Assembly: GCF_050920415.1 (NCBI RefSeq)
Contig: NZ_CP169309.1
Length of the DNA stretch: 64,000 nucleotides
Origin: Escherichia coli
GTDB taxonomy: Bacteria; Pseudomonadota; Gammaproteobacteria; Enterobacterales; Enterobacteriaceae
Reading direction: 5' to 3' (one strand)
Part shown: piece by piece, positions 1-64,000 of the stretch
How positions within the stretch are numbered: position 1 is the first letter of the stretch
Layout of the letters: every line of letters starts with the position of its first letter
The notes under the pieces: generated by a model
The model's database searches: none
What the model was told of the DNA's origin: nothing
What the model saw: the letters and a program-made list of their open reading frames with translations, nothing else
Made by a program: the position numbers and the translations under genes

Positions 1-387
<387 letters not shown>

Positions 388-494
388 AATTGCCTCACTT
401 AAAGCACGCGGATGAGAGACAGCCTCCTCTCCTCCGTGTGTTACTATAAAAGTTATCTCCCTTCTCGTTCATCGTTCCATATTTGAGAAACAGT

Positions 495-1034
495 ATGTCT
501 TCCAGAGTTTTGACCCCGGACGTCGTTGGTATTGACGCCCTGGTACACGATCACCAAACCGTTCTGGCAAAAGCTGAAGGCGGTGTGGTTGCCGTATTTG
601 CTAACAATGCCCCGGCGTTTTATGCCGTCACGCCTGCGCGCCTGGCTGAACTGCTGGCGCTGGAAGAAAAGCTGGCGCGTCCAGGAAGCGATGTCGCTCT
701 GGACGATCAACTCTATCAGGAACCGCAAGTCGCTCCCGTTGCTGTACCCATGGGGAAATTCGCCATGTATCCGGACTGGCAACCCGATGCCGACTTTATC
801 CGCCTGGCGGCGCTATGGGGCGTGGCGCTAAGAGAGCCGGTGACCACCGAAGAACTGGCCTCATTCATTGCCTACTGGCAGGCGGAAGGTAAAGTCTTTC
901 ACCATGTACAGTGGCAACAAAAACTGGCGCGCAGCCTGCAAATCGGTCGTGCCAGCAACGGCGGACTGCCGAAACGAGATGTGAACACGGTCAGCGAACC
1001 TGACAGCCAAATTCCACCAGGATTCAGAGGGTAA
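495..1034 (+). CDS. dnaT: primosomal protein DnaT
   Basis: The ORF 483..1034 translation from the internal ATG at 495 ([21 protein letters not shown]...) matches recalled DnaT (179 aa); it sits immediately upstream of dnaC. Confidence 0.9.
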
Positions 1035-1036
1035 CG

Positions 1037-1774
1037 ATGAAAAACGTTGGCGACCTGATGCAACGCCTGCAAAAAATGATGCCTGCCCATATCAAACCTG
1101 CGTTTAAAACGGGTGAAGAACTGCTGGCCTGGCAGAAAGAACAAGGGGCAATCCGCTCCGCCGCTCTCGAACGTGAAAACCGGGCGATGAAAATGCAGCG
1201 CACCTTTAACCGCTCCGGTATTCGTCCACTGCATCAGAACTGCTCCTTTGAGAACTATCGCGTTGAGTGTGAAGGGCAGATGAATGCGTTAAGCAAAGCA
1301 CGCCAGTATGTCGAAGAGTTTGACGGCAACATCGCCAGCTTCATCTTTTCTGGCAAGCCAGGAACCGGCAAAAACCATCTGGCGGCGGCAATCTGCAACG
1401 AGCTACTGCTACGCGGTAAATCCGTATTGATCATCACCGTGGCCGATATTATGTCGGCGATGAAAGATACCTTCAGGAATAGCGGTACCAGCGAAGAACA
1501 ACTGCTTAACGATCTGAGCAACGTTGATCTGCTGGTGATCGATGAGATCGGTGTGCAGACCGAATCGAAATACGAAAAAGTGATCATCAACCAGATCGTC
1601 GATCGCCGCTCTTCTTCCAAACGCCCAACCGGGATGCTGACCAACAGTAATATGGAAGAGATGACCAAGTTGCTGGGCGAACGCGTGATGGATCGTATGC
1701 GCCTGGGTAACAGTTTGTGGGTGATCTTCAACTGGGATAGCTACCGTAGCCGGGTAACGGGTAAAGAGTATTAA
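1037..1774 (+). CDS. dnaC: helicase loader DnaC (AAA+ ATPase)
   Basis: 245 aa ORF with Walker A motif GKPGTGKNHL; sequence recognised as E. coli DnaC; 2 bp after the dnaT stop. Confidence 0.95.
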   Translation: MKNVGDLMQRLQKMMPAHIKPAFKTGEELLAWQKEQGAIRSAALERENRAMKMQRTFNRSGIRPLHQNCSFENYRVECEGQMNALSKARQYVEEFDGNIASFIFSGKPGTGKNHLAAAICNELLLRGKSVLIITVADIMSAMKDTFRNSGTSEEQLLNDLSNVDLLVIDEIGVQTESKYEKVIINQIVDRRSSSKRPTGMLTNSNMEEMTKLLGERVMDRMRLGNSLWVIFNWDSYRSRVTGKEY

Positions 1775-1819
1775 TCCCAATTTCTGGCGGTATACTGCGA
1801 CACAATTCCACCTTGAGTA

Positions 1820-2317
1820 ATGATGATGAAAACTATTAAACATCTTCTGTGCTGTGCCCTTGCTGCCAGCGCATTAATTTCCACCGGGGTGCATGCTGCA
1901 TCCTGGAAAGATGCGCTCTCCAGCGCCGCCAGCGAACTTGGCAACCAAAACAGCACGACACAAGAAGGCGGTTGGTCGCTCGCTTCATTAACTAGCTTGC
2001 TTAGCAGCGGGAACCAGGCCTTAAGCGCAGATAACATGAACAATGCCGCAGGCATACTGCAATACTGCGCCAAGCAAAAGCTAGCTTCGGTAACCGATGC
2101 CGAAAACATCAAGAACCAGGTGCTGGAAAAGCTGGGCCTGAACAGTGAAGAGCAAAAAGAAGACACCAACTATCTGGATGGCATTCAGGGTTTGCTGAAA
2201 ACCAAAGATGGTCAGCAACTCAATCTGGATAACATCGGAACGACTCCGCTGGCAGAAAAGGTGAAAACCAAAGCCTGCGATCTGGTGTTAAAGCAGGGGC
2301 TAAACTTCATTTCCTGA
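1820..2317 (+). CDS. yjjA: YjjA, small secreted protein with N-terminal signal peptide
   Basis: 165 aa ORF with a hydrophobic signal-like N-terminus (MMMKTIKHLLCCALAASALISTGVHA); position between dnaC and opgB as in K-12. The exact start among the three ATGs is uncertain. Confidence 0.75.
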   Translation: MMMKTIKHLLCCALAASALISTGVHAASWKDALSSAASELGNQNSTTQEGGWSLASLTSLLSSGNQALSADNMNNAAGILQYCAKQKLASVTDAENIKNQVLEKLGLNSEEQKEDTNYLDGIQGLLKTKDGQQLNLDNIGTTPLAEKVKTKACDLVLKQGLNFIS

Positions 2318-2570
2318 TCCGCGAAACGCCGCGTTTTAGCTGTTACCCGGCTGACGCGGCTCTCTCCTGCCCTTTTCCCTGCTCCTGTACGGTTTTCCCC
2401 CTGTTACACGGGAAGCGACCGTAATCAAAAAAGTCTGTTTATAAACTAATTCCTAACAACATCGCATTTTTTTGACACTAGAATTGCAGCAATATGGCGA
2501 CGCCATTACATTGTGCTTCTCAAAAAGCTTAAACGTTGGCTAAACGGCCCGGTTTAGTGAGGATCGCCCG

Positions 2571-4862
2571 TTGTCAGAACTACTCTCTTTCGCCCTTTTT
2601 CTCGCCTCTGTGCTCATTTACGCATGGAAAGCGGGACGTAATACCTGGTGGTTTGCAGCCACATTAACGGTGCTGGGGCTATTTGTCGTTTTAAATATCA
2701 CCCTGTTTGCCAGCGACTATTTTACTGGTGATGGTATTAACGACGCGGTTCTCTATACCTTAACCAACAGCCTGACCGGTGCTGGCGTCAGCAAATACAT
2801 TCTTCCGGGTATCGGCATTGTGCTGGGGCTGACGGCGGTGTTCGGTGCTCTGGGCTGGATCCTGCGCCGTCGTCGTCATCATCCGCACCATTTTGGTTAC
2901 AGCCTGCTGGCACTCTTACTGGCGCTGGGTTCAGTGGATGCCAGCCCGGCATTTCGTCAGATAACGGAACTGGTGAAATCCCAGTCACGCGACGGCGACC
3001 CGGACTTTGCGGCTTATTATAAAGAGCCGTCGAAAACTATCCCTGACCCGAAACTCAACCTGGTTTATATCTACGGCGAAAGTCTCGAGCGAACCTATTT
3101 TGATAACGAAGCTTTCCCGGATCTCACGCCTGAACTGGGCGCGTTGAAAAATGAAGGCCTGGATTTCAGCCACACGCAGCAGCTGCCAGGAACGGATTAC
3201 ACGATTGCGGGCATGGTGGCTTCTCAGTGCGGCATACCGCTGTTTGCCCCCTTTGAAGGCAACGCCTCCGCTTCTGTTTCCAGCTTCTTCCCACAGAACA
3301 TCTGCCTGGGCGATATCCTGAAGAACTCGGGTTATCAGAACTATTTCGTGCAGGGCGCGAATCTGCGTTTTGCCGGTAAAGATGTGTTCCTGAAGTCGCA
3401 CGGCTTCGACCATTTATATGGCTCAGAAGAGCTGAAAAGCGTGGTGGCAGACCCACACTATCGCAACGACTGGGGATTCTACGACGATACCGTGCTGGAT
3501 GAAGCGTGGAAAAAGTTTGAAGAGCTTTCCCGCTCTGGCCAGCGATTCTCACTGTTTACCCTGACGGTCGATACCCATCACCCGGATGGTTTTATCTCGC
3601 GCACCTGTAACCGCAAAAAATATGATTTTGACGGTAAGCCAAATCAGTCATTCAGTGCGGTAAGTTGCAGCCAGGAGAACATCGCAACGTTTATCAACAA
3701 AATCAAAGCATCACCGTGGTTTAAGGATACCGTTATCGTCGTCTCGTCTGACCATTTAGCGATGAACAACACGGCGTGGAAATACCTCAATAAGCAAGAT
3801 CGCAATAATCTGTTTTTCGTCATTCGTGGCGACAAGCCGCAGCAAGAAACGCTGGCGGTGAAGCGTAATACGATGGATAACGGCGCGACGGTGTTGGACA
3901 TTCTCGGTGGCGATAACTATCTCGGACTTGGTCGTAGCAGTTTATCCGGGCAGTCAATGTCGGAAATCTTCCTCAATATCAAAGAGAAAACGTTGGCGTG
4001 GAAGCCGGATATCATCCGCCTGTGGAAATTCCCTAAAGAGATGAAAGAGTTCACCATCGACCAGCAGAAAAACATGATTGCCTTCTCAGGTAGCCATTTC
4101 CGTTTGCCGCTGCTGTTGCGGGTTTCAGACAAACGCGTGGAACCGCTGCCGGAAAGTGAATACTCAGCACCGCTGCGTTTCCAGTTGGCCGATTTTGCTC
4201 CACGCGACAATTTCGTCTGGGTTGACCGTTGCTATAAGATGGCACAACTCTGGGCTCCGGAACTGGCACTTTCCACCGACTGGTGTGTCTCGCAAGGGCA
4301 GCTTGGCGGTCAGCAAATTGTCCAGCATGTTGATAAAACAACATGGAAGGGCAAAACGGCATTTAAAGATACGGTCATCGACATGGCGCGTTACAAAGGC
4401 AATGTCGATACGCTGAAGATTGTTGATAACGATATTCGCTACAAAGCCGACAGCTTCATTTTTAACGTCGCCGGTGCGCCGGAAGAGGTGAAACAATTTA
4501 GTGGGATTTCCCGTCCGGAGTCGTGGGGCCGCTGGTCCAACGCGCAGTTGGGCGATGAAGTCAAAATTGAGTACAAGCATCCGCTGCCGAAGAAATTTGA
4601 CCTGGTGATTACCGCCAAAGCATACGGCAATAACGCCAGCCGTCCTATTCCGGTACGCGTAGGCAATGATGAACAAACCCTTGTGCTGGGCAATGAAGTA
4701 ACCACCACCACGCTGCATTTCGATAACCCAACCGATGCTGACACGCTGGTGATTGTGCCACCTGAACCCGTCTCAACCAACGAAGGGAATATCCTCGGAC
4801 ACTCGCCGCGTAAGCTTGGTATCGGCATGGTGGAAATTAAAGTGGTGGAACGTGAAGGGTAA
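2571..4862 (+). CDS. opgB: phosphoglycerol transferase I (osmoregulated periplasmic glucan biosynthesis)
   Basis: 763 aa ORF with a TTG start, N-terminal transmembrane segments and a sulfatase-like domain; recognised as OpgB/MdoB. Confidence 0.92.
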
Positions 4863-4876
4863 TTCCTGACTGATTT

Positions 4877-4901
4877 GTAGGTCGCATAAGGTGCGACCTA
4901 C
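4877..4901. terminator. perfect hairpin (GTAGGTCGCA-loop-TGCGACCTAC), REP-like, between convergent opgB and lgoD
   Basis: Inverted repeat read directly; it lies 15 bp after the opgB stop. Confidence 0.4.
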
Positions 4902-4996
4902 ACACCTTCTCCGGCACACAACACATTATTAAGAAACAAAAAAAACAGCGCCCAACACTTCCCCGGACGCTGCATGGCAACTTTAATAATCTCGCC

Positions 4997-6022
4997 TTAT
5001 AAGAAAGTAATTACACCCTTAATCAACTCACGATTGTTAATCACATCGCGCTCATAGGTTTCTGCCAGCGTGGCGAACGGATAGCGATGGGTTAACATCA
5101 TGTCGGCAGTGATTTTTCCTTCCGCCATCAGTCGACCGACTTTAGCGAAATCTTCCGGCGTGGCGTTGCGGCTGCCCATCATCGTCGTTTCTTTTTTATG
5201 GAATTCCGGATCGGAGAACTGCAACTCACCTTTAAACAGACCGACAAATACCACCGTGCCGCCGTGACGAATCAGATTTACGGTGTTATTCATCGCATGT
5301 TGATTACCTGTCGCGTCGATCACTTTCTGCGCCAGCGAACCACCAAACTGCGCCCGCAGCTGCGCGTCAAAATCTTCGGCTGACGGGTCCAGCACGGGCA
5401 ACTCCAGACGCGTTGCCACATGTTCTCGGCGTGCCGGACTGGTATCCGCCACCACCACCTGTGCGCCATCAGCTTTAGCGATTGCCGCCGCGCCCAGACC
5501 AATTGGCCCCGCCCCGACCACCAGCACCTGCTCGCCGGGAGCAATAGCCGCACGACGCACCGCATGAGCGCTAATAGCGAAAGGTTCAATCAATGCTGCC
5601 GCCTGCGGGTCAATACCGTCTGCGGGCAAAATGTTCGCCACCGGCACGCTCAAATACTCACTAAAACCACCATCCTGATGCACACCAATAACTGAAATTT
5701 TTTCACAGCAATTGGTGCGACCGCTTTTACATGCCGGGCATTGCTGACAGGCAACATAAGGGATCACCGCAACTTGCTGACCATTTTTAAGATCAGCAAT
5801 ATTTTTACCCAGCCCAACAATCTCCCCACATATTTCATGGCCTAAAACGCGTGGATAACTAAAAAATGGTTGATTTCCACCCCAGGCATGAATATCGGTA
5901 CCGCAAATCCCGACAGACTTAATTTTTATTAATACTTCATTGTCACCCGGAATAGGTATCTCGCGTTGTTTCCAGACTAATTCTTTCGGCTGCTGGCAAA
6001 TTAAAACATTCATCGTAGACAT
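4997..6022 (-). CDS. lgoD: L-galactonate 5-dehydrogenase (Zn-dependent alcohol dehydrogenase family)
   Basis: The translation (MSTMNVLICQQPKELVWKQ...GHEICGEIV...) shows a Zn-ADH signature and a GxGxxG Rossmann motif; start set at the internal Met matching recalled LgoD/YjjN. Confidence 0.9.
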   Translation of the reverse strand: MSTMNVLICQQPKELVWKQREIPIPGDNEVLIKIKSVGICGTDIHAWGGNQPFFSYPRVLGHEICGEIVGLGKNIADLKNGQQVAVIPYVACQQCPACKSGRTNCCEKISVIGVHQDGGFSEYLSVPVANILPADGIDPQAAALIEPFAISAHAVRRAAIAPGEQVLVVGAGPIGLGAAAIAKADGAQVVVADTSPARREHVATRLELPVLDPSAEDFDAQLRAQFGGSLAQKVIDATGNQHAMNNTVNLIRHGGTVVFVGLFKGELQFSDPEFHKKETTMMGSRNATPEDFAKVGRLMAEGKITADMMLTHRYPFATLAETYERDVINNRELIKGVITFL

Positions 6023-6160
6023 GATTCGGCTCTCCATTTTTTGTTGCCTTAGATATCAATGAAAATGAAAAATGGCAGCGGAACGGAAAATCTGTTTTGT
6101 GAAAACACACGCATAAAAATGTTTTAAATCGGGTTTTAATGGACTCACAAGGAGGAAAAT

Positions 6161-7075
6161 ATGAGTCGCTCACAAAATTTACGCCACAATGTGATTAACC
6201 AGGTCATTGATGATATGGCGCGGGGTCACATCCCTTCCCCACTTCCATCGCAAAGTGCGCTGGCGGAAATGTACAACATCAGCCGCACCACAGTGCGTCA
6301 TATTCTCAGCCACTTACGCGAATGCGGCGTCTTGACGCAGGTTGGAAACGACTATGTTATTGCGCGTAAACCTGACCATGATGACGGTTTCGCCTGTACT
6401 ACCGCTTCAATGAGTGAACAAAACAAAGTGTTTGAGCAGGCTTTTTTCACGATGATAAACCAGCGTCAGTTACGCCCTGGGGAAACTTTTTCTGAACTGC
6501 AACTGGCGCGGGCCGCGGGTGTCAGCCCGGTTGTAGTAAGAGAATATCTTTTAAAATTCGGCCGTTATAATCTTATTCAAAGCGAAAAGCGCGGCCAGTG
6601 GAGCATGAAGCAATTCGATCAATCCTACGCCGAGCAGCTGTTTGAGCTACGCGAAATGCTCGAAACTCATTCACTTCAGCACTTTCTCAACCTGCCTGAT
6701 CATGATCCCCGCTGGCTGCAGGCGAAAACCATGCTCGAACGTCATCGGCTACTGCGTGACAACATCGGCAATAGCTTTCGCATGTTCTCGCAACTTGACA
6801 GAGATTTTCACTCCTTACTGCTTTCAGCTGCCGACAATATCTTTTTTGATCAATCGCTTGAGATCATCTCAGTCATCTTTCATTTTCACTATCAATGGGA
6901 CGAAAGCGATCTTAAACAGCGCAATATCATTGCCGTCGATGAGCATATGACCATTCTCAGCGCTCTGATTTGCCGCAGTGACCTGGATGCCACCCTTGCG
7001 CTCCGTAACCATTTGAATTCAGCTAAACAATCAATGATTCGATCCATTAATGAGAACACGCGTTATGCTCATTAA
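6161..7075 (+). CDS. lgoR: GntR-family regulator with FCD domain (L-galactonate operon regulator)
   Basis: 304 aa ORF with an N-terminal GntR helix-turn-helix; divergent from lgoD as in K-12. Confidence 0.88.
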   Translation: MSRSQNLRHNVINQVIDDMARGHIPSPLPSQSALAEMYNISRTTVRHILSHLRECGVLTQVGNDYVIARKPDHDDGFACTTASMSEQNKVFEQAFFTMINQRQLRPGETFSELQLARAAGVSPVVVREYLLKFGRYNLIQSEKRGQWSMKQFDQSYAEQLFELREMLETHSLQHFLNLPDHDPRWLQAKTMLERHRLLRDNIGNSFRMFSQLDRDFHSLLLSAADNIFFDQSLEIISVIFHFHYQWDESDLKQRNIIAVDEHMTILSALICRSDLDATLALRNHLNSAKQSMIRSINENTRYAH

Positions 7076-7289
7076 GTACGGATTAAAAACAGCAAACTAT
7101 TAGCGGGTGCACGGTTTTATCAAAAGATAAATACCGGAAAATTCCCGCTTACCTATGCTCACAATCAGTCGACTAAAAATGTTTTTGTGAGCGGTAGTAA
7201 AGTCCTAAAACTTTTACCTGCCGTTAATGTCAACCTTGCGTAATGCACAATTACGTAAACAATTAAAATTATAAATACAGGAGTCCGGC

Positions 7290-8651
7290 GTGGAAAAAGA
7301 AAATATCACCCTCGATCCGCGTTCTTCATTTACTCCATCTTCGTCGGCAGATATTCCCGTGCCACCAGATGGATTAGTTCAACGCAGTACCCGAATTAAA
7401 CGCATTCAAACCACCGCCATGTTGTTATTATTTTTTGCGGCGGTAATCAATTATCTCGACCGCAGTTCACTGTCGGTAGCAAATTTAACGATTCGTGAAG
7501 AATTGGGATTAAGTGCCACCGAAATCGGCGCTTTGCTCTCCGTGTTTTCACTCGCTTACGGGATTGCGCAACTTCCTTGCGGCCCACTATTGGATCGTAA
7601 AGGCCCGCGCCTGATGCTGGGACTGGGGATGTTCTTCTGGTCACTGTTCCAGGCAATGTCTGGCATGGTGCACAGCTTTACGCAGTTCGTGTTGGTGCGT
7701 ATAGGTATGGGGATTGGTGAAGCGCCGATGAACCCATGCGGTGTAAAAGTCATTAACGACTGGTTCAACATCAAAGAGCGCGGACGCCCGATGGGCTTCT
7801 TCAACGCAGCTTCTACCATTGGCGTTGCCGTAAGCCCACCGATTCTGGCGGCGATGATGCTGGTGATGGGCTGGCGCGGGATGTTTATTACCATTGGTGT
7901 ACTGGGGATTTTTCTCGCCATCGGTTGGTATATGCTCTATCGCAACCGCGAGCACGTTGAACTGACTGCCGTTGAACAAGCCTATCTCAATGCCGGTAGC
8001 GTCAATGCCCGCCGTGATCCACTCAGTTTTGCTGAATGGCGCAGCCTGTTCCGTAACCGCACAATGTGGGGAATGATGCTCGGATTCAGTGGCATCAATT
8101 ACACTGCGTGGCTGTATCTGGCCTGGCTGCCAGGTTACCTGCAAACAGCCTATAACCTGGATTTAAAAAGCACCGGGTTGATGGCGGCTATCCCTTTCCT
8201 GTTTGGGGCTGCCGGGATGCTGGTCAATGGTTACGTTACCGACTGGCTGGTCAAAGGAGGAATGGCTCCGATTAAAAGCCGTAAGATCTGCATTATTGCC
8301 GGGATGTTCTGTTCTGCCGCCTTTACGCTGGTCGTACCGCAAGCGACAACATCCATGACAGCGGTTCTGCTGATTGGCATGGCACTGTTCTGTATTCACT
8401 TTGCCGGAACATCCTGCTGGGGCTTGATCCACGTCGCAGTTGCTTCTCGCATGACTGCGTCGGTGGGCAGTATCCAAAACTTTGCCAGCTTCATCTGCGC
8501 CTCTTTTGCGCCGATCATTACTGGTTTTATTGTTGATACCACCCACTCATTCCGTCTGGCGCTAATCATCTGCGGTTGCGTCACCGCGGCGGGTGCACTG
8601 GCATACATCTTCCTGGTCCGTCAGCCGATCAACGACCCACGTAAAGATTAA
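7290..8651 (+). CDS. lgoT: MFS transporter (L-galactonate:H+ symporter)
   Basis: 453 aa ORF with a GTG start and 12-TM MFS-like hydropathy; recognised as YjjL/LgoT. Confidence 0.88.
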   Translation: MEKENITLDPRSSFTPSSSADIPVPPDGLVQRSTRIKRIQTTAMLLLFFAAVINYLDRSSLSVANLTIREELGLSATEIGALLSVFSLAYGIAQLPCGPLLDRKGPRLMLGLGMFFWSLFQAMSGMVHSFTQFVLVRIGMGIGEAPMNPCGVKVINDWFNIKERGRPMGFFNAASTIGVAVSPPILAAMMLVMGWRGMFITIGVLGIFLAIGWYMLYRNREHVELTAVEQAYLNAGSVNARRDPLSFAEWRSLFRNRTMWGMMLGFSGINYTAWLYLAWLPGYLQTAYNLDLKSTGLMAAIPFLFGAAGMLVNGYVTDWLVKGGMAPIKSRKICIIAGMFCSAAFTLVVPQATTSMTAVLLIGMALFCIHFAGTSCWGLIHVAVASRMTASVGSIQNFASFICASFAPIITGFIVDTTHSFRLALIICGCVTAAGALAYIFLVRQPINDPRKD

Positions 8652-8658
8652 TTTCCCT

Positions 8659-8692
8659 ATGCCCGATAACATTTTGCTTATCGGGCATTTTT
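8659..8692 (+). terminator. rho-independent terminator downstream of lgoT
   Basis: 11 bp stem ATGCCCGATAA / TTATCGGGCAT followed by TTTT, read directly. Confidence 0.6.
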
Positions 8693-8699
8693 ATGGCGA

Positions 8700-10364
8700 T
8701 TAAAACGTTTCCCAGTTCTCTCCGCTATCTGCCACTGCCACTTTGCGCGGCGCAGATGGCGTCACAGTTTTTACTACTGCCGATGCTTCGCGCTGGCGTT
8801 GCTGCTCTTGCTGAATCCGGAACACTGCCACAGCTTCGGTCAGGCGACTGGCCTGCTCCTCCAGCGCGGCGGCGGCGGCGGCAGATTCTTCCACCAGCGC
8901 GGCGTTTTGTTGGGTTACTCGGTCCATCTCAGCTACTGCTAAGCCAACCTGATCGATACCACGGCTCTGCTCATCAGAAGCCGAAGCAATTTCGCCCATA
9001 ATGTCCGTCACGCGGGTCACAGCGCTGACAATCTCTGCCATGGTTTCCCCGGCGCTTTCGACCAGCGTAGAGCCAACATCCACTTTGCCCACCGAGTCTT
9101 CAATCAGGCTTTTAATTTCGCGAGCCGCCTGAGCGCTACGCTGGGCCAGATTACGCACTTCTCCCGCAACCACCGCAAAACCGCGCCCTTGCTCACCTGC
9201 ACGCGCTGCTTCAACCGCCGCGTTCAAAGCCAGAATATTGGTCTGGAAGGCAATGCCGTCAATTACGCTGATAATATCGGCGATTTTCTGCGAGCTGGTG
9301 GAGATATCGCGCATGGTCTGCACCACGTTATCCACCACTTTGCCGCCACGTTGCGCCGTTTCGGAAGCACTTAACGCCAGATGGCTAGCCTGACGCGCAT
9401 TCTCGGCGTTCTGTTTCACCGTTGCGGTCAGTTGTTCCATGCTGGCTGCCGTCTCTTCCAGCGAAGCGGCCTGTTGCTCGGTGCGCGAAGAGAGATCGTT
9501 ATTGCCGGTGGCGATTTCGCTGGCACCGCTATAGATAGCATTGGCCCCGTTGCGCACATCACCGACGGTACGCATCAGCTCCCCCTGCATATGGCGCAAA
9601 CTCTCTGCCAGTTGCCCCATCTCATTAGAACCATCCACCTCAATCGGTTTCACCAGATCGCCACCTGCAATATGACGAATGCTGTCAATCAGGCGATTCA
9701 TTGGCGCTACCAACGAGGCTTTAATACCGAACCAGACGGCGAAGATGACCGCCAGTACGACGATCATCACGCCCACCAGAATCCACATCGCCTGGCTGTA
9801 GGAGGCATTATTATCGCTGACGGCGATATCATAGAGCCGATCGTTTTGCTCCATGTAAGCCACATACTGCTTCTCGAAACCGTCCTGATATCCCTGAGTC
9901 GGCTGATCAAAGAATTCGTTGATTTTGCCTGCACCTAACAGTTGGATCAGTTCCGCCAGCGCATTGTGATAAATATCGTAATTACGTTTGATCTCTGCCG
10001 CTGCGGCGGTGCTCTGACGCGGGTCACGCGGCAATGCTTCGTAATCCGCCCAGTTTTTTTCCGCCTGTTTCAGCGAAATACTGGCACTCTGCATCAGCTC
10101 GGCAACGGTTGAACCGCTACCAATATTGTTCTGATCCATCATGTAGCGGATCCCCGCGCGGTTGAGGGTGTTACGCGTCTGCAACAACGCGACCCAGCTG
10201 CCATTCAGCGTGGATTGCTGCTGGCGAATGGTTTGTAAAACAGTGAAATTTTCTTTGTCATTCTTTAAGGCATTAAAGAACAGACCGCCTGATGTCAGTT
10301 GTAAAAGGCCAAAAACGGCCAAAACCAGCAGTAAGCTGGTCACGATCTTGATACGTTTTAACAT
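8700..10364 (-). CDS. tsr: methyl-accepting chemotaxis protein I, serine chemoreceptor
   Basis: The translation from the internal Met ([19 protein letters not shown]...) has the highly conserved MCP signalling domain and a C-terminal NWETF pentapeptide; recognised as Tsr. Confidence 0.95.
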
Positions 10365-10395
10365 GGTTTCTCTTTCCACTAGACAGATACACTGG

Positions 10396-10422
10396 TTGTC
10401 GGCCTGGTGGTGGAAAACTTTA
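10396..10422 (-). promoter_or_regulatory. sigma-28 (FliA) class III flagellar promoter for tsr
   Basis: On the minus strand the sequence reads TAAAGTTT-N11-GCCGACAA, a near-consensus match to TAAAGTTT-N11-GCCGATAA, about 30 bp upstream of the tsr start. Confidence 0.6.
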
Positions 10423-10503
10423 TGCTGTGGAAAAGCGTCGGCACTGCTTTTGTTGCAGCAAACTTGCGTTTTTTGTGAGGGTCACACTCTATAGCGGCAG
10501 TTT

Positions 10504-11409
10504 ATGGTACAAAGTATCAATCTTCTTCGAACCAGTGATACTCCTATGGCTTATAGCATCGATATCATCTCCTGCATTACCGAACGATTTATGGCGTTAA
10601 CAGCCACTGAAAAGCGTATCGCACAATTTATTCTTGATGACGTCTCTGCCGCAGTAGAGTTGCCAATTGCTGAGCTGGCACGGTTAACGCAAACCAGTCA
10701 GGCGTCGGTGACGCGTTTTGCCCGTGCACTGGGGTGCAAAGATGTCCGCGAGTTGAAAGTCAAACTGGCGCAGTCACTGGCTGTCGGGCAGCGGTTTATT
10801 CTCGATGTACCGGATCTTGACGGTGTTCAGGGGATCTACGAAGCGATTATTAGCGTGCTGGAAACGCATCGTCGTTCGCTGGATATGAATGCCATCAGCC
10901 AGGCTGTAAGCTGGTTAAGTCAGGCGCGGCAAATTCTTGCGTTAGGAACTGGCGGCGGTTCCACTATCTGTTCACAGGAGATTCAGTACCGTTTATTCCG
11001 TCTGGGGCTACCAGTGGTCAGTCAGAATGATGCCCTGATGATGAGAATGATGTGCTCGGCAGTGATGCCGCAGGATGTGGTGATTGTGCTGTCGCTGGGC
11101 GGTTATACACCGGAAATCATCGAAAGTGCGGCAATCGCCCGTCAGTATGGCGCGCGTGTTATTGCCATTACGCCAGCACAAACACCGCTGGCAGAACAGG
11201 TAGATCTGGTATTGCCGCTGCTGGTTCAGGAGAGTGATTACATCTTTAAACCCACGCCTTCCCGCTACGCGATGTTAGCCATGGTCGATGTACTGGCAAC
11301 GGAACTGGCAATGGCAAATAAAGCGCAGGCGAAAGATCGCCTGCGGCGGATAAAACTGGTGTTAGACAGCCACCGTGGGGGCGCTAACCGCCAGCCACTT
11401 GGCGATTAG
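10504..11409 (+). CDS. RpiR/MurR-family transcriptional regulator (HTH plus SIS sugar-phosphate-binding domain)
   Basis: 301 aa ORF; the domain pattern is recognised by eye. The start is uncertain, with an alternative ATG at 10546. Confidence 0.75.
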   Translation: MVQSINLLRTSDTPMAYSIDIISCITERFMALTATEKRIAQFILDDVSAAVELPIAELARLTQTSQASVTRFARALGCKDVRELKVKLAQSLAVGQRFILDVPDLDGVQGIYEAIISVLETHRRSLDMNAISQAVSWLSQARQILALGTGGGSTICSQEIQYRLFRLGLPVVSQNDALMMRMMCSAVMPQDVVIVLSLGGYTPEIIESAAIARQYGARVIAITPAQTPLAEQVDLVLPLLVQESDYIFKPTPSRYAMLAMVDVLATELAMANKAQAKDRLRRIKLVLDSHRGGANRQPLGD

Positions 11410-11418
11410 CATTGTCGG

Positions 11419-12888
11419 TTATGCTTCTTCAGGTTTGGTGATCACGACACTCTGGTTTTCACGCTCATTGGTGATAATAGCCAAAGCTTCTTCCCGGCTG
11501 ACCTGACTTGCTGGCGTTACCAACGTCACCAGTACGCCAGCGACCAGGCTGCCCAGCACTGACGGAATACACGGGTTACCCCAGTAAGCCAGCCAGTCGG
11601 CATTCATCAGCACCACAATTGACATCACCATACCGCTCACTAACGCCGCCAGCGCGCCCTGCCAGTTAAAGCGTAGCCAGAAGCGACCGAGAATCGAGCA
11701 GATAAACAGCCCGGACATCAGCATCGAAATCATTTTGGTAATGTAGCTGATGATGTCATTAGAGGTCAGAGCAAAGACCAGCGCCAGGCCAATAACAAAG
11801 GTCAACATCCAGCGTGAGTAAGTAATGGCCTTGTCCTCCGGCGGCATTCTGCCGGTAATCATGGTGTAGACGTCGCGCATCATAATCGCCACTGCCGCAA
11901 TGGCATCAGAACTGGCAGAAGACATGGTGGCAGAAAGCCCGGCAATCAGCACCACCAGCCCAAGAATGGCAGGTAAGAAGCTGGTCGCGAACAAGAAGGC
12001 ATAGTTACTGTTTTCCAGATTCGGGTTCATGGTGAACGCCGCCATGCCGATAATGGCAGGCAGAATCGAGAAGAACAGATACAACACGCCAGTAATAACA
12101 AATGAACGCCGTACAGAGGGAACGTCTTTTCCCGAGTAAATACGCTGGCGATAAGATGGTGTGGCCAGTACGCCGACACCAATAACCAGCGCCAGCGAAA
12201 GCGCAGGCAGCACGCCCATTTTATCAATCGCAAACAGGCTCATCGCTTTTGGGTCCATCGCCTGCTCAATCGCACTCCAGCCACCAACGTGAACAACGGC
12301 AAGAATAGCCATTAATATAAAGCCAAAGAACAGAATTAGGGCCTGAATGGTATCGGTCCACACTACCGCCGAATAACCGCCGATAATAACGTAAATCGCA
12401 AAAGCTAAGGCAATAATTAATTTTGCCACCGTAAGATCAATACCTGTTGCCCAGGCAAGATACATACTTCCACCTAATATATGCGCCCCCAGCCAGCCAA
12501 TAGAGGCAATAAATATCATCATGCCGACAATGTTTTTAATTAAATGACTGCCGCCAGTATAATAAGATATTTCTTCACTCATGGTCATAAAACGTAATTT
12601 ACGTACCGGTGCAAACAGCCACGCCACCAGTAATATACCTACGGCCCCACCGACGCCATAAAGCATTCCGGCCCAGCCATTGCTGTAGCCAAAGCCCACT
12701 GCGCCCATACTGGAACCCGTGCCAACCATCGTGGCAACGGTTGACCCCAGCGTCAGAAACAGCGGCAGCGAACGCCCGCCCAGCAGAAAATCTTCTCCGC
12801 TTTTCTGATTACGAGAAACAAACCAACCAAGCCAAATCATGGCGATGGCATAAATAATAAAGCCGACTAAAAAGATATGACTGTTCAT
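11419..12888 (-). CDS. sodium:solute symporter (SSS) family transporter
   Basis: 489 aa ORF, highly hydrophobic with multiple TM segments, PutP/PanF-like N-terminus, and an AGGA Shine-Dalgarno before the ATG. Confidence 0.8.
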   Translation of the reverse strand: MNSHIFLVGFIIYAIAMIWLGWFVSRNQKSGEDFLLGGRSLPLFLTLGSTVATMVGTGSSMGAVGFGYSNGWAGMLYGVGGAVGILLVAWLFAPVRKLRFMTMSEEISYYTGGSHLIKNIVGMMIFIASIGWLGAHILGGSMYLAWATGIDLTVAKLIIALAFAIYVIIGGYSAVVWTDTIQALILFFGFILMAILAVVHVGGWSAIEQAMDPKAMSLFAIDKMGVLPALSLALVIGVGVLATPSYRQRIYSGKDVPSVRRSFVITGVLYLFFSILPAIIGMAAFTMNPNLENSNYAFLFATSFLPAILGLVVLIAGLSATMSSASSDAIAAVAIMMRDVYTMITGRMPPEDKAITYSRWMLTFVIGLALVFALTSNDIISYITKMISMLMSGLFICSILGRFWLRFNWQGALAALVSGMVMSIVVLMNADWLAYWGNPCIPSVLGSLVAGVLVTLVTPASQVSREEALAIITNERENQSVVITKPEEA

Positions 12889-12990
12889 AATTCACATCCT
12901 GCCAGTAGAGAGAGAATAATGTAAGAGTTCCCGGAGTGCTGAATGTATTCAGCACTCAATTGCGGTCTGTTTTTTTAATTCTTAAATTTA

Positions 12991-13386
12991 TTAGCGGGTC
13001 GCGTTATAACAGGTCACATCGACTTCGACTTTACAATCGACAACCAGATCAGCCACACAACAAATACGTGCAGGCGGATTCTCGCCAAAAAATTCTCTGA
13101 ATACTTTATTAAATGACTGGAAATAGCGGGCGTCGGTCAGGATCACTTTCACGTGAACCACATCCGCCAGGCTATAACCGGCTTCAGTCATGATGTCGAC
13201 ACAGTTTTGGATCGCCAGTCGTGACTGTTCAACGATTCCGCCTTCTACCACTTCACCGTTTTTCATGGGTGTTTGCCCGGAGACGTACAGCCAGCCGCCC
13301 GCCTCAACCGCCCTGGCAAAAGGCAAATGCTGCCCGCCAGTGCCTGTTCCACCTTCCGTACCGTAACGTTTAATGCTCATATTCAC
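12991..13386 (-). CDS. RidA/YjgF/TdcF-family enamine/imine deaminase
   Basis: 131 aa ORF with a conserved Rid-family C-terminal region; the stop is 3 bp from the start of the upstream deacylase gene. Confidence 0.8.
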   Translation of the reverse strand: MNMSIKRYGTEGGTGTGGQHLPFARAVEAGGWLYVSGQTPMKNGEVVEGGIVEQSRLAIQNCVDIMTEAGYSLADVVHVKVILTDARYFQSFNKVFREFFGENPPARICCVADLVVDCKVEVDVTCYNATR

Positions 13387-13389
13387 TCC

Positions 13390-14841
13390 TTAATGTGAGG
13401 TCTGCCGGCGCAGGAAGCGTCCCGCACGGCCTGTAATATGTTTATCGCGACCATAGCTCATAACGCCGTTCACCATCACCGCCTCAATGCCATCTGCCGG
13501 GCGTTTGGGATCAGAAAAGCTGGCAACATCACGAATGGTTTGTGGATCGAACAACACCAGGTCCGCAAAATAGCCAACTTTCACCAGTCCACGCTGGGGC
13601 AGGCGAAAACGGCTGGCAGAAAGCCCGGTCATTTTGTGGATAGCCGTGGTCAGAGGGAATAAACCTTCATCACGGCAATAGTGACCCAGCACGCGAGGGA
13701 AGGCGCCCCATAAACGTGGATGCGGCATGGGATCATTGGGCAGGCCGTCAGAGCCAATCATACTGACTGGATAACTCAATACTCTGCGGACGTCGCGCTC
13801 GTCCATGTTGTAATAGATAGCCCCGGCAGGCATTAGCAGCTTCGCGGCCTCCAGCATACTCATCTGCCAGTCGATGGCGATTTGCGCCAGTGTTTTCCCG
13901 GCCTGCTGCGGATGTGTTTGTGACCAGGTGATCACAATATCGAATTCGTCGGTGACTTGTTTGAGATCCAGCGTTGAAGAGCTGGCTGAGTAAGGGTAGA
14001 CATCGCAGCCAATTTCCTGGTGTTGACGCATTTGGTCAAAAAAAGCCAACGTTTCTTTTGTCCGCCCCCAGTTTTTCGCCCCGGCGCATTTATGGTGGGA
14101 AACCACGACAGGCACTTTGCCATGACGCCCAATACGAAACGCCTCATCCAGGGCATCGAGAATCGGTTCAAATTCAGAACGCAGATGGGTGGTATAAACG
14201 CCCTTCTCACCGGCTAATTCTTCCGCCAGCGCCATGACTTCTTCGGTAGTCGCCTGAAATGCTGTGGCATAGGCCAGCCCGGAACTTAACCCCAGCGCCC
14301 CCTGACTCAACGCCAGACGTAAGTCGGCGCGCATGGCGGCAATTTCATCCGCCGTCGCCGGGCGAAACAGGTCGTCCATATGGTTATTACGCAGCGCCGT
14401 ATGACCAATCAGCGTGCCAACGTTCAGTGACGGCCTGGCTGCTTCCACTGCCTGGGCATAGCTTTCAACGGTAGGATAAATAAAGTGCTCCGCTTCCCCC
14501 AACAGATTCATCGGGTCAGGAACTTCGCCTTTCATTTTCGCCGACGCCGCACTGATCCCGCAGTTACCGACAATCACCGTGGTGATCCCCTGGCTGATTT
14601 TTGGCAGATATTCCGGGATGCGAATAACGTTGATATCGTCATGGGTATGAACGTCGATAAACCCTGGTGCCAGCACCCGCCCTTCCCCGTCAATGACCTG
14701 CTGCGCCGTAACGTTAAGCGCAGGGGCAATATCGACAATCCGATCACCTGTTATTGCCACGTCACCGCGAAATTCAGGGCCGCCGCTACCGTCGATAACG
14801 GTCACATTTTTGATTAACCAGTCAACCTGCATGTTCGTCAC
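13390..14841 (-). CDS. N-acyl-D-amino-acid deacylase (D-aminoacylase) family amidohydrolase
   Basis: 483 aa ORF with a metal-dependent amidohydrolase N-terminus (DGxG...PGFIDVHTHDD) typical of D-aminoacylases. Confidence 0.8.
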   Translation of the reverse strand: MTNMQVDWLIKNVTVIDGSGGPEFRGDVAITGDRIVDIAPALNVTAQQVIDGEGRVLAPGFIDVHTHDDINVIRIPEYLPKISQGITTVIVGNCGISAASAKMKGEVPDPMNLLGEAEHFIYPTVESYAQAVEAARPSLNVGTLIGHTALRNNHMDDLFRPATADEIAAMRADLRLALSQGALGLSSGLAYATAFQATTEEVMALAEELAGEKGVYTTHLRSEFEPILDALDEAFRIGRHGKVPVVVSHHKCAGAKNWGRTKETLAFFDQMRQHQEIGCDVYPYSASSSTLDLKQVTDEFDIVITWSQTHPQQAGKTLAQIAIDWQMSMLEAAKLLMPAGAIYYNMDERDVRRVLSYPVSMIGSDGLPNDPMPHPRLWGAFPRVLGHYCRDEGLFPLTTAIHKMTGLSASRFRLPQRGLVKVGYFADLVLFDPQTIRDVASFSDPKRPADGIEAVMVNGVMSYGRDKHITGRAGRFLRRQTSH

Positions 14842-15032
14842 TCCATTTCTGCAATGGTGACAAGTTAACCATTTACAAGGATGAAAAACAGTGGAAAACT
14901 ACGCAAAACCCAGATGATTTTATGATACTTTTATTCATAAACTATAAGATAAATAAACTAAATATTTATATTTCATTTAGTTACAAATGATACTCACATC
15001 CGATACGGTGAAAAACTTAAAAGGTAAATGTT

Positions 15033-16253
15033 ATGAAATACCACTCAGAACCTCTGGTTCCCCATAAATCGGCCCTGATGCAAATGCCCGCAAATCTCCT
15101 TGCCGAAGATGTCTGTTTACCTGCCGCGATCATTAAAAAGCAGGCCCTGGAGAACAACATTACGTGGATGCAGCGTTATGCTGACGCGCGCGGCGTTTCG
15201 CTGGCACCGCACGGTAAAACCACCATGACGCCGTGGATTTTTCAGGCGCAGCAGGCGGCTGGTGCCTGGGCAATAGGTGTCGGTAGCGCATGGCAGGCTG
15301 GTGCGGCAATGGCGAGCGGTATTCAGCGAGTGCTGATGGTTAACCAGCTGGTCGGCAAGGCGAATATGCAGTTGATTGCCCGGTTGCAACAACATTACCC
15401 GACGGTCGATTTTATCTGCTGTATCGACAGCATTGAGAACGCCCGCGCTTTGTCTGCCTTTTTTGCCAGTCAGCAACAGACACTGAACGTGATGATTGAG
15501 CTGGGTGTTCCCGGCGGACGCTGTGGTTGCCGCTCAACGGATGCCGCACTGGCACTGGCTAAACAGGCGGCCCAATTACCAGGGCTACGTCTGCGCGGGC
15601 TTGAGTTATATGAAGGTGTTTTACACGGTGACGATCCACAACCGCAGGTAGAAGCTCTGCTGCGGGATGCCGCACAACTGGCCTGTGATATGGCAAGTCT
15701 GGTTGATGGCGAGTTTATTCTCACCGGAGCAGGCACGGTCTGGTATGACGTGGTGTGCAATATCTGGCTGGCGGCAGAAAAGCCTGATAACTGCCGCATT
15801 GTTATTCGCCCTGGCTGCTACATCACTCACGACACCGGGATCTACGACGCGGCACAACAACAGTTGCTTGCCCGCGATCCTGTGGCCTGCGATCTTGCAG
15901 GCGATCTCACATCTGCGCTGGAACTGGTCGCCATGGTGCAATCGGTGCCGGAAGCTGATCGTGCGGTGGTAAATTTTGGTAAGCGTGATTGCGCCTTCGA
16001 CGCCGGACTGCCGCAACCAGTCGCCCACTACCGCAACGGCAAATCACTGGCATTTGATCCACAGGCGATTCGCAGTACAGGTATTATGGATCAGCACTGC
16101 ATGTTGCAACTGTCAGCTAATAGCGACGTGCAAGTGGGGGATATTCTGGTGTTTGGCACATCGCATCCGTGCCTGACCTTCGACAAATGGAAAACGTTGT
16201 TATTGGCTGATGACGACTACAACGTACTGGCAGAGCTGGATACGCTGTTTTGA
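15033..16253 (+). CDS. PLP-dependent enzyme of the alanine-racemase fold (DSD1-like D-serine or D-threo-hydroxy-amino-acid dehydratase/aldolase type)
   Basis: 406 aa ORF with an N-terminal region containing the HGKT lysine motif characteristic of fold-type III PLP enzymes; divergent from the deacylase-RidA-transporter operon. Confidence 0.7.
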   Translation: MKYHSEPLVPHKSALMQMPANLLAEDVCLPAAIIKKQALENNITWMQRYADARGVSLAPHGKTTMTPWIFQAQQAAGAWAIGVGSAWQAGAAMASGIQRVLMVNQLVGKANMQLIARLQQHYPTVDFICCIDSIENARALSAFFASQQQTLNVMIELGVPGGRCGCRSTDAALALAKQAAQLPGLRLRGLELYEGVLHGDDPQPQVEALLRDAAQLACDMASLVDGEFILTGAGTVWYDVVCNIWLAAEKPDNCRIVIRPGCYITHDTGIYDAAQQQLLARDPVACDLAGDLTSALELVAMVQSVPEADRAVVNFGKRDCAFDAGLPQPVAHYRNGKSLAFDPQAIRSTGIMDQHCMLQLSANSDVQVGDILVFGTSHPCLTFDKWKTLLLADDDYNVLAELDTLF

Positions 16254-16261
16254 TAGCGCAG

Positions 16262-16283
16262 ATGGCGGGTTCCTTCCCGCCAT
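16262..16283. terminator. hairpin between convergent genes (ATGGCGGG-loop-CCCGCCAT)
   Basis: Inverted repeat read directly in the 58 bp gap. Confidence 0.45.
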
Positions 16284-16311
16284 TAATTGTATGTATATCC
16301 TTAAGTATCTA

Positions 16312-17322
16312 TCAGCTACTTATGGATCGAATATCATCATAGATTGACTGGCTGATCTCTACCCCCTGTTGCTCACTGCGCAATCGTGCCTGGTAGCGAC
16401 GTTCTCCCGGCAGGCGCGCGCCCTGAGCCTGCATCTGACTAAACAGCGTTTCCGCCCTTGCCAGATGCCTCCCTGCATCCTCACCAAGAAAACGCTGCGG
16501 ATCGAGTGCCAGGATCAACTCTCCACCATACGGCAAACCACCTGCACCGTTATCCCACGCAAGAGACTCAGCACTGGTCATATCGCCAATCAGTGGTCCC
16601 GCAATCAGCTCCACCATCGCTGCCAGTGCCGAACCTTTATGACCGCCGAAGGTTAACATTGCTCCGTCCAACACAGCTTGTGGATCGGTGGTGGCATTGC
16701 CATGGCTGTCGATCCCCCAACCTTCAGGAAGTGATTTCCCGGCTCGCTGATGTAACTGAATCTCCCCGCGTGCCGCCGCACTGGTCGCCATATCAAAAAT
16801 AAATGGCGGCAGCTTGTCGCGCGGCCAACCAAACGCGATTGGGTTAGTACCAAAAAGAGGTTTGCCCCCCCCTTTCGGCGCAACCCAGGCATGGCTTGGC
16901 GTGGTCGCCAGCGCCACCAGTCCGGCTTCAGTCAGCGGTTCAACATCCGCAAATAAGGCGGAGTAGTGAACACAATGATTAATTGCCAGTGCTGCAATCC
17001 CGCACTGACGCGTTTTCTCGATCAGTAACGGTAGTGCCTGCTGATAAGCCAACAGCGAATAGCCACCTTTGGCATCGGCCTTAACGATTGCCGGAGCCTG
17101 AGATTCCACTGTCGGCAGAGCATCGGCAGAGACTTTCCCTTTTCGCAGCGTGTCAACAATCCCCAGCAGTCGCCATAAACCGTGCGAGGCACAACCGTCG
17201 CGCTCCCCGGCGGTAACGTTTTTCGCGATCACCACTGCATGTTGCTCACTAAATCCGTTACTAATGAGCGCATGATAGGCTAGTGCGTAAGCCTCTGATA
17301 ACGAGAGGATTACTCTATCCAT
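16312..17322 (-). CDS. Ldh_2-family (malate/L-lactate dehydrogenase-like) oxidoreductase, delta1-pyrroline-2-carboxylate or delta1-piperideine-2-carboxylate reductase-like
   Basis: 336 aa ORF resembling the Ldh_2 family, which includes Pyr2C/Pip2C reductases and ureidoglycolate dehydrogenase. Confidence 0.7.
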   Translation of the reverse strand: MDRVILSLSEAYALAYHALISNGFSEQHAVVIAKNVTAGERDGCASHGLWRLLGIVDTLRKGKVSADALPTVESQAPAIVKADAKGGYSLLAYQQALPLLIEKTRQCGIAALAINHCVHYSALFADVEPLTEAGLVALATTPSHAWVAPKGGGKPLFGTNPIAFGWPRDKLPPFIFDMATSAAARGEIQLHQRAGKSLPEGWGIDSHGNATTDPQAVLDGAMLTFGGHKGSALAAMVELIAGPLIGDMTSAESLAWDNGAGGLPYGGELILALDPQRFLGEDAGRHLARAETLFSQMQAQGARLPGERRYQARLRSEQQGVEISQSIYDDIRSISS

Positions 17323-17333
17323 TTTCTACTCCT

Positions 17334-18935
17334 TTATTCTTCTTCATCCCCGTTAAAGTTCGCCCGAGGAAGACAGGTGTATGCGCCCCAGTAATAAATT
17401 CCCAACGACATCAGCGCGACGACGATAGTATCCCACGGGTGCCCTATAATGCCGCTACCGCCAAAGCTACCCAGCCAGGAAAACAGCATAATCAGGGCAT
17501 AGAAGGCAATAAGCCACAATGAAGATTTAATCTGCTGCGCCAGGCTGACATGCTGAACAGGCACTTTCGACTTGCAACTCACGTAAACCACAAACATTAC
17601 GATTTGTAGCCCCAGCAGCCAGGAAAGCGTCCCCCAACCAGACCAAAAAACAATCAGTGCGGAAATCATAAAAGAGAGTGGGCCAAGCACCGCAAAACCA
17701 CGAACGCGGAACGGGCGCGGCATATCAGGTGCATTACGGCGCAGTCCTGCAGCTGTAACCGGCGCGATGGCGTAGCTCAGTACCAGAGCCGCAGAAACCA
17801 CGCTAATCAATTGCTCCCACGACGGGAACGGTAGCGTCCAGAAGATAGATAAACCAAACGTCAGCCACAGTGCCGGACGTGGAATACCTGACTCCTTATC
17901 GATATGAGTAAAGGTTTTAAAGAATGTCCCCGCCTTCGCCCAGCCATAGATCACACGCGGTGTCGCATTCATGTAAATATTGCCAGTGCCGCTGGGAGAC
18001 ACAATAGCATCACATACCACCATAAATGCCAGCCAGCCCATCCCGAGAGTAATGGCGATATCGCGATATGGCAGCGAATAGTTCTTACTGATCTCCGCCC
18101 AACCACCACTTAGCGATTCAGTTGGAATACTGCCCAAAAAGGCGACCTGCAACAGAACGTAGATGATGGTCGAGAGAATTACCGAGAGGATCAGCGCAAA
18201 TGGGATGGTACGTTGCGGATTTTGCGCCTCGCTGGCTACGGAGATAATCGGTGTCAGTCCAAGGTAAGCGAAGATAATCCCACCCGCGCTAATTGCCGCT
18301 TCCACTCCTGACATACCAAATGGAGCCATACCCTGTATATGCAGATTCTCCGGTTTGAAGAAGGCAAATAACGTTATTACCACCAGCAACGGCACCAGAA
18401 ACTTCAGCACGCTAATAAAATTGTTCGAGCGAGCGAAAGTTTTAACACTGTAGTAGTTCAGGGCAAAAAAGAAGCACAACAGTAAGAACTGCACCACCCA
18501 GCCTAACAGCGTCGGGTCACTACTCCCCGTCTGCGTCAGCGCAGGAAACCAGGCGGCGGCATATTGCCGTGCGGCTACAATCTCAATGGAGATCAGGCTG
18601 GAGAAGGCAATCAGGGTAATAAAACCCAGCAGATAGCCCATCAATTCGCCGTGCGAAAATACCGGGTAACGAATAATACCGCCCGCGCGGGGAAGCGCCG
18701 CCCCCAGTTCGCAGTAAATAATCCCCAGTAGCAGCACCGCAAAACCGCCAATAACCCAGGAAGCAATCCCTGCTGGGCCAGCGATCGATGCGACATGGCT
18801 GGCAGCAAACAGCCAGCCAGAACCGAAAATCGCCCCCAGACCAATAAAGGTCAAGTCGGTGAGCGTTAACTGCTTTTTAAACTTCCCCGACTCAACAACG
18901 ACGGTTTGCGTGCTTTGGGTAGAAGGAATTGTCAT
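17334..18935 (-). CDS. APC-superfamily amino-acid permease
   Basis: Polytopic membrane protein. The start was moved to the internal ATG at 18935 to remove a 40 bp overlap with the upstream gene. Confidence 0.8.
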   Translation of the reverse strand: MTIPSTQSTQTVVVESGKFKKQLTLTDLTFIGLGAIFGSGWLFAASHVASIAGPAGIASWVIGGFAVLLLGIIYCELGAALPRAGGIIRYPVFSHGELMGYLLGFITLIAFSSLISIEIVAARQYAAAWFPALTQTGSSDPTLLGWVVQFLLLCFFFALNYYSVKTFARSNNFISVLKFLVPLLVVITLFAFFKPENLHIQGMAPFGMSGVEAAISAGGIIFAYLGLTPIISVASEAQNPQRTIPFALILSVILSTIIYVLLQVAFLGSIPTESLSGGWAEISKNYSLPYRDIAITLGMGWLAFMVVCDAIVSPSGTGNIYMNATPRVIYGWAKAGTFFKTFTHIDKESGIPRPALWLTFGLSIFWTLPFPSWEQLISVVSAALVLSYAIAPVTAAGLRRNAPDMPRPFRVRGFAVLGPLSFMISALIVFWSGWGTLSWLLGLQIVMFVVYVSCKSKVPVQHVSLAQQIKSSLWLIAFYALIMLFSWLGSFGGSGIIGHPWDTIVVALMSLGIYYWGAYTCLPRANFNGDEEE

Positions 18936-18946
18936 AGTGATGCCCT

Positions 18947-20557
18947 TCAATGAGTCAACAAGGAGGAAATGGCTTCCCGGGTCCACTGGCCGTTAACCAA
19001 GCGCAGCAGGTTTAATGGATTACTGTCCTGCAGCGCAGGCGGTAATAGTGCAGCGGGTGCATTTTGCAGGCATACCGGGCGCAGAAAACGAGTAATGGCC
19101 AGCGTGCCTACGGACGTGCCGCGCGCGTCGGTGGTTGCCGGGAACGGACCACCGTGTACCATGGCATCGCAAACCTCGACGCCGGTGGGATAGCCATTGA
19201 ACAATACGCGTCCGGCTTTATCAGCCAACAATGGCAATAAACGACCAGCCAGTTGCCGGTCATCCTCATCCGCCTGAAGTGTGGCAGTAAGTTGCCCTTG
19301 CAGAGCGTTAATTACCTGCAACAACTCCGCTTCATCAGCGGCTTCAACCACAATCGCGAGCGGCCCGAACACTTCCTCCTGCAACAGAGGATCTTTTTCA
19401 AGTATGTTTGCCGCCTGAGCCTGATAGAGACGAGTTTCTGCTCGTCCGGCTTGATGATTATCGTCCCCCGCCAAACACCGAATAGTCGGATGTTCTGCCA
19501 GTTTCTCCACGCTGTGGCGATAGTGCTCAAGCGTGGAGGCGTTTAGCATGAGTTGCGGTGTGGCGGCATTCACTTTCTCAACCAGTTGCTGTAAAAAGTC
19601 CGCGTTTTTCTCCCCTTTCAGCAACACAATCAGGCCTGGTTTAGTGCAGAACTGTCCACATCCCAACGTGAACGACGCGACTAAATCGCGGGCCAGCGTA
19701 TCGGCACGTACTGATAGCGCCTGCGGCAGAATGAAAAAGGGATTGAGAGCCGACATTTCGGCAAAAACCGGTATCGGCTGTGGACGCTGTTGGGCCAAAC
19801 GAAAGAGCGCCATGCCACCACGTAATGAGCCGGTAAAACCCACCGCCTGAATTGCGGGATGTTTCACCAGTTCAGCACCGATATCAGTACCGAAAATCAT
19901 ATTGAATACGCCTGCGGGCATGGCGCATTTAGTCACGGCACGAGCGATCGCTGATGCGATAATTTCTGCCGTTGCCATATGCCCAGGATGCGCTTTCACA
20001 ACTACCGGGCATCCTGCAGCCAGTGCCGCTGCTGTATCACCACCGGCGATAGAAAAAGCGAGTGGAAAGTTGCTGGCACCAAATACCGCCACCGGCCCGA
20101 GAGCCGTTTTATACTGGCGCAAATCCGGTCGAGGCAGAGGCTGACGCTCCGGCAACGCAGTATCAATTCTTACCTCAAACAGATCGCCCCGACGTAATAA
20201 CCCGGCAAACATGCGCATCTGCCCGCTGGTTCTTGCCCGCTCTCCCTGTAAACGCGCCAGGGGTAACGCTGTCTCCTGATGTGCCGTAGCGAACAGTTCG
20301 TCGCCTGCTGCATCAAGTTCATCGGCGATGGTTTCTAAAAAATCGGCACGTTGCCCGGCATTGGTCAGTGAATAGCACACAAAAGCCTGCTGCGCCGCAA
20401 TAGCCGCCTGCTCGGCCTCCTCCACGGAGGCCGGGTAAAAACGTTGCCCGGTAGGTTCGCCATCCTGCGCTCGCAGGCTGACCAGCGACGGTTCACCGCT
20501 GGCAACACGTTGCCCGGCGATGAACTGTTGCCCGGTGAAAGGGAAAGTTTCAGTCAT
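18947..20557 (-). CDS. NAD(P)-dependent aldehyde dehydrogenase, 2,5-dioxovalerate (alpha-ketoglutarate semialdehyde) dehydrogenase-like
   Basis: 536 aa ALDH-superfamily protein with catalytic Cys context (GQFCTKPG) and a length typical of KGSADH. Confidence 0.8.
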   Translation of the reverse strand: MTETFPFTGQQFIAGQRVASGEPSLVSLRAQDGEPTGQRFYPASVEEAEQAAIAAQQAFVCYSLTNAGQRADFLETIADELDAAGDELFATAHQETALPLARLQGERARTSGQMRMFAGLLRRGDLFEVRIDTALPERQPLPRPDLRQYKTALGPVAVFGASNFPLAFSIAGGDTAAALAAGCPVVVKAHPGHMATAEIIASAIARAVTKCAMPAGVFNMIFGTDIGAELVKHPAIQAVGFTGSLRGGMALFRLAQQRPQPIPVFAEMSALNPFFILPQALSVRADTLARDLVASFTLGCGQFCTKPGLIVLLKGEKNADFLQQLVEKVNAATPQLMLNASTLEHYRHSVEKLAEHPTIRCLAGDDNHQAGRAETRLYQAQAANILEKDPLLQEEVFGPLAIVVEAADEAELLQVINALQGQLTATLQADEDDRQLAGRLLPLLADKAGRVLFNGYPTGVEVCDAMVHGGPFPATTDARGTSVGTLAITRFLRPVCLQNAPAALLPPALQDSNPLNLLRLVNGQWTREAISSLLTH

Positions 20558-20572
20558 AATCTCTCCCCCACC

Positions 20573-21514
20573 TCAAAGGCCCACGTCCGGCAGCGCAGGG
20601 CGAGTCGCCAGCGATTTCTCAACGATCGCCACAACCTGGGCACGCGTTTCGCCTTCCAGCGCCAGACGCGGCGGGCGAGTAACCTCACTGCCACGCCCCA
20701 ACAGGGCTTCACACAGCTTGATACACTGCACCAGGTCAGGGCGCGCATCGAGATGTAGCAGTGGCATAAACCAGCGATAGAGCGCCATAGCCTCGGCAAA
20801 ACGCTGTTGTTTTGCCAAACGGAACAACGTCTCACCTTCGCGTGGGAAGGCGTTTGACATCCCGGAAATCCAGCCTTCAGCGCCCACCGCAATGCTCTCA
20901 ACCACGACATCGTCCAGCCCGGCAAACAGCACAAAGCGATCGCCTACCGCATTGCGAAGATCGATAAAGCGCCGGGTATCACCAGAGGAATCTTTAAAGC
21001 AGACGATATTTTCGCAATCAGCTAGTGTTTCCAGGATATCAGGGGTGACATCGTTTTTATAAATCGGAGGGTTGTTATAGACCATGATCGGCAGGTCGGT
21101 CGCCATTGCCACACTGCGGAAGTGCGCTGCAGTTTCATGAGGCTTAGATGAGTAAACCAAAGCAGGCATCACCATAACGCCATCAACACCGACCTTCTCG
21201 GCCTCTTTTGCCATCGTCCGGGCAAAGGCAGTGGTGAACTCAGCAACCCCGGCAATCACCGGAATTTTTCCGCCAGCAGCATCTTTCGCTACTTCGATGA
21301 TTTGCAGTTTTTCCTGAGTGGTAAGTGACGTGTTTTCTCCAACGCTGCCGCACACTACCAGGCCAGAAACCCCATCTTTAACCAAGTTTTTCATCACCGC
21401 ATGTGTGGCATCCAAATCAAGTGAGTAATCACTACGGAACTGAGTGCTAACCGCCGGAAAAACGCCACTCCAGTTAATCGCTTTATTGCTCATCTTTGGT
21501 TTCCTTATTGTCAA
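20573..21514 (-). CDS. DapA/DHDPS-family lyase, candidate delta1-pyrroline-4-hydroxy-2-carboxylate deaminase
   Basis: 313 aa ORF of the dihydrodipicolinate synthase/N-acetylneuraminate lyase family; the specific function is inferred from the neighbouring epimerase, oxidase and KGSADH genes. Confidence 0.75.
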   Translation of the reverse strand: MTIRKPKMSNKAINWSGVFPAVSTQFRSDYSLDLDATHAVMKNLVKDGVSGLVVCGSVGENTSLTTQEKLQIIEVAKDAAGGKIPVIAGVAEFTTAFARTMAKEAEKVGVDGVMVMPALVYSSKPHETAAHFRSVAMATDLPIMVYNNPPIYKNDVTPDILETLADCENIVCFKDSSGDTRRFIDLRNAVGDRFVLFAGLDDVVVESIAVGAEGWISGMSNAFPREGETLFRLAKQQRFAEAMALYRWFMPLLHLDARPDLVQCIKLCEALLGRGSEVTRPPRLALEGETRAQVVAIVEKSLATRPALPDVGL

Positions 21515-21644
21515 TCTGTTGCGTCAATGTGAATTAAAAGTGAATCTTCATTAACAGATTGACCTCTCCTTGCGCTGGCGGCTTGTCGATTTTCTTTCCC
21601 CAGGATGACGAAATTAGCACAATGCCCAGTTGTGATTTGTCGTG

Positions 21645-22472
21645 TTACCCCATCAACGTCATCCGAAAATCACGCGGAGTTGAGCCTGTCATCGCCTTAA
21701 ATTGACGGCTGAACGCACTATGGTCGGTATAACCGCACTGCAAAGCGATATCGGTAATCGGCGTAGTTCCGGCAAGTAACTCGGTGGCCTTTTCCAGTCG
21801 AACTTTGTGGATCATCTGGCGAGGCGTCAGGTGAAAAATCCGCTTACAGTAGCGTTCAATTTGCGCCACAGACATTCCGCTCATTTCAGTCAACTCTTCC
21901 ATAGAGATCGCACGGTAGTAGTGATTGCGAATGTGCTCATCGATGATCGCCAGGCGTTGCCAGGCTGGATGACGCGCATGTGCTTCCTGGAGATCATGTG
22001 AGATCCCCGCCATTCCGATCACACGCCCCTGCATATCGCGCAGTGCCAGTTTCTGCGTCAGACACCAGCCGCGTTCGCGACCGTTATAGAGATGCATCTC
22101 TAGTTGATCACGTAACGCAACCCCTTCGCGTAGCACACGCAGATCCTGTTCGGTATATCCTCGTCCCAATGCAGAAGGGAAAACATCTGCCGATGTCTTC
22201 CCCAGTAGCGATGTCACATTTTTAAACCCGCAGCGTCGCGCCAACGTCATATTGACTAACAGATAACGGGCCTGCATATCCTTAATAAAAAACACCACAT
22301 TAGGAATGGCGTTGAGAAGTGGCGCAATCAGCGCCAGTGCATTTAACAACGCCTGAATATTTTGTGGACGCTGCCGCGCCAGCCCCTCGCAAATCTGACT
22401 AAGTTCATCAACGGCCAGCGCAGTTTCTTCACAAGGGGAAAACTCAAAAGTCTGATGACATATGCTGGACAT
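21645..22472 (-). CDS. AraC-family transcriptional regulator
   Basis: 275 aa ORF with a C-terminal AraC-type double helix-turn-helix; divergent from the epimerase operon. Confidence 0.85.
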   Translation of the reverse strand: MSSICHQTFEFSPCEETALAVDELSQICEGLARQRPQNIQALLNALALIAPLLNAIPNVVFFIKDMQARYLLVNMTLARRCGFKNVTSLLGKTSADVFPSALGRGYTEQDLRVLREGVALRDQLEMHLYNGRERGWCLTQKLALRDMQGRVIGMAGISHDLQEAHARHPAWQRLAIIDEHIRNHYYRAISMEELTEMSGMSVAQIERYCKRIFHLTPRQMIHKVRLEKATELLAGTTPITDIALQCGYTDHSAFSRQFKAMTGSTPRDFRMTLMG

Positions 22473-22783
22473 AGTTGTTCCTCATAGCGATTGAGGATGA
22501 ATGTTTATTAACCTTTGATTAACATGACAAGTACTGAAAGTGCATTTTGCGATCCTTCCGTGTATTTCCACTTTCCGTTGCTCTCACTACTGACGAACGC
22601 TTGTTCCTGGTCTAACACATCACTAACAAAATGATTAATATTAAAAAAACATGACCACTCCTGGTGTCGCGAAATAATTCACTGTGCTGATTTCGTCATT
22701 TCCCTTGCAGAAACCCTTCAAGCGATAAAGTTGCAATTACGCCAGCATTTAGAAACATTTTGTTAACCACATGGAGCCAGAGC

Positions 22784-23731
22784 ATGCATGTTCCTCACCA
22801 AATCACTGAACTCAGGGCTATCGACTCCCATACCGGAGGCGAGCCGACCCGGTTGATTATTGATGGCTTTCCCGATCTCGGTAGCGGCAGCATGGCCGAA
22901 CGGCGCGAACGTTTTACCCGGGAATTTGACTGTTGGCGCAAAGCCATAATTCTTGAGCCACGCGGCAACGACGTGCTGGTCGGCGCGCTACTGTGTGAGC
23001 CGCTTTCCCCTCATGCCACGGCGGGTGTCATCTTTTTCAATAATGCCGGATACCTGAATATGTGTGGGCACGGCACTATCGGGCTTGTTGCCTCACTGGC
23101 CTGGTTGGGTCGTATTAAACCGGGCGTTCATCGCATTGAAACCCCTGTCGGAGATGTAAACGCCACATTGCATGATGATGGCAGTGTGTCAGTTGAAAAT
23201 GTTCCGGCCTGGCGCTGGCAAAAACAGGTAAGTGTGGAAACAGCGGTGGGTACAGTTACAGGAGATATCGCCTGGGGTGGTAACTGGTTTTTTCTTATTA
23301 ATGATCATCCATTTGATATTGTGCCGGAACAAATCCCGCAGTTAACTGAATACGCCTGGGCGGTACGGGAAGGGCTCGATAATGCGGGGATCGTCGGTGA
23401 AAACGGTGGCATTATCGATCATATCGAACTTTTTGCCGATGACGATCAGGCGGATAGCCGTAGCTTCGTCCTTTGCCCAGGTAAAGCGTGGGATCGTTCT
23501 CCCTGTGGCACAGGCACCAGCGCCAAGCTGGCCTGTCTGGCAGAAGACGGAAAACTCGCCCCCGGCGATAGCTGGCGCCAGGCCAGTATTATTGGTAGCC
23601 AGTTTACGGCTCACTATACCCGCCATGGCGAGAAGATTATCCCCACCATTCGTGGAGAAGCCTGGGTATGCGGCGACAATCGCCTGCTCCTTAATCCGGA
23701 CGATCCCTTCTGCTGGGGGATTAGCCTGTGA
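22784..23731 (+). CDS. proline racemase family enzyme, 4-hydroxyproline 2-epimerase-like
   Basis: Two catalytic Cys motifs (MCGHG and SPCGTGTSA) typical of the proline racemase / 4-Hyp epimerase family; GGAG Shine-Dalgarno before the ATG at 22784. Confidence 0.85.
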
Positions 23732-24837
23732 ACAGCACGGAGGTCATTGTCATCGGCGCAGGCATCATCGGGGCCTCCTGCGCATGGCAACTGGCAAAAC
23801 GTGGTGTGAGAGTCACGCTAATTGACAACGGCCGAGCCGGAGCGACAGCTGCAGGAATGGGGCATCTGGTCTGTATGGATGATGATCCCGCAGAACTGAC
23901 GCTCTCTGCCTGGTCGCTGGAACTGTGGCGCACGTTGACGCCTCAGTTACCGGAAAGCTGTGCCTGGTGCGGCTGTGGCACATTGTGGCTGGCGGAAACA
24001 CCAGAAGAACTGGAAATTGCCCGAGAGAAGCAGCGACGTCTGGCATCGCATGAGGTCAACAGCGAAATGCAAAGCGCTGCACAATTGGCTGAGCGGGAAG
24101 TTATGCTACGCCCGGGGTTATCCGGCGGGTTATGGGTGCCGGGCGATGGCATCGTCTACGCCCCAAACGTTGCCCGTTGGTTTATTGCCAATGCAGGCGA
24201 TAAGCTGACACATCTGGTTGATCCGGCCATTCGTCTGGAAGAACCTACAGTGACATTACAGAGCGGTCGCCAATTACGCGCCGATGCGATCGTCGTCGCC
24301 TGTGGTCTGGGGGCCAATACGTTACTGGGGGAGCCATGGCTGCGCGCGAAGAAAGGCCAACTTGCGATTACCGATCGCTATGGTCCACTAGTCAATCACC
24401 AACTGGTTGAACTTGGCTACGGCGCCAGTGCTCACGGCAGCGGCACGTCAGTGGCCTTTAATGTGCAGCCTCGTCCCACCGGACAACTGCTGATTGGCTC
24501 TTCACGTCAGTTCGATAACGAGGATCGCGAACTGGACCTTCCACTCCTGGCCGCGATGCTGTCCAGAGCGCAACACTTTCTGCCGTCTCTGGCAACGCTC
24601 AATATTATTCGTTGCTGGAGCGGTTTTCGCGCCGCCTCGCAGGATGGTAATCCCCTTCTCGGCCCGCATCCTTCCCGTGCTGGCGTCTGGCTGGCTCTTG
24701 GTCATGAAGGGCTTGGAGTGACTACTGCCCCCGCCAGCGCGTCGCTGTTAGTCGCACAGTTGCTGGGTGAACGCAGCCTCGTATCTCCTGCCCCCTGGCT
24801 ACCCGCAAGACTTATCTCCCTGGAGGCCAGCGCATGA
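23728..24837 (+). CDS. FAD-dependent oxidoreductase (DadA/HcnC/OoxB-like), candidate D-hydroxyproline dehydrogenase beta subunit
   Basis: N-terminal FAD dinucleotide-binding motif [14 protein letters not shown]; the GTG start overlaps the upstream stop, suggesting translational coupling. Confidence 0.8.
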
Positions 24838-25097
24838 GTGGCACCATTAGAATTTTTATTGCCGGACAGCCCTGGTTTGTCCCGACGGGTATTAGCGTAG
24901 CGGCGGCACTGGCCTTAACTGATAACCCCATTACGCGCCTTTCGGTGAGCGGGCAACCACGTACGCCCTTCTGCGGCATGGGCGTTTGCCAGGAGTGTCG
25001 GGTGAGCGTTAATGGTCGTCGGGTACCCGGTTGTCAGACCCTTTGCCAGCCAGACATGCAGATTGAAAGGAGCGGATATGCAGACCTTACAGTGTGA
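24834..25097 (+). CDS. small [2Fe-2S]-binding subunit (HcnA / sarcosine-oxidase-alpha N-terminus-like)
   Basis: 87 aa ORF with a Cys cluster (CGMGVCQEC...GC); ATGA overlap with the upstream gene. Confidence 0.65.
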   Translation: MSGTIRIFIAGQPWFVPTGISVAAALALTDNPITRLSVSGQPRTPFCGMGVCQECRVSVNGRRVPGCQTLCQPDMQIERSGYADLTV

Positions 25098-26343
25098 CAT
25101 TTTAATTCTCGGTGCAGGCCCGGCGGGGCTATCAGCGGCTCTGGCCGCAGCAAAGTGCGATAAGCAGGTCATCATCCTTGATGATAATCCGCTTCCTGGC
25201 GGTCAAATCTGGCGCGATGGTCCACAAAGTCAGCTTCCTCCACTGGCCCGCCATTACCGTGATGCCGTTGCCAACGAATCGCGGATTCGTGTGCTCAACG
25301 GAGCGAGGTTAATCGCCCGCCGCAGCGAAAATTGTGTACTGTTCGAAACTGCAGAAGACTACGGCACAGTAAGCTGGAATAAGCTGATTCTCTGCTGCGG
25401 CGCACGTGAACTTGCATTACCGTTTCCAGGCTGGACGCTGCCCGGTGTCAGTGGCGCGGGTGGGCTACAGGCACAAATGAAACAGGGGCTGCACATGGCA
25501 AATCAAAAAGTGGTTATTGCCGGAAGTGGGCCACTATTACTGGCCGTTGCTGACACCGTTCGCCGTGCCGGAGGCGAAGTGGTGGCGATTGTGGAACAAG
25601 CCCCACGCGCAGCGCTATTGCGCTTTGGCTTCGGACTATGGCGTTGGCCGGGTAAGCTGCGCCAACTGGCGACACTATTTCCTCGTCGTTATCTCAGTGC
25701 AAGCCAGGTTATCGCTGCACACGGCGACGCCACATTGCGTGCTGTCACCCTCCGACACAATGGTAGGGAAATCACACTGCCATGCGACAAATTAGCTATT
25801 GGCTATGGTCTAGTGCCTAATCTTGAACCTGGGTTGTTCTTCAGTTGTGCCATCAGCAATGATGCCGTGCAGGTGGATGAACTGCAGCGAACCTCGGTTA
25901 AAAACATCTATGCAGCCGGTGAATGTACTGGATTTGGTGGCAGTGAACTGGCGCTGATAGAAGGTGAAATAGCCGGACTTTGTGCGGCCGATCGCGCCCA
26001 TGAAACAAAGTTTCTGCAACAAAAACGCACCAGGTGGCAGCGCTTCGCCCTCGCGCTTCATAAAACCTTTGCCCTGCCCGAAAGTCTCAAGCGCGTTGCG
26101 ACACCAGAAACGCTGCTTTGCCGCTGCGAAGACATTCGCTGTGGCGATGTAGAGCAAGCACAAAGCTGGCTGCAGGCCAAATTAACGACCCGCTGCGGCA
26201 TGGGAGCCTGTCAGGGGAGAACCTGCGCCGCTACCGCACGATGGTTGTACGGCTGGCCATTACTGGAACCGCGAGCCCCCCTTTCCCCCTCTCGCAGCGA
26301 AACGTTAATTGCCCTGGCGCAACAACCACCTTCGCCACATTAA
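25078..26343 (+). CDS. FAD/NAD(P)-binding oxidoreductase with C-terminal BFD-like [2Fe-2S] domain (HcnB/OoxA-like), candidate D-hydroxyproline dehydrogenase alpha subunit
   Basis: N-terminal DILILGAGPAGLSAA motif and a C-terminal Cys cluster (CRCEDIRCGD...CGMGACQGRTC); strong AAGGAG Shine-Dalgarno before the ATG at 25078. Confidence 0.8.
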   Translation: MQTLQCDILILGAGPAGLSAALAAAKCDKQVIILDDNPLPGGQIWRDGPQSQLPPLARHYRDAVANESRIRVLNGARLIARRSENCVLFETAEDYGTVSWNKLILCCGARELALPFPGWTLPGVSGAGGLQAQMKQGLHMANQKVVIAGSGPLLLAVADTVRRAGGEVVAIVEQAPRAALLRFGFGLWRWPGKLRQLATLFPRRYLSASQVIAAHGDATLRAVTLRHNGREITLPCDKLAIGYGLVPNLEPGLFFSCAISNDAVQVDELQRTSVKNIYAAGECTGFGGSELALIEGEIAGLCAADRAHETKFLQQKRTRWQRFALALHKTFALPESLKRVATPETLLCRCEDIRCGDVEQAQSWLQAKLTTRCGMGACQGRTCAATARWLYGWPLLEPRAPLSPSRSETLIALAQQPPSPH

Positions 26344-26370
26344 ATCCCTGATAATAATTTGGCGTTAAGG

Positions 26371-26435
26371 GCTTATCTGGTCTGGTAAATCTTACAAATT
26401 CAATATATTGCAGAATCTATCCAGGCCAGATAAGC
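26371..26435. repeat. 15 bp imperfect inverted repeat (GCTTATCTGGTCTGG ... CCAGGCCAGATAAGC) at the right boundary of the tsr-btsT island
   Basis: Read directly; one mismatch between arms, about 35 nt spacer. Confidence 0.4.
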
Positions 26436-26535
26436 GTAGCGCAGCTGGCAATTATTGAGCCGTAAACGAGGAATCTACCCAGAAAAAATTTCGTGATCTC
26501 AATCACATATTAGCTCGATGAATAATTCTTGCCCA

Positions 26536-26584
26536 ACCGCTCACCGCCATTCCTGACCGCTTACGTCCCAAATATAACCACTCA
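26536..26584 (+). promoter_or_regulatory. candidate BtsR (YehT) response-regulator binding site: three direct repeats ACC(G/A)CT(C/T)A
   Basis: ACCGCTCA, ACCGCTTA and ACCACTCA with 12 and 13 bp spacers, 136-184 bp upstream of btsT; matches the recalled LytTR-type motif reported for the yjiY promoter. Confidence 0.45.
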
Positions 26585-26719
26585 GTTATTTACCTTACTT
26601 TACGCGCGCGTAACTCTGGCAACATCACTGCAGGATAGCGGTCAATTTACCTCCTCAAACGCAACGCAAACCTAGAACGGCTTCGGCCAACTATTAATCA
26701 ATACATGCCAGGTTTTACT

Positions 26720-28870
26720 ATGGATACTAAAAAGATATTCAAGCACATACCCTGGGTGATTCTTGGAATCATCGGTGCATTCTGCCTCGCGGTAGTTGCA
26801 TTACGTCGGGGGGAGCACGTCAGCGCCCTGTGGATCGTGGTCGCCTCTGTGTCAGTGTATCTGGTGGCTTATCGCTACTACAGTCTGTACATCGCCCAGA
26901 AAGTGATGAAACTCGACCCCACGCGCGCGACGCCTGCGGTTATTAACAACGACGGTCTGAACTATGTTCCGACCAACCGTTACGTGTTGTTTGGTCACCA
27001 CTTCGCTGCTATCGCCGGTGCGGGTCCGCTGGTTGGTCCGGTTCTCGCCGCGCAGATGGGTTACCTGCCTGGCACACTGTGGCTGCTGGCGGGGGTAGTG
27101 CTGGCCGGTGCGGTACAGGACTTTATGGTGCTGTTTATCTCTTCTCGCCGTAACGGCGCATCTCTCGGTGAGATGATCAAAGAAGAGATGGGGCCAGTAC
27201 CGGGGACTATCGCGCTGTTTGGCTGTTTCTTAATCATGATCATCATCCTCGCCGTTCTGGCGCTGATTGTGGTTAAAGCCCTGGCCGAAAGTCCGTGGGG
27301 TGTCTTCACCGTTTGCTCAACCGTACCAATTGCGCTGTTTATGGGTATCTACATGCGCTTTATCCGTCCTGGGCGTGTAGGTGAAGTCTCTGTTATTGGT
27401 ATCGTGCTGCTGGTTGCCTCTATCTACTTCGGTGGCGTAATTGCTCACGATCCGTACTGGGGTCCGGCACTGACCTTTAAAGACACCACCATTACCTTCG
27501 CACTGATTGGCTATGCGTTTGTTTCCGCACTGCTGCCGGTGTGGCTGATCCTCGCACCGCGCGACTATCTGGCAACCTTCCTGAAAATCGGCGTTATCGT
27601 CGGCCTGGCGCTGGGTATCGTGGTGCTGAACCCGGAACTGAAAATGCCTGCGATGACCCAGTACATTGACGGTACTGGCCCGCTGTGGAAAGGCGCTCTG
27701 TTCCCGTTCCTGTTCATCACCATCGCCTGTGGTGCGGTATCTGGCTTCCACGCGCTGATCTCTTCCGGTACGACGCCGAAACTGCTGGCTAACGAAACCG
27801 ACGCGCGTTTCATTGGCTACGGCGCAATGCTGATGGAGTCCTTCGTGGCGATTATGGCGCTGGTTGCTGCGTCCATCATCGAACCGGGTCTTTACTTCGC
27901 GATGAATACCCCGCCTGCGGGCCTTGGCATCACCATGCCTAACCTGCATGAAATGGGTGGCGAGAACGCGCCGATCATCATGGCACAACTGAAAGACGTT
28001 ACCGCACACGCGGCAGCGACTGTCAGCTCCTGGGGCTTCGTGATTTCGCCAGAGCAGATCCTGCAAACCGCGAAAGACATTGGTGAGCCTTCTGTCCTGA
28101 ACCGTGCAGGTGGTGCGCCGACGCTGGCGGTAGGTATCGCTCACGTGTTCCACAAAGTGCTGCCGATGGCTGACATGGGCTTCTGGTATCACTTCGGCAT
28201 TCTGTTCGAAGCCCTGTTCATCCTGACCGCGCTGGATGCGGGTACCCGTTCTGGCCGCTTTATGCTGCAAGACCTGCTGGGTAACTTCATCCCGTTCCTG
28301 AAAAAAACCGACTCTCTGGTTGCCGGTATCATCGGTACTGCGGGCTGTGTGGGTCTGTGGGGCTACCTGCTGTATCAGGGCGTGGTCGATCCGCTGGGCG
28401 GCGTTAAGAGCCTGTGGCCGCTGTTCGGTATCTCCAACCAGATGCTGGCAGCCGTAGCGCTGGTACTGGGCACCGTTGTGCTGATTAAGATGAAGCGCAC
28501 CCAATACATCTGGGTGACTGTTGTTCCGGCTGTATGGCTGCTTATCTGCACCACCTGGGCGCTGGGCCTGAAACTGTTCAGCACCAACCCGCAGATGGAA
28601 GGCTTCTTCTACATGGCAAGCCAGTACAAAGAGAAGATTGCTAACGGTACTGACCTGACGGCACAGCAGATTGCCAACATGAACCACATCGTTGTGAACA
28701 ACTACACCAACGCAGGCCTGAGTATTCTGTTCCTGATTGTGGTGTACAGCATCATCTTCTACGGTTTCAAAACCTGGCTGAAGGTGCGTAACAGCGACAA
28801 ACGTACTGACAAAGAAACACCGTACGTTCCAATCCCGGAAGGCGGCGTGAAGATTTCTTCGCACCACTAA
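26720..28870 (+). CDS. btsT: pyruvate/H+ symporter BtsT (CstA family)
   Basis: The translation from the ATG at 26720 ([19 protein letters not shown]...) is recognised as YjiY/BtsT; large polytopic CstA-type protein. Confidence 0.93.
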
Positions 28871-28876
28871 CCGGTT

Positions 28877-28951
<75 letters not shown>

Positions 28952-29000
28952 AAATCCCCGGCCCGGACCTTCCGGGCTTTACGCATATCTGGAAGGCAAA

Positions 29001-29204
29001 ATGTTTGGTAACTTAGGACAGGCAAAAAAATATCTCGGCCAGGCGGCAAAGATGTTGATTGGCATTCCAGACTACGACAACTACGTCGAGCATATGAAGA
29101 CCAACCATCCCGACCAGCCGTACATGAGCTATGAAGAATTCTTCCGCGAACGCCAGAACGCGCGCTACGGCGGCGATGGTAAAGGCGGTATGCGCTGTTG
29201 TTAA
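29001..29204 (+). CDS. yjiX: small protein YjiX (YbdD/YjiX family, partner of CstA-type transporters)
   Basis: 67 aa from the internal ATG ([33 protein letters not shown]...); immediately downstream of btsT. Confidence 0.85.
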
Positions 29205-29214
29205 TGGAGAGAGC

Positions 29215-30171
29215 ATGAACCCGATTGCAGTTACCCTACTCACCGGTTTTTTAGGCGCAGGCAAAACCACCCTGCTGCGCCATATTCTTAATGAACAGCA
29301 CGGCTACAAAATTGCCGTGATTGAAAACGAATTCGGCGAAGTCTCCGTTGATGATCAACTGATTGGCGACCGCGCCACGCAGATCAAAACGCTGACCAAC
29401 GGCTGCATCTGTTGTTCGCGCTCCAACGAGCTGGAGGACGCGCTACTCGACCTGCTGGACAATCTCGACAAGGGCAATATTCAGTTCGATCGTCTGGTTA
29501 TTGAATGCACCGGCATGGCCGATCCCGGCCCGATTATTCAGACCTTTTTCTCCCATGAGATTTTATGCCAGCGCTACCTGCTGGACGGCGTGATTGCGCT
29601 GGTGGATGCGGTACATGCCGATGAGCAGATGAACCAGTTCACCATCGCCCAGTCACAGGTTGGCTACGCCGACCGTATTCTGCTGACCAAAACCGACGTC
29701 GCAGGCGAAGCAGAAAAACTGCGTGAACGCCTGGCGCGCATCAACGCCCGCGCACCGGTCTACACCGTCACCCACGGCAACATCGATCTGGGCCTGCTGT
29801 TCAACACCAACGGTTTTATGCTGGAAGAAAACGTTGTCAGCACCAAACCGCGTTTCCACTTTATCGCGGATAAACAAAACGATATTTCGTCGATTGTGGT
29901 AGAACTGGATTATCCGGTAGATATCAGCGAAGTTTCCCGCGTGATGGAAAACCTGCTGCTGGAATCGGCAGATAAACTGCTGCGTTACAAAGGGATGCTG
30001 TGGATTGACGGCGAACCTAATCGCCTGCTGTTCCAGGGCGTCCAGCGCCTCTACAGCGCCGACTGGGACCGCCCGTGGGGCGATGAAAAACCGCATAGCA
30101 CAATGGTGTTTATCGGGATTCAGCTGCCGGAGGATGAGATTCGGGCAGCGTTTGCGGGGTTGAGGAAGTAA
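29215..30171 (+). CDS. yjiA: COG0523/CobW-family GTPase YjiA
   Basis: 318 aa with P-loop GFLGAGKTTLL and a CxCC metal-binding motif (GCICCS). Confidence 0.92.
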   Translation: MNPIAVTLLTGFLGAGKTTLLRHILNEQHGYKIAVIENEFGEVSVDDQLIGDRATQIKTLTNGCICCSRSNELEDALLDLLDNLDKGNIQFDRLVIECTGMADPGPIIQTFFSHEILCQRYLLDGVIALVDAVHADEQMNQFTIAQSQVGYADRILLTKTDVAGEAEKLRERLARINARAPVYTVTHGNIDLGLLFNTNGFMLEENVVSTKPRFHFIADKQNDISSIVVELDYPVDISEVSRVMENLLLESADKLLRYKGMLWIDGEPNRLLFQGVQRLYSADWDRPWGDEKPHSTMVFIGIQLPEDEIRAAFAGLRK

Positions 30172-30204
30172 TTTTAGATGATGGCCGCCATGTGGCGGCC
30201 TGAA

Positions 30205-30507
30205 TTATTTTTTATTCTGATCGCGCAGCATCGCTTCACGTAAAATTGCGTTCAGGCGAGTTTGATAGCCTTTACCTGGTCGCTTCAACCATTCCATCAC
30301 ATCAGCATCAATACGCACCGAAGCCTGAGTTTTCAATGGCCGATAAAACTTACCGCGTTCTGCGTTAGACCATTGCTCATCGCTGGAAGGTGGGATATCA
30401 CTGTAATCAATATCTTCGTCGGATTTATTCGCCAGCGCCTTCAGTTCGGCCTCATGCTGCACATCGAGTGAAGAGGAGGTCCCTCGTTTATGTTTAACCA
30501 TGCTCAT
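30205..30507 (-). CDS. BrnA-like antitoxin (DUF4415/COG3514)
   Basis: 100 aa ORF; the C-terminal pattern YQTRLNAILREAML resembles BrnA-family antitoxins; its start overlaps the stop of a BrnT-like remnant. Confidence 0.6.
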   Translation of the reverse strand: MSMVKHKRGTSSSLDVQHEAELKALANKSDEDIDYSDIPPSSDEQWSNAERGKFYRPLKTQASVRIDADVMEWLKRPGKGYQTRLNAILREAMLRDQNKK

Positions 30508-30623
30508 AGCGGCTCCGTTCGTTGTGGCTCATCAAACACTAACACCGCATCTTCAAAGCGGATGCCATGTTTCACCCGATTACTTTTGGCCTTGTTTGCA
30601 TCCCATTCAAACTCCATTGGCAT
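30504..30623 (-). pseudogene. truncated BrnT-like toxin (DUF497) remnant, 39 codons
   Basis: My own translation of the minus strand gives MPMEFEWDANKAKSNRVKHGIRFEDAVLVFDEPQRTEPL*, which matches only the conserved N-terminus (FEWDxxKxxxNxxKHG..F..A..VF.DP) of roughly 90 aa BrnT toxins. Confidence 0.45.
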
Positions 30624-30819
30624 AGTTGCCATCCCCAATTGTATATACAAAAATGTATCTACAATCATTCTGCAATTATAGCGTTGATGTTGGAAATAGC
30701 ATCACGTTTTGGATAATCAACCATGAAATTGACAATGAGTGAGTTGGACTTGATTCATCCAATAGAATTTCTCGCCTGACATGGCACACTAAACACCTCG
30801 CTGTCGTTAAGGGATTACC

Positions 30820-31986
30820 GTGAAAAACTACAAAGTTATTACTCCGCTTTTTCCTACCTATGCGCAAGTTAAGGCTATGATGAAAGCCGTCTCAGGCTAT
30901 TCCCTGAAAGCGGTACGCAATATGATTACCGCCATTCACGAGCAAACCGGTACGCCGCAAAAACCCGTTGACTGGTCGGAACCTGACCTGTGGATCAGCG
31001 AACGCTTAACGGGTGAAGATGCCGACATCGCCCGTCGTATTTGGGATACCGATAATCACATATTGAACCCGCGCCACAGCTACGGCTGCTACTTATTTCT
31101 CAACTATCCTCAGTTTGAGCTGATGGAAAGCACGCCAGATGATACCTGGCAGCCCACCTCGCGCGGGCAAAAATTCCTGCAAGATGACGAAAAAACGCTG
31201 CGTTCACTGGACGACCAGGAAGGCATTCTGCAACTGCTTGAGCTGCTGGCTGGCCGGGAAATGTCGCGCCGCGCCGATTTATTGCCGGAATGGCAGGCCT
31301 TTTTGCATCAGCATTCGAAATTCGCGTCAGCAAGTTCAGTGAAAAGCACGCTCTACTCCCGTCTCTATAACCTTATCGACCGTGACATGGTTAACCGTGA
31401 AGGCATGAGCTATCGCATCACCGATACCGGGCGCGCCTGGCTTGGAAAAGCGTTGCCTGCACGAAAAAGCGATCCGCGTAAAGAGCTGTTGGAAGCGGTA
31501 AAACGCTATAACGAACAGCAAAAAGAGCTGCTGCGCGAACAAATCAGCACGATGAACCCGTACAAATTTGAGCAACTGGTTGGTCAATTACTGGAAGCAA
31601 TGGGCTACGAACAGGTTGAAGTGACCAAAGCCTCAGGCGACAAAGGTGTGGACGTGATTGGTCAGGTGCAGGTCGGCATCACCACTATTACCGAAGTGGT
31701 GCAGGTCAAAAGAATGCTGAACACTATCACTCGCCCGTATATCGACCAGTTGCGTGGGGCGTTGCCTTACCACAAAGCCATTCGCGGTACGCTCATCACC
31801 ACCGGGAAATTTGCGGCGAAATGTGCAGAAGCGGCGCTCTTTCCGGGTGCCGCGCCCATTACGCTTATCGACGGCGATCGTTTACTGGAACTGTTAATCG
31901 AAAATAACGTCGGCATTCGCCGCAGCAATGCAGTGGAATTGCTGGATGTAGATTTGCAGTTGTTTGATGAGCTGGAGATGGATTAA
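30820..31986 (+). CDS. Mrr-family (Mrr_cat, PD-(D/E)xK) restriction endonuclease with extended N-terminal region
   Basis: The C-terminal 150 aa carry an Mrr catalytic-domain pattern (GDKGVDVIG...EVVQVKR...ITTGKF); 388 aa in total; GTG start, exact start uncertain. Confidence 0.72.
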   Translation: MKNYKVITPLFPTYAQVKAMMKAVSGYSLKAVRNMITAIHEQTGTPQKPVDWSEPDLWISERLTGEDADIARRIWDTDNHILNPRHSYGCYLFLNYPQFELMESTPDDTWQPTSRGQKFLQDDEKTLRSLDDQEGILQLLELLAGREMSRRADLLPEWQAFLHQHSKFASASSVKSTLYSRLYNLIDRDMVNREGMSYRITDTGRAWLGKALPARKSDPRKELLEAVKRYNEQQKELLREQISTMNPYKFEQLVGQLLEAMGYEQVEVTKASGDKGVDVIGQVQVGITTITEVVQVKRMLNTITRPYIDQLRGALPYHKAIRGTLITTGKFAAKCAEAALFPGAAPITLIDGDRLLELLIENNVGIRRSNAVELLDVDLQLFDELEMD

Positions 31987-32049
31987 AGGGCGAAATCCGC
32001 CGCCTCAACCATTACAATAGCGACCCAATTTATCTGAACAGAGTTCATC

Positions 32050-33669
32050 ATGGCCAAAGCACCAACTAAAAAAGCCAAAGCAAAAAAAGGCTTTGAAGAA
32101 ACATTATGGGATACCGCAAACCAGCTTCGCGGTAGCGTTGAATCCTCCGAATACAAGCACGTGGTGTTGAGCCTCGTGTTCCTGAAATTCATCAGCGATA
32201 AGTTTGAAGCACGCCGCAAAAAAATGATTGCCGATGGGCAAGCAGACTTCCTTGAGATGGAAGTGTTCTACCAGCAGGACAACATTTTCTACCTGCCGGA
32301 AGAGGCGCGCTGGTCATTTATCAAACAAAATGCCAAACAGGACGATATTGCGGTCCGTATTGACACCGCCCTCTCGACCATTGAGAAACGTAACCCAACG
32401 CTGAAAGGCGCGCTGCCAGACAACTACTTCAGCCGTCAGAATCTGGAAACCAAAAAACTGGCGTCACTGATTGATACCATCGACAACATCGAAACGCTGG
32501 CACACGAAACTGACGTTGAAACGTTATCGAAAGAAGACCTGGTCGGACGCGTTTACGAATACTTCCTCGGTAAGTTTGCCGCAACTGAAGGCAAAGGCGG
32601 TGGTGAGTTCTACACGCCTAAATGTGTGGTTACGCTGTTAACTGAAATGCTCGAACCCTTTCAGGGCAAAATTTATGACCCGTGCTGCGGCTCGGCAGGG
32701 ATGTTCGTGCAGTCGGTGAAGTTTGTCGAGAGCCATCAGGGTAAAAGTCGTGATATCGCGCTGTATGGTCAGGAACTGACAGCCACGACGTATAAACTGG
32801 CAAAAATGAACCTCGCTATTCGCGGTCTTTCAGCTAACCTCGGCGAACGACCGGCAAACACTTTCTTTAGCGACCAGCACCCGGACCTGAAAGCTGACTA
32901 CATTCTGGCGAACCCGCCGTTCAACCTGAAAGACTGGCGCAATGAAGCCGAATTAACCAAAGACCCACGTTTTGCTGGGTATCGTATGCCGCCAACCGGT
33001 AACGCCAACTACGGCTGGATTTTGCATATGCTCTCCAAGCTGTCGGCTAACGGCACAGCAGGTTTTGTACTGGCAAACGGTTCGATGAGTTCTAACACCA
33101 GCGGCGAAGGCGAGATCCGTGCACAGATGATCGAAAATGATCTGATCGACTGCATGATCGCCCTACCTGGACAGTTGTTTTACACCACGCAGATCCCGGT
33201 GTGTTTATGGTTTATGACCAAATCGAAGGCTGCCGACCCGGCCAAAGGTTATCGTGATCGTCAGGGCGAGACGCTGTTTATTGATGCGCGTAACCTCGGC
33301 ACCATGATTAGCCGCACAACTAAAGAGTTAACAGCGGAAGATATTGCCACAATCGCCGATACTTACCATGCCTGGCGCAGCACGCCGGAAGAACTGGCTG
33401 CACGGATTGCGCGTGGTGACAGCAAGCTGGAAAAATATGAAGACCAGGCTGGCTTCTGCAAAGTTGCGACCCTGCAAGACATTAAAGATAACGGCTACGT
33501 TCTGACACCGGGCCGCTATGTAGGTGCAGCCGAGCAGGAAGAGGACGGCGTGGCATTTGAGACCAAAATGCGTGAATTGTCGAAGACGTTGTTTGAGCAG
33601 ATGAAGCAGGCGGAAGAACTGGATCGTGCGATTCGCCAGAATCTGGAGGCGCTGGGTTATGGGGAGTAA
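32050..33669 (+). CDS. hsdM: Type I restriction-modification system N6-adenine DNA methyltransferase subunit
   Basis: 539 aa with an HsdM N-terminal domain, AdoMet motif DPCCGSAGMF and catalytic motif NPPF. Confidence 0.92.
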   Translation: MAKAPTKKAKAKKGFEETLWDTANQLRGSVESSEYKHVVLSLVFLKFISDKFEARRKKMIADGQADFLEMEVFYQQDNIFYLPEEARWSFIKQNAKQDDIAVRIDTALSTIEKRNPTLKGALPDNYFSRQNLETKKLASLIDTIDNIETLAHETDVETLSKEDLVGRVYEYFLGKFAATEGKGGGEFYTPKCVVTLLTEMLEPFQGKIYDPCCGSAGMFVQSVKFVESHQGKSRDIALYGQELTATTYKLAKMNLAIRGLSANLGERPANTFFSDQHPDLKADYILANPPFNLKDWRNEAELTKDPRFAGYRMPPTGNANYGWILHMLSKLSANGTAGFVLANGSMSSNTSGEGEIRAQMIENDLIDCMIALPGQLFYTTQIPVCLWFMTKSKAADPAKGYRDRQGETLFIDARNLGTMISRTTKELTAEDIATIADTYHAWRSTPEELAARIARGDSKLEKYEDQAGFCKVATLQDIKDNGYVLTPGRYVGAAEQEEDGVAFETKMRELSKTLFEQMKQAEELDRAIRQNLEALGYGE

Positions 33670-34975
33670 GTGGGAAACAGTTAGACTTGGTGATTTAACA
33701 AAGTGGTCATCAGGTGGAACACCTAATAAATCGGAGGATTCATATTGGAATGGTACTATTCCGTGGATTAGCGCGTCCTCTATGGAAGGTCATTTATATA
33801 GCGATTCAAAGCTAAAAATAACTGAAGATGGCTTAATAAATGGCTCTCGACTCGCCCCTGCTAATAGCATTCTTCTTTTAGTAAGAGGCAGTATTCTTCA
33901 TCAAAAAATTCAAGTAGGTTTGGCTACAAAGGCTGTTGCATTTAATCAAGATGTAAAATGTCTCATAGTCAATAATGATATGATTGATCCTTGGTATCTT
34001 TTGCTATGGTTTAAAGCAAAAGAACAAGATCTACTAAAAATAGTAGAAAGCACTGGGATAGGCGCAGGGAAGCTTGACACTAAATTATTAATGGATTACC
34101 CAGTTGAAATTCCACCAAAAGAGATTAAAGAATATATCCGTTTTTTGGGGAAAGCGATTTTTGATAAAATAACGCTCAACGAAAATATAAACTATAATTT
34201 GGAAAAAATGTCCCAAACCTTGTTCAAATCCTGGTTTGTGGATTTTGATCCGGTGATTGATAACGCTCTGGATGTCGGAAATCAAATCCCGGAAGCCCTG
34301 CAAGCTCGTGCCGAATTGCGTCAAAAAGTACGTAATAGTGCAGATTTCAAACCACTTCCGACGGAAATCCGCTCGCTTTTCCCAAGTGAATTTGAAGAAA
34401 CGGAGTTAGGTTGGGTACCAAAAGGTTGGGAAATTGGAAAACTTCAAGACTTACTTATTTTACAAAGAGGATTTGATCTTCCTTCTACCCAAAGAAATAT
34501 CGGTTTACACCCAATAATAGCTGCTAGTGGCTATAATGGCACACATGACATCGCAATGGTGAAAGCCCCTGGGATTGTTACTGGCCGCTCTGGTGTATTA
34601 GGTAATGTTTTCCTAATCCTTGAAGACTTCTGGCCTCTGAATACAACGTTGTGGGTAAAAGAGCTAAAACATGCTACACCATGTTACGGATATGAGTTAC
34701 TTAAAATGATAGATTTCTCTTCATTTAATGGCGGTTCAGCTGTTCCAACATTAAACCGTAATCATATTCACAATTTGGATTACTTGCTTCCACCAAGAAA
34801 TTTAATTGAGAAATTTGAGTTATTTTCTATGTCGTTATATAGACAAGTTCACGAATTCAAAAAACAAGCCCAAACCCTAACAGCCCTCCGCGACACCCTG
34901 CTCCCGAAACTCATCTCCGGCGAGCTATCCCTGGAAGATCTTCCGGATCTCAGCACCGATACAGAAGCTGCATAA
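33659..34975 (+). CDS. hsdS: Type I restriction-modification specificity subunit with two target recognition domains
   Basis: The ATG overlaps the hsdM stop by 11 bp; the region is AT-rich; two variable regions are separated by a conserved central segment and followed by a conserved C-terminal region. Confidence 0.88.
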   Translation: MGSKWETVRLGDLTKWSSGGTPNKSEDSYWNGTIPWISASSMEGHLYSDSKLKITEDGLINGSRLAPANSILLLVRGSILHQKIQVGLATKAVAFNQDVKCLIVNNDMIDPWYLLLWFKAKEQDLLKIVESTGIGAGKLDTKLLMDYPVEIPPKEIKEYIRFLGKAIFDKITLNENINYNLEKMSQTLFKSWFVDFDPVIDNALDVGNQIPEALQARAELRQKVRNSADFKPLPTEIRSLFPSEFEETELGWVPKGWEIGKLQDLLILQRGFDLPSTQRNIGLHPIIAASGYNGTHDIAMVKAPGIVTGRSGVLGNVFLILEDFWPLNTTLWVKELKHATPCYGYELLKMIDFSSFNGGSAVPTLNRNHIHNLDYLLPPRNLIEKFELFSMSLYRQVHEFKKQAQTLTALRDTLLPKLISGELSLEDLPDLSTDTEAA

Positions 34976-34983
34976 CGCATTTT

Positions 34984-35003
34984 GCCCCTGTAAAATCAGG
35001 GGC
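34984..35003 (+). terminator. hairpin (GCCCCTG-TAAAAT-CAGGGGC) followed by TTTCT between hsdS and hsdR
   Basis: Read directly in the 94 bp gap; it may be a partial terminator or attenuator separating the hsdMS and hsdR transcription units. Confidence 0.3.
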
Positions 35004-35069
35004 TTTCTGGTAAGGTTTTCTACTGATACGGGAATGCTTACCAGAAATTAGCCAGGGTTGGAGCGCGAT

Positions 35070-38000
35070 ATGAGTCTCTCTTTCAGTGAAGCAAAATTAG
35101 AACAAGCGATCATTGAACTGTTACAGGATCAGGGATATCAACACCTGATCGGCGATAATGTCCCACGTTCAAGTCTCGATCAGGTCATTATCGAAGACGA
35201 TCTCCGTCATTATTTAGCGGCACGCTACCAGCCTGATGGCATTACTGAAGAAGAGATTCAGCGACTGATCAAACAGTTCACCACGCTCCCCGCTTCCGAT
35301 CTTTATGAAAGCAACAAAACATTTTGTCGCTGGCTGGCAAATGGTTTTCTGTTCAAACGCGACGATCGGCAACAAAAAGATCTCTATATTGAATTGCTCG
35401 ACACCCGGCATCTACCTGCCGCACTGCGCCAGATATTTGACGCCGAAGATGTCCCGTTGCAACAGGCGGCGGAACTCCCGCCCTCCTATATTAATCCGCC
35501 GCTTAACCGGATTAAGATTGTTAACCAGCTTAAAATCTCCGGTAAAGATAATCAGACTCGTATTCCTGACGGCATTCTCTATATCAACGGTCTGCCACTG
35601 GTCGTCTTTGAATTTAAAAGTGCGGTGCGCGAGCAGGATGCCAGTATTGGCGATGCCTGGAAGCAGCTCTGTAAACGCTATCGCCGGGATATTCCGCAAC
35701 TGTTTATCTACAACGCGCTCTGCATTATTAGCGATGGCGTAAATAACCGGATGGGCAACCTGTTTGCGCCCTATGAATACTTTTACTCATGGCGCAAAGT
35801 CACCGGTAATGAAAACCGTGAACAGGACGGAATTCCGTCATTGCACTCAATGATTCAGGGGCTGTTTCATCCGGTACGTCTGCTGGATGTGATTAAAAAC
35901 TTTATCTGCTTCCCGGATAAAGCCAGGCACGAAGTAAAAATTTGCTGCCGATATCCGCAGTACTATGCCGCCCGCAAACTCTATTACAGCATCAAGCAAG
36001 CGCGTAAACCTTTCGGTAGCGGTAAAGGCGGCACCTACTTTGGCGCAACGGGCTGTGGCAAAAGTTACACCATGCAATTTTTAACGCGTCTTTTGATGAA
36101 GAGCGTGGAGTTTGCCAGCCCGACCATTGTTTTGATCACCGACCGCACCGATCTGGACGATCAGCTTTCTGCGCAAATGTGCAATGCCAAAAATTACATT
36201 GGCGACGACACCATCGTTCCTGTTACCAGCCGTGAAGATTTGCGTAATCAACTGGCGGGACGCAATAGTGGCGGTGTATTCCTGACAACGATCCATAAAT
36301 TCACCGAAGACACCGAACTCCTTTCTGAACGCAGCAATATCATTTGCATCTCGGACGAAGCACATCGCAGCCAGGTTAACCTCGACCAGAAAGTCATCGT
36401 CGATAAAGAAAGCGGAAAAGTGCGCAAAACTTATGGCTTTGCGAAATACCTGCACGATTCACTGCCAAACGCCACCTATGTTGGCTTTACCGGCACACCG
36501 ATTGACGCGACGCTCGATGTCTTCGGTGAGGTGATCGACAGTTACACCATGACCGAATCCGTTCAGGATGAAATCACTGTACGCATCGTGTACGAAGGCC
36601 GTGCGGCTAAAGTGATCCTGGACTCCAGCAAACTGGAAGAAGTCGAAAAGTATTACGAAGAGTGCGCAAACGCAGGCACCAATGAGTGGCAAATCGACGA
36701 AAGCAAGAAAGCCACGGCTACCATGAATGCGGTTCTGGGTGATGAAGATCGGTTAAAAGCCCTCGCGGAAGATTTTGCTAAACATTATGAAAAACGCGTA
36801 GCCGAAGGTTCCACCGTAAAAGGCAAAGCCATGTTTGTTTGCACCAGCCGTGAAATTGCCTGGGATTTCTACCGCCAGCTTAAAGCTATTCGCCCTGCCT
36901 GGTTTGAAGTGAAGCAAGCCCCCGATGGCGTCGTCCTGACGGAACAGGAGCAGAAAGAGTTACCGCCTTCAGAAATGGTGAAGATGGTCATGACGCGCGG
37001 TAAAGATGACGACGAGGCGCTTTATGATTTACTGGGCACAAAAGAATATCGTAAAGAGCTGGATAAGCAGTTCAAAAACGCTAAATCGAATTTCAAAATT
37101 GCCATTGTCGTTGATATGTGGCTGACCGGTTTCGACGTTCCTGAACTGGATACTATCTATATTGATAAACCCTTACAAAAACATAACCTTATCCAGACCA
37201 TTTCTCGCGTTAACCGTAAACTGGAAGGCAAAAGTAAAGGGTTAGTGGTGGACTATATCGGCATTAAGAGTCAGATGAACCAGGCACTGGCAATGTATTC
37301 CCGCATTGATGCCACCAACTTTGAAGATATTCAGCAATCGGTAATAGAAGTTAAAAACCATCTCGATTTGTTGGGGCAAGTCTTTTACGAATTTGACAGT
37401 CGGGATTATTTTAGTGGTGAGCCGCAAGCGCAATTATCCTGCCTCAACCGCGCGGCGGAATTCGTTCTGAGTACCCAGAAAGTTGAACGTCGTTTTATGG
37501 GACTGGTTAAACGCATGAAAGCCGCCTACGACGTCTGCTGCGGCAGCGAAGCATTATCACAGACAGAACGTGACTATATTCACTATTATCTTGCTGTTCG
37601 TTCAATTGTTTTCAAACTGACGAAAGGTGACGCACCGGATGTTACCCAGATGAATGCACGCGTTCGCGAAATGATTGCAGAAGCGTTAAAAGCTGATGGC
37701 GTAGAAGAGATTTATTTTCTTGGCGATAAAAAAGCGGAATCCATCGATATTTTTGACGAAGATTATCTGGCGCGAATTAACAAGATCAAACTTCCGGCAA
37801 CGAAGATCCAGTTATTACAAAAATTACTGGAAAAAGCAATCAGCGACTTCAAGAAAGTGAACCAGTTGCAAGGGATTAACTTCACCCGCCGCTTCCAGGC
37901 GATTATAGATCGTTATAATGAGCGGCGAGAAGATGATGTACTCAACGGTGAAGAATTCGATACATTCAGTCAGGAAATGACCGATATTATCTATGATATT

Positions 38001-38372
38001 AAAACCGAAATGGGCACCTGGGCCGACTTAGGCATTGATATTGAAGAAAAAGCCTTTTTCGACATTCTTGCTCATATGCGCGATAAATATCAGTTCACCT
38101 ATGACGATGAAAAAATGCTGTCACTGGCAAAAGAGATGAAAAGCGTGGTTGACAACACATCGAAATATCCTGACTGGAGTAAACGCGATGATATTAAAGC
38201 GAAACTGAAAGTTGAACTTATTCTGCTTCTACACAAGCATAAGTTCCCGCCAGTAGCGAATGATGATGTTTATATGGGTGTGCTGGCACAGGCAGAGAAT
38301 TTTAAAGAACATCATATGAGTGCTTTAAATTACTATGAACGCCGGATACACTTTGTTATCCGGCCATTGTGA
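35070..38372 (+). CDS. hsdR: Type I restriction enzyme R subunit (SF2 helicase/translocase plus endonuclease)
   Basis: About 1100 aa with an N-terminal HsdR domain and DEAD-box-like helicase motifs (GTGKS-type Walker A, DEAH-like box); GGAG Shine-Dalgarno before the ATG at 35070. Confidence 0.9.
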   Translation: MSLSFSEAKLEQAIIELLQDQGYQHLIGDNVPRSSLDQVIIEDDLRHYLAARYQPDGITEEEIQRLIKQFTTLPASDLYESNKTFCRWLANGFLFKRDDRQQKDLYIELLDTRHLPAALRQIFDAEDVPLQQAAELPPSYINPPLNRIKIVNQLKISGKDNQTRIPDGILYINGLPLVVFEFKSAVREQDASIGDAWKQLCKRYRRDIPQLFIYNALCIISDGVNNRMGNLFAPYEYFYSWRKVTGNENREQDGIPSLHSMIQGLFHPVRLLDVIKNFICFPDKARHEVKICCRYPQYYAARKLYYSIKQARKPFGSGKGGTYFGATGCGKSYTMQFLTRLLMKSVEFASPTIVLITDRTDLDDQLSAQMCNAKNYIGDDTIVPVTSREDLRNQLAGRNSGGVFLTTIHKFTEDTELLSERSNIICISDEAHRSQVNLDQKVIVDKESGKVRKTYGFAKYLHDSLPNATYVGFTGTPIDATLDVFGEVIDSYTMTESVQDEITVRIVYEGRAAKVILDSSKLEEVEKYYEECANAGTNEWQIDESKKATATMNAVLGDEDRLKALAEDFAKHYEKRVAEGSTVKGKAMFVCTSREIAWDFYRQLKAIRPAWFEVKQAPDGVVLTEQEQKELPPSEMVKMVMTRGKDDDEALYDLLGTKEYRKELDKQFKNAKSNFKIAIVVDMWLTGFDVPELDTIYIDKPLQKHNLIQTISRVNRKLEGKSKGLVVDYIGIKSQMNQALAMYSRIDATNFEDIQQSVIEVKNHLDLLGQVFYEFDSRDYFSGEPQAQLSCLNRAAEFVLSTQKVERRFMGLVKRMKAAYDVCCGSEALSQTERDYIHYYLAVRSIVFKLTKGDAPDVTQMNARVREMIAEALKADGVEEIYFLGDKKAESIDIFDEDYLARINKIKLPATKIQLLQKLLEKAISDFKKVNQLQGINFTRRFQAIIDRYNERREDDVLNGEEFDTFSQEMTDIIYDIKTEMGTWADLGIDIEEKAFFDILAHMRDKYQFTYDDEKMLSLAKEMKSVVDNTSKYPDWSKRDDIKAKLKVELILLLHKHKFPPVANDDVYMGVLAQAENFKEHHMSALNYYERRIHFVIRPL

Positions 38373-38444
38373 ATTAACGTTAATTTCTCTTCCAGATATC
38401 TCCAGTAACGCTTTTATTATTTTCTATTTTTAGCTGGACTTTCC

Positions 38445-38469
38445 CTGTATTTACTGATGATATGTCCAG
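38445..38469 (+). promoter_or_regulatory. candidate LexA operator(s) in the symE promoter
   Basis: CTG-N10-CAG arrangement (CTGATGATATGTCCAG) overlapping CTGTATTTACTG about 80-100 bp upstream of symE; symE is a known SOS gene. The match to the CTGT-N8-ACAG consensus is imperfect. Confidence 0.3.
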
Positions 38470-38475
38470 GTATTT

Positions 38476-38552
38476 AGCGCGGTGCGGATGTGCGCCAACA
38501 CACCCGCACCGCTAATCACAATCCCTATTTCTAAGGAATAGTAATCATGACT
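38476..38552 (-). ncRNA. symR: SymR antisense sRNA (type I antitoxin of SymE), approximate placement
   Basis: Placed by recalled K-12 biology (about 77 nt, antisense to the symE 5' UTR and start codon). A 9 bp stem, GCGGTGCGG at 38477-38485 pairing with CCGCACCGC at 38504-38512, is visible in this interval. The ends are not determined from sequence. Confidence 0.3.
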
Positions 38553-38888
38553 GACACGCATTCTATTGCACAACCGTTCGAAGCAGAAGTCTCCCCGGCA
38601 AATAACCGTCAATTAACCGTGAGTTATGCGAGTCGCTACCCGGATTACAGCCGTATTCCCGCCATCACCCTGAAAGGTCAGTGGCTGGAAGCCGCCGGTT
38701 TTGCCACCGGCACGGCGGTAGATGTCAAAGTGATGGAAGGCTGTATTGTCCTCACCGCCCAACCACCCGCCCCCGAAGAGAGCGAACTGATGCAGTCGCT
38801 GCGCCAGGTGTGCAAACTGTCAGCGCGTAAACAGAAGCAGGTGCAGGAGTTTATTGGGGTGATTGCCGGTAAACAGAAAGTCGCCTGA
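38547..38888 (+). CDS. symE: SOS-induced toxin SymE (AbrB-fold endoribonuclease-like)
   Basis: 113 aa ORF ([52 protein letters not shown]...) recognised as SymE/YjiW. Confidence 0.92.
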
Positions 38889-38896
38889 TACATTGA

Positions 38897-38920
38897 CCCG
38901 GTAGCGCCAGTGCTACCGGG
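38897..38920. terminator. hairpin between convergent symE and the DUF262/DUF1524 gene (CCCGGTAGC-loop-GCTACCGGG)
   Basis: Read directly. Confidence 0.45.
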
Positions 38921-38934
38921 TATTATTCGCCACG

Positions 38935-64000: not shown

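What the first reader, a model, noticed from the sequence alone, without database searches (positions are those of the whole stretch)
30205..30623. Degraded BrnT/BrnA-like toxin-antitoxin pair: toxin cut to 39 codons, antitoxin apparently intact
Manual translation upstream of the 100 aa BrnA-like ORF gives a 39 aa peptide matching only the N-terminal motif of roughly 90 aa BrnT (DUF497) toxins; its TGA overlaps the brnA ATG. The toxin body appears deleted while the antitoxin is kept, which could be a decaying addiction module or an orphan antitoxin retained as anti-addiction protection.
Basis: partly seen in the sequence, partly recalled or inferred. Interest (0 to 1): 0.5.

Follow-up and report, generated by a model that had tools for sequence, protein, structure and literature searches.

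The report
Broken brnT toxin, intact brnA antitoxin
This is an E. coli BrnT/BrnA toxin-antitoxin operon whose toxin gene was destroyed by a 158-base internal deletion while the antitoxin gene stayed whole; it is an ordinary decayed module that public annotation already marks as a pseudogene.

Summary
On the minus strand, 30205-30507 is an intact 100-aa BrnA (Pfam PF14384, full model, E 3e-17). 30504-30623 is a 39-codon brnT remnant (PF04365, model positions 1-30 of 77) whose TGA overlaps the brnA ATG.

Other E. coli strains (E67, Nissle 1917) carry a 95-aa brnT at the same yjiA/Mrr-like locus. The window lacks 158 bases of it, so 34 native codons are followed by 5 frameshifted ones.

Among 5426 complete E. 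coli genomes:
- 1781 have full-length brnT DNA.
- 175 share exactly this deletion junction.
- About 155 carry other partial forms. All five I read have a separate 290-bp deletion that removes the promoter core and brnT codons 1-76.
- brnA DNA is full length in 2110 of 2112 carriers, and it is an intact ORF in all 15 orphan loci sampled.

RefSeq already labels the remnant "BrnT family toxin, incomplete, missing C-terminus".

Whether the orphan BrnA is kept by selection or has simply not decayed yet is unresolved. Close BrnT genes are rare on E. coli plasmids and absent from coliphages, which weakens the anti-addiction idea. Known kind, low interest.

The parts
30205..30507 (-). brnA, an intact 100-aa antitoxin gene. 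The N-terminal part binds the toxin; the C-terminal part is a ribbon-helix-helix DNA-binding region.
   Evidence: ORF. Pfam PF14384, model 1-68/68, E 3.1e-17. Residues 14-57 match the antitoxin chain 7VD7_B, E 1.4e-16. RefSeq calls it 'BrnA antitoxin family protein' WP_000063154.1 in the identical strain.
30504..30623 (-). brnT remnant ORF: 39 codons plus a TGA that overlaps the brnA ATG (ATGA).
   Evidence: Pfam PF04365, model 1-30/77 only. RefSeq marks it as a pseudogene: 'BrnT family toxin, incomplete, missing C-terminus'.
30522..30623 (-). Native BrnT codons 1-34, with one window-specific change, D32E.
   Evidence: tblastn 97% identity over aa 1-34; alignments.
30520..30521 (-). Junction of the net 158-bp deletion. 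brnT nucleotides 104-261 (codons 35-87) are missing, which shifts the reading frame.
   Evidence: Alignments with E67, Nissle and S1-KEN full-length alleles. The same junction occurs in 175 complete genomes and in 10 of 10 sampled loci.
30494..30520 (-). Former last 27 nt of brnT (codons 88-95 plus TAA), now read out of frame. It overlaps the first 14 nt of brnA, as in intact operons.
   Evidence: tblastn aa 88-95 at 30520-30497 (E 1.7, so it rests on the alignment). The E67 annotation shows a 14-nt brnT/brnA overlap.
30513..30516 (-). GGAG Shine-Dalgarno-like motif 5 nt upstream of the brnA ATG. It was retained after the deletion.
   Evidence: Read directly from the sequence. That it functions is inferred.
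30638..30665 (.). Inverted repeat (12-nt arms, 4-nt spacer, 92% complementary) between the putative -10 box and the brnT start. It is the probable BrnA operator.
   Evidence: the repeat finder I2. It is identical in all loci that keep the promoter. The operator role is inferred from known BrnA autoregulation (reviews PMC5086665, PMC11980606).
30675..30680 (-). Perfect TATAAT hexamer, a candidate -10 box of the brnTA promoter. The -35 is weak, so the consensus scan did not call it.
   Evidence: Sequence reading. The scan found no minus-strand promoter under its criteria, so this is inference only.
30183..30200 (.). GC-rich hairpin (7 G-C pairs) between the convergent yjiA and brnA genes. It is a terminator-like site.

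Best explanation
The locus is a chromosomal brnTA type II toxin-antitoxin operon. It has the toxin-first gene order and sits between yjiA and an Mrr-like restriction gene in the variable restriction-gene region of E. coli (the 'immigration control region'). The ribonuclease toxin gene has been inactivated by a net 158-bp internal deletion. Codons 35-87 are gone, and the frame shifts into a TGA that overlaps the brnA start. The product keeps only the N-terminal 34 residues. It lacks the entire beta-sheet scaffold and the equivalents of two of the five residues required for RNase activity in Brucella BrnT, so it cannot act as a toxin. The module therefore can no longer kill cells that lose it, arrest growth or abort phage infection. 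brnA remains a complete gene with its upstream promoter/operator region, a GGAG ribosome-binding motif and a fortuitous ATGA stop-start overlap. It is therefore probably still made, and at most represses its own promoter. The allele arose once and has been moved by homologous recombination onto several flanking haplotypes. It is a minority polymorphism: 175 of 5426 complete genomes. What is shown: the deletion, the frameshift, the intact brnA ORF, and the population counts. What is inferred: BrnA expression, autorepression, and the non-toxicity of the remnant.
For: Full-length 95-aa brnT lies at the same locus in E67, Nissle 1917 and S1-KEN. The 158-bp gap and frameshift are seen. Only Pfam BrnT model positions 1-30 of 77 remain. 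Mapping through the 3U97 alignment onto the residues listed in review PMC5086665: the Asp6 and Lys9 equivalents (D8, K11) are retained, and the Arg41 and Glu78 equivalents (R48, E88) are lost. BrnA matches the full Pfam model and the 7VD7_B antitoxin chain. The identical junction, including a GAACGG signature seen in no full-length allele at 100% query coverage (best 96.2%), is found in 175 genomes and in 10 of 10 sampled loci. These loci carry at least 4 different yjiA and Mrr-like protein alleles, and their brnA haplotypes are not monophyletic. That pattern indicates a single origin followed by recombination. Within the deletion class the brnT remnant shows 3 nonsynonymous and 0 synonymous segregating sites, including D8N at the catalytic Asp6 equivalent. 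The three full-length alleles show 1 synonymous and 0 nonsynonymous. RefSeq PGAP independently annotates the remnant as a brnT pseudogene.
Against: Nothing contradicts the pseudogene call. There are three uncertainties. (1) The junction differs from known full-length alleles by two adjacent bases (GAGAGG versus GAACGG). The event may therefore have been complex, or may have occurred in an unsampled allele; both changes are synonymous in the old brnT frame. (2) The consensus scan called no minus-strand promoter, so continued brnA transcription is inferred. (3) brnA is intact in all 15 sampled orphan loci, which could mean it is selected rather than inert.
Confidence: 0.9

Rival explanations
1. 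The orphan BrnA is actively maintained by selection after toxin loss. It would act either as immunity against incoming BrnT toxins on plasmids or phages (anti-addiction), or as a stand-alone ribbon-helix-helix regulator.
For: Two independent deletions destroyed brnT and both left brnA whole: the 158-bp class, and a 290-bp class next to GmrSD-Fic. brnA DNA is full length in 2110 of 2112 carrier genomes, against 1781 of 2111 for brnT. All 15 sampled orphan brnA copies are intact ORFs. There is no nonsynonymous change in codons 41-100, the DNA-binding half, although synonymous sites vary there. Pairwise pN/pS is 0.05-0.41.
Against: Most brnA polymorphisms in the orphan classes are shared with intact-pair alleles, so they predate toxin loss or came in by recombination. 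Only about 3 synonymous and 0 nonsynonymous sites in the DNA-binding half are specific to orphan classes, which is too few to test selection. Deletion-class-specific changes cluster in the toxin-binding segment (T13S, A24V, P40S), which fits relaxed constraint there. There is little for BrnA to protect against: 11 Escherichia plasmids among 761 records with a BrnT gene, most of them Acinetobacter at under 60% identity; 4 phage records, none a coliphage; and no paralogue in E. coli genomes. The 290-bp class has also lost the promoter core and operator.
Confidence: 0.25
2. The 39-codon ORF is the normal, functional form of the gene at this locus, or encodes a functional small protein.
For: It is an open frame with an ATG, it lies upstream of brnA, and it has a stop-start overlap.
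Against: 1781 genomes carry the 288-nt gene at the same position, and a close homologue of 94 aa has a solved structure (7VD7_A). The last 5 codons are frameshifted remains of the brnT 3' end. Within the deletion class the remnant accumulates only nonsynonymous changes, 3 to 0. PGAP flags it as a pseudogene.
Confidence: 0.02
3. The truncation is an assembly or sequencing artefact in this one genome.
For: None beyond the general possibility.
Against: The same junction is present in 175 independently sequenced complete genomes from varied hosts and countries and in 10 of 10 loci read base by base.
Confidence: 0.01

Closest known systems
BrnT/BrnA type II toxin-antitoxin system (Brucella abortus; Heaton et al. 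2012, as summarised in PMC5086665 and PMC11980606; Pfam PF04365 and PF14384)
   Same: The gene order is toxin-first with brnA overlapping the brnT 3' end. BrnA matches the full Pfam model. The BrnT N-terminal motif (FEWD..K..N..KHG) is present. An inverted repeat lies upstream, as expected for an autoregulated operon.
   Different: The toxin is cut to 34 native residues by a 158-bp frameshifting deletion, so the beta-sheet scaffold and the Arg41 and Glu78 equivalents are missing. It is therefore not a functional toxin-antitoxin pair. E. coli BrnT is only distantly similar to the Brucella protein (E 9e-4).
Intact E. coli chromosomal brnTA at the yjiA / Mrr-like locus (e.g. Nissle 1917 WP_001295743.1 / WP_000063148.1; E67 WP_001131965.1 / WP_000063158.1) and the solved homologous complex PDB 7VD7
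   Same: The locus, promoter region and brnA are the same (96-99% DNA identity).
   Different: The window allele lacks brnT nucleotides 104-261 and carries GAACGG instead of GAGAGG at the junction.
Orphan antitoxins from decayed chromosomal toxin-antitoxin loci in E. coli (survey PMC10790755; cross-interaction and anti-addiction review PMC7354431)
   Same: The antitoxin gene is left without a functional cognate toxin. The survey describes orphan antitoxins as highly abundant across E. coli sequence types.
   Different: That survey does not mention BrnT or BrnA (0 occurrences). Here the exact lesion, its single origin and its frequency are defined.

Membership tests
BrnT toxin (PF04365 / DUF497) | Match to the family profile over the whole domain (about 77 positions; proteins of about 80-100 aa) | tested here: not met
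   Only model positions 1-30 of 77 match (E 1e-7). The ORF has 39 codons, against 95 in full-length alleles.
BrnT toxin (PF04365 / DUF497) | Residues needed for RNase activity in Brucella BrnT: Asp6, Glu7, Lys9, Arg41, Glu78 (review PMC5086665) | tested here: not met
   Using the 3U97 alignment, D8 and K11 (equivalent to Asp6 and Lys9) are present. The E. coli family has Ala at the Glu7 position. R48 and E88 (equivalent to Arg41 and Glu78) lie in the deleted or frameshifted part.
BrnT toxin (PF04365 / DUF497) | Toxin-first operon with brnA immediately downstream and overlapping | tested here: met
   The remnant lies directly upstream of brnA with an ATGA overlap. Intact alleles have a 14-nt overlap.
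BrnT toxin (PF04365 / DUF497) | Growth inhibition or ribonuclease activity | not testable with these tools
   This needs expression and RNase assays.
BrnA antitoxin (PF14384 / DUF4415) | Full-length match to the family profile | tested here: met
   Model 1-68/68, residues 37-93, E 3.1e-17.
BrnA antitoxin (PF14384 / DUF4415) | Toxin-binding segment homologous to a structurally characterised antitoxin | tested here: met
   Residues 14-57 match chain 7VD7_B ('antitoxin'), E 1.4e-16.
BrnA antitoxin (PF14384 / DUF4415) | Intact ORF of normal length (100 aa in E. coli alleles) | tested here: met
   100 aa with no internal stop, the same length as in intact pairs.
BrnA antitoxin (PF14384 / DUF4415) | Neutralises BrnT and represses the brnTA promoter | not testable with these tools
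   An operator-like inverted repeat is present. Binding and neutralisation need experiments.
Functional type II toxin-antitoxin module | Both an active toxin and its cognate antitoxin are encoded | tested here: not met
   The toxin gene is disrupted. No second brnT exists in the window or in E. coli genomes at DNA level.

The most novel reading that the evidence does not exclude
The orphan BrnA is not a passive relic but is kept by selection. brnT has been destroyed at least twice independently in E. coli, by a 158-bp deletion and by a 290-bp deletion. Both alleles have spread across divergent backgrounds, brnA is intact in every sampled copy, and its DNA-binding half is invariant at protein level. 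BrnA would then serve as a stand-alone ribbon-helix-helix regulator or as immunity against incoming BrnT-type toxins in a defence-island setting.
Probability: 0.2. Interest if true: 0.4.

Novelty: already known. Interest (0 to 1): 0.13.

Why it matters
It matters little beyond correct annotation. The locus should be scored as an inactive toxin-antitoxin module (brnT pseudogene plus orphan brnA) in toxin-antitoxin or defence-system inventories. The population picture is a tidy example of the expected order of decay, toxin first and antitoxin spared: 84% of carriers have full-length brnT DNA, about 8% have this deletion, and about 7% have other truncations. It also gives a natural set of strains for asking experimentally whether an orphan antitoxin is retained for a reason.

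Tried and rejected
- **Structure model.** AlphaFold2 on the full-length E. coli BrnT from a single sequence gave a poor, almost all-helical model (mean pLDDT 61, pTM 0.34). It conflicts with the known beta-sheet fold, so I discarded it. Residue mapping used the 3U97 sequence alignment instead.
- **Family libraries.** NCBIfam gave no hit for BrnA, for the remnant or for full-length BrnT. PADLOC has no model that matches BrnT or BrnA.
- **Promoter.** The consensus promoter scan found nothing on the minus strand. The TATAAT at 30680-30675 is my own reading.
- **Ancestor allele.** I looked for a full-length ancestor carrying the junction signature GAACGG using a synthetic 79-nt query. The best full-coverage hits were 96.2% identical, so no such allele is in the complete-genome set. 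I considered a two-deletion model (14 + 144 bp, with GAACG coming from the internal CAAGAACGC). I could not distinguish it from one deletion plus two adjacent substitutions.
- **Literature.** Nothing was found for PDB 7VD7. The primary BrnT paper (PMC3320955) is not held, so Brucella facts come from reviews.
- **A second brnT.** Searches for a second brnT that the orphan BrnA might serve were negative in the window and in E. coli genomes in near and distant DNA modes.

Full report
**What is in the sequence**

The region lies between yjiA (29131-30171, +) and a 388-aa Mrr-like restriction gene (30820-31986, +), which is followed by hsdM. This is the variable restriction-gene region of E. coli, known as the immigration control region. 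Two features sit on the minus strand.
- A 100-aa ORF at 30205-30507.
- Upstream of it, an ORF whose last 39 codons, from the ATG at 30623, read MPMEFEWDANKAKSNRVKHGIRFEDAVLVFDEPQRTEPL*.

The TGA of the short ORF overlaps the ATG of the 100-aa ORF as ATGA.

- The 100-aa protein matches BrnA_antitoxin PF14384 across the whole model (1-68/68, E 3.1e-17).
- The short ORF matches BrnT_toxin PF04365 only over model positions 1-30 of 77 (E 1e-7).
- BrnA residues 14-57 also match the antitoxin chain of PDB 7VD7 (E 1.4e-16).

The coordinates and description in the finding are exact.

**Is the short ORF a truncation?**

Yes. A megablast of 30100-30900 against 5426 complete E. coli genomes finds the locus in thousands of strains. 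In many of them the match spans 959 bases rather than 801.

In strain E67 the same position carries a 288-nt, 95-aa "BrnT family toxin" that overlaps brnA by 14 nt. Nissle 1917 and S1-KEN-04-A are the same. A close homologue of the full-length protein has a solved structure (7VD7_A, 94 aa, E 2.6e-53).

Alignments show that the window lacks brnT nucleotides 104-261, a net 158 bases. The junction lies between 30521 and 30520. Because 158 is not a multiple of three, the frame shifts:
- 34 native codons are followed by RTEPL and the TGA;
- the former last eight codons (ERSRYEHG) are still there, in another frame, at 30520-30497 (the tblastn hit alone is weak, E 1.7; the alignment confirms it).

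I mapped the residues that review PMC5086665 lists as needed for Brucella BrnT RNase activity, using the 3U97 alignment.
- The remnant keeps the Asp6 and Lys9 equivalents (D8, K11).
- It has lost the Arg41 and Glu78 equivalents (R48, E88).
- It has also lost the whole four-stranded sheet.

From this I infer that it cannot be an active toxin.

**Population picture**

| Query | Genomes matched | Result |
|---|---|---|
| Full-length brnT | 2111 of 5426 | 1781 cover at least 80% of the gene |
| 64-nt probe across the deletion junction (E limit 1e-10) | 175 | all at full probe coverage, all chromosomal |
| brnA | 2112 of 5426 | 2110 at full length |

About 155 genomes remain with other partial brnT forms. 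All five that I read (L008, L009, L010, L017, L018) carry a different lesion.
- It is a 290-bp deletion that removes the TATAAT box, the operator repeat and brnT codons 1-76.
- It leaves 24 nt of the native upstream sequence joined to the last 61 nt of brnT.
- The remnant lies next to a GmrSD-Fic cassette.

So brnT has been destroyed at least twice while brnA was spared. The "full-length" counts refer to DNA coverage only. They would not reveal point frameshifts.

RefSeq PGAP already annotates the remnant as "BrnT family toxin, incomplete, missing C-terminus". This holds in strain MFDS1022581, which is 100% identical over the 801-bp locus probe, and in others. In a sub-lineage with extra substitutions it is labelled a "hypothetical protein" pseudogene.

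**Origin of the allele**

All 10 deletion loci read base by base share the junction CCACAAC|GAACGGAGCCGCTATG. Full-length alleles read GAGAGGAGCCGC (Nissle), GAGAGGAGTCGC (S1-KEN) or GAGAGGAATCGC (E67) at this point. No allele with GAACGG that covers the full synthetic query exists in the complete-genome set.

The shared and otherwise unique signature argues for a single origin. Both substitutions (GAG to GAA, AGG to CGG) are synonymous in the old brnT frame. They may therefore predate the deletion in an unsampled allele, or the event may have been complex. I cannot decide between these.

The deletion sits on at least four different yjiA and Mrr-like protein alleles. The window's brnA is closer to that of E67, an intact pair, than to other deletion alleles. 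I infer that recombination has moved the lesion between backgrounds.

**State of the two genes after the deletion**

| Gene or region | Loci sampled | Result |
|---|---|---|
| brnT codons 1-34, deletion class | 10 | 3 nonsynonymous, 0 synonymous segregating sites (D8N at the catalytic Asp6 equivalent, F30L, D32E) |
| brnT codons 1-34, full-length alleles | 3 | 0 nonsynonymous, 1 synonymous |
| brnA, both orphan classes | 15 | all intact 100-aa ORFs; nonsynonymous differences confined to codons 11-40; none in codons 41-100 although synonymous sites vary there; pairwise pN/pS 0.05-0.41 |

The remnant pattern fits relaxed constraint. The brnA pattern is suggestive of constraint on the DNA-binding half, but it is weak evidence. 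Most brnA polymorphisms are shared with intact-pair alleles. Only about three synonymous sites are specific to orphan classes.

**Expression signals**

These are read from the sequence and their function is inferred.
- A perfect TATAAT at 30680-30675 (-). The consensus scan did not call it because the -35 is weak.
- A 12-nt-arm inverted repeat at 30638-30665. It is conserved in every locus that keeps the promoter, and is the likely BrnA operator given known BrnA autoregulation (PMC5086665, PMC11980606).
- A GGAG motif 5 nt before the brnA ATG.
- A GC hairpin at 30183-30200, shared with the convergent yjiA gene.

BrnA is therefore probably still made.

**Anti-addiction idea**

There is little in E. 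coli for BrnA to act against.
- Of 761 plasmid records that encode a BrnT homologue, 563 are Acinetobacter and only 11 are Escherichia.
- Most plasmid homologues are below 60% identity; four exceed 95%.
- Four phage-collection records have a homologue; none is a coliphage and the closest is a Salmonella genome contig.
- No second brnT-like sequence exists in E. coli genomes by near or distant DNA search, nor in the window.

These results make the idea less likely, but they do not exclude it.

**Verdict**

The thing itself is a known kind: a decayed type II toxin-antitoxin module with an orphan antitoxin. Orphan antitoxins are reported as highly abundant in E. coli (PMC10790755), and public annotation already marks this remnant as a pseudogene. 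Interest is low. The only open point is whether the orphan brnA is retained by selection.

Noticed in passing
L008:1479-1852, L009, L010, L017:429-802, L018 (no equivalent in the window; the homologous upstream 24 nt are window 30687-30710): There is a second, independent way of orphaning brnA in E. coli. A 290-bp deletion removes the TATAAT box, the operator repeat and brnT codons 1-76. It leaves an intact brnA downstream of a GmrSD-Fic cassette and on the same strand as Fic. These loci carry three different BrnA protein alleles.
   Followed up: partly
window 30665-30676 (minus strand ATTGCAGAATG between the TATAAT box and the inverted repeat); absent in L003, L007, L014-L016: An 11-bp indel flanked by ATTG direct repeats moves the putative -10 box 11 bp closer to the operator in about half of the sampled 158-bp-deletion alleles. 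It was not seen in the three full-length alleles. Its effect on brnA expression is unknown.
   Followed up: partly
window 30820-31986 (+): The 388-aa neighbour, annotated as 'restriction endonuclease', matches the PADLOC candidate defence family PDC-S02 end to end (E 2e-206). It has an Mrr-like type IV nuclease C-terminal domain and is followed by a type I hsdM at 32050-33669. It is longer than the 304-aa K-12 Mrr as I recall it (not checked here).
   Followed up: partly
L002:3590-3959 (strain E67) and L005:138-1304 (strain S1-KEN-04-A): Other defence genes next to intact brnTA are decayed in some strains. In E67, hsdM and a type I restriction endonuclease-domain gene (hsdR-type) are reduced to fragments. 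In S1-KEN-04-A the Mrr-like gene has an internal stop.
   Followed up: no
window 28878-28953: A pair of inverted REP-like palindromic units (GCCGGATGCG...CCGGCCTAC / GTAGGCCGGATAAGGCG...CATCCGGCA) lies between btsT and yjiX. This is an ordinary E. coli intergenic repeat element.
   Followed up: no
PLSDB record NZ_LT985269.1 (22 kb E. coli 'plasmid'), 18484-18768: One E. coli record classed as a plasmid carries a brnTA 98% identical to the chromosomal one. It could be a genuine mobilised copy or a chromosomal contig mislabelled as a plasmid.
   Followed up: no

Follow-up and report, generated by a model that had tools for sequence, protein, structure and literature searches.

The window, a 64,000-nt stretch of an Escherichia coli chromosome (NZ_CP169309.1), carries an Mrr-type gene within the immigration control region (ICR), between yjiA/brnA and hsdM. 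The question raised by this locus was whether the gene is simply the Mrr of strain K-12 (EcoKMrr) read from a mis-called upstream start, or an enzyme with another way of selecting its target. An earlier note had described the product as an Mrr-catalytic-domain protein that had an unusually long N-terminal region and an uncertain start and possibly carried a different sensor domain. The best reading of the analysis reported here is a Type IV-like enzyme, in which an Mrr_cat nuclease is joined to a distinct and uncatalogued reader, predicted to be a tandem winged helix.

The local gene order was btsT, yjiX, yjiA, brnA (intact, minus strand), a truncated brnT pseudogene, the Mrr-type gene (plus strand), hsdM, hsdS, hsdR, symE, a GmrSD-type gene (minus strand), yjiS and yjiR. 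The corresponding interval of K-12 holds mrr, hsdRMS, symE and mcrBC. As the earlier note had stated, the gene runs in the same direction as hsdM, whose start lies 63 bp 3' of it. HsdM of the window shares 24% identity with EcoKI HsdM, so the adjoining Type I system is not of Type IA. A plus-strand scan found no terminator-like site between the Mrr-type gene and hsdM, and in the spacer 5' of the gene two promoter matches were found where 2.5 were expected. Since neither count exceeded chance, the scan gave no firm evidence for an operon. In NZ_CP169399.1, which differs from the window in 2 of 29,451 bases, the RefSeq protein WP_000800827.1 occupies the identical span. The features of the gene are listed in Table 1.

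Table 1. Features of the Mrr-type gene and its upstream spacer (positions in the window)
Feature	Position	Strand	Remarks
Two weak sigma-70-like promoter matches	30626..30717	+	In the 196-bp spacer 5' of the gene; candidates only
Shine-Dalgarno-like AAGGGA	30809..30814	+	Ends 5-6 nt 5' of the GTG; read from the sequence
Complete CDS	30820..31986	+	388 aa plus stop, GTG start; WP_000800827.1, 'restriction endonuclease'
Domain 1, residues 1-135	30820..31224	+	AlphaFold2 prediction: two N-terminal helices, loop, divergent winged-helix core
Domain 2, residues 136-215	31225..31464	+	AlphaFold2 prediction: second winged helix
Linker, residues 216-242	31465..31545	+	One long predicted helix (219-244) joining reader to nuclease; aligns with the K-12 Mrr linker region
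Mrr_cat PD-(D/E)XK nuclease domain, residues 243-359	31546..31896	+	Pfam PF04471, E 4.4e-28
Catalytic codon D278	31651-31653	+	Alignment with K-12 Mrr
Catalytic codon Q295	31702-31704	+	Alignment with K-12 Mrr
Catalytic codon K297	31708-31710	+	Alignment with K-12 Mrr
C-terminal tail, residues 360-388	31897..31983	+	Two short strands; aligns with the K-12 Mrr C-terminus

The doubt about the start codon was settled in favour of the GTG. An in-frame TAA (30808-30810) lies three codons 5' of the GTG at 30820 and overlaps the AAGGGA motif, so that no earlier start than the GTG is available and a longer reading frame is barred. In an alignment of 30 homologues, ranging from Enterobacteriaceae to Halomonadaceae and Chloroflexi, P9 and Y14 were invariant and K5 and P12 were conserved in at least 90% of the sequences. 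This conservation of residues 5-14 across phyla rules out a mis-called upstream start. Judged from the sequence, the GTG start of the 388-aa reading frame is secure. An internal ATG at codon 21, preceded by a possible Shine-Dalgarno motif, was also considered and rejected, because its use would remove conserved residues located in a confident AlphaFold2 helix.

The Mrr_cat pattern that had been noticed in the C-terminus was confirmed, and the Pfam match spanned model positions 2-115 of 115. The catalytic residues, whose absence the earlier note would have taken as a refutation, were present: in a pairwise alignment D278, Q295 and K297 fell on D203, Q219 and K221 of K-12 Mrr. Together with E251 in the first helix of Mrr_cat, they were invariant in the 30-sequence family alignment, in which the mean column identity was 64% over the whole length. 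The site of Mrr_cat domains is given as PD-QxK in the 2025 EcoSal review (PMC12707154). The best solved-structure matches of the nuclease half were MspJI and AspBHI (Foldseek, E 1e-7 to 3e-5), with a weak sequence match to 4f0p. With the motif intact, the nuclease domain looks active.

Similarity to K-12 Mrr was confined to the C-terminal part of the protein. K-12 Mrr (b4351) has 304 aa, with Mrr_N at residues 6-91 and Mrr_cat at residues 164-281 (Pfam). BLASTP aligned it with residues 216-383 only (30% identity, E 1e-18), and profile-profile comparison with residues 221-383 only. The Mrr_N family (PF14338) gave no Pfam match in the 388-aa protein, whereas K-12 Mrr scores E 9e-20. Hence the earlier statement that the first 230 residues do not resemble K-12 Mrr holds for residues 1-215; residues 216-230 belong to the linker helix and do align. 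The alternative that the earlier note had set against its own proposal, K-12 Mrr with a mis-called start, was rejected in view of the in-frame TAA, the conserved residues 5-14 and the lack of any K-12 Mrr similarity before residue 216. Because both Mrr_N and full-length similarity are missing, the gene is, on the sequence evidence, assigned to the Mrr catalytic family and not regarded as an EcoKMrr orthologue. We also considered domain 1 or domain 2 as a diverged Mrr_N. Alignment of the module with the N-termini of K-12-type Mrr (hhalign) gave 8-12% probability and only a short wing motif, G-x-W-x-(L/I)-T-x-x-G, so that homology is no more than a possibility. One distant fusion protein had an Mrr_N match at E 0.013.

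The two proteins nevertheless share a general plan. Both have a D...QxK-type Mrr_cat domain and the order of an N-terminal DNA-binding part (predicted here), a helical linker and a C-terminal nuclease. Both are encoded by a single solitary gene at the yjiA end of the ICR, adjoining a Type I system. They differ in the N-terminal half, which is unrelated in sequence and is predicted to comprise two winged-helix-like domains (215 aa) instead of the one of EcoKMrr (about 90 aa), and in orientation, as K-12 mrr is divergent from hsdR.

The fold of the N-terminal half was addressed with AlphaFold2, as had been suggested for the sensor. The full-length model reached a pLDDT of 83, and a model of residues 1-135 a pLDDT of 90.7 with a pTM of 0.83. 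Residues 1-215 were predicted with high confidence to form two winged-helix-like domains. The predicted core of domain 1 consists of helices 55-62, 65-76 and 84-94 and a hairpin at 102-112. It is preceded by a near-invariant loop, Q42-x-G-T-P-Q-x-P-V-D-W52 (Q42, G44, T45, P46, Q47, P49, V50, D51 and W52), and an invariant N83-P84-R85 motif, in the form NPR(H/Y), stands at the start of the third predicted helix. Domain 2 was predicted to contain helices 136-144, 151-165 and 171-187, a hairpin at 191-200 and a helix at 202-211. It had weak Pfam matches to HVO_A0261_N (residues 151-208, E 0.012) and HTH_45, and Foldseek related it to PadR and the cullin WHB domain.

Sequence searches returned little else for this half. 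No Pfam family matched domain 1, and nothing significant was found in Pfam before residue 243. NCBIfam yielded no match to the N-terminal half, and PHROGs only a weak transcription-regulator match within domain 2 (residues 174-210). In a profile search of the PDB no solved structure was related in sequence to domain 1, and only spurious Hook3 matches were returned. The nearest folds of the reader models were winged-helix DNA binders and the FokI recognition domain, joined for the full model by the BpuJI recognition domain. The overall layout of the full model resembled FokI, N.BspD6I and BpuJI (Foldseek), enzymes in which recognition is carried out by several winged-helix domains. From these models, the winged helices of residues 1-215 would be expected to bind DNA.

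The module formed by residues 1-215 is also found in front of other effector domains. A profile of residues 1-135 matched only 376 clusters among 1.84 billion representatives. In one protein (P0141) the module (PDC-S02 model positions 5-219) precedes AAA_5 and McrB_lid, and a McrC gene follows directly. Elsewhere it is fused to GmrSD_N or GmrSD-like parts, to DUF1524 (AFDB A0A3D1TPC2), to an NsnA-like nuclease (P0162) or to a KAP NTPase. Forms of roughly 480 aa carry a HARE-HTH domain before it (P0120). The module is thus common to several Type IV effectors, namely a McrB-type GTPase with adjacent mcrC and GmrSD-type proteins. In McrBC, the target is chosen by the N-terminal domain of McrB. 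Because the module occupies this position in the McrB-type protein and precedes GmrSD-type and other nuclease domains, it may be regarded as a reader. In the McrB-type GTPase the tandem module stands in place of the usual N-terminal reader, whereas in the window it is joined to an NTP-independent Mrr_cat nuclease in a single polypeptide. Such combinations are the pattern expected of a Type IV sensor domain and may be compared with the winged-helix fusions in PMC11037411. Together with the missing Mrr_N match and the predicted winged-helix pair, they bear out the earlier proposal of an N-terminal domain different from that of K-12 Mrr.

Known systems were compared with the protein as a whole. 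The PADLOC model PDLC04796 of PDC-S02 matched over the full length (residues 1-386, E 2.2e-206), whereas the other HMMs of PDC-S02 matched the nuclease half only. PDC-S02 is the catalogue label of a candidate phage-defence system without a described mechanism. The PDC class comprises 145 candidates, declared untested, which were selected because they lie inside BREX, DISARM or Type I systems (bioRxiv 10.1101/2024.01.29.577857). A PDC-S02 representative, its sub-family unstated, was not among the systems protecting E. coli B against T4, T5 or T7 (bioRxiv 10.1101/2024.09.26.614923). A study of P. aeruginosa reported only a statistical association with prophage number. In the work on Eco94GmrSD (PMC4437046), an ICR of this kind is listed for APEC O1, 536 and UTI89, with a transposase, an endoribonuclease, hsdS/M/R, an 'Mrr' and a GTPase. 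As APEC strains carry the window gene, this 'Mrr' is probably the same gene. Type ID, GmrSD and 'Mrr' systems are counted in ICRs in the EcoSal review (PMC12707154), with the Mrr types not separated. In searches of the literature on PDC-S02, ICR Mrr, Nissle Mrr and wH-Mrr architectures, no characterisation of the family or of its N-terminal module was found.

Among characterised enzymes, the modification-dependent MspJI and AspBHI likewise join a reader domain to Mrr_cat; theirs is SRA-like, whereas the reader here is predicted to be winged-helix-like. Winged-helix readers with differing nuclease folds are found in 6mA-reading fusion endonucleases such as DpnI, HhiV4I and FcyTI (PMC11037411), and a wH-Mrr_cat-NTPase fusion is mentioned in the same paper.

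Taken together, we consider it probable that the product is a Type IV-like restriction nuclease that stands alone and whose reader module is distinct. The two-winged-helix reader (residues 1-215) would bind DNA and recognise a feature that host DNA lacks, and the PD-QxK nuclease (residues 243-359) would then cut nearby, with no need for a partner methyltransferase. The DNA of E. coli hosts is methylated by Dam, by Dcm and by a Type I system. An intact nuclease without an obligatory methyltransferase must spare the DNA of its host, so the feature would most likely be a modified or hypermodified base outside the Dam, Dcm and resident Type I patterns. By comparison with EcoKMrr and MspJI, the active form would probably be dimeric or tetrameric, and the gene may be an interchangeable defence cassette of the ICR, where its neighbours are a Type I system other than IA and a GmrSD-type enzyme. 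Modification sensing by the N-terminal module is suggested by the architecture, and we infer DNA binding by the winged helices, modification dependence, target identity and oligomeric state. FokI, the closest fold match, reads sequence and not modification, which counts against a Type IV function. The lack of protection against T4, T5 and T7 by the one PDC-S02 representative was likewise counted against it.

The latter result would also fit an enzyme that reads no modification at all. Here the double winged helix would hold the protein on the nucleoid or sense a phage protein or DNA structure, and the nuclease would be conditional or stress-activated. Once activated, it would damage DNA broadly, in the manner of abortive infection or of the methylation-independent activity that pressure induces in EcoKMrr. 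For EcoKMrr a second activation route, which works via an oligomeric switch and is independent of modification, is described (PMC12707154), and the module also precedes NTPases (KAP, AAA+) typical of sensor-effector defence proteins. The most informative fusions, however, are McrB with adjacent McrC and GmrSD, in which the N-terminal domain reads the DNA target, and the sequence suggests no protein-sensing domain. We regard such a conditional nuclease as unlikely.

The distribution of the gene bears on whether it serves the adjoining Type I system. Most of the best 120 of 901 database matches were 370-410 aa long and covered the full length, with identities down to 51%. In E. coli the gene was single-copy and chromosomal and occurred in 880/5426 complete genomes, about one in six; K-12-type mrr occurred in 952/5426. 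The length is therefore not unusual: the architecture of about 390 aa recurs in many phyla, and E. coli carries it about as often as K-12-type mrr. Among mobile elements, tblastn of residues 1-215 found only three plasmid records and one 'phage' record, the latter a 501-kb Salmonella scaffold; the gene is essentially chromosomal.

A survey with a single peptide pattern and one genome per species returned 54 loci, from Enterobacterales, Gilliamella, Halomonadaceae, Alphaproteobacteria, Deltaproteobacteria, Bacteroidota, Gemmatimonadota, Chloroflexi, a Firmicute and one Thorarchaeota MAG, and 53 of them had the domain 1 - domain 2 - Mrr_cat architecture. Neighbours were sought with hand-made probes for HsdM/S/R, one C5 methyltransferase, one Eco57I-type enzyme, McrBC, GmrSD and BREX. 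A Type I component was matched within 10 kb at 23/54 loci (two of these matches weak or atypical). At about 29/54 loci none of the probed partners was found within 10 kb, although the small probe set may miss other methyltransferase types. Within the probed set no methyltransferase was consistently linked to the gene, and Type I systems were frequent but not obligatory neighbours.

In another reading, the gene would be co-transcribed with hsdMSR and its product would serve the Type I system as an accessory, for example as a second nuclease or a regulator dependent on HsdM/S/R. This would agree with the shared direction and the 63-bp distance without an intervening terminator-like site, with the directly adjacent Type I system in 10/11 Enterobacterales representatives, and with the definition of PDC candidates by their embedding in such systems. 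The adjoining systems vary, however, both in similarity and in arrangement. The gene lies 5' of hsdM-S-R in the window and in several Enterobacteriaceae, and 5' of hsdR-M-S in other Enterobacterales. It comes after hsdR-hsdS-TIR-hsdM in Kushneria, is convergent with hsdR in Serratia and divergent from hsdR on a metagenome contig. Also against coupling are the loci without probed partners, a homologue located after BREX genes (Modicisalibacter) and another among housekeeping genes (a Chloroflexi genome). K-12 mrr, too, has a similar neighbourhood without functional coupling. An accessory role is on balance very unlikely.

A sequence-specific, Type II/IIS-like endonuclease would be suggested by the FokI, N.BspD6I and BpuJI recognition domains among the best fold matches of the reader. 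Its tandem winged helices would read sequence as those of FokI and BpuJI do, and an unlinked methyltransferase would protect the host. Compared with the FokI and BpuJI recognition domains, however, the similarity is weak, the nuclease belongs to another family and a cognate methyltransferase is missing beside the gene: the only methyltransferase nearby in the window is the Type I HsdM, and homologues also occur without any probed methyltransferase in the vicinity. We give this possibility still less weight.

Least probable of all is a decayed, catalytically silent relic or a DNA-binding regulator like the 'inactive REase' NA-iREase1 family. It would fit a secondary Pfam match to NA-iREase1 (E 9e-13), the truncated alleles of some E. 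coli strains (e.g., 244-aa, 226-aa and 206-aa products) and the report that Mrr-LT2 of S. enterica is apparently inactive (PMC3152355). The window, however, has an intact reading frame, Mrr_cat scores far better than NA-iREase1, K-12 Mrr gives the same secondary match, and the family keeps both its catalytic residues and its full-length conservation.

Modularity is a known trait of Type IV enzymes, and a stand-alone Type IV-like nuclease with its own reader is conceptually unsurprising for that reason. The labels 'restriction endonuclease' in databases and 'Mrr' in one paper nevertheless hide a differing target-reading half. We propose, tentatively and at less than even odds, that residues 1-215, especially domain 1 with its GTPQxPVDW loop and NPR(H/Y) motif, represent an undescribed family of DNA-modification readers. 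Domain 1 has no Pfam model and no solved relative. Such a family would serve at least three classes of Type IV effector (Mrr_cat, McrBC and GmrSD), with a specificity unlike that of known wH, SRA, EVE and YTH readers, for example for a phage hypermodification or a foreign methylation pattern. The E. coli carriers include strains of practical weight: the probiotic Nissle 1917, the reference strain ATCC 25922, an ST131 strain and avian pathogenic (APEC) strains. If the proposal is true, these strains would share a common, unrecognised restriction barrier. If a specific modification is restricted, the enzyme would be a testable barrier to transformation of and conjugation into the carriers and to phage therapy, and the reader module could widen the range of specificities that modification-dependent enzymes offer as tools.

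The most conserved segment of the entire nuclease protein was the loop QTGTPQxPVDWSxP, which lies in domain 1 of the reader module and scored above the catalytic motif region. Parts or all of the reader module also occurred in other architectures, in which domain 1 was contained in a GmrSD-like ORF (locus L064) and the full module was followed by an McrB-type GTPase, mcrC and an Eco57I-type gene (locus L010). These two arrangements represent alternative uses of the reader module. A homologue with the full architecture of the nuclease was found in an archaeal metagenome-assembled genome (MAG; locus L053), and its presence there is due either to lateral transfer or to faulty binning.

Coordinates of features in the window and in loci of homologues.
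Feature	Sequence	Position	Strand	Remark
brnA antitoxin gene	window	30205–30507	−	intact
brnT toxin pseudogene	window	30522–30623	−	truncated; adjoins brnA
Loop QTGTPQxPVDWSxP	window	30943–30984		residues 42–55 of the nuclease
hsdM-hsdS-hsdR	window	32050–38372		Type I system; order as given
GmrSD-type ORF	window	38935–41028	−	697 aa, intact
TIR_2-domain gene	L005 (Kushneria)	4520–5482		between hsdS and hsdM
PemK toxin gene	L008	1736–2065		between hsdM and hsdS
GmrSD-like ORF containing domain 1	L064 (Chloroflexi MAG)	2631–5084		
Full reader module, McrB-type GTPase, mcrC, Eco57I-type gene	L010	949–4207		order as given
Full-architecture homologue of the nuclease	L053 (Thorarchaeota MAG)	6546–7703		

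Since its HsdM shared 24% identity with EcoKI HsdM, the neighbouring Type I system is not Type IA. By elimination from the immigration control region statistics of the EcoSal review (PMC12707154), it is probably a Type ID system. The G+C content was approximately 0.50–0.52 in the nuclease gene and hsdM but fell to 0.40–0.42 at 33500–35000 and 37000–38500, over hsdS and the 3′-terminal part of hsdR. This drop suggests that the Type I cassette is of mosaic origin. The TIR_2 and PemK genes were both embedded in Type I operons adjoining homologues of the nuclease. Directly upstream of the nuclease gene, in divergent orientation, brnA was present as an orphan antitoxin.

In the GmrSD-type ORF of the window, residues 1–552 were matched by the PADLOC Orf5/HEC-06 models and residues 583–691 formed a PDC-S18-like part. 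The near-identical RefSeq record (NZ_CP169399.1) divides the same span into a 388-aa CDS and a 'DUF262 pseudogene'. As the reading frame is free of stops, this split looks like an annotation artefact.

Many E. coli sequences contained fragment-only versions of the nuclease (homologues P0072, P0074, P0077 and P0116; AFDB B7MMP1 from E. coli S88). The lengths of these fragments include 244 aa (represented by 133 member sequences), 226 aa and 206 aa. These truncated sequences hint that the nuclease has been recurrently inactivated in some E. coli lineages, and such inactivation would be expected of a Type IV enzyme in conflict with newly acquired methyltransferases.

What the first reader, a model, noticed from the sequence alone, without database searches (positions are those of the whole stretch)
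32050..38372. Type I R-M system in hsdM-hsdS-hsdR order with an AT-rich specificity gene
All three genes are co-directional with M and S overlapping by 11 bp, and hsdR follows after a 94 bp gap containing a hairpin. This resembles the two-transcription-unit organisation I recall for Type IC systems rather than K-12 EcoKI (R, then M-S). The hsdS body (about 33.7-34.9 kb) is visibly more AT-rich than its neighbours, consistent with target-recognition-domain exchange. No gene lies between hsdS and hsdR, so an anticodon-nuclease (prrC-like) insertion is absent.
Basis: partly seen in the sequence, partly recalled or inferred. Interest (0 to 1): 0.5.

Follow-up and report, generated by a model that had tools for sequence, protein, structure and literature searches.

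The report
Known Type ID restriction-modification system
This is an ordinary, already catalogued E. coli Type I restriction-modification system of the Type ID family (gene order hsdM-hsdS-hsdR) in the chromosome's well-known immigration control region. Only its DNA-recognition (HsdS) allele is uncommon.

Summary
The window has three co-directional genes: hsdM 32050-33669, hsdS 33659-34975 (11-nt overlap) and hsdR 35070-38372. A 94-nt structured spacer precedes hsdR, no prrC-like gene is present, and hsdS is clearly AT-rich (GC 0.39, against 0.51 for hsdM and 0.46 for hsdR).

The family hint is off. The M-S-R order matches Type IC, but the proteins do not: the HsdR match to EcoR124I is limited to two weak stretches (88 bits), and HsdM scores 135 bits. 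They are also not IA (HsdM 25% identical to EcoKI) or IB (27% to CFT073). HsdM is 99.6% and HsdR 98.2% identical to EcoMII of E. coli EC958. EcoMII methylates AAC(N4)CTTT, and its HsdR is published as 92% identical to StySBLI, the Type ID prototype.

The locus lies in the immigration control region between yjiA and yjiS. A 2025 review reports IA, IB and ID there, and never IC. About 16-21% of complete E. coli genomes carry this cassette.

Low GC is general to hsdS genes. Domain exchange is shown instead by mosaic alleles: TRD1 is identical in other strains that carry a different TRD2.

Whether hsdR has its own promoter is untested. Verdict: already known, low interest.

The parts
30820..31986 (+). 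Mrr-like Type IV restriction endonuclease gene (388 aa). It is co-directional with hsdM and ends 63 nt upstream of it. It is a neighbour that travels with the cassette, not a Type I subunit.
   Evidence: Pfam Mrr_cat 4e-28. PADLOC PDC-S02 2e-206 and mREase_IV 1e-26. 30% identical to K-12 Mrr over the catalytic half. Present in 880 of 5426 complete E. coli genomes. Same position in EC958, PSS-12, strain 746 and Klebsiella. Called Mrr (EC958_0079) by Forde 2015.
32013..32018 (+). TACAAT, a -10-like hexamer 31 nt upstream of the hsdM ATG. It is a candidate hsdMS promoter element (inferred).
   Evidence: The block GTTACAATA/ATTACAATA is kept in E. coli ICR copies, in Klebsiella and in the non-ICR copy of NT1W22, whose further upstream sequence is unrelated. 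The -35 is poor at 3/6. The stricter scan did not report it.
32050..33669 (+). hsdM, N6-adenine DNA methyltransferase subunit (539 aa)
   Evidence: PADLOC MTase_I 6e-192. AdoMet motif DPCCGSAG at residue 210 and catalytic NPPF at residue 288. 99.6% identical to EC958 M.EcoMII. 25% identical to EcoKI HsdM and 27% to CFT073 HsdM.
33659..34975 (+). hsdS, specificity subunit (438 aa). Approximate segments: N-terminus plus TRD1 33659-34198, central conserved region 34199-34444, TRD2 34445-34873, C-terminal conserved region 34874-34975.
   Evidence: PADLOC Specificity_I 1e-109. Segment limits come from the five-allele alignment and from which parts match in other genomes. GC by segment is 0.356, 0.439, 0.368 and 0.569. 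TRD1 is identical to the PSS-12 and NT1W22 alleles while TRD2 differs. Only 1 of 5426 complete genomes carries the whole allele.
34984..35003 (+). Hairpin 1 in the hsdS-hsdR spacer. It is terminator-like, with a poor T tract (TTTCTGG).
   Evidence: Terminator scan: 7 pairs, 6 of them G-C. RNA fold. Stem invariant and loop variable among E. coli, Klebsiella and Salmonella.
35004..35047 (+). Hairpin 2 in the spacer (11 + 5 pairs), directly abutting hairpin 1
   Evidence: RNA fold of 34970-35075: MFE -41.1 kcal/mol, z -5.1. The spacer is 100% identical in five E. coli loci. It is mostly conserved in Klebsiella and Salmonella, with one stem position broken in Salmonella.
35070..38372 (+). hsdR, restriction/translocase subunit (1100 aa)
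   Evidence: NCBIfam hsdR 467 bits. Pfam HSDR_N, SWI2_SNF2, T1R_D3-like and T1RH-like_C. Nuclease motif D...EFK in residues 166-183, aligning with the EcoR124I D..ELK. Walker A GATGCGKS at residue 325 and DEAH at residue 429. 98.2% identical to EC958_0076.
38331..38372 (+). 13-residue C-terminal extension of HsdR (YYERRIHFVIRPL) plus the stop codon
   Evidence: A 1-nt deletion at the usual TAA stop, seen in alignment with five other loci. Other copies are 1084-1088 aa.

Best explanation
A chromosomal Type I restriction-modification system of the Type ID family (relatives: StySBLI, EcoR9I, KpnAI, EcoMII), occupying the E. coli immigration control region between yjiA and yjiS.

How it works, from established Type I biology:
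- HsdS uses two target-recognition domains to read a bipartite DNA sequence.
- M2S methylates one adenine in each half-site of hemimethylated host DNA.
- On fully unmethylated targets, R2M2S uses the HsdR SF2 motor to pull DNA through with ATP hydrolysis. It then cuts far from the site with the PD-(D/E)xK nuclease domain.

Shown here:
- Gene identities, intact catalytic motifs and family assignment by sequence.
- Location in the ICR and prevalence among complete genomes.
- Mosaic hsdS alleles.
- A conserved, structured hsdS-hsdR spacer.

Inferred:
- Translational coupling of HsdM and HsdS through the 11-nt overlap.
- hsdMS transcription from a promoter using the conserved TACAAT at 32013-32018.
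- hsdR expression either by partial read-through of the two hairpins or from an unidentified promoter.
- The recognition sequence of this allele is unknown. TRD1 distantly resembles EcoR124I TRD2 (which reads RTCG), so a CGAY-like first half-site is only a lead.
For: - Subunit identities.
- Motifs intact.
- HsdM is 99.6% and HsdR 98.2% identical to the EC958 ICR system. That locus has the same layout, Mrr-like, M, S, 94-nt gap, R, symE.
- Forde et al. 2015 (PMC4659465) describe that system as EcoMII (EC958_0078/0077/0076, with Mrr as EC958_0079), an hsdM-hsdS-hsdR operon. They report its HsdR as 92% identical to StySBLI HsdR. Knock-out abolished AAC(N4)CTTT methylation.
- A review (PMC12707154) states that the ICR carries IA, IB and ID families, with ID in 12% of 9,040 loci and IC never found there.
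- IA and IB are excluded directly: HsdM is 25% and 27% identical, and HsdR matches are negligible.
- 1140 of 5426 complete E. coli genomes have a match, 858 of them over at least 80% of the region, almost all chromosomal. The single record in the plasmid collection is an 834-kb replicon.
- The 90%-identity clusters of HsdM and HsdR include Salmonella, Klebsiella, Citrobacter and Enterobacter.
Against: - No StySBLI, EcoR9I or KpnAI sequence was available, so the link to the prototype rests on a published identity figure for a 98%-identical protein.
- The functional family criteria (subunit complementation, antibody cross-reaction, 6-bp spacing of methylated adenines) were not tested.
- Activity of this particular copy is unproven. 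HsdR carries an unusual 13-residue C-terminal extension.
- The promoter structure is unknown.
Confidence: 0.9

Rival explanations
1. It is a Type IC system (EcoR124I/EcoDXXI/EcoprrI family), as the M-S-R order and lone hsdR suggested to the first reader.
For: EcoR124I subunits are the only HsdR hits in the PDB, and EcoR124II HsdS is the best HsdS hit.
Against: - The HsdR match to EcoR124I is 88 bits, confined to residues 144-511 and 654-744.
- HsdM scores 135 bits against EcoR124II M, against 448 bits for an unrelated structural-genomics HsdM.
- Family members are cited as typically sharing over 70% similarity, and different families under 30% (PMC10030836).
- The HsdS similarity to EcoR124II is confined to one TRD, placed in the other half of the protein.
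- HsdS has no tandem tetra-amino-acid repeats.
- IC was not found at the ICR in 9,040 loci.
- The system is almost entirely chromosomal.
Confidence: 0.01
2. The genes are Type ID, but this copy is restriction-deficient or silent. It might act as a methyltransferase only, for example because of the altered HsdR C-terminus or weak hsdR expression behind the hairpins.
For: - The usual hsdR stop is lost and 13 residues are added.
- No recognisable promoter precedes hsdR, and a terminator-like hairpin lies upstream of it.
- The neighbouring brnT toxin gene is decayed in this strain, so the island is not under uniformly strong purifying selection.
Against: - All three reading frames are intact, with catalytic motifs present.
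- The extension lies beyond the last conserved residues of the T1RH-like_C domain, which ends at about residue 1080.
- The same 1100-aa protein is seen on 82 contigs, so it is a stable lineage allele.
- The spacer is identical in EC958, where the system methylates over 99% of its chromosomal sites.
Confidence: 0.08
3. It represents a new Type I family that merely shares gene order with IC and ID.
For: It shows low identity to the IA, IB and IC representatives that could be compared directly. No Type ID or IE prototype sequence was in hand.
Against: It is near-identical to EcoMII, whose HsdR is published as 92% identical to StySBLI HsdR. The ICR census finds only IA, IB and ID.
Confidence: 0.01

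Closest known systems
EcoMII of E. coli ST131 strain EC958 (Type ID; EC958_0078/0077/0076), recognising AAC(N4)CTTT
   Same: HsdM is 99.6% and HsdR 98.2% identical. The 11-nt M/S overlap and the 94-nt spacer are identical. The Mrr-like gene upstream, symE downstream and the ICR position are the same.
   Different: HsdS is only 36% identical overall; both TRDs differ, so the recognition sequence must differ. EC958 has an intact brnT, no GmrSD-like gene and a normal 1087-aa HsdR.
StySBLI (Salmonella enterica sv. Blegdam), prototype of Type ID; also EcoR9I and KpnAI
   Same: Same family by transitive sequence evidence: EC958 HsdR is 92% identical to StySBLI HsdR. The hsd locus is chromosomal and allelic with the other ICR families. 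The 90%-identity clusters of HsdM and HsdR contain Salmonella and Klebsiella proteins. Klebsiella has the same four-gene layout.
   Different: The specificity subunit differs: known ID sites are CGA(N6)TACC, AGCA(N6)TGA and GGCA(N6)TTC.
EcoR124I / EcoprrI (Type IC)
   Same: Gene order M-S-R and the same overall enzyme architecture. One TRD of EcoR124II HsdS (residues 203-371) resembles TRD1 here, at about 35% identity.
   Different: M and R proteins are only remotely related. There are no tetra-amino-acid repeats in HsdS. The location is the chromosomal ICR rather than a plasmid or the leuX hotspot. There is no prrC between S and R, unlike EcoprrI.
EcoKI (Type IA, E. coli K-12)
   Same: It occupies the same chromosomal slot between yjiA and symE, next to a Type IV enzyme gene. 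hsdS is AT-rich (0.404) and M/S are translationally overlapped.
   Different: The order is R-M-S with mrr divergent. HsdM is 25% identical, and HsdR similarity is limited to a 219-residue motor segment.

Membership tests
Type I R-M system (generic) | Three separate subunits: an N6-adenine methyltransferase (HsdM), a specificity subunit with two TRDs (HsdS), and an SF2-motor plus PD-(D/E)xK nuclease (HsdR) | tested here: met
   PADLOC, NCBIfam and Pfam hits for all three. Motifs NPPF, DPCCGSAG, GATGCGKS, DEAH and D..EFK are present.
Type ID (StySBLI family) | High sequence identity of HsdM and HsdR to family members (cited as typically over 70% similarity within a family, under 30% between families) | tested here: met
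   99.6% (M) and 98.2% (R) identity to EcoMII. EcoMII HsdR is reported as 92% identical to StySBLI HsdR (PMC4659465). The link to the prototype is indirect. Thresholds are from PMC10030836.
Type ID (StySBLI family) | Chromosomal hsd locus in the immigration control region (one of the three families, IA, IB and ID, reported there) | tested here: met
   The locus lies between yjiA and yjiS/yjiR. The ICR census lists ID at 12% of loci.
Type ID (StySBLI family) | Methylated adenines of the bipartite target separated by 6 bp | not testable with these tools
   No methylome exists for this allele. The EcoMII site AAC(N4)CTTT fits 6 bp only if the T next to C marks the second methylated position, and the text held does not show that.
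Type ID (StySBLI family) | In vivo subunit exchange (complementation) with StySBLI, EcoR9I or KpnAI; antibody cross-reactivity | not testable with these tools
   These are experimental criteria.
Type IC (EcoR124I family) | High identity of HsdM and HsdR to EcoR124I, EcoDXXI or EcoprrI | tested here: not met
   HsdR scores 88 bits in two partial stretches. HsdM scores 135 bits.
Type IC (EcoR124I family) | Gene order hsdM-hsdS-hsdR | tested here: met
   The order is shared with Type ID (EcoMII), so it does not discriminate.
Type IC (EcoR124I family) | Tandem tetra-amino-acid repeats (TAEL-like) in the central conserved region of HsdS | tested here: not met
   No tandem 4-residue repeat, even allowing one mismatch. 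The feature is as described in PMC10030836.
Type IC (EcoR124I family) | Plasmid-borne, or at the leuX hotspot, not at the ICR | tested here: not met
   ICR location. 1246 of 1247 places are on chromosomes. No IC was found in 9,040 ICR loci.
Type IA (EcoKI family) | High identity to EcoKI HsdM and HsdR; order R-M-S | tested here: not met
   HsdM is 25% identical over 396 residues. HsdR is 25% identical over 219 residues only. The order differs.
Type IB (EcoAI family) | High identity to EcoAI-family HsdM and HsdR (the CFT073 system was used as representative); order R-M-S | tested here: not met
   HsdM is 27% identical over 362 residues. HsdR has no significant match. CFT073 is stated to be IB in PMC8287963. 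Its HsdR is annotated as EcoAI/FtnUII family.
Type IE (KpnBI family) | High identity to KpnBI HsdM and HsdR | not tested
   No KpnBI sequence was available. This is made unlikely by the StySBLI link.
prr-type locus (Type IC with anticodon nuclease) | prrC gene inserted between hsdS and hsdR | tested here: not met
   Only 94 non-coding nucleotides separate hsdS and hsdR.

The most novel reading that the evidence does not exclude
The invariant pair of abutting hairpins between hsdS and hsdR (34984-35047) may be a dedicated regulatory element of Type ID systems. It could be a leaky terminator or an RNA-processing site that sets a low HsdR:HsdM ratio, or delays HsdR after the cassette enters a new host. 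If so, ID systems would control restriction from one hsdM promoter rather than from the separate hsdR promoter known for EcoKI and assumed for IC.
Probability: 0.2. Interest if true: 0.3.

Novelty: already known. Interest (0 to 1): 0.1.

Why it matters
It matters little beyond correct annotation. The locus should be labelled Type ID, not IC-like. It is one of the three standard occupants of the E. coli immigration control region.

Two points have modest practical value:
- This HsdS allele (TRD1 shared with other strains, TRD2 rare) has no assigned recognition sequence. Strains carrying it will restrict incoming DNA at an unknown bipartite site, which is relevant for transformation or phage work with such isolates.
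- Transcriptional control of hsdR in Type ID systems appears not to have been worked out.

Tried and rejected
- Type IA, IB and IC membership was tested by direct protein comparison with K-12, CFT073 and PDB EcoR124I sequences and rejected.
- I looked for the primary Type ID and ICR papers (Titheradge 2001, Sibley & Raleigh 2004, Murray 2000). None is held in the library. The StySBLI link therefore comes from Forde 2015.
- Searching papers for the RefSeq protein accessions found nothing.
- The supplement of Forde 2015 lists motif counts but not the methylated position on the second strand. The 6-bp spacing could not be confirmed.
- The consensus promoter scan found fewer sites than shuffles and none in either intergenic gap. 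A relaxed scan gave only TACAAT before hsdM, plus a TAAAAT that is the loop of hairpin 1 and is not conserved in other genera. I therefore make no claim of a separate hsdR promoter.
- Rfam found no known RNA family in the hsdS-hsdR spacer, only symR downstream.
- AT-richness as a marker of recent TRD import was rejected as non-specific.
- Covariation analysis of the hairpins was not attempted, because the available sequences are too similar.
- I ran no further search on TRD2 relatives, because it would not change the verdict.


Full report
**1. Observation**

The ORF table shows three co-directional plus-strand ORFs: 32050-33669 (539 aa), 33626-34975 and 35058-38372.
- The sequence shows an ATG at 33659, 11 nt before the hsdM stop.
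- It also shows an ATG at 35070, preceded by GGAG, 94 nt after the hsdS stop.
- RefSeq annotation of a 100%-identical region uses the same starts.
- The N-terminus MGSKW is conserved across alleles.

The spacer contains a G+C-rich hairpin at 34984-35003, followed at once by a second hairpin at 35004-35047. The 106-nt stretch folds to -41.1 kcal/mol. Shuffles average -26.0, giving z = -5.1.

hsdS has GC 0.392 and GC3 0.319. hsdM has GC 0.509 and GC3 0.58, and hsdR has GC 0.460. The two TRD segments are the lowest, at 0.356 and 0.368. The C-terminal conserved segment is 0.569.

**2. What the genes are**

All three proteins give very strong matches to Type I subunit models. HsdR has the full domain set: HSDR_N, SWI2_SNF2, T1R_D3-like and T1RH-like_C. 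Catalytic motifs are intact:
- HsdM: DPCCGSAG and NPPF.
- HsdR: nuclease D..EFK (aligned to the EcoR124I D..ELK), Walker A GATGCGKS, and DEAH.

**3. Where it sits**

The 6.3-kb region is 100% identical to E. coli MFDS1022581 (NZ_CP169399.1). The rest of the window differs from that record by a few SNPs and one IS2 insertion.

The neighbourhood reads as follows:
- btsT, yjiX, yjiA
- brnA, with a decayed brnT
- Mrr-like endonuclease
- hsdM, hsdS, hsdR
- symR/symE
- a GmrSD-like gene
- yjiS, yjiR

This is the immigration control region (ICR), the same slot that holds mrr-hsdRMS-symE-mcrBC in K-12 and a Type IB system in CFT073.

**4. Which family**

Direct comparison excludes three families.
- IA: HsdM is 25% identical to EcoKI, and HsdR matches only a 219-residue motor segment.
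- IB: HsdM is 27% identical to CFT073, and HsdR has no significant match.
- IC: the match to EcoR124I HsdR is 88 bits in two partial stretches, and HsdM scores 135 bits. HsdS also lacks the IC tetra-amino-acid repeats.

Positive evidence for Type ID comes from EC958.
- Its ICR has the same layout, and its proteins are 99.6% (HsdM) and 98.2% (HsdR) identical to those here.
- Forde et al. 2015 named that system EcoMII and described it as an hsdM-hsdS-hsdR operon next to Mrr.
- They reported its HsdR as 92% identical to StySBLI HsdR. Knock-out showed that it methylates AAC(N4)CTTT.
- StySBLI is the Type ID prototype.
- A 2025 review of 9,040 enterobacterial ICR loci found IA (14%), IB (11%) and ID (12%), and no IC.

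The system is therefore a Type ID member by sequence and location. The functional family criteria (complementation, serology, 6-bp adenine spacing) could not be tested.

**5. How common it is**

- 1140 of 5426 complete E. coli genomes have a match, and 858 match over at least 80% of the region. 1246 of 1247 places are chromosomal.
- The plasmid collection holds one match, on an 834-kb replicon.
- The Mrr-like gene is in 880 genomes. It precedes hsdM in Klebsiella as well.
- A copy outside the ICR (strain NT1W22) lacks the Mrr-like gene.
- The 90%-identity clusters hold 2,518 (HsdM) and 5,382 (HsdR) sequences from Escherichia, Salmonella, Klebsiella, Citrobacter and Enterobacter.

**6. The specificity gene**

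Other genomes match only the central conserved region (nt 541-786 of the gene) and the 3' end. Just one complete genome, the 100%-identical MFDS1022581 record, has the whole allele.

In a five-allele alignment, TRD1 is identical to the PSS-12 and NT1W22 alleles, whereas TRD2 differs from all of them.

Low GC is not diagnostic of it, however. hsdS is 0.36-0.40 in all eight systems examined, including IA, IB and the Klebsiella ID copy, whose hsdM is 0.574.

TRD1 resembles TRD2 of EcoR124II HsdS, at roughly 35% identity overall and about 42% over the first 100 residues, by my count of the printed alignment. EcoR124I reads GAA(N6)RTCG. Attributing RTCG to its second TRD, and the rule that a TRD moved to the other half reads the complement, both rest on my own knowledge. 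Together they make a CGAY-like first half-site a lead, no more.

**7. Expression**

The 11-nt overlap fits the translational coupling described for hsdM-hsdS junctions (PMC3510504); this is inferred here.

Upstream of hsdM, a TACAAT at 32013-32018 is kept even in the non-ICR copy, whose upstream DNA is otherwise unrelated. It is therefore a reasonable -10 candidate, although the -35 is poor.

The hsdS-hsdR spacer is identical in five E. coli loci. In Klebsiella and Salmonella the stem of hairpin 1 is invariant while its loop varies. No convincing promoter lies in it. Whether hsdR is read through the hairpins or has its own promoter cannot be decided from sequence.

**8. Verdict**

This is a correctly observed but ordinary feature. 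It is a member of a known family, at its known locus, already annotated in RefSeq, and experimentally characterised in a near-identical relative. The Type IC resemblance is limited to gene order.

Two things remain open: the recognition sequence of this allele, and the role of the conserved two-hairpin spacer.

Noticed in passing
window 38331-38372: hsdR has lost its usual TAA stop through a 1-nt deletion and runs 13 codons further, into a hairpin downstream. The protein is 1100 aa, against 1084-1088 aa in other copies. The same 1100-aa protein is on 82 contigs in public data.
   Followed up: yes
window 30205-30623: brnA antitoxin is intact (30205-30507), but the adjacent brnT toxin is reduced to a 102-nt remnant (30522-30623) annotated as a pseudogene. 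EC958, PSS-12 and strain 746 have an intact 288-nt brnT.
   Followed up: partly
window 30820-31986: A 388-aa Mrr-like endonuclease is co-directional with hsdM, whereas mrr is divergent in K-12. It matches the PADLOC candidate family PDC-S02 end to end. It is only 30% identical to K-12 Mrr in the catalytic half, and its roughly 215-residue N-terminal part has no clear Pfam domain. It travels with the Type ID cassette in E. coli and Klebsiella but is absent from a non-ICR copy.
   Followed up: partly
window 38935-41028 (- strand): A single uninterrupted 697-aa ORF matches a GmrSD-like defence protein (PADLOC Orf5 profile 1-542 of 543) and has an extra C-terminal region matching PDC-S18. RefSeq annotates the same DNA as two pieces, one of them a pseudogene, in both this strain's near-identical record and CFT073.
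   Followed up: partly
window 38476-38552 (-) and 38547-38888 (+): symR antisense RNA (Rfam 93 bits) overlaps the start of symE directly downstream of hsdR. In K-12 the same pair lies downstream of hsdS.
   Followed up: partly
window 57957-59288: A 1.33-kb IS2 copy (TnpA and TnpB models matched above their cut-offs) interrupts the inverse autotransporter gene iatD. It is absent from the otherwise near-identical record NZ_CP169399.1.
   Followed up: partly
window 49300-52000: This is the most AT-rich stretch of the window (400-nt GC minimum 0.29). It coincides with a 685-aa pentapeptide-repeat protein gene (about 49727-51784) between the DUF3343 gene and yjiK. CFT073 has no gene at that position.
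   Followed up: no
L006 (E. coli NT1W22) 2801-9347: A second chromosomal context exists for the same Type ID cassette. It sits next to YagK/YfjJ-type island genes, without the Mrr-like gene or symE. Similarity to the ICR copies starts only about 40 nt upstream of hsdM.
   Followed up: partly
L008/L009 (Salmonella enterica) 1-9267: An HsdR of the same 90% cluster lies at the Salmonella ICR but is not preceded by a called hsdM/hsdS pair. About 2 kb upstream are a NERD/UvrD-like helicase, a 191-aa half-size S protein and a 417-aa N6_Mtase/Eco57I-type methyltransferase. The region directly upstream holds only unannotated or short ORFs.
   Followed up: no
window 28921-28978: A sub-threshold Rfam match to naRNA4 (46.7 bits, gathering score 59.5) appears on both strands between btsT and yjiX. 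It is probably a REP-type palindrome.
   Followed up: no

Follow-up and report, generated by a model that had tools for sequence, protein, structure and literature searches.

The interval 38445-38552 of the window (the whole stretch of 64,000 nucleotides of Escherichia coli DNA analysed here) is very probably the control region of a chromosomal symE-symR locus, operating as in E. coli K-12. An Rfam scan of positions 36000-41000 returned one match, SymR (RF01809), on the minus strand and at the place where the original prediction had expected this antisense RNA, with a score of 93.1 bits (gathering cut-off 61, E = 5.5e-18) and covering the model at full length (positions 1-77 of 77). The identification of the gene itself as symE was also borne out, since its product scores 76.8 bits against the Pfam family PF08845 (SymE_toxin, cut-off 29) and 230.1 bits against the NCBIfam SymE equivalog NF010128 (cut-off 132), and is 96% identical to K-12 SymE. 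The alignment with K-12 symE/symR that had been proposed as a check gave the same geometry: in K-12, symE (4579499-4579840, minus strand) and symR (4579835-4579911, plus strand) overlap by 6 nt at the start codon, just as SymR overlaps the first 6 nt of symE in the window, the LexA box has an orthologue identical at 18 of 20 bases, and the two sequences are near-identical from about 38417 up to symE, the -35 region included. The coordinates of all features are collected in Table 1.

Table 1. Features of the symE-symR locus and of its surroundings in the window (positions are those of the whole stretch).
Feature	Position	Strand	Basis or remark
hsdM	32050-33669	+	upstream of symE, with hsdS and hsdR, all on the plus strand
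hsdR, type I restriction subunit, same direction as symE	35070..38372	+	Pfam HSDR_N, SWI2_SNF2, T1R_D3-like, T1RH-like_C; RefSeq annotation of identical strain
Putative symE -35-like hexamer TGGACT	38435..38440	+	conservation
LexA (SOS) box TACTGATGATATGTCCAGGT, orthologue of the K-12 yjiW/symE box TACTGATGATATATACAGGT	38452..38471	.	K-12 alignment, conservation
Candidate symE -10 TGATAT, TG at 38455-38456 before the hexamer, 17-nt spacer from TGGACT	38458..38463	+	sequence
SymR antisense RNA gene, 77 nt	38476..38552	-	Rfam RF01809; 6-nt symE overlap as annotated in K-12
SymR 3' hairpin, 15 bp, 4-nt loop on the minus strand	38479..38512	-	fold and covariation
SymR 5' hairpin; loop is anti-Shine-Dalgarno, 5' end over the symE start codon	38514..38552	-	Rfam consensus (model positions 1-39) and fold
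symE Shine-Dalgarno AAGGA, 9 nt before ATG, wholly covered by SymR	38533..38537	+	sequence; role in K-12 from PMC3874152, PMC4147584
symE coding sequence, 113 aa	38547..38888	+	ORF list, translation, Pfam PF08845, NCBIfam NF010128
symR -10 TAGAAT, inside symE codons 5-7	38560..38565	-	K-12 identity; hexamer assigned from sequence
Hairpin between convergent symE and gmrSD, probable two-way terminator	38896..38921	.	fold -20.2 kcal/mol, z = -3.3
GmrSD-family type IV restriction nuclease, 697 aa, convergent with symE	38935..41028	-	Pfam GmrSD_N 119.9, GmrSD_C 94.1, DUF5655 51.6 bits

A reading in which all these features are chance similarities within an AT-rich spacer can draw on the abundance of the bare CTG-N10-CAG pattern (34 matches in the window where 13.7 would be expected), but it is refuted by the Rfam E value, by the presence of the region, with identities of 92-100%, in over 2800 E. 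coli genomes and by the strong covariation in the SymR 3' hairpin (described below), and its probability is practically nil. Among 5426 complete E. coli genomes, 2872 (about half) carry symE. The symE/symR system is already known, and the reading of the window as an instance of it is correct, its sole local peculiarity being a weaker-scoring but common operator allele whose core is conserved. The discovery value is small: the locus is a type I toxin-antitoxin and SOS gene of the textbook kind, carried by about half of the complete genomes of the species. The present analysis establishes the identity and orthology of the locus, the RNA family and its structure (with covariation), the strand under selection, the conservation of the operator core and the gene context.

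Likeness to known systems and proposed mechanism

The closest relative of the window locus is the K-12 symE-symR pair itself (b4347/b4625; Kawano, Aravind & Storz 2007, PMC1891008), with which it shares the gene, the antisense RNA, the 6-nt overlap at the start, the two-hairpin architecture of SymR, a symR -10 element within symE, a LexA box that probably lies over the promoter and a location in the immigration control region. The differences are confined to two substitutions in the LexA box (A13G and A15C), one base in the SymR 3' hairpin, at least five substitutions in the SymR 5' hairpin and loop (shortening the inner stem from 7 to 5 pairs), and the neighbours: upstream, the window has an hsdR of a different type I family without a terminator, whereas K-12 has hsdS followed by a terminator, and downstream the window has GmrSD where K-12 has McrBC. 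A variant of the immigration control region with GmrSD in place of McrBC and a resident symE-symR has already been described (PMC12707154). This Eco94GmrSD type shares with the window the Mrr-like nuclease, hsdMSR, symE-symR and GmrSD, with the genes placed between the anchors yjiA and yjiS/yjiR and brnAT nearby, and shows no notable difference from it. Further afield, the SOS type I toxin-antitoxin pairs tisB-istR1 and dinQ-agrB of E. coli resemble symE-symR in combining a LexA-repressed toxin with a small antisense RNA that blocks its translation (PMC4147584). Their toxins, however, are small membrane peptides, whereas SymE is a 113-aa protein of AbrB/MazE fold, and the genes of IstR-1 and AgrB lie next to those of their targets, whereas SymR lies exactly opposite symE.

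In K-12, the control of symE by LexA, SymR and Lon rests on published experiments (PMC1891008, PMC3874152, PMC4147584), and by analogy with these LexA binding, SymR expression and translational repression are all likely at the window locus. In this mechanism, LexA on its operator, which would overlap the putative symE promoter (approximately 38435-38463), would repress transcription, so that symE would be transcribed mainly once DNA damage inactivates LexA. SymR would be produced constitutively as a stable and abundant RNA, running from 38552 down to 38476 from a promoter within symE codons 5-7, and, pairing perfectly with almost all of the symE leader (Shine-Dalgarno sequence and AUG included), would block translation, while its 3' hairpin would provide the stability and the 3' end of the RNA. 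In K-12 the effect of SymR amounts to approximately 7-fold on the protein and 3-fold on the mRNA (PMC1891008, PMC4147584). Finally, the SymE protein itself would be degraded by Lon. According to the summary of Thompson et al. 2022 given in PMC11894785, SymE is now seen as a protein that binds DNA and condenses the nucleoid rather than as an RNase.

The two hairpins of SymR

The original prediction had drawn attention to a strong GC-rich stem just before the start codon, with 9-bp arms GCGGTGCGG (38479-38487) and CCGCACCGC (38504-38512), in the region where SymR was expected. This stem is the SymR 3' hairpin. It is longer than had been described, the full inverted repeat having 14-nt arms (38479-38492 and 38499-38512, 93% complementary, with a 6-nt loop), and it lies 35-68 nt upstream of the ATG (38547) and not immediately before it. 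On the minus strand SymR folds into two hairpins with -41.4 kcal/mol (z = -7.2, with none of 200 shuffles equally stable), and the 3' hairpin consists there of 15 uninterrupted pairs.

The same hairpin forms in the fold of the plus-strand symE leader (-32.6 kcal/mol, z = -3.9), and it lies downstream of hsdR in an orientation that the two share, as would suit a structure that works mainly on the plus strand, either as a stabiliser or translation modulator of the symE 5' UTR or as a terminator of hsdR, instead of as a part of SymR. On the plus strand, however, the stem is broken by an A·C mismatch at a position where the minus strand has a G·U pair, and this asymmetry recurs among the homologues, which were collected with a degenerate hairpin pattern from species-representative genomes (70 loci, leaving 48 distinct hairpins after chance hits had been dropped). 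Per hairpin, the SymR strand holds 2.0-2.4 G·U pairs against 0.16-0.19 A·C (an A·C on this strand being a G·U on the mRNA strand), a ratio of approximately 10:1, from which it follows that selection acts on the antisense RNA. A role as hsdR terminator was rejected as well: a terminator scan of 38200-39100 gave no site, there is no U-run or T-run after the hairpin on either strand, and, with its position downstream of the symE promoter, the hairpin is unable to shield that promoter from hsdR. A mainly plus-strand function is therefore very improbable, and the hairpin is best read as the 3' part of SymR.

The structure is maintained across the 48 distinct homologues, in which 97.1% of the pairing cells are paired, a figure to be read with the caveat that the collecting pattern dictated 8 of the 15 pairs and left only 7 free to vary. 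Six of these 7 free pairs are altered on both sides, and both the number of double-sided changes (110 observed, against 46.6 ± 5.1 in shuffles) and the covariation score of the hairpin (0.428, against 0.153) exceed what was reached in any of 500 shuffles, while in slid controls pairing was only 25-59%. Two loop positions, a U and a G, are invariant, and this conserved loop may provide the first loop-loop contact with the complementary hairpin of the mRNA.

In the 5' hairpin, the Shine-Dalgarno AAGGA faces the loop, and the ATG (38547-38549) lies within the span of SymR. Positions 38547-38580 are identical to K-12, including the symR -10 element, whose spacer to the SymR 5' end is 7 nt; in K-12, mutation of this -10 within symE abolishes SymR (PMC1891008). 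The 5' hairpin varies between strains in its loop and Shine-Dalgarno region (AAGGA, GGAGA or GGGA), and in the window allele two non-standard pairs are flagged by Rfam and the inner stem has 5 pairs, as noted above. Since SymR is encoded in cis, this variation leaves its complementarity to the mRNA unaffected.

LexA operator and putative symE promoter

Two sequences upstream of symE had been put forward as LexA elements, and one of them stands. The CTG-N10-CAG (CTGATGATATGTCCAG, 38454-38469), a palindromic core with an AT-rich spacer, is orthologous to the validated K-12 yjiW/symE site, which overlaps the promoter (PMC3874152) of a gene that is damage-inducible (PMC1891008). The differences between the two boxes fall at box positions 13 (A>G) and 15 (A>C). 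The CTGT further upstream (38445-38448), on the other hand, is not part of any box: a second LexA site through this motif was rejected, as the best overlapping 20-mer scores -1.96 bits, K-12 has CCAT in its place, and the motif is a strain polymorphism (TG/CA). A literature search with the exact K-12 box sequence gave no match.

A scan with a position weight matrix (PWM), which the original prediction had also suggested, gave a marginal pass only. With a symmetric matrix built from 18 validated boxes (PMC3009722; symE was absent from the training set), the window allele scores 9.07 bits, compared with 13.41 for the majority E. coli allele (…ATATCCAG…) and 14.75 for the K-12 allele, and lies below all 18 independent training sites, the weakest of which is polB (13.2 bits). 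It ranks fourth among 63,981 positions of the window (three others equal or exceed its score), and among 5000 shuffled versions of the intergenic region 81 score at least as high. The bare CTG-N10-CAG was rejected as evidence by itself, because its excess of matches over expectation in the window makes it non-discriminating. Given these scores, shuffles and bare matches, it is orthology and conservation, and not the strength of the motif, that identify the site: 27 of 29 enterobacterial species have CTG-N10-CAG at a distance of 4-8 nt from the 3' end of SymR, with differing spacer sequences.

Since a consensus promoter scan of 38200-39100 called neither the symE nor the symR promoter, we infer the promoter hexamers from conservation. 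Of 29 enterobacterial species loci, 25 have TGGAC or TGGCT at a constant distance from the LexA box, and the hexamer does not vary among 8 E. coli strains. The candidate -10 falls inside the LexA box, in agreement with the published overlap of promoter and operator in K-12 (PMC3874152). The hexamers would place the transcription start near 38470, also within the LexA box, and with such a start SymR would be complementary to almost the entire symE leader.

The low score raises the question of whether the operator still works. The two substitutions are predicted to weaken LexA binding relative to the K-12 allele, and the heterology index calculated with our matrix is 11.8 for the window allele against 7.9 for K-12 (7.9 is also the published index of the K-12 box, PMC11228462). 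The locus could then be the same one with a functionally degraded operator, symE being largely independent of LexA or expressed through read-through from hsdR, with SymR and Lon as the sole effective brakes. This would also be in line with the stretch from the hsdR stop to the symE promoter (38373-38434), which holds no terminator or stable hairpin (-7.1 kcal/mol, z = +0.2), so that in the window strain transcription from hsdR might run on into the symE leader. However, both triplets of the core, CTG and CAG, are intact; 7 of the 18 validated boxes likewise have C at box position 15; and sites with a published index up to approximately 13, polB and yoaA among them, still appear in the list of SOS genes (PMC11228462). 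Moreover, G at position 13 is also present in the reference genomes of Kosakonia, one Citrobacter and two Pantoea species, and the window allele persists in 322 E. coli genomes, which argues that it is tolerated. We therefore consider a degraded operator unlikely, and retain the reading of a LexA site that probably works, although with a predicted weaker binding. The more specific proposal, that the position of symE after an unterminated hsdR together with the weakest of the three common LexA alleles leaves its expression partly uncoupled from the SOS response and tied, through read-through, to transcription of the type I restriction operon, SymR then being the main safeguard, we regard as quite improbable; were it true, SymE would be a restriction-linked nucleoid protein in such strains.

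In exact-seed searches of the 5426 complete E. coli genomes, the window allele was found in 322, the majority allele in 1977 and the K-12 allele in 437. Strains MFDS1022581, F11 and NC101 are examples of carriers of the window allele. These three common natural boxes (…ATATGTCCAGGT, …ATATATCCAGGT, …ATATATACAGGT) differ at box positions 13 and 15 and, having different predicted strengths, offer a natural series for relating operator strength to SymE induction. Among 8 strains compared, a phylogenetically confounded sample and one too small for any conclusion, the G13 allele is present in 3 of the 4 with hsdR upstream and in none of the 4 with hsdS upstream.

Genomic context and SymR-like elements in other genera

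The flanking genes that the original prediction had named, hsdR and a GmrSD-like nuclease, were recovered by Pfam matches and by the RefSeq annotation of an identical strain. For the accompanying idea that SymE may respond to damage inflicted by restriction, the present data offer nothing more than the co-location of these genes in the immigration control region, an arrangement described before (PMC12707154). In K-12, the counterpart of 38373-38434 (9985-10075 of the compared region) carries a 58-nt insertion after hsdS with a GC hairpin and a T-run. On the other side of symE, the hairpin shared with the convergent gmrSD has no clean T-run, which is why the terminator scan did not call it.

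From the alignments, the symE-symR module reads as a conserved island amid exchanged restriction cassettes. Homology to other E. coli genomes sets in after the first 44-50 nt of the intergenic region and runs to the symE stop or slightly past it (approximately 38417-38884), depending on the neighbouring cassette. The window has an intact GmrSD gene. The closest RefSeq strain, MFDS1022581, matches the window at 100% identity over 38373-38934, but its GmrSD gene (9563-11656 of the compared region) is annotated as split into a 387-aa fragment and a DUF262 pseudogene. The RefSeq record of this strain (NZ_CP169399.1, 9001-9562 of the compared region) has symE annotated and the symR ncRNA not, only the K-12 record carrying symR. 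For annotation purposes, the use of the present analysis is that symR, unmarked in the RefSeq entry of the identical strain, can be placed, and that the GC hairpin is to be read as part of SymR.

SymR-like two-hairpin elements were also seen outside the Enterobacteriaceae, opposite the start codon and Shine-Dalgarno sequence of small ORFs, in Burkholderia, Caballeronia, Dyella, Luteibacter and Pseudomonas nitroreducens (loci L017, L028, L035-L037, L040-L052, L056, L059, L060, L066 and L073 of our collection). They match the Rfam symR model over its full length with 40-60.8 bits and E = 4e-9 to 4e-4, short of the 61-bit cut-off, show compensatory changes in their 3' stems, and have a -10-like TATGAT at nucleotides 14-19 of the coding sequence, a position as in E. 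coli. A LexA box was looked for upstream of these elements and none was found. The earlier description of the system noted only "nucleotide conservation upstream" for some SymE relatives (Kawano 2007, PMC1891008).

Some of the ORFs behind these cassettes (L035, L040, L046, L060 and L066, in Dyella spp. and P. nitroreducens) are not SymE. The possibility that the Dyella ORFs are divergent SymE proteins was rejected, as Pfam and NCBIfam gave no match and an hhalign comparison with the SymE alignment returned a probability of 0.3%. The antisense cassette seems here to accompany unrelated small proteins, potentially toxins not yet described. In Dyella, the ORF is a member of a conserved family of 114-aa "hypothetical" proteins, with 204 hits and approximately three copies per genome.
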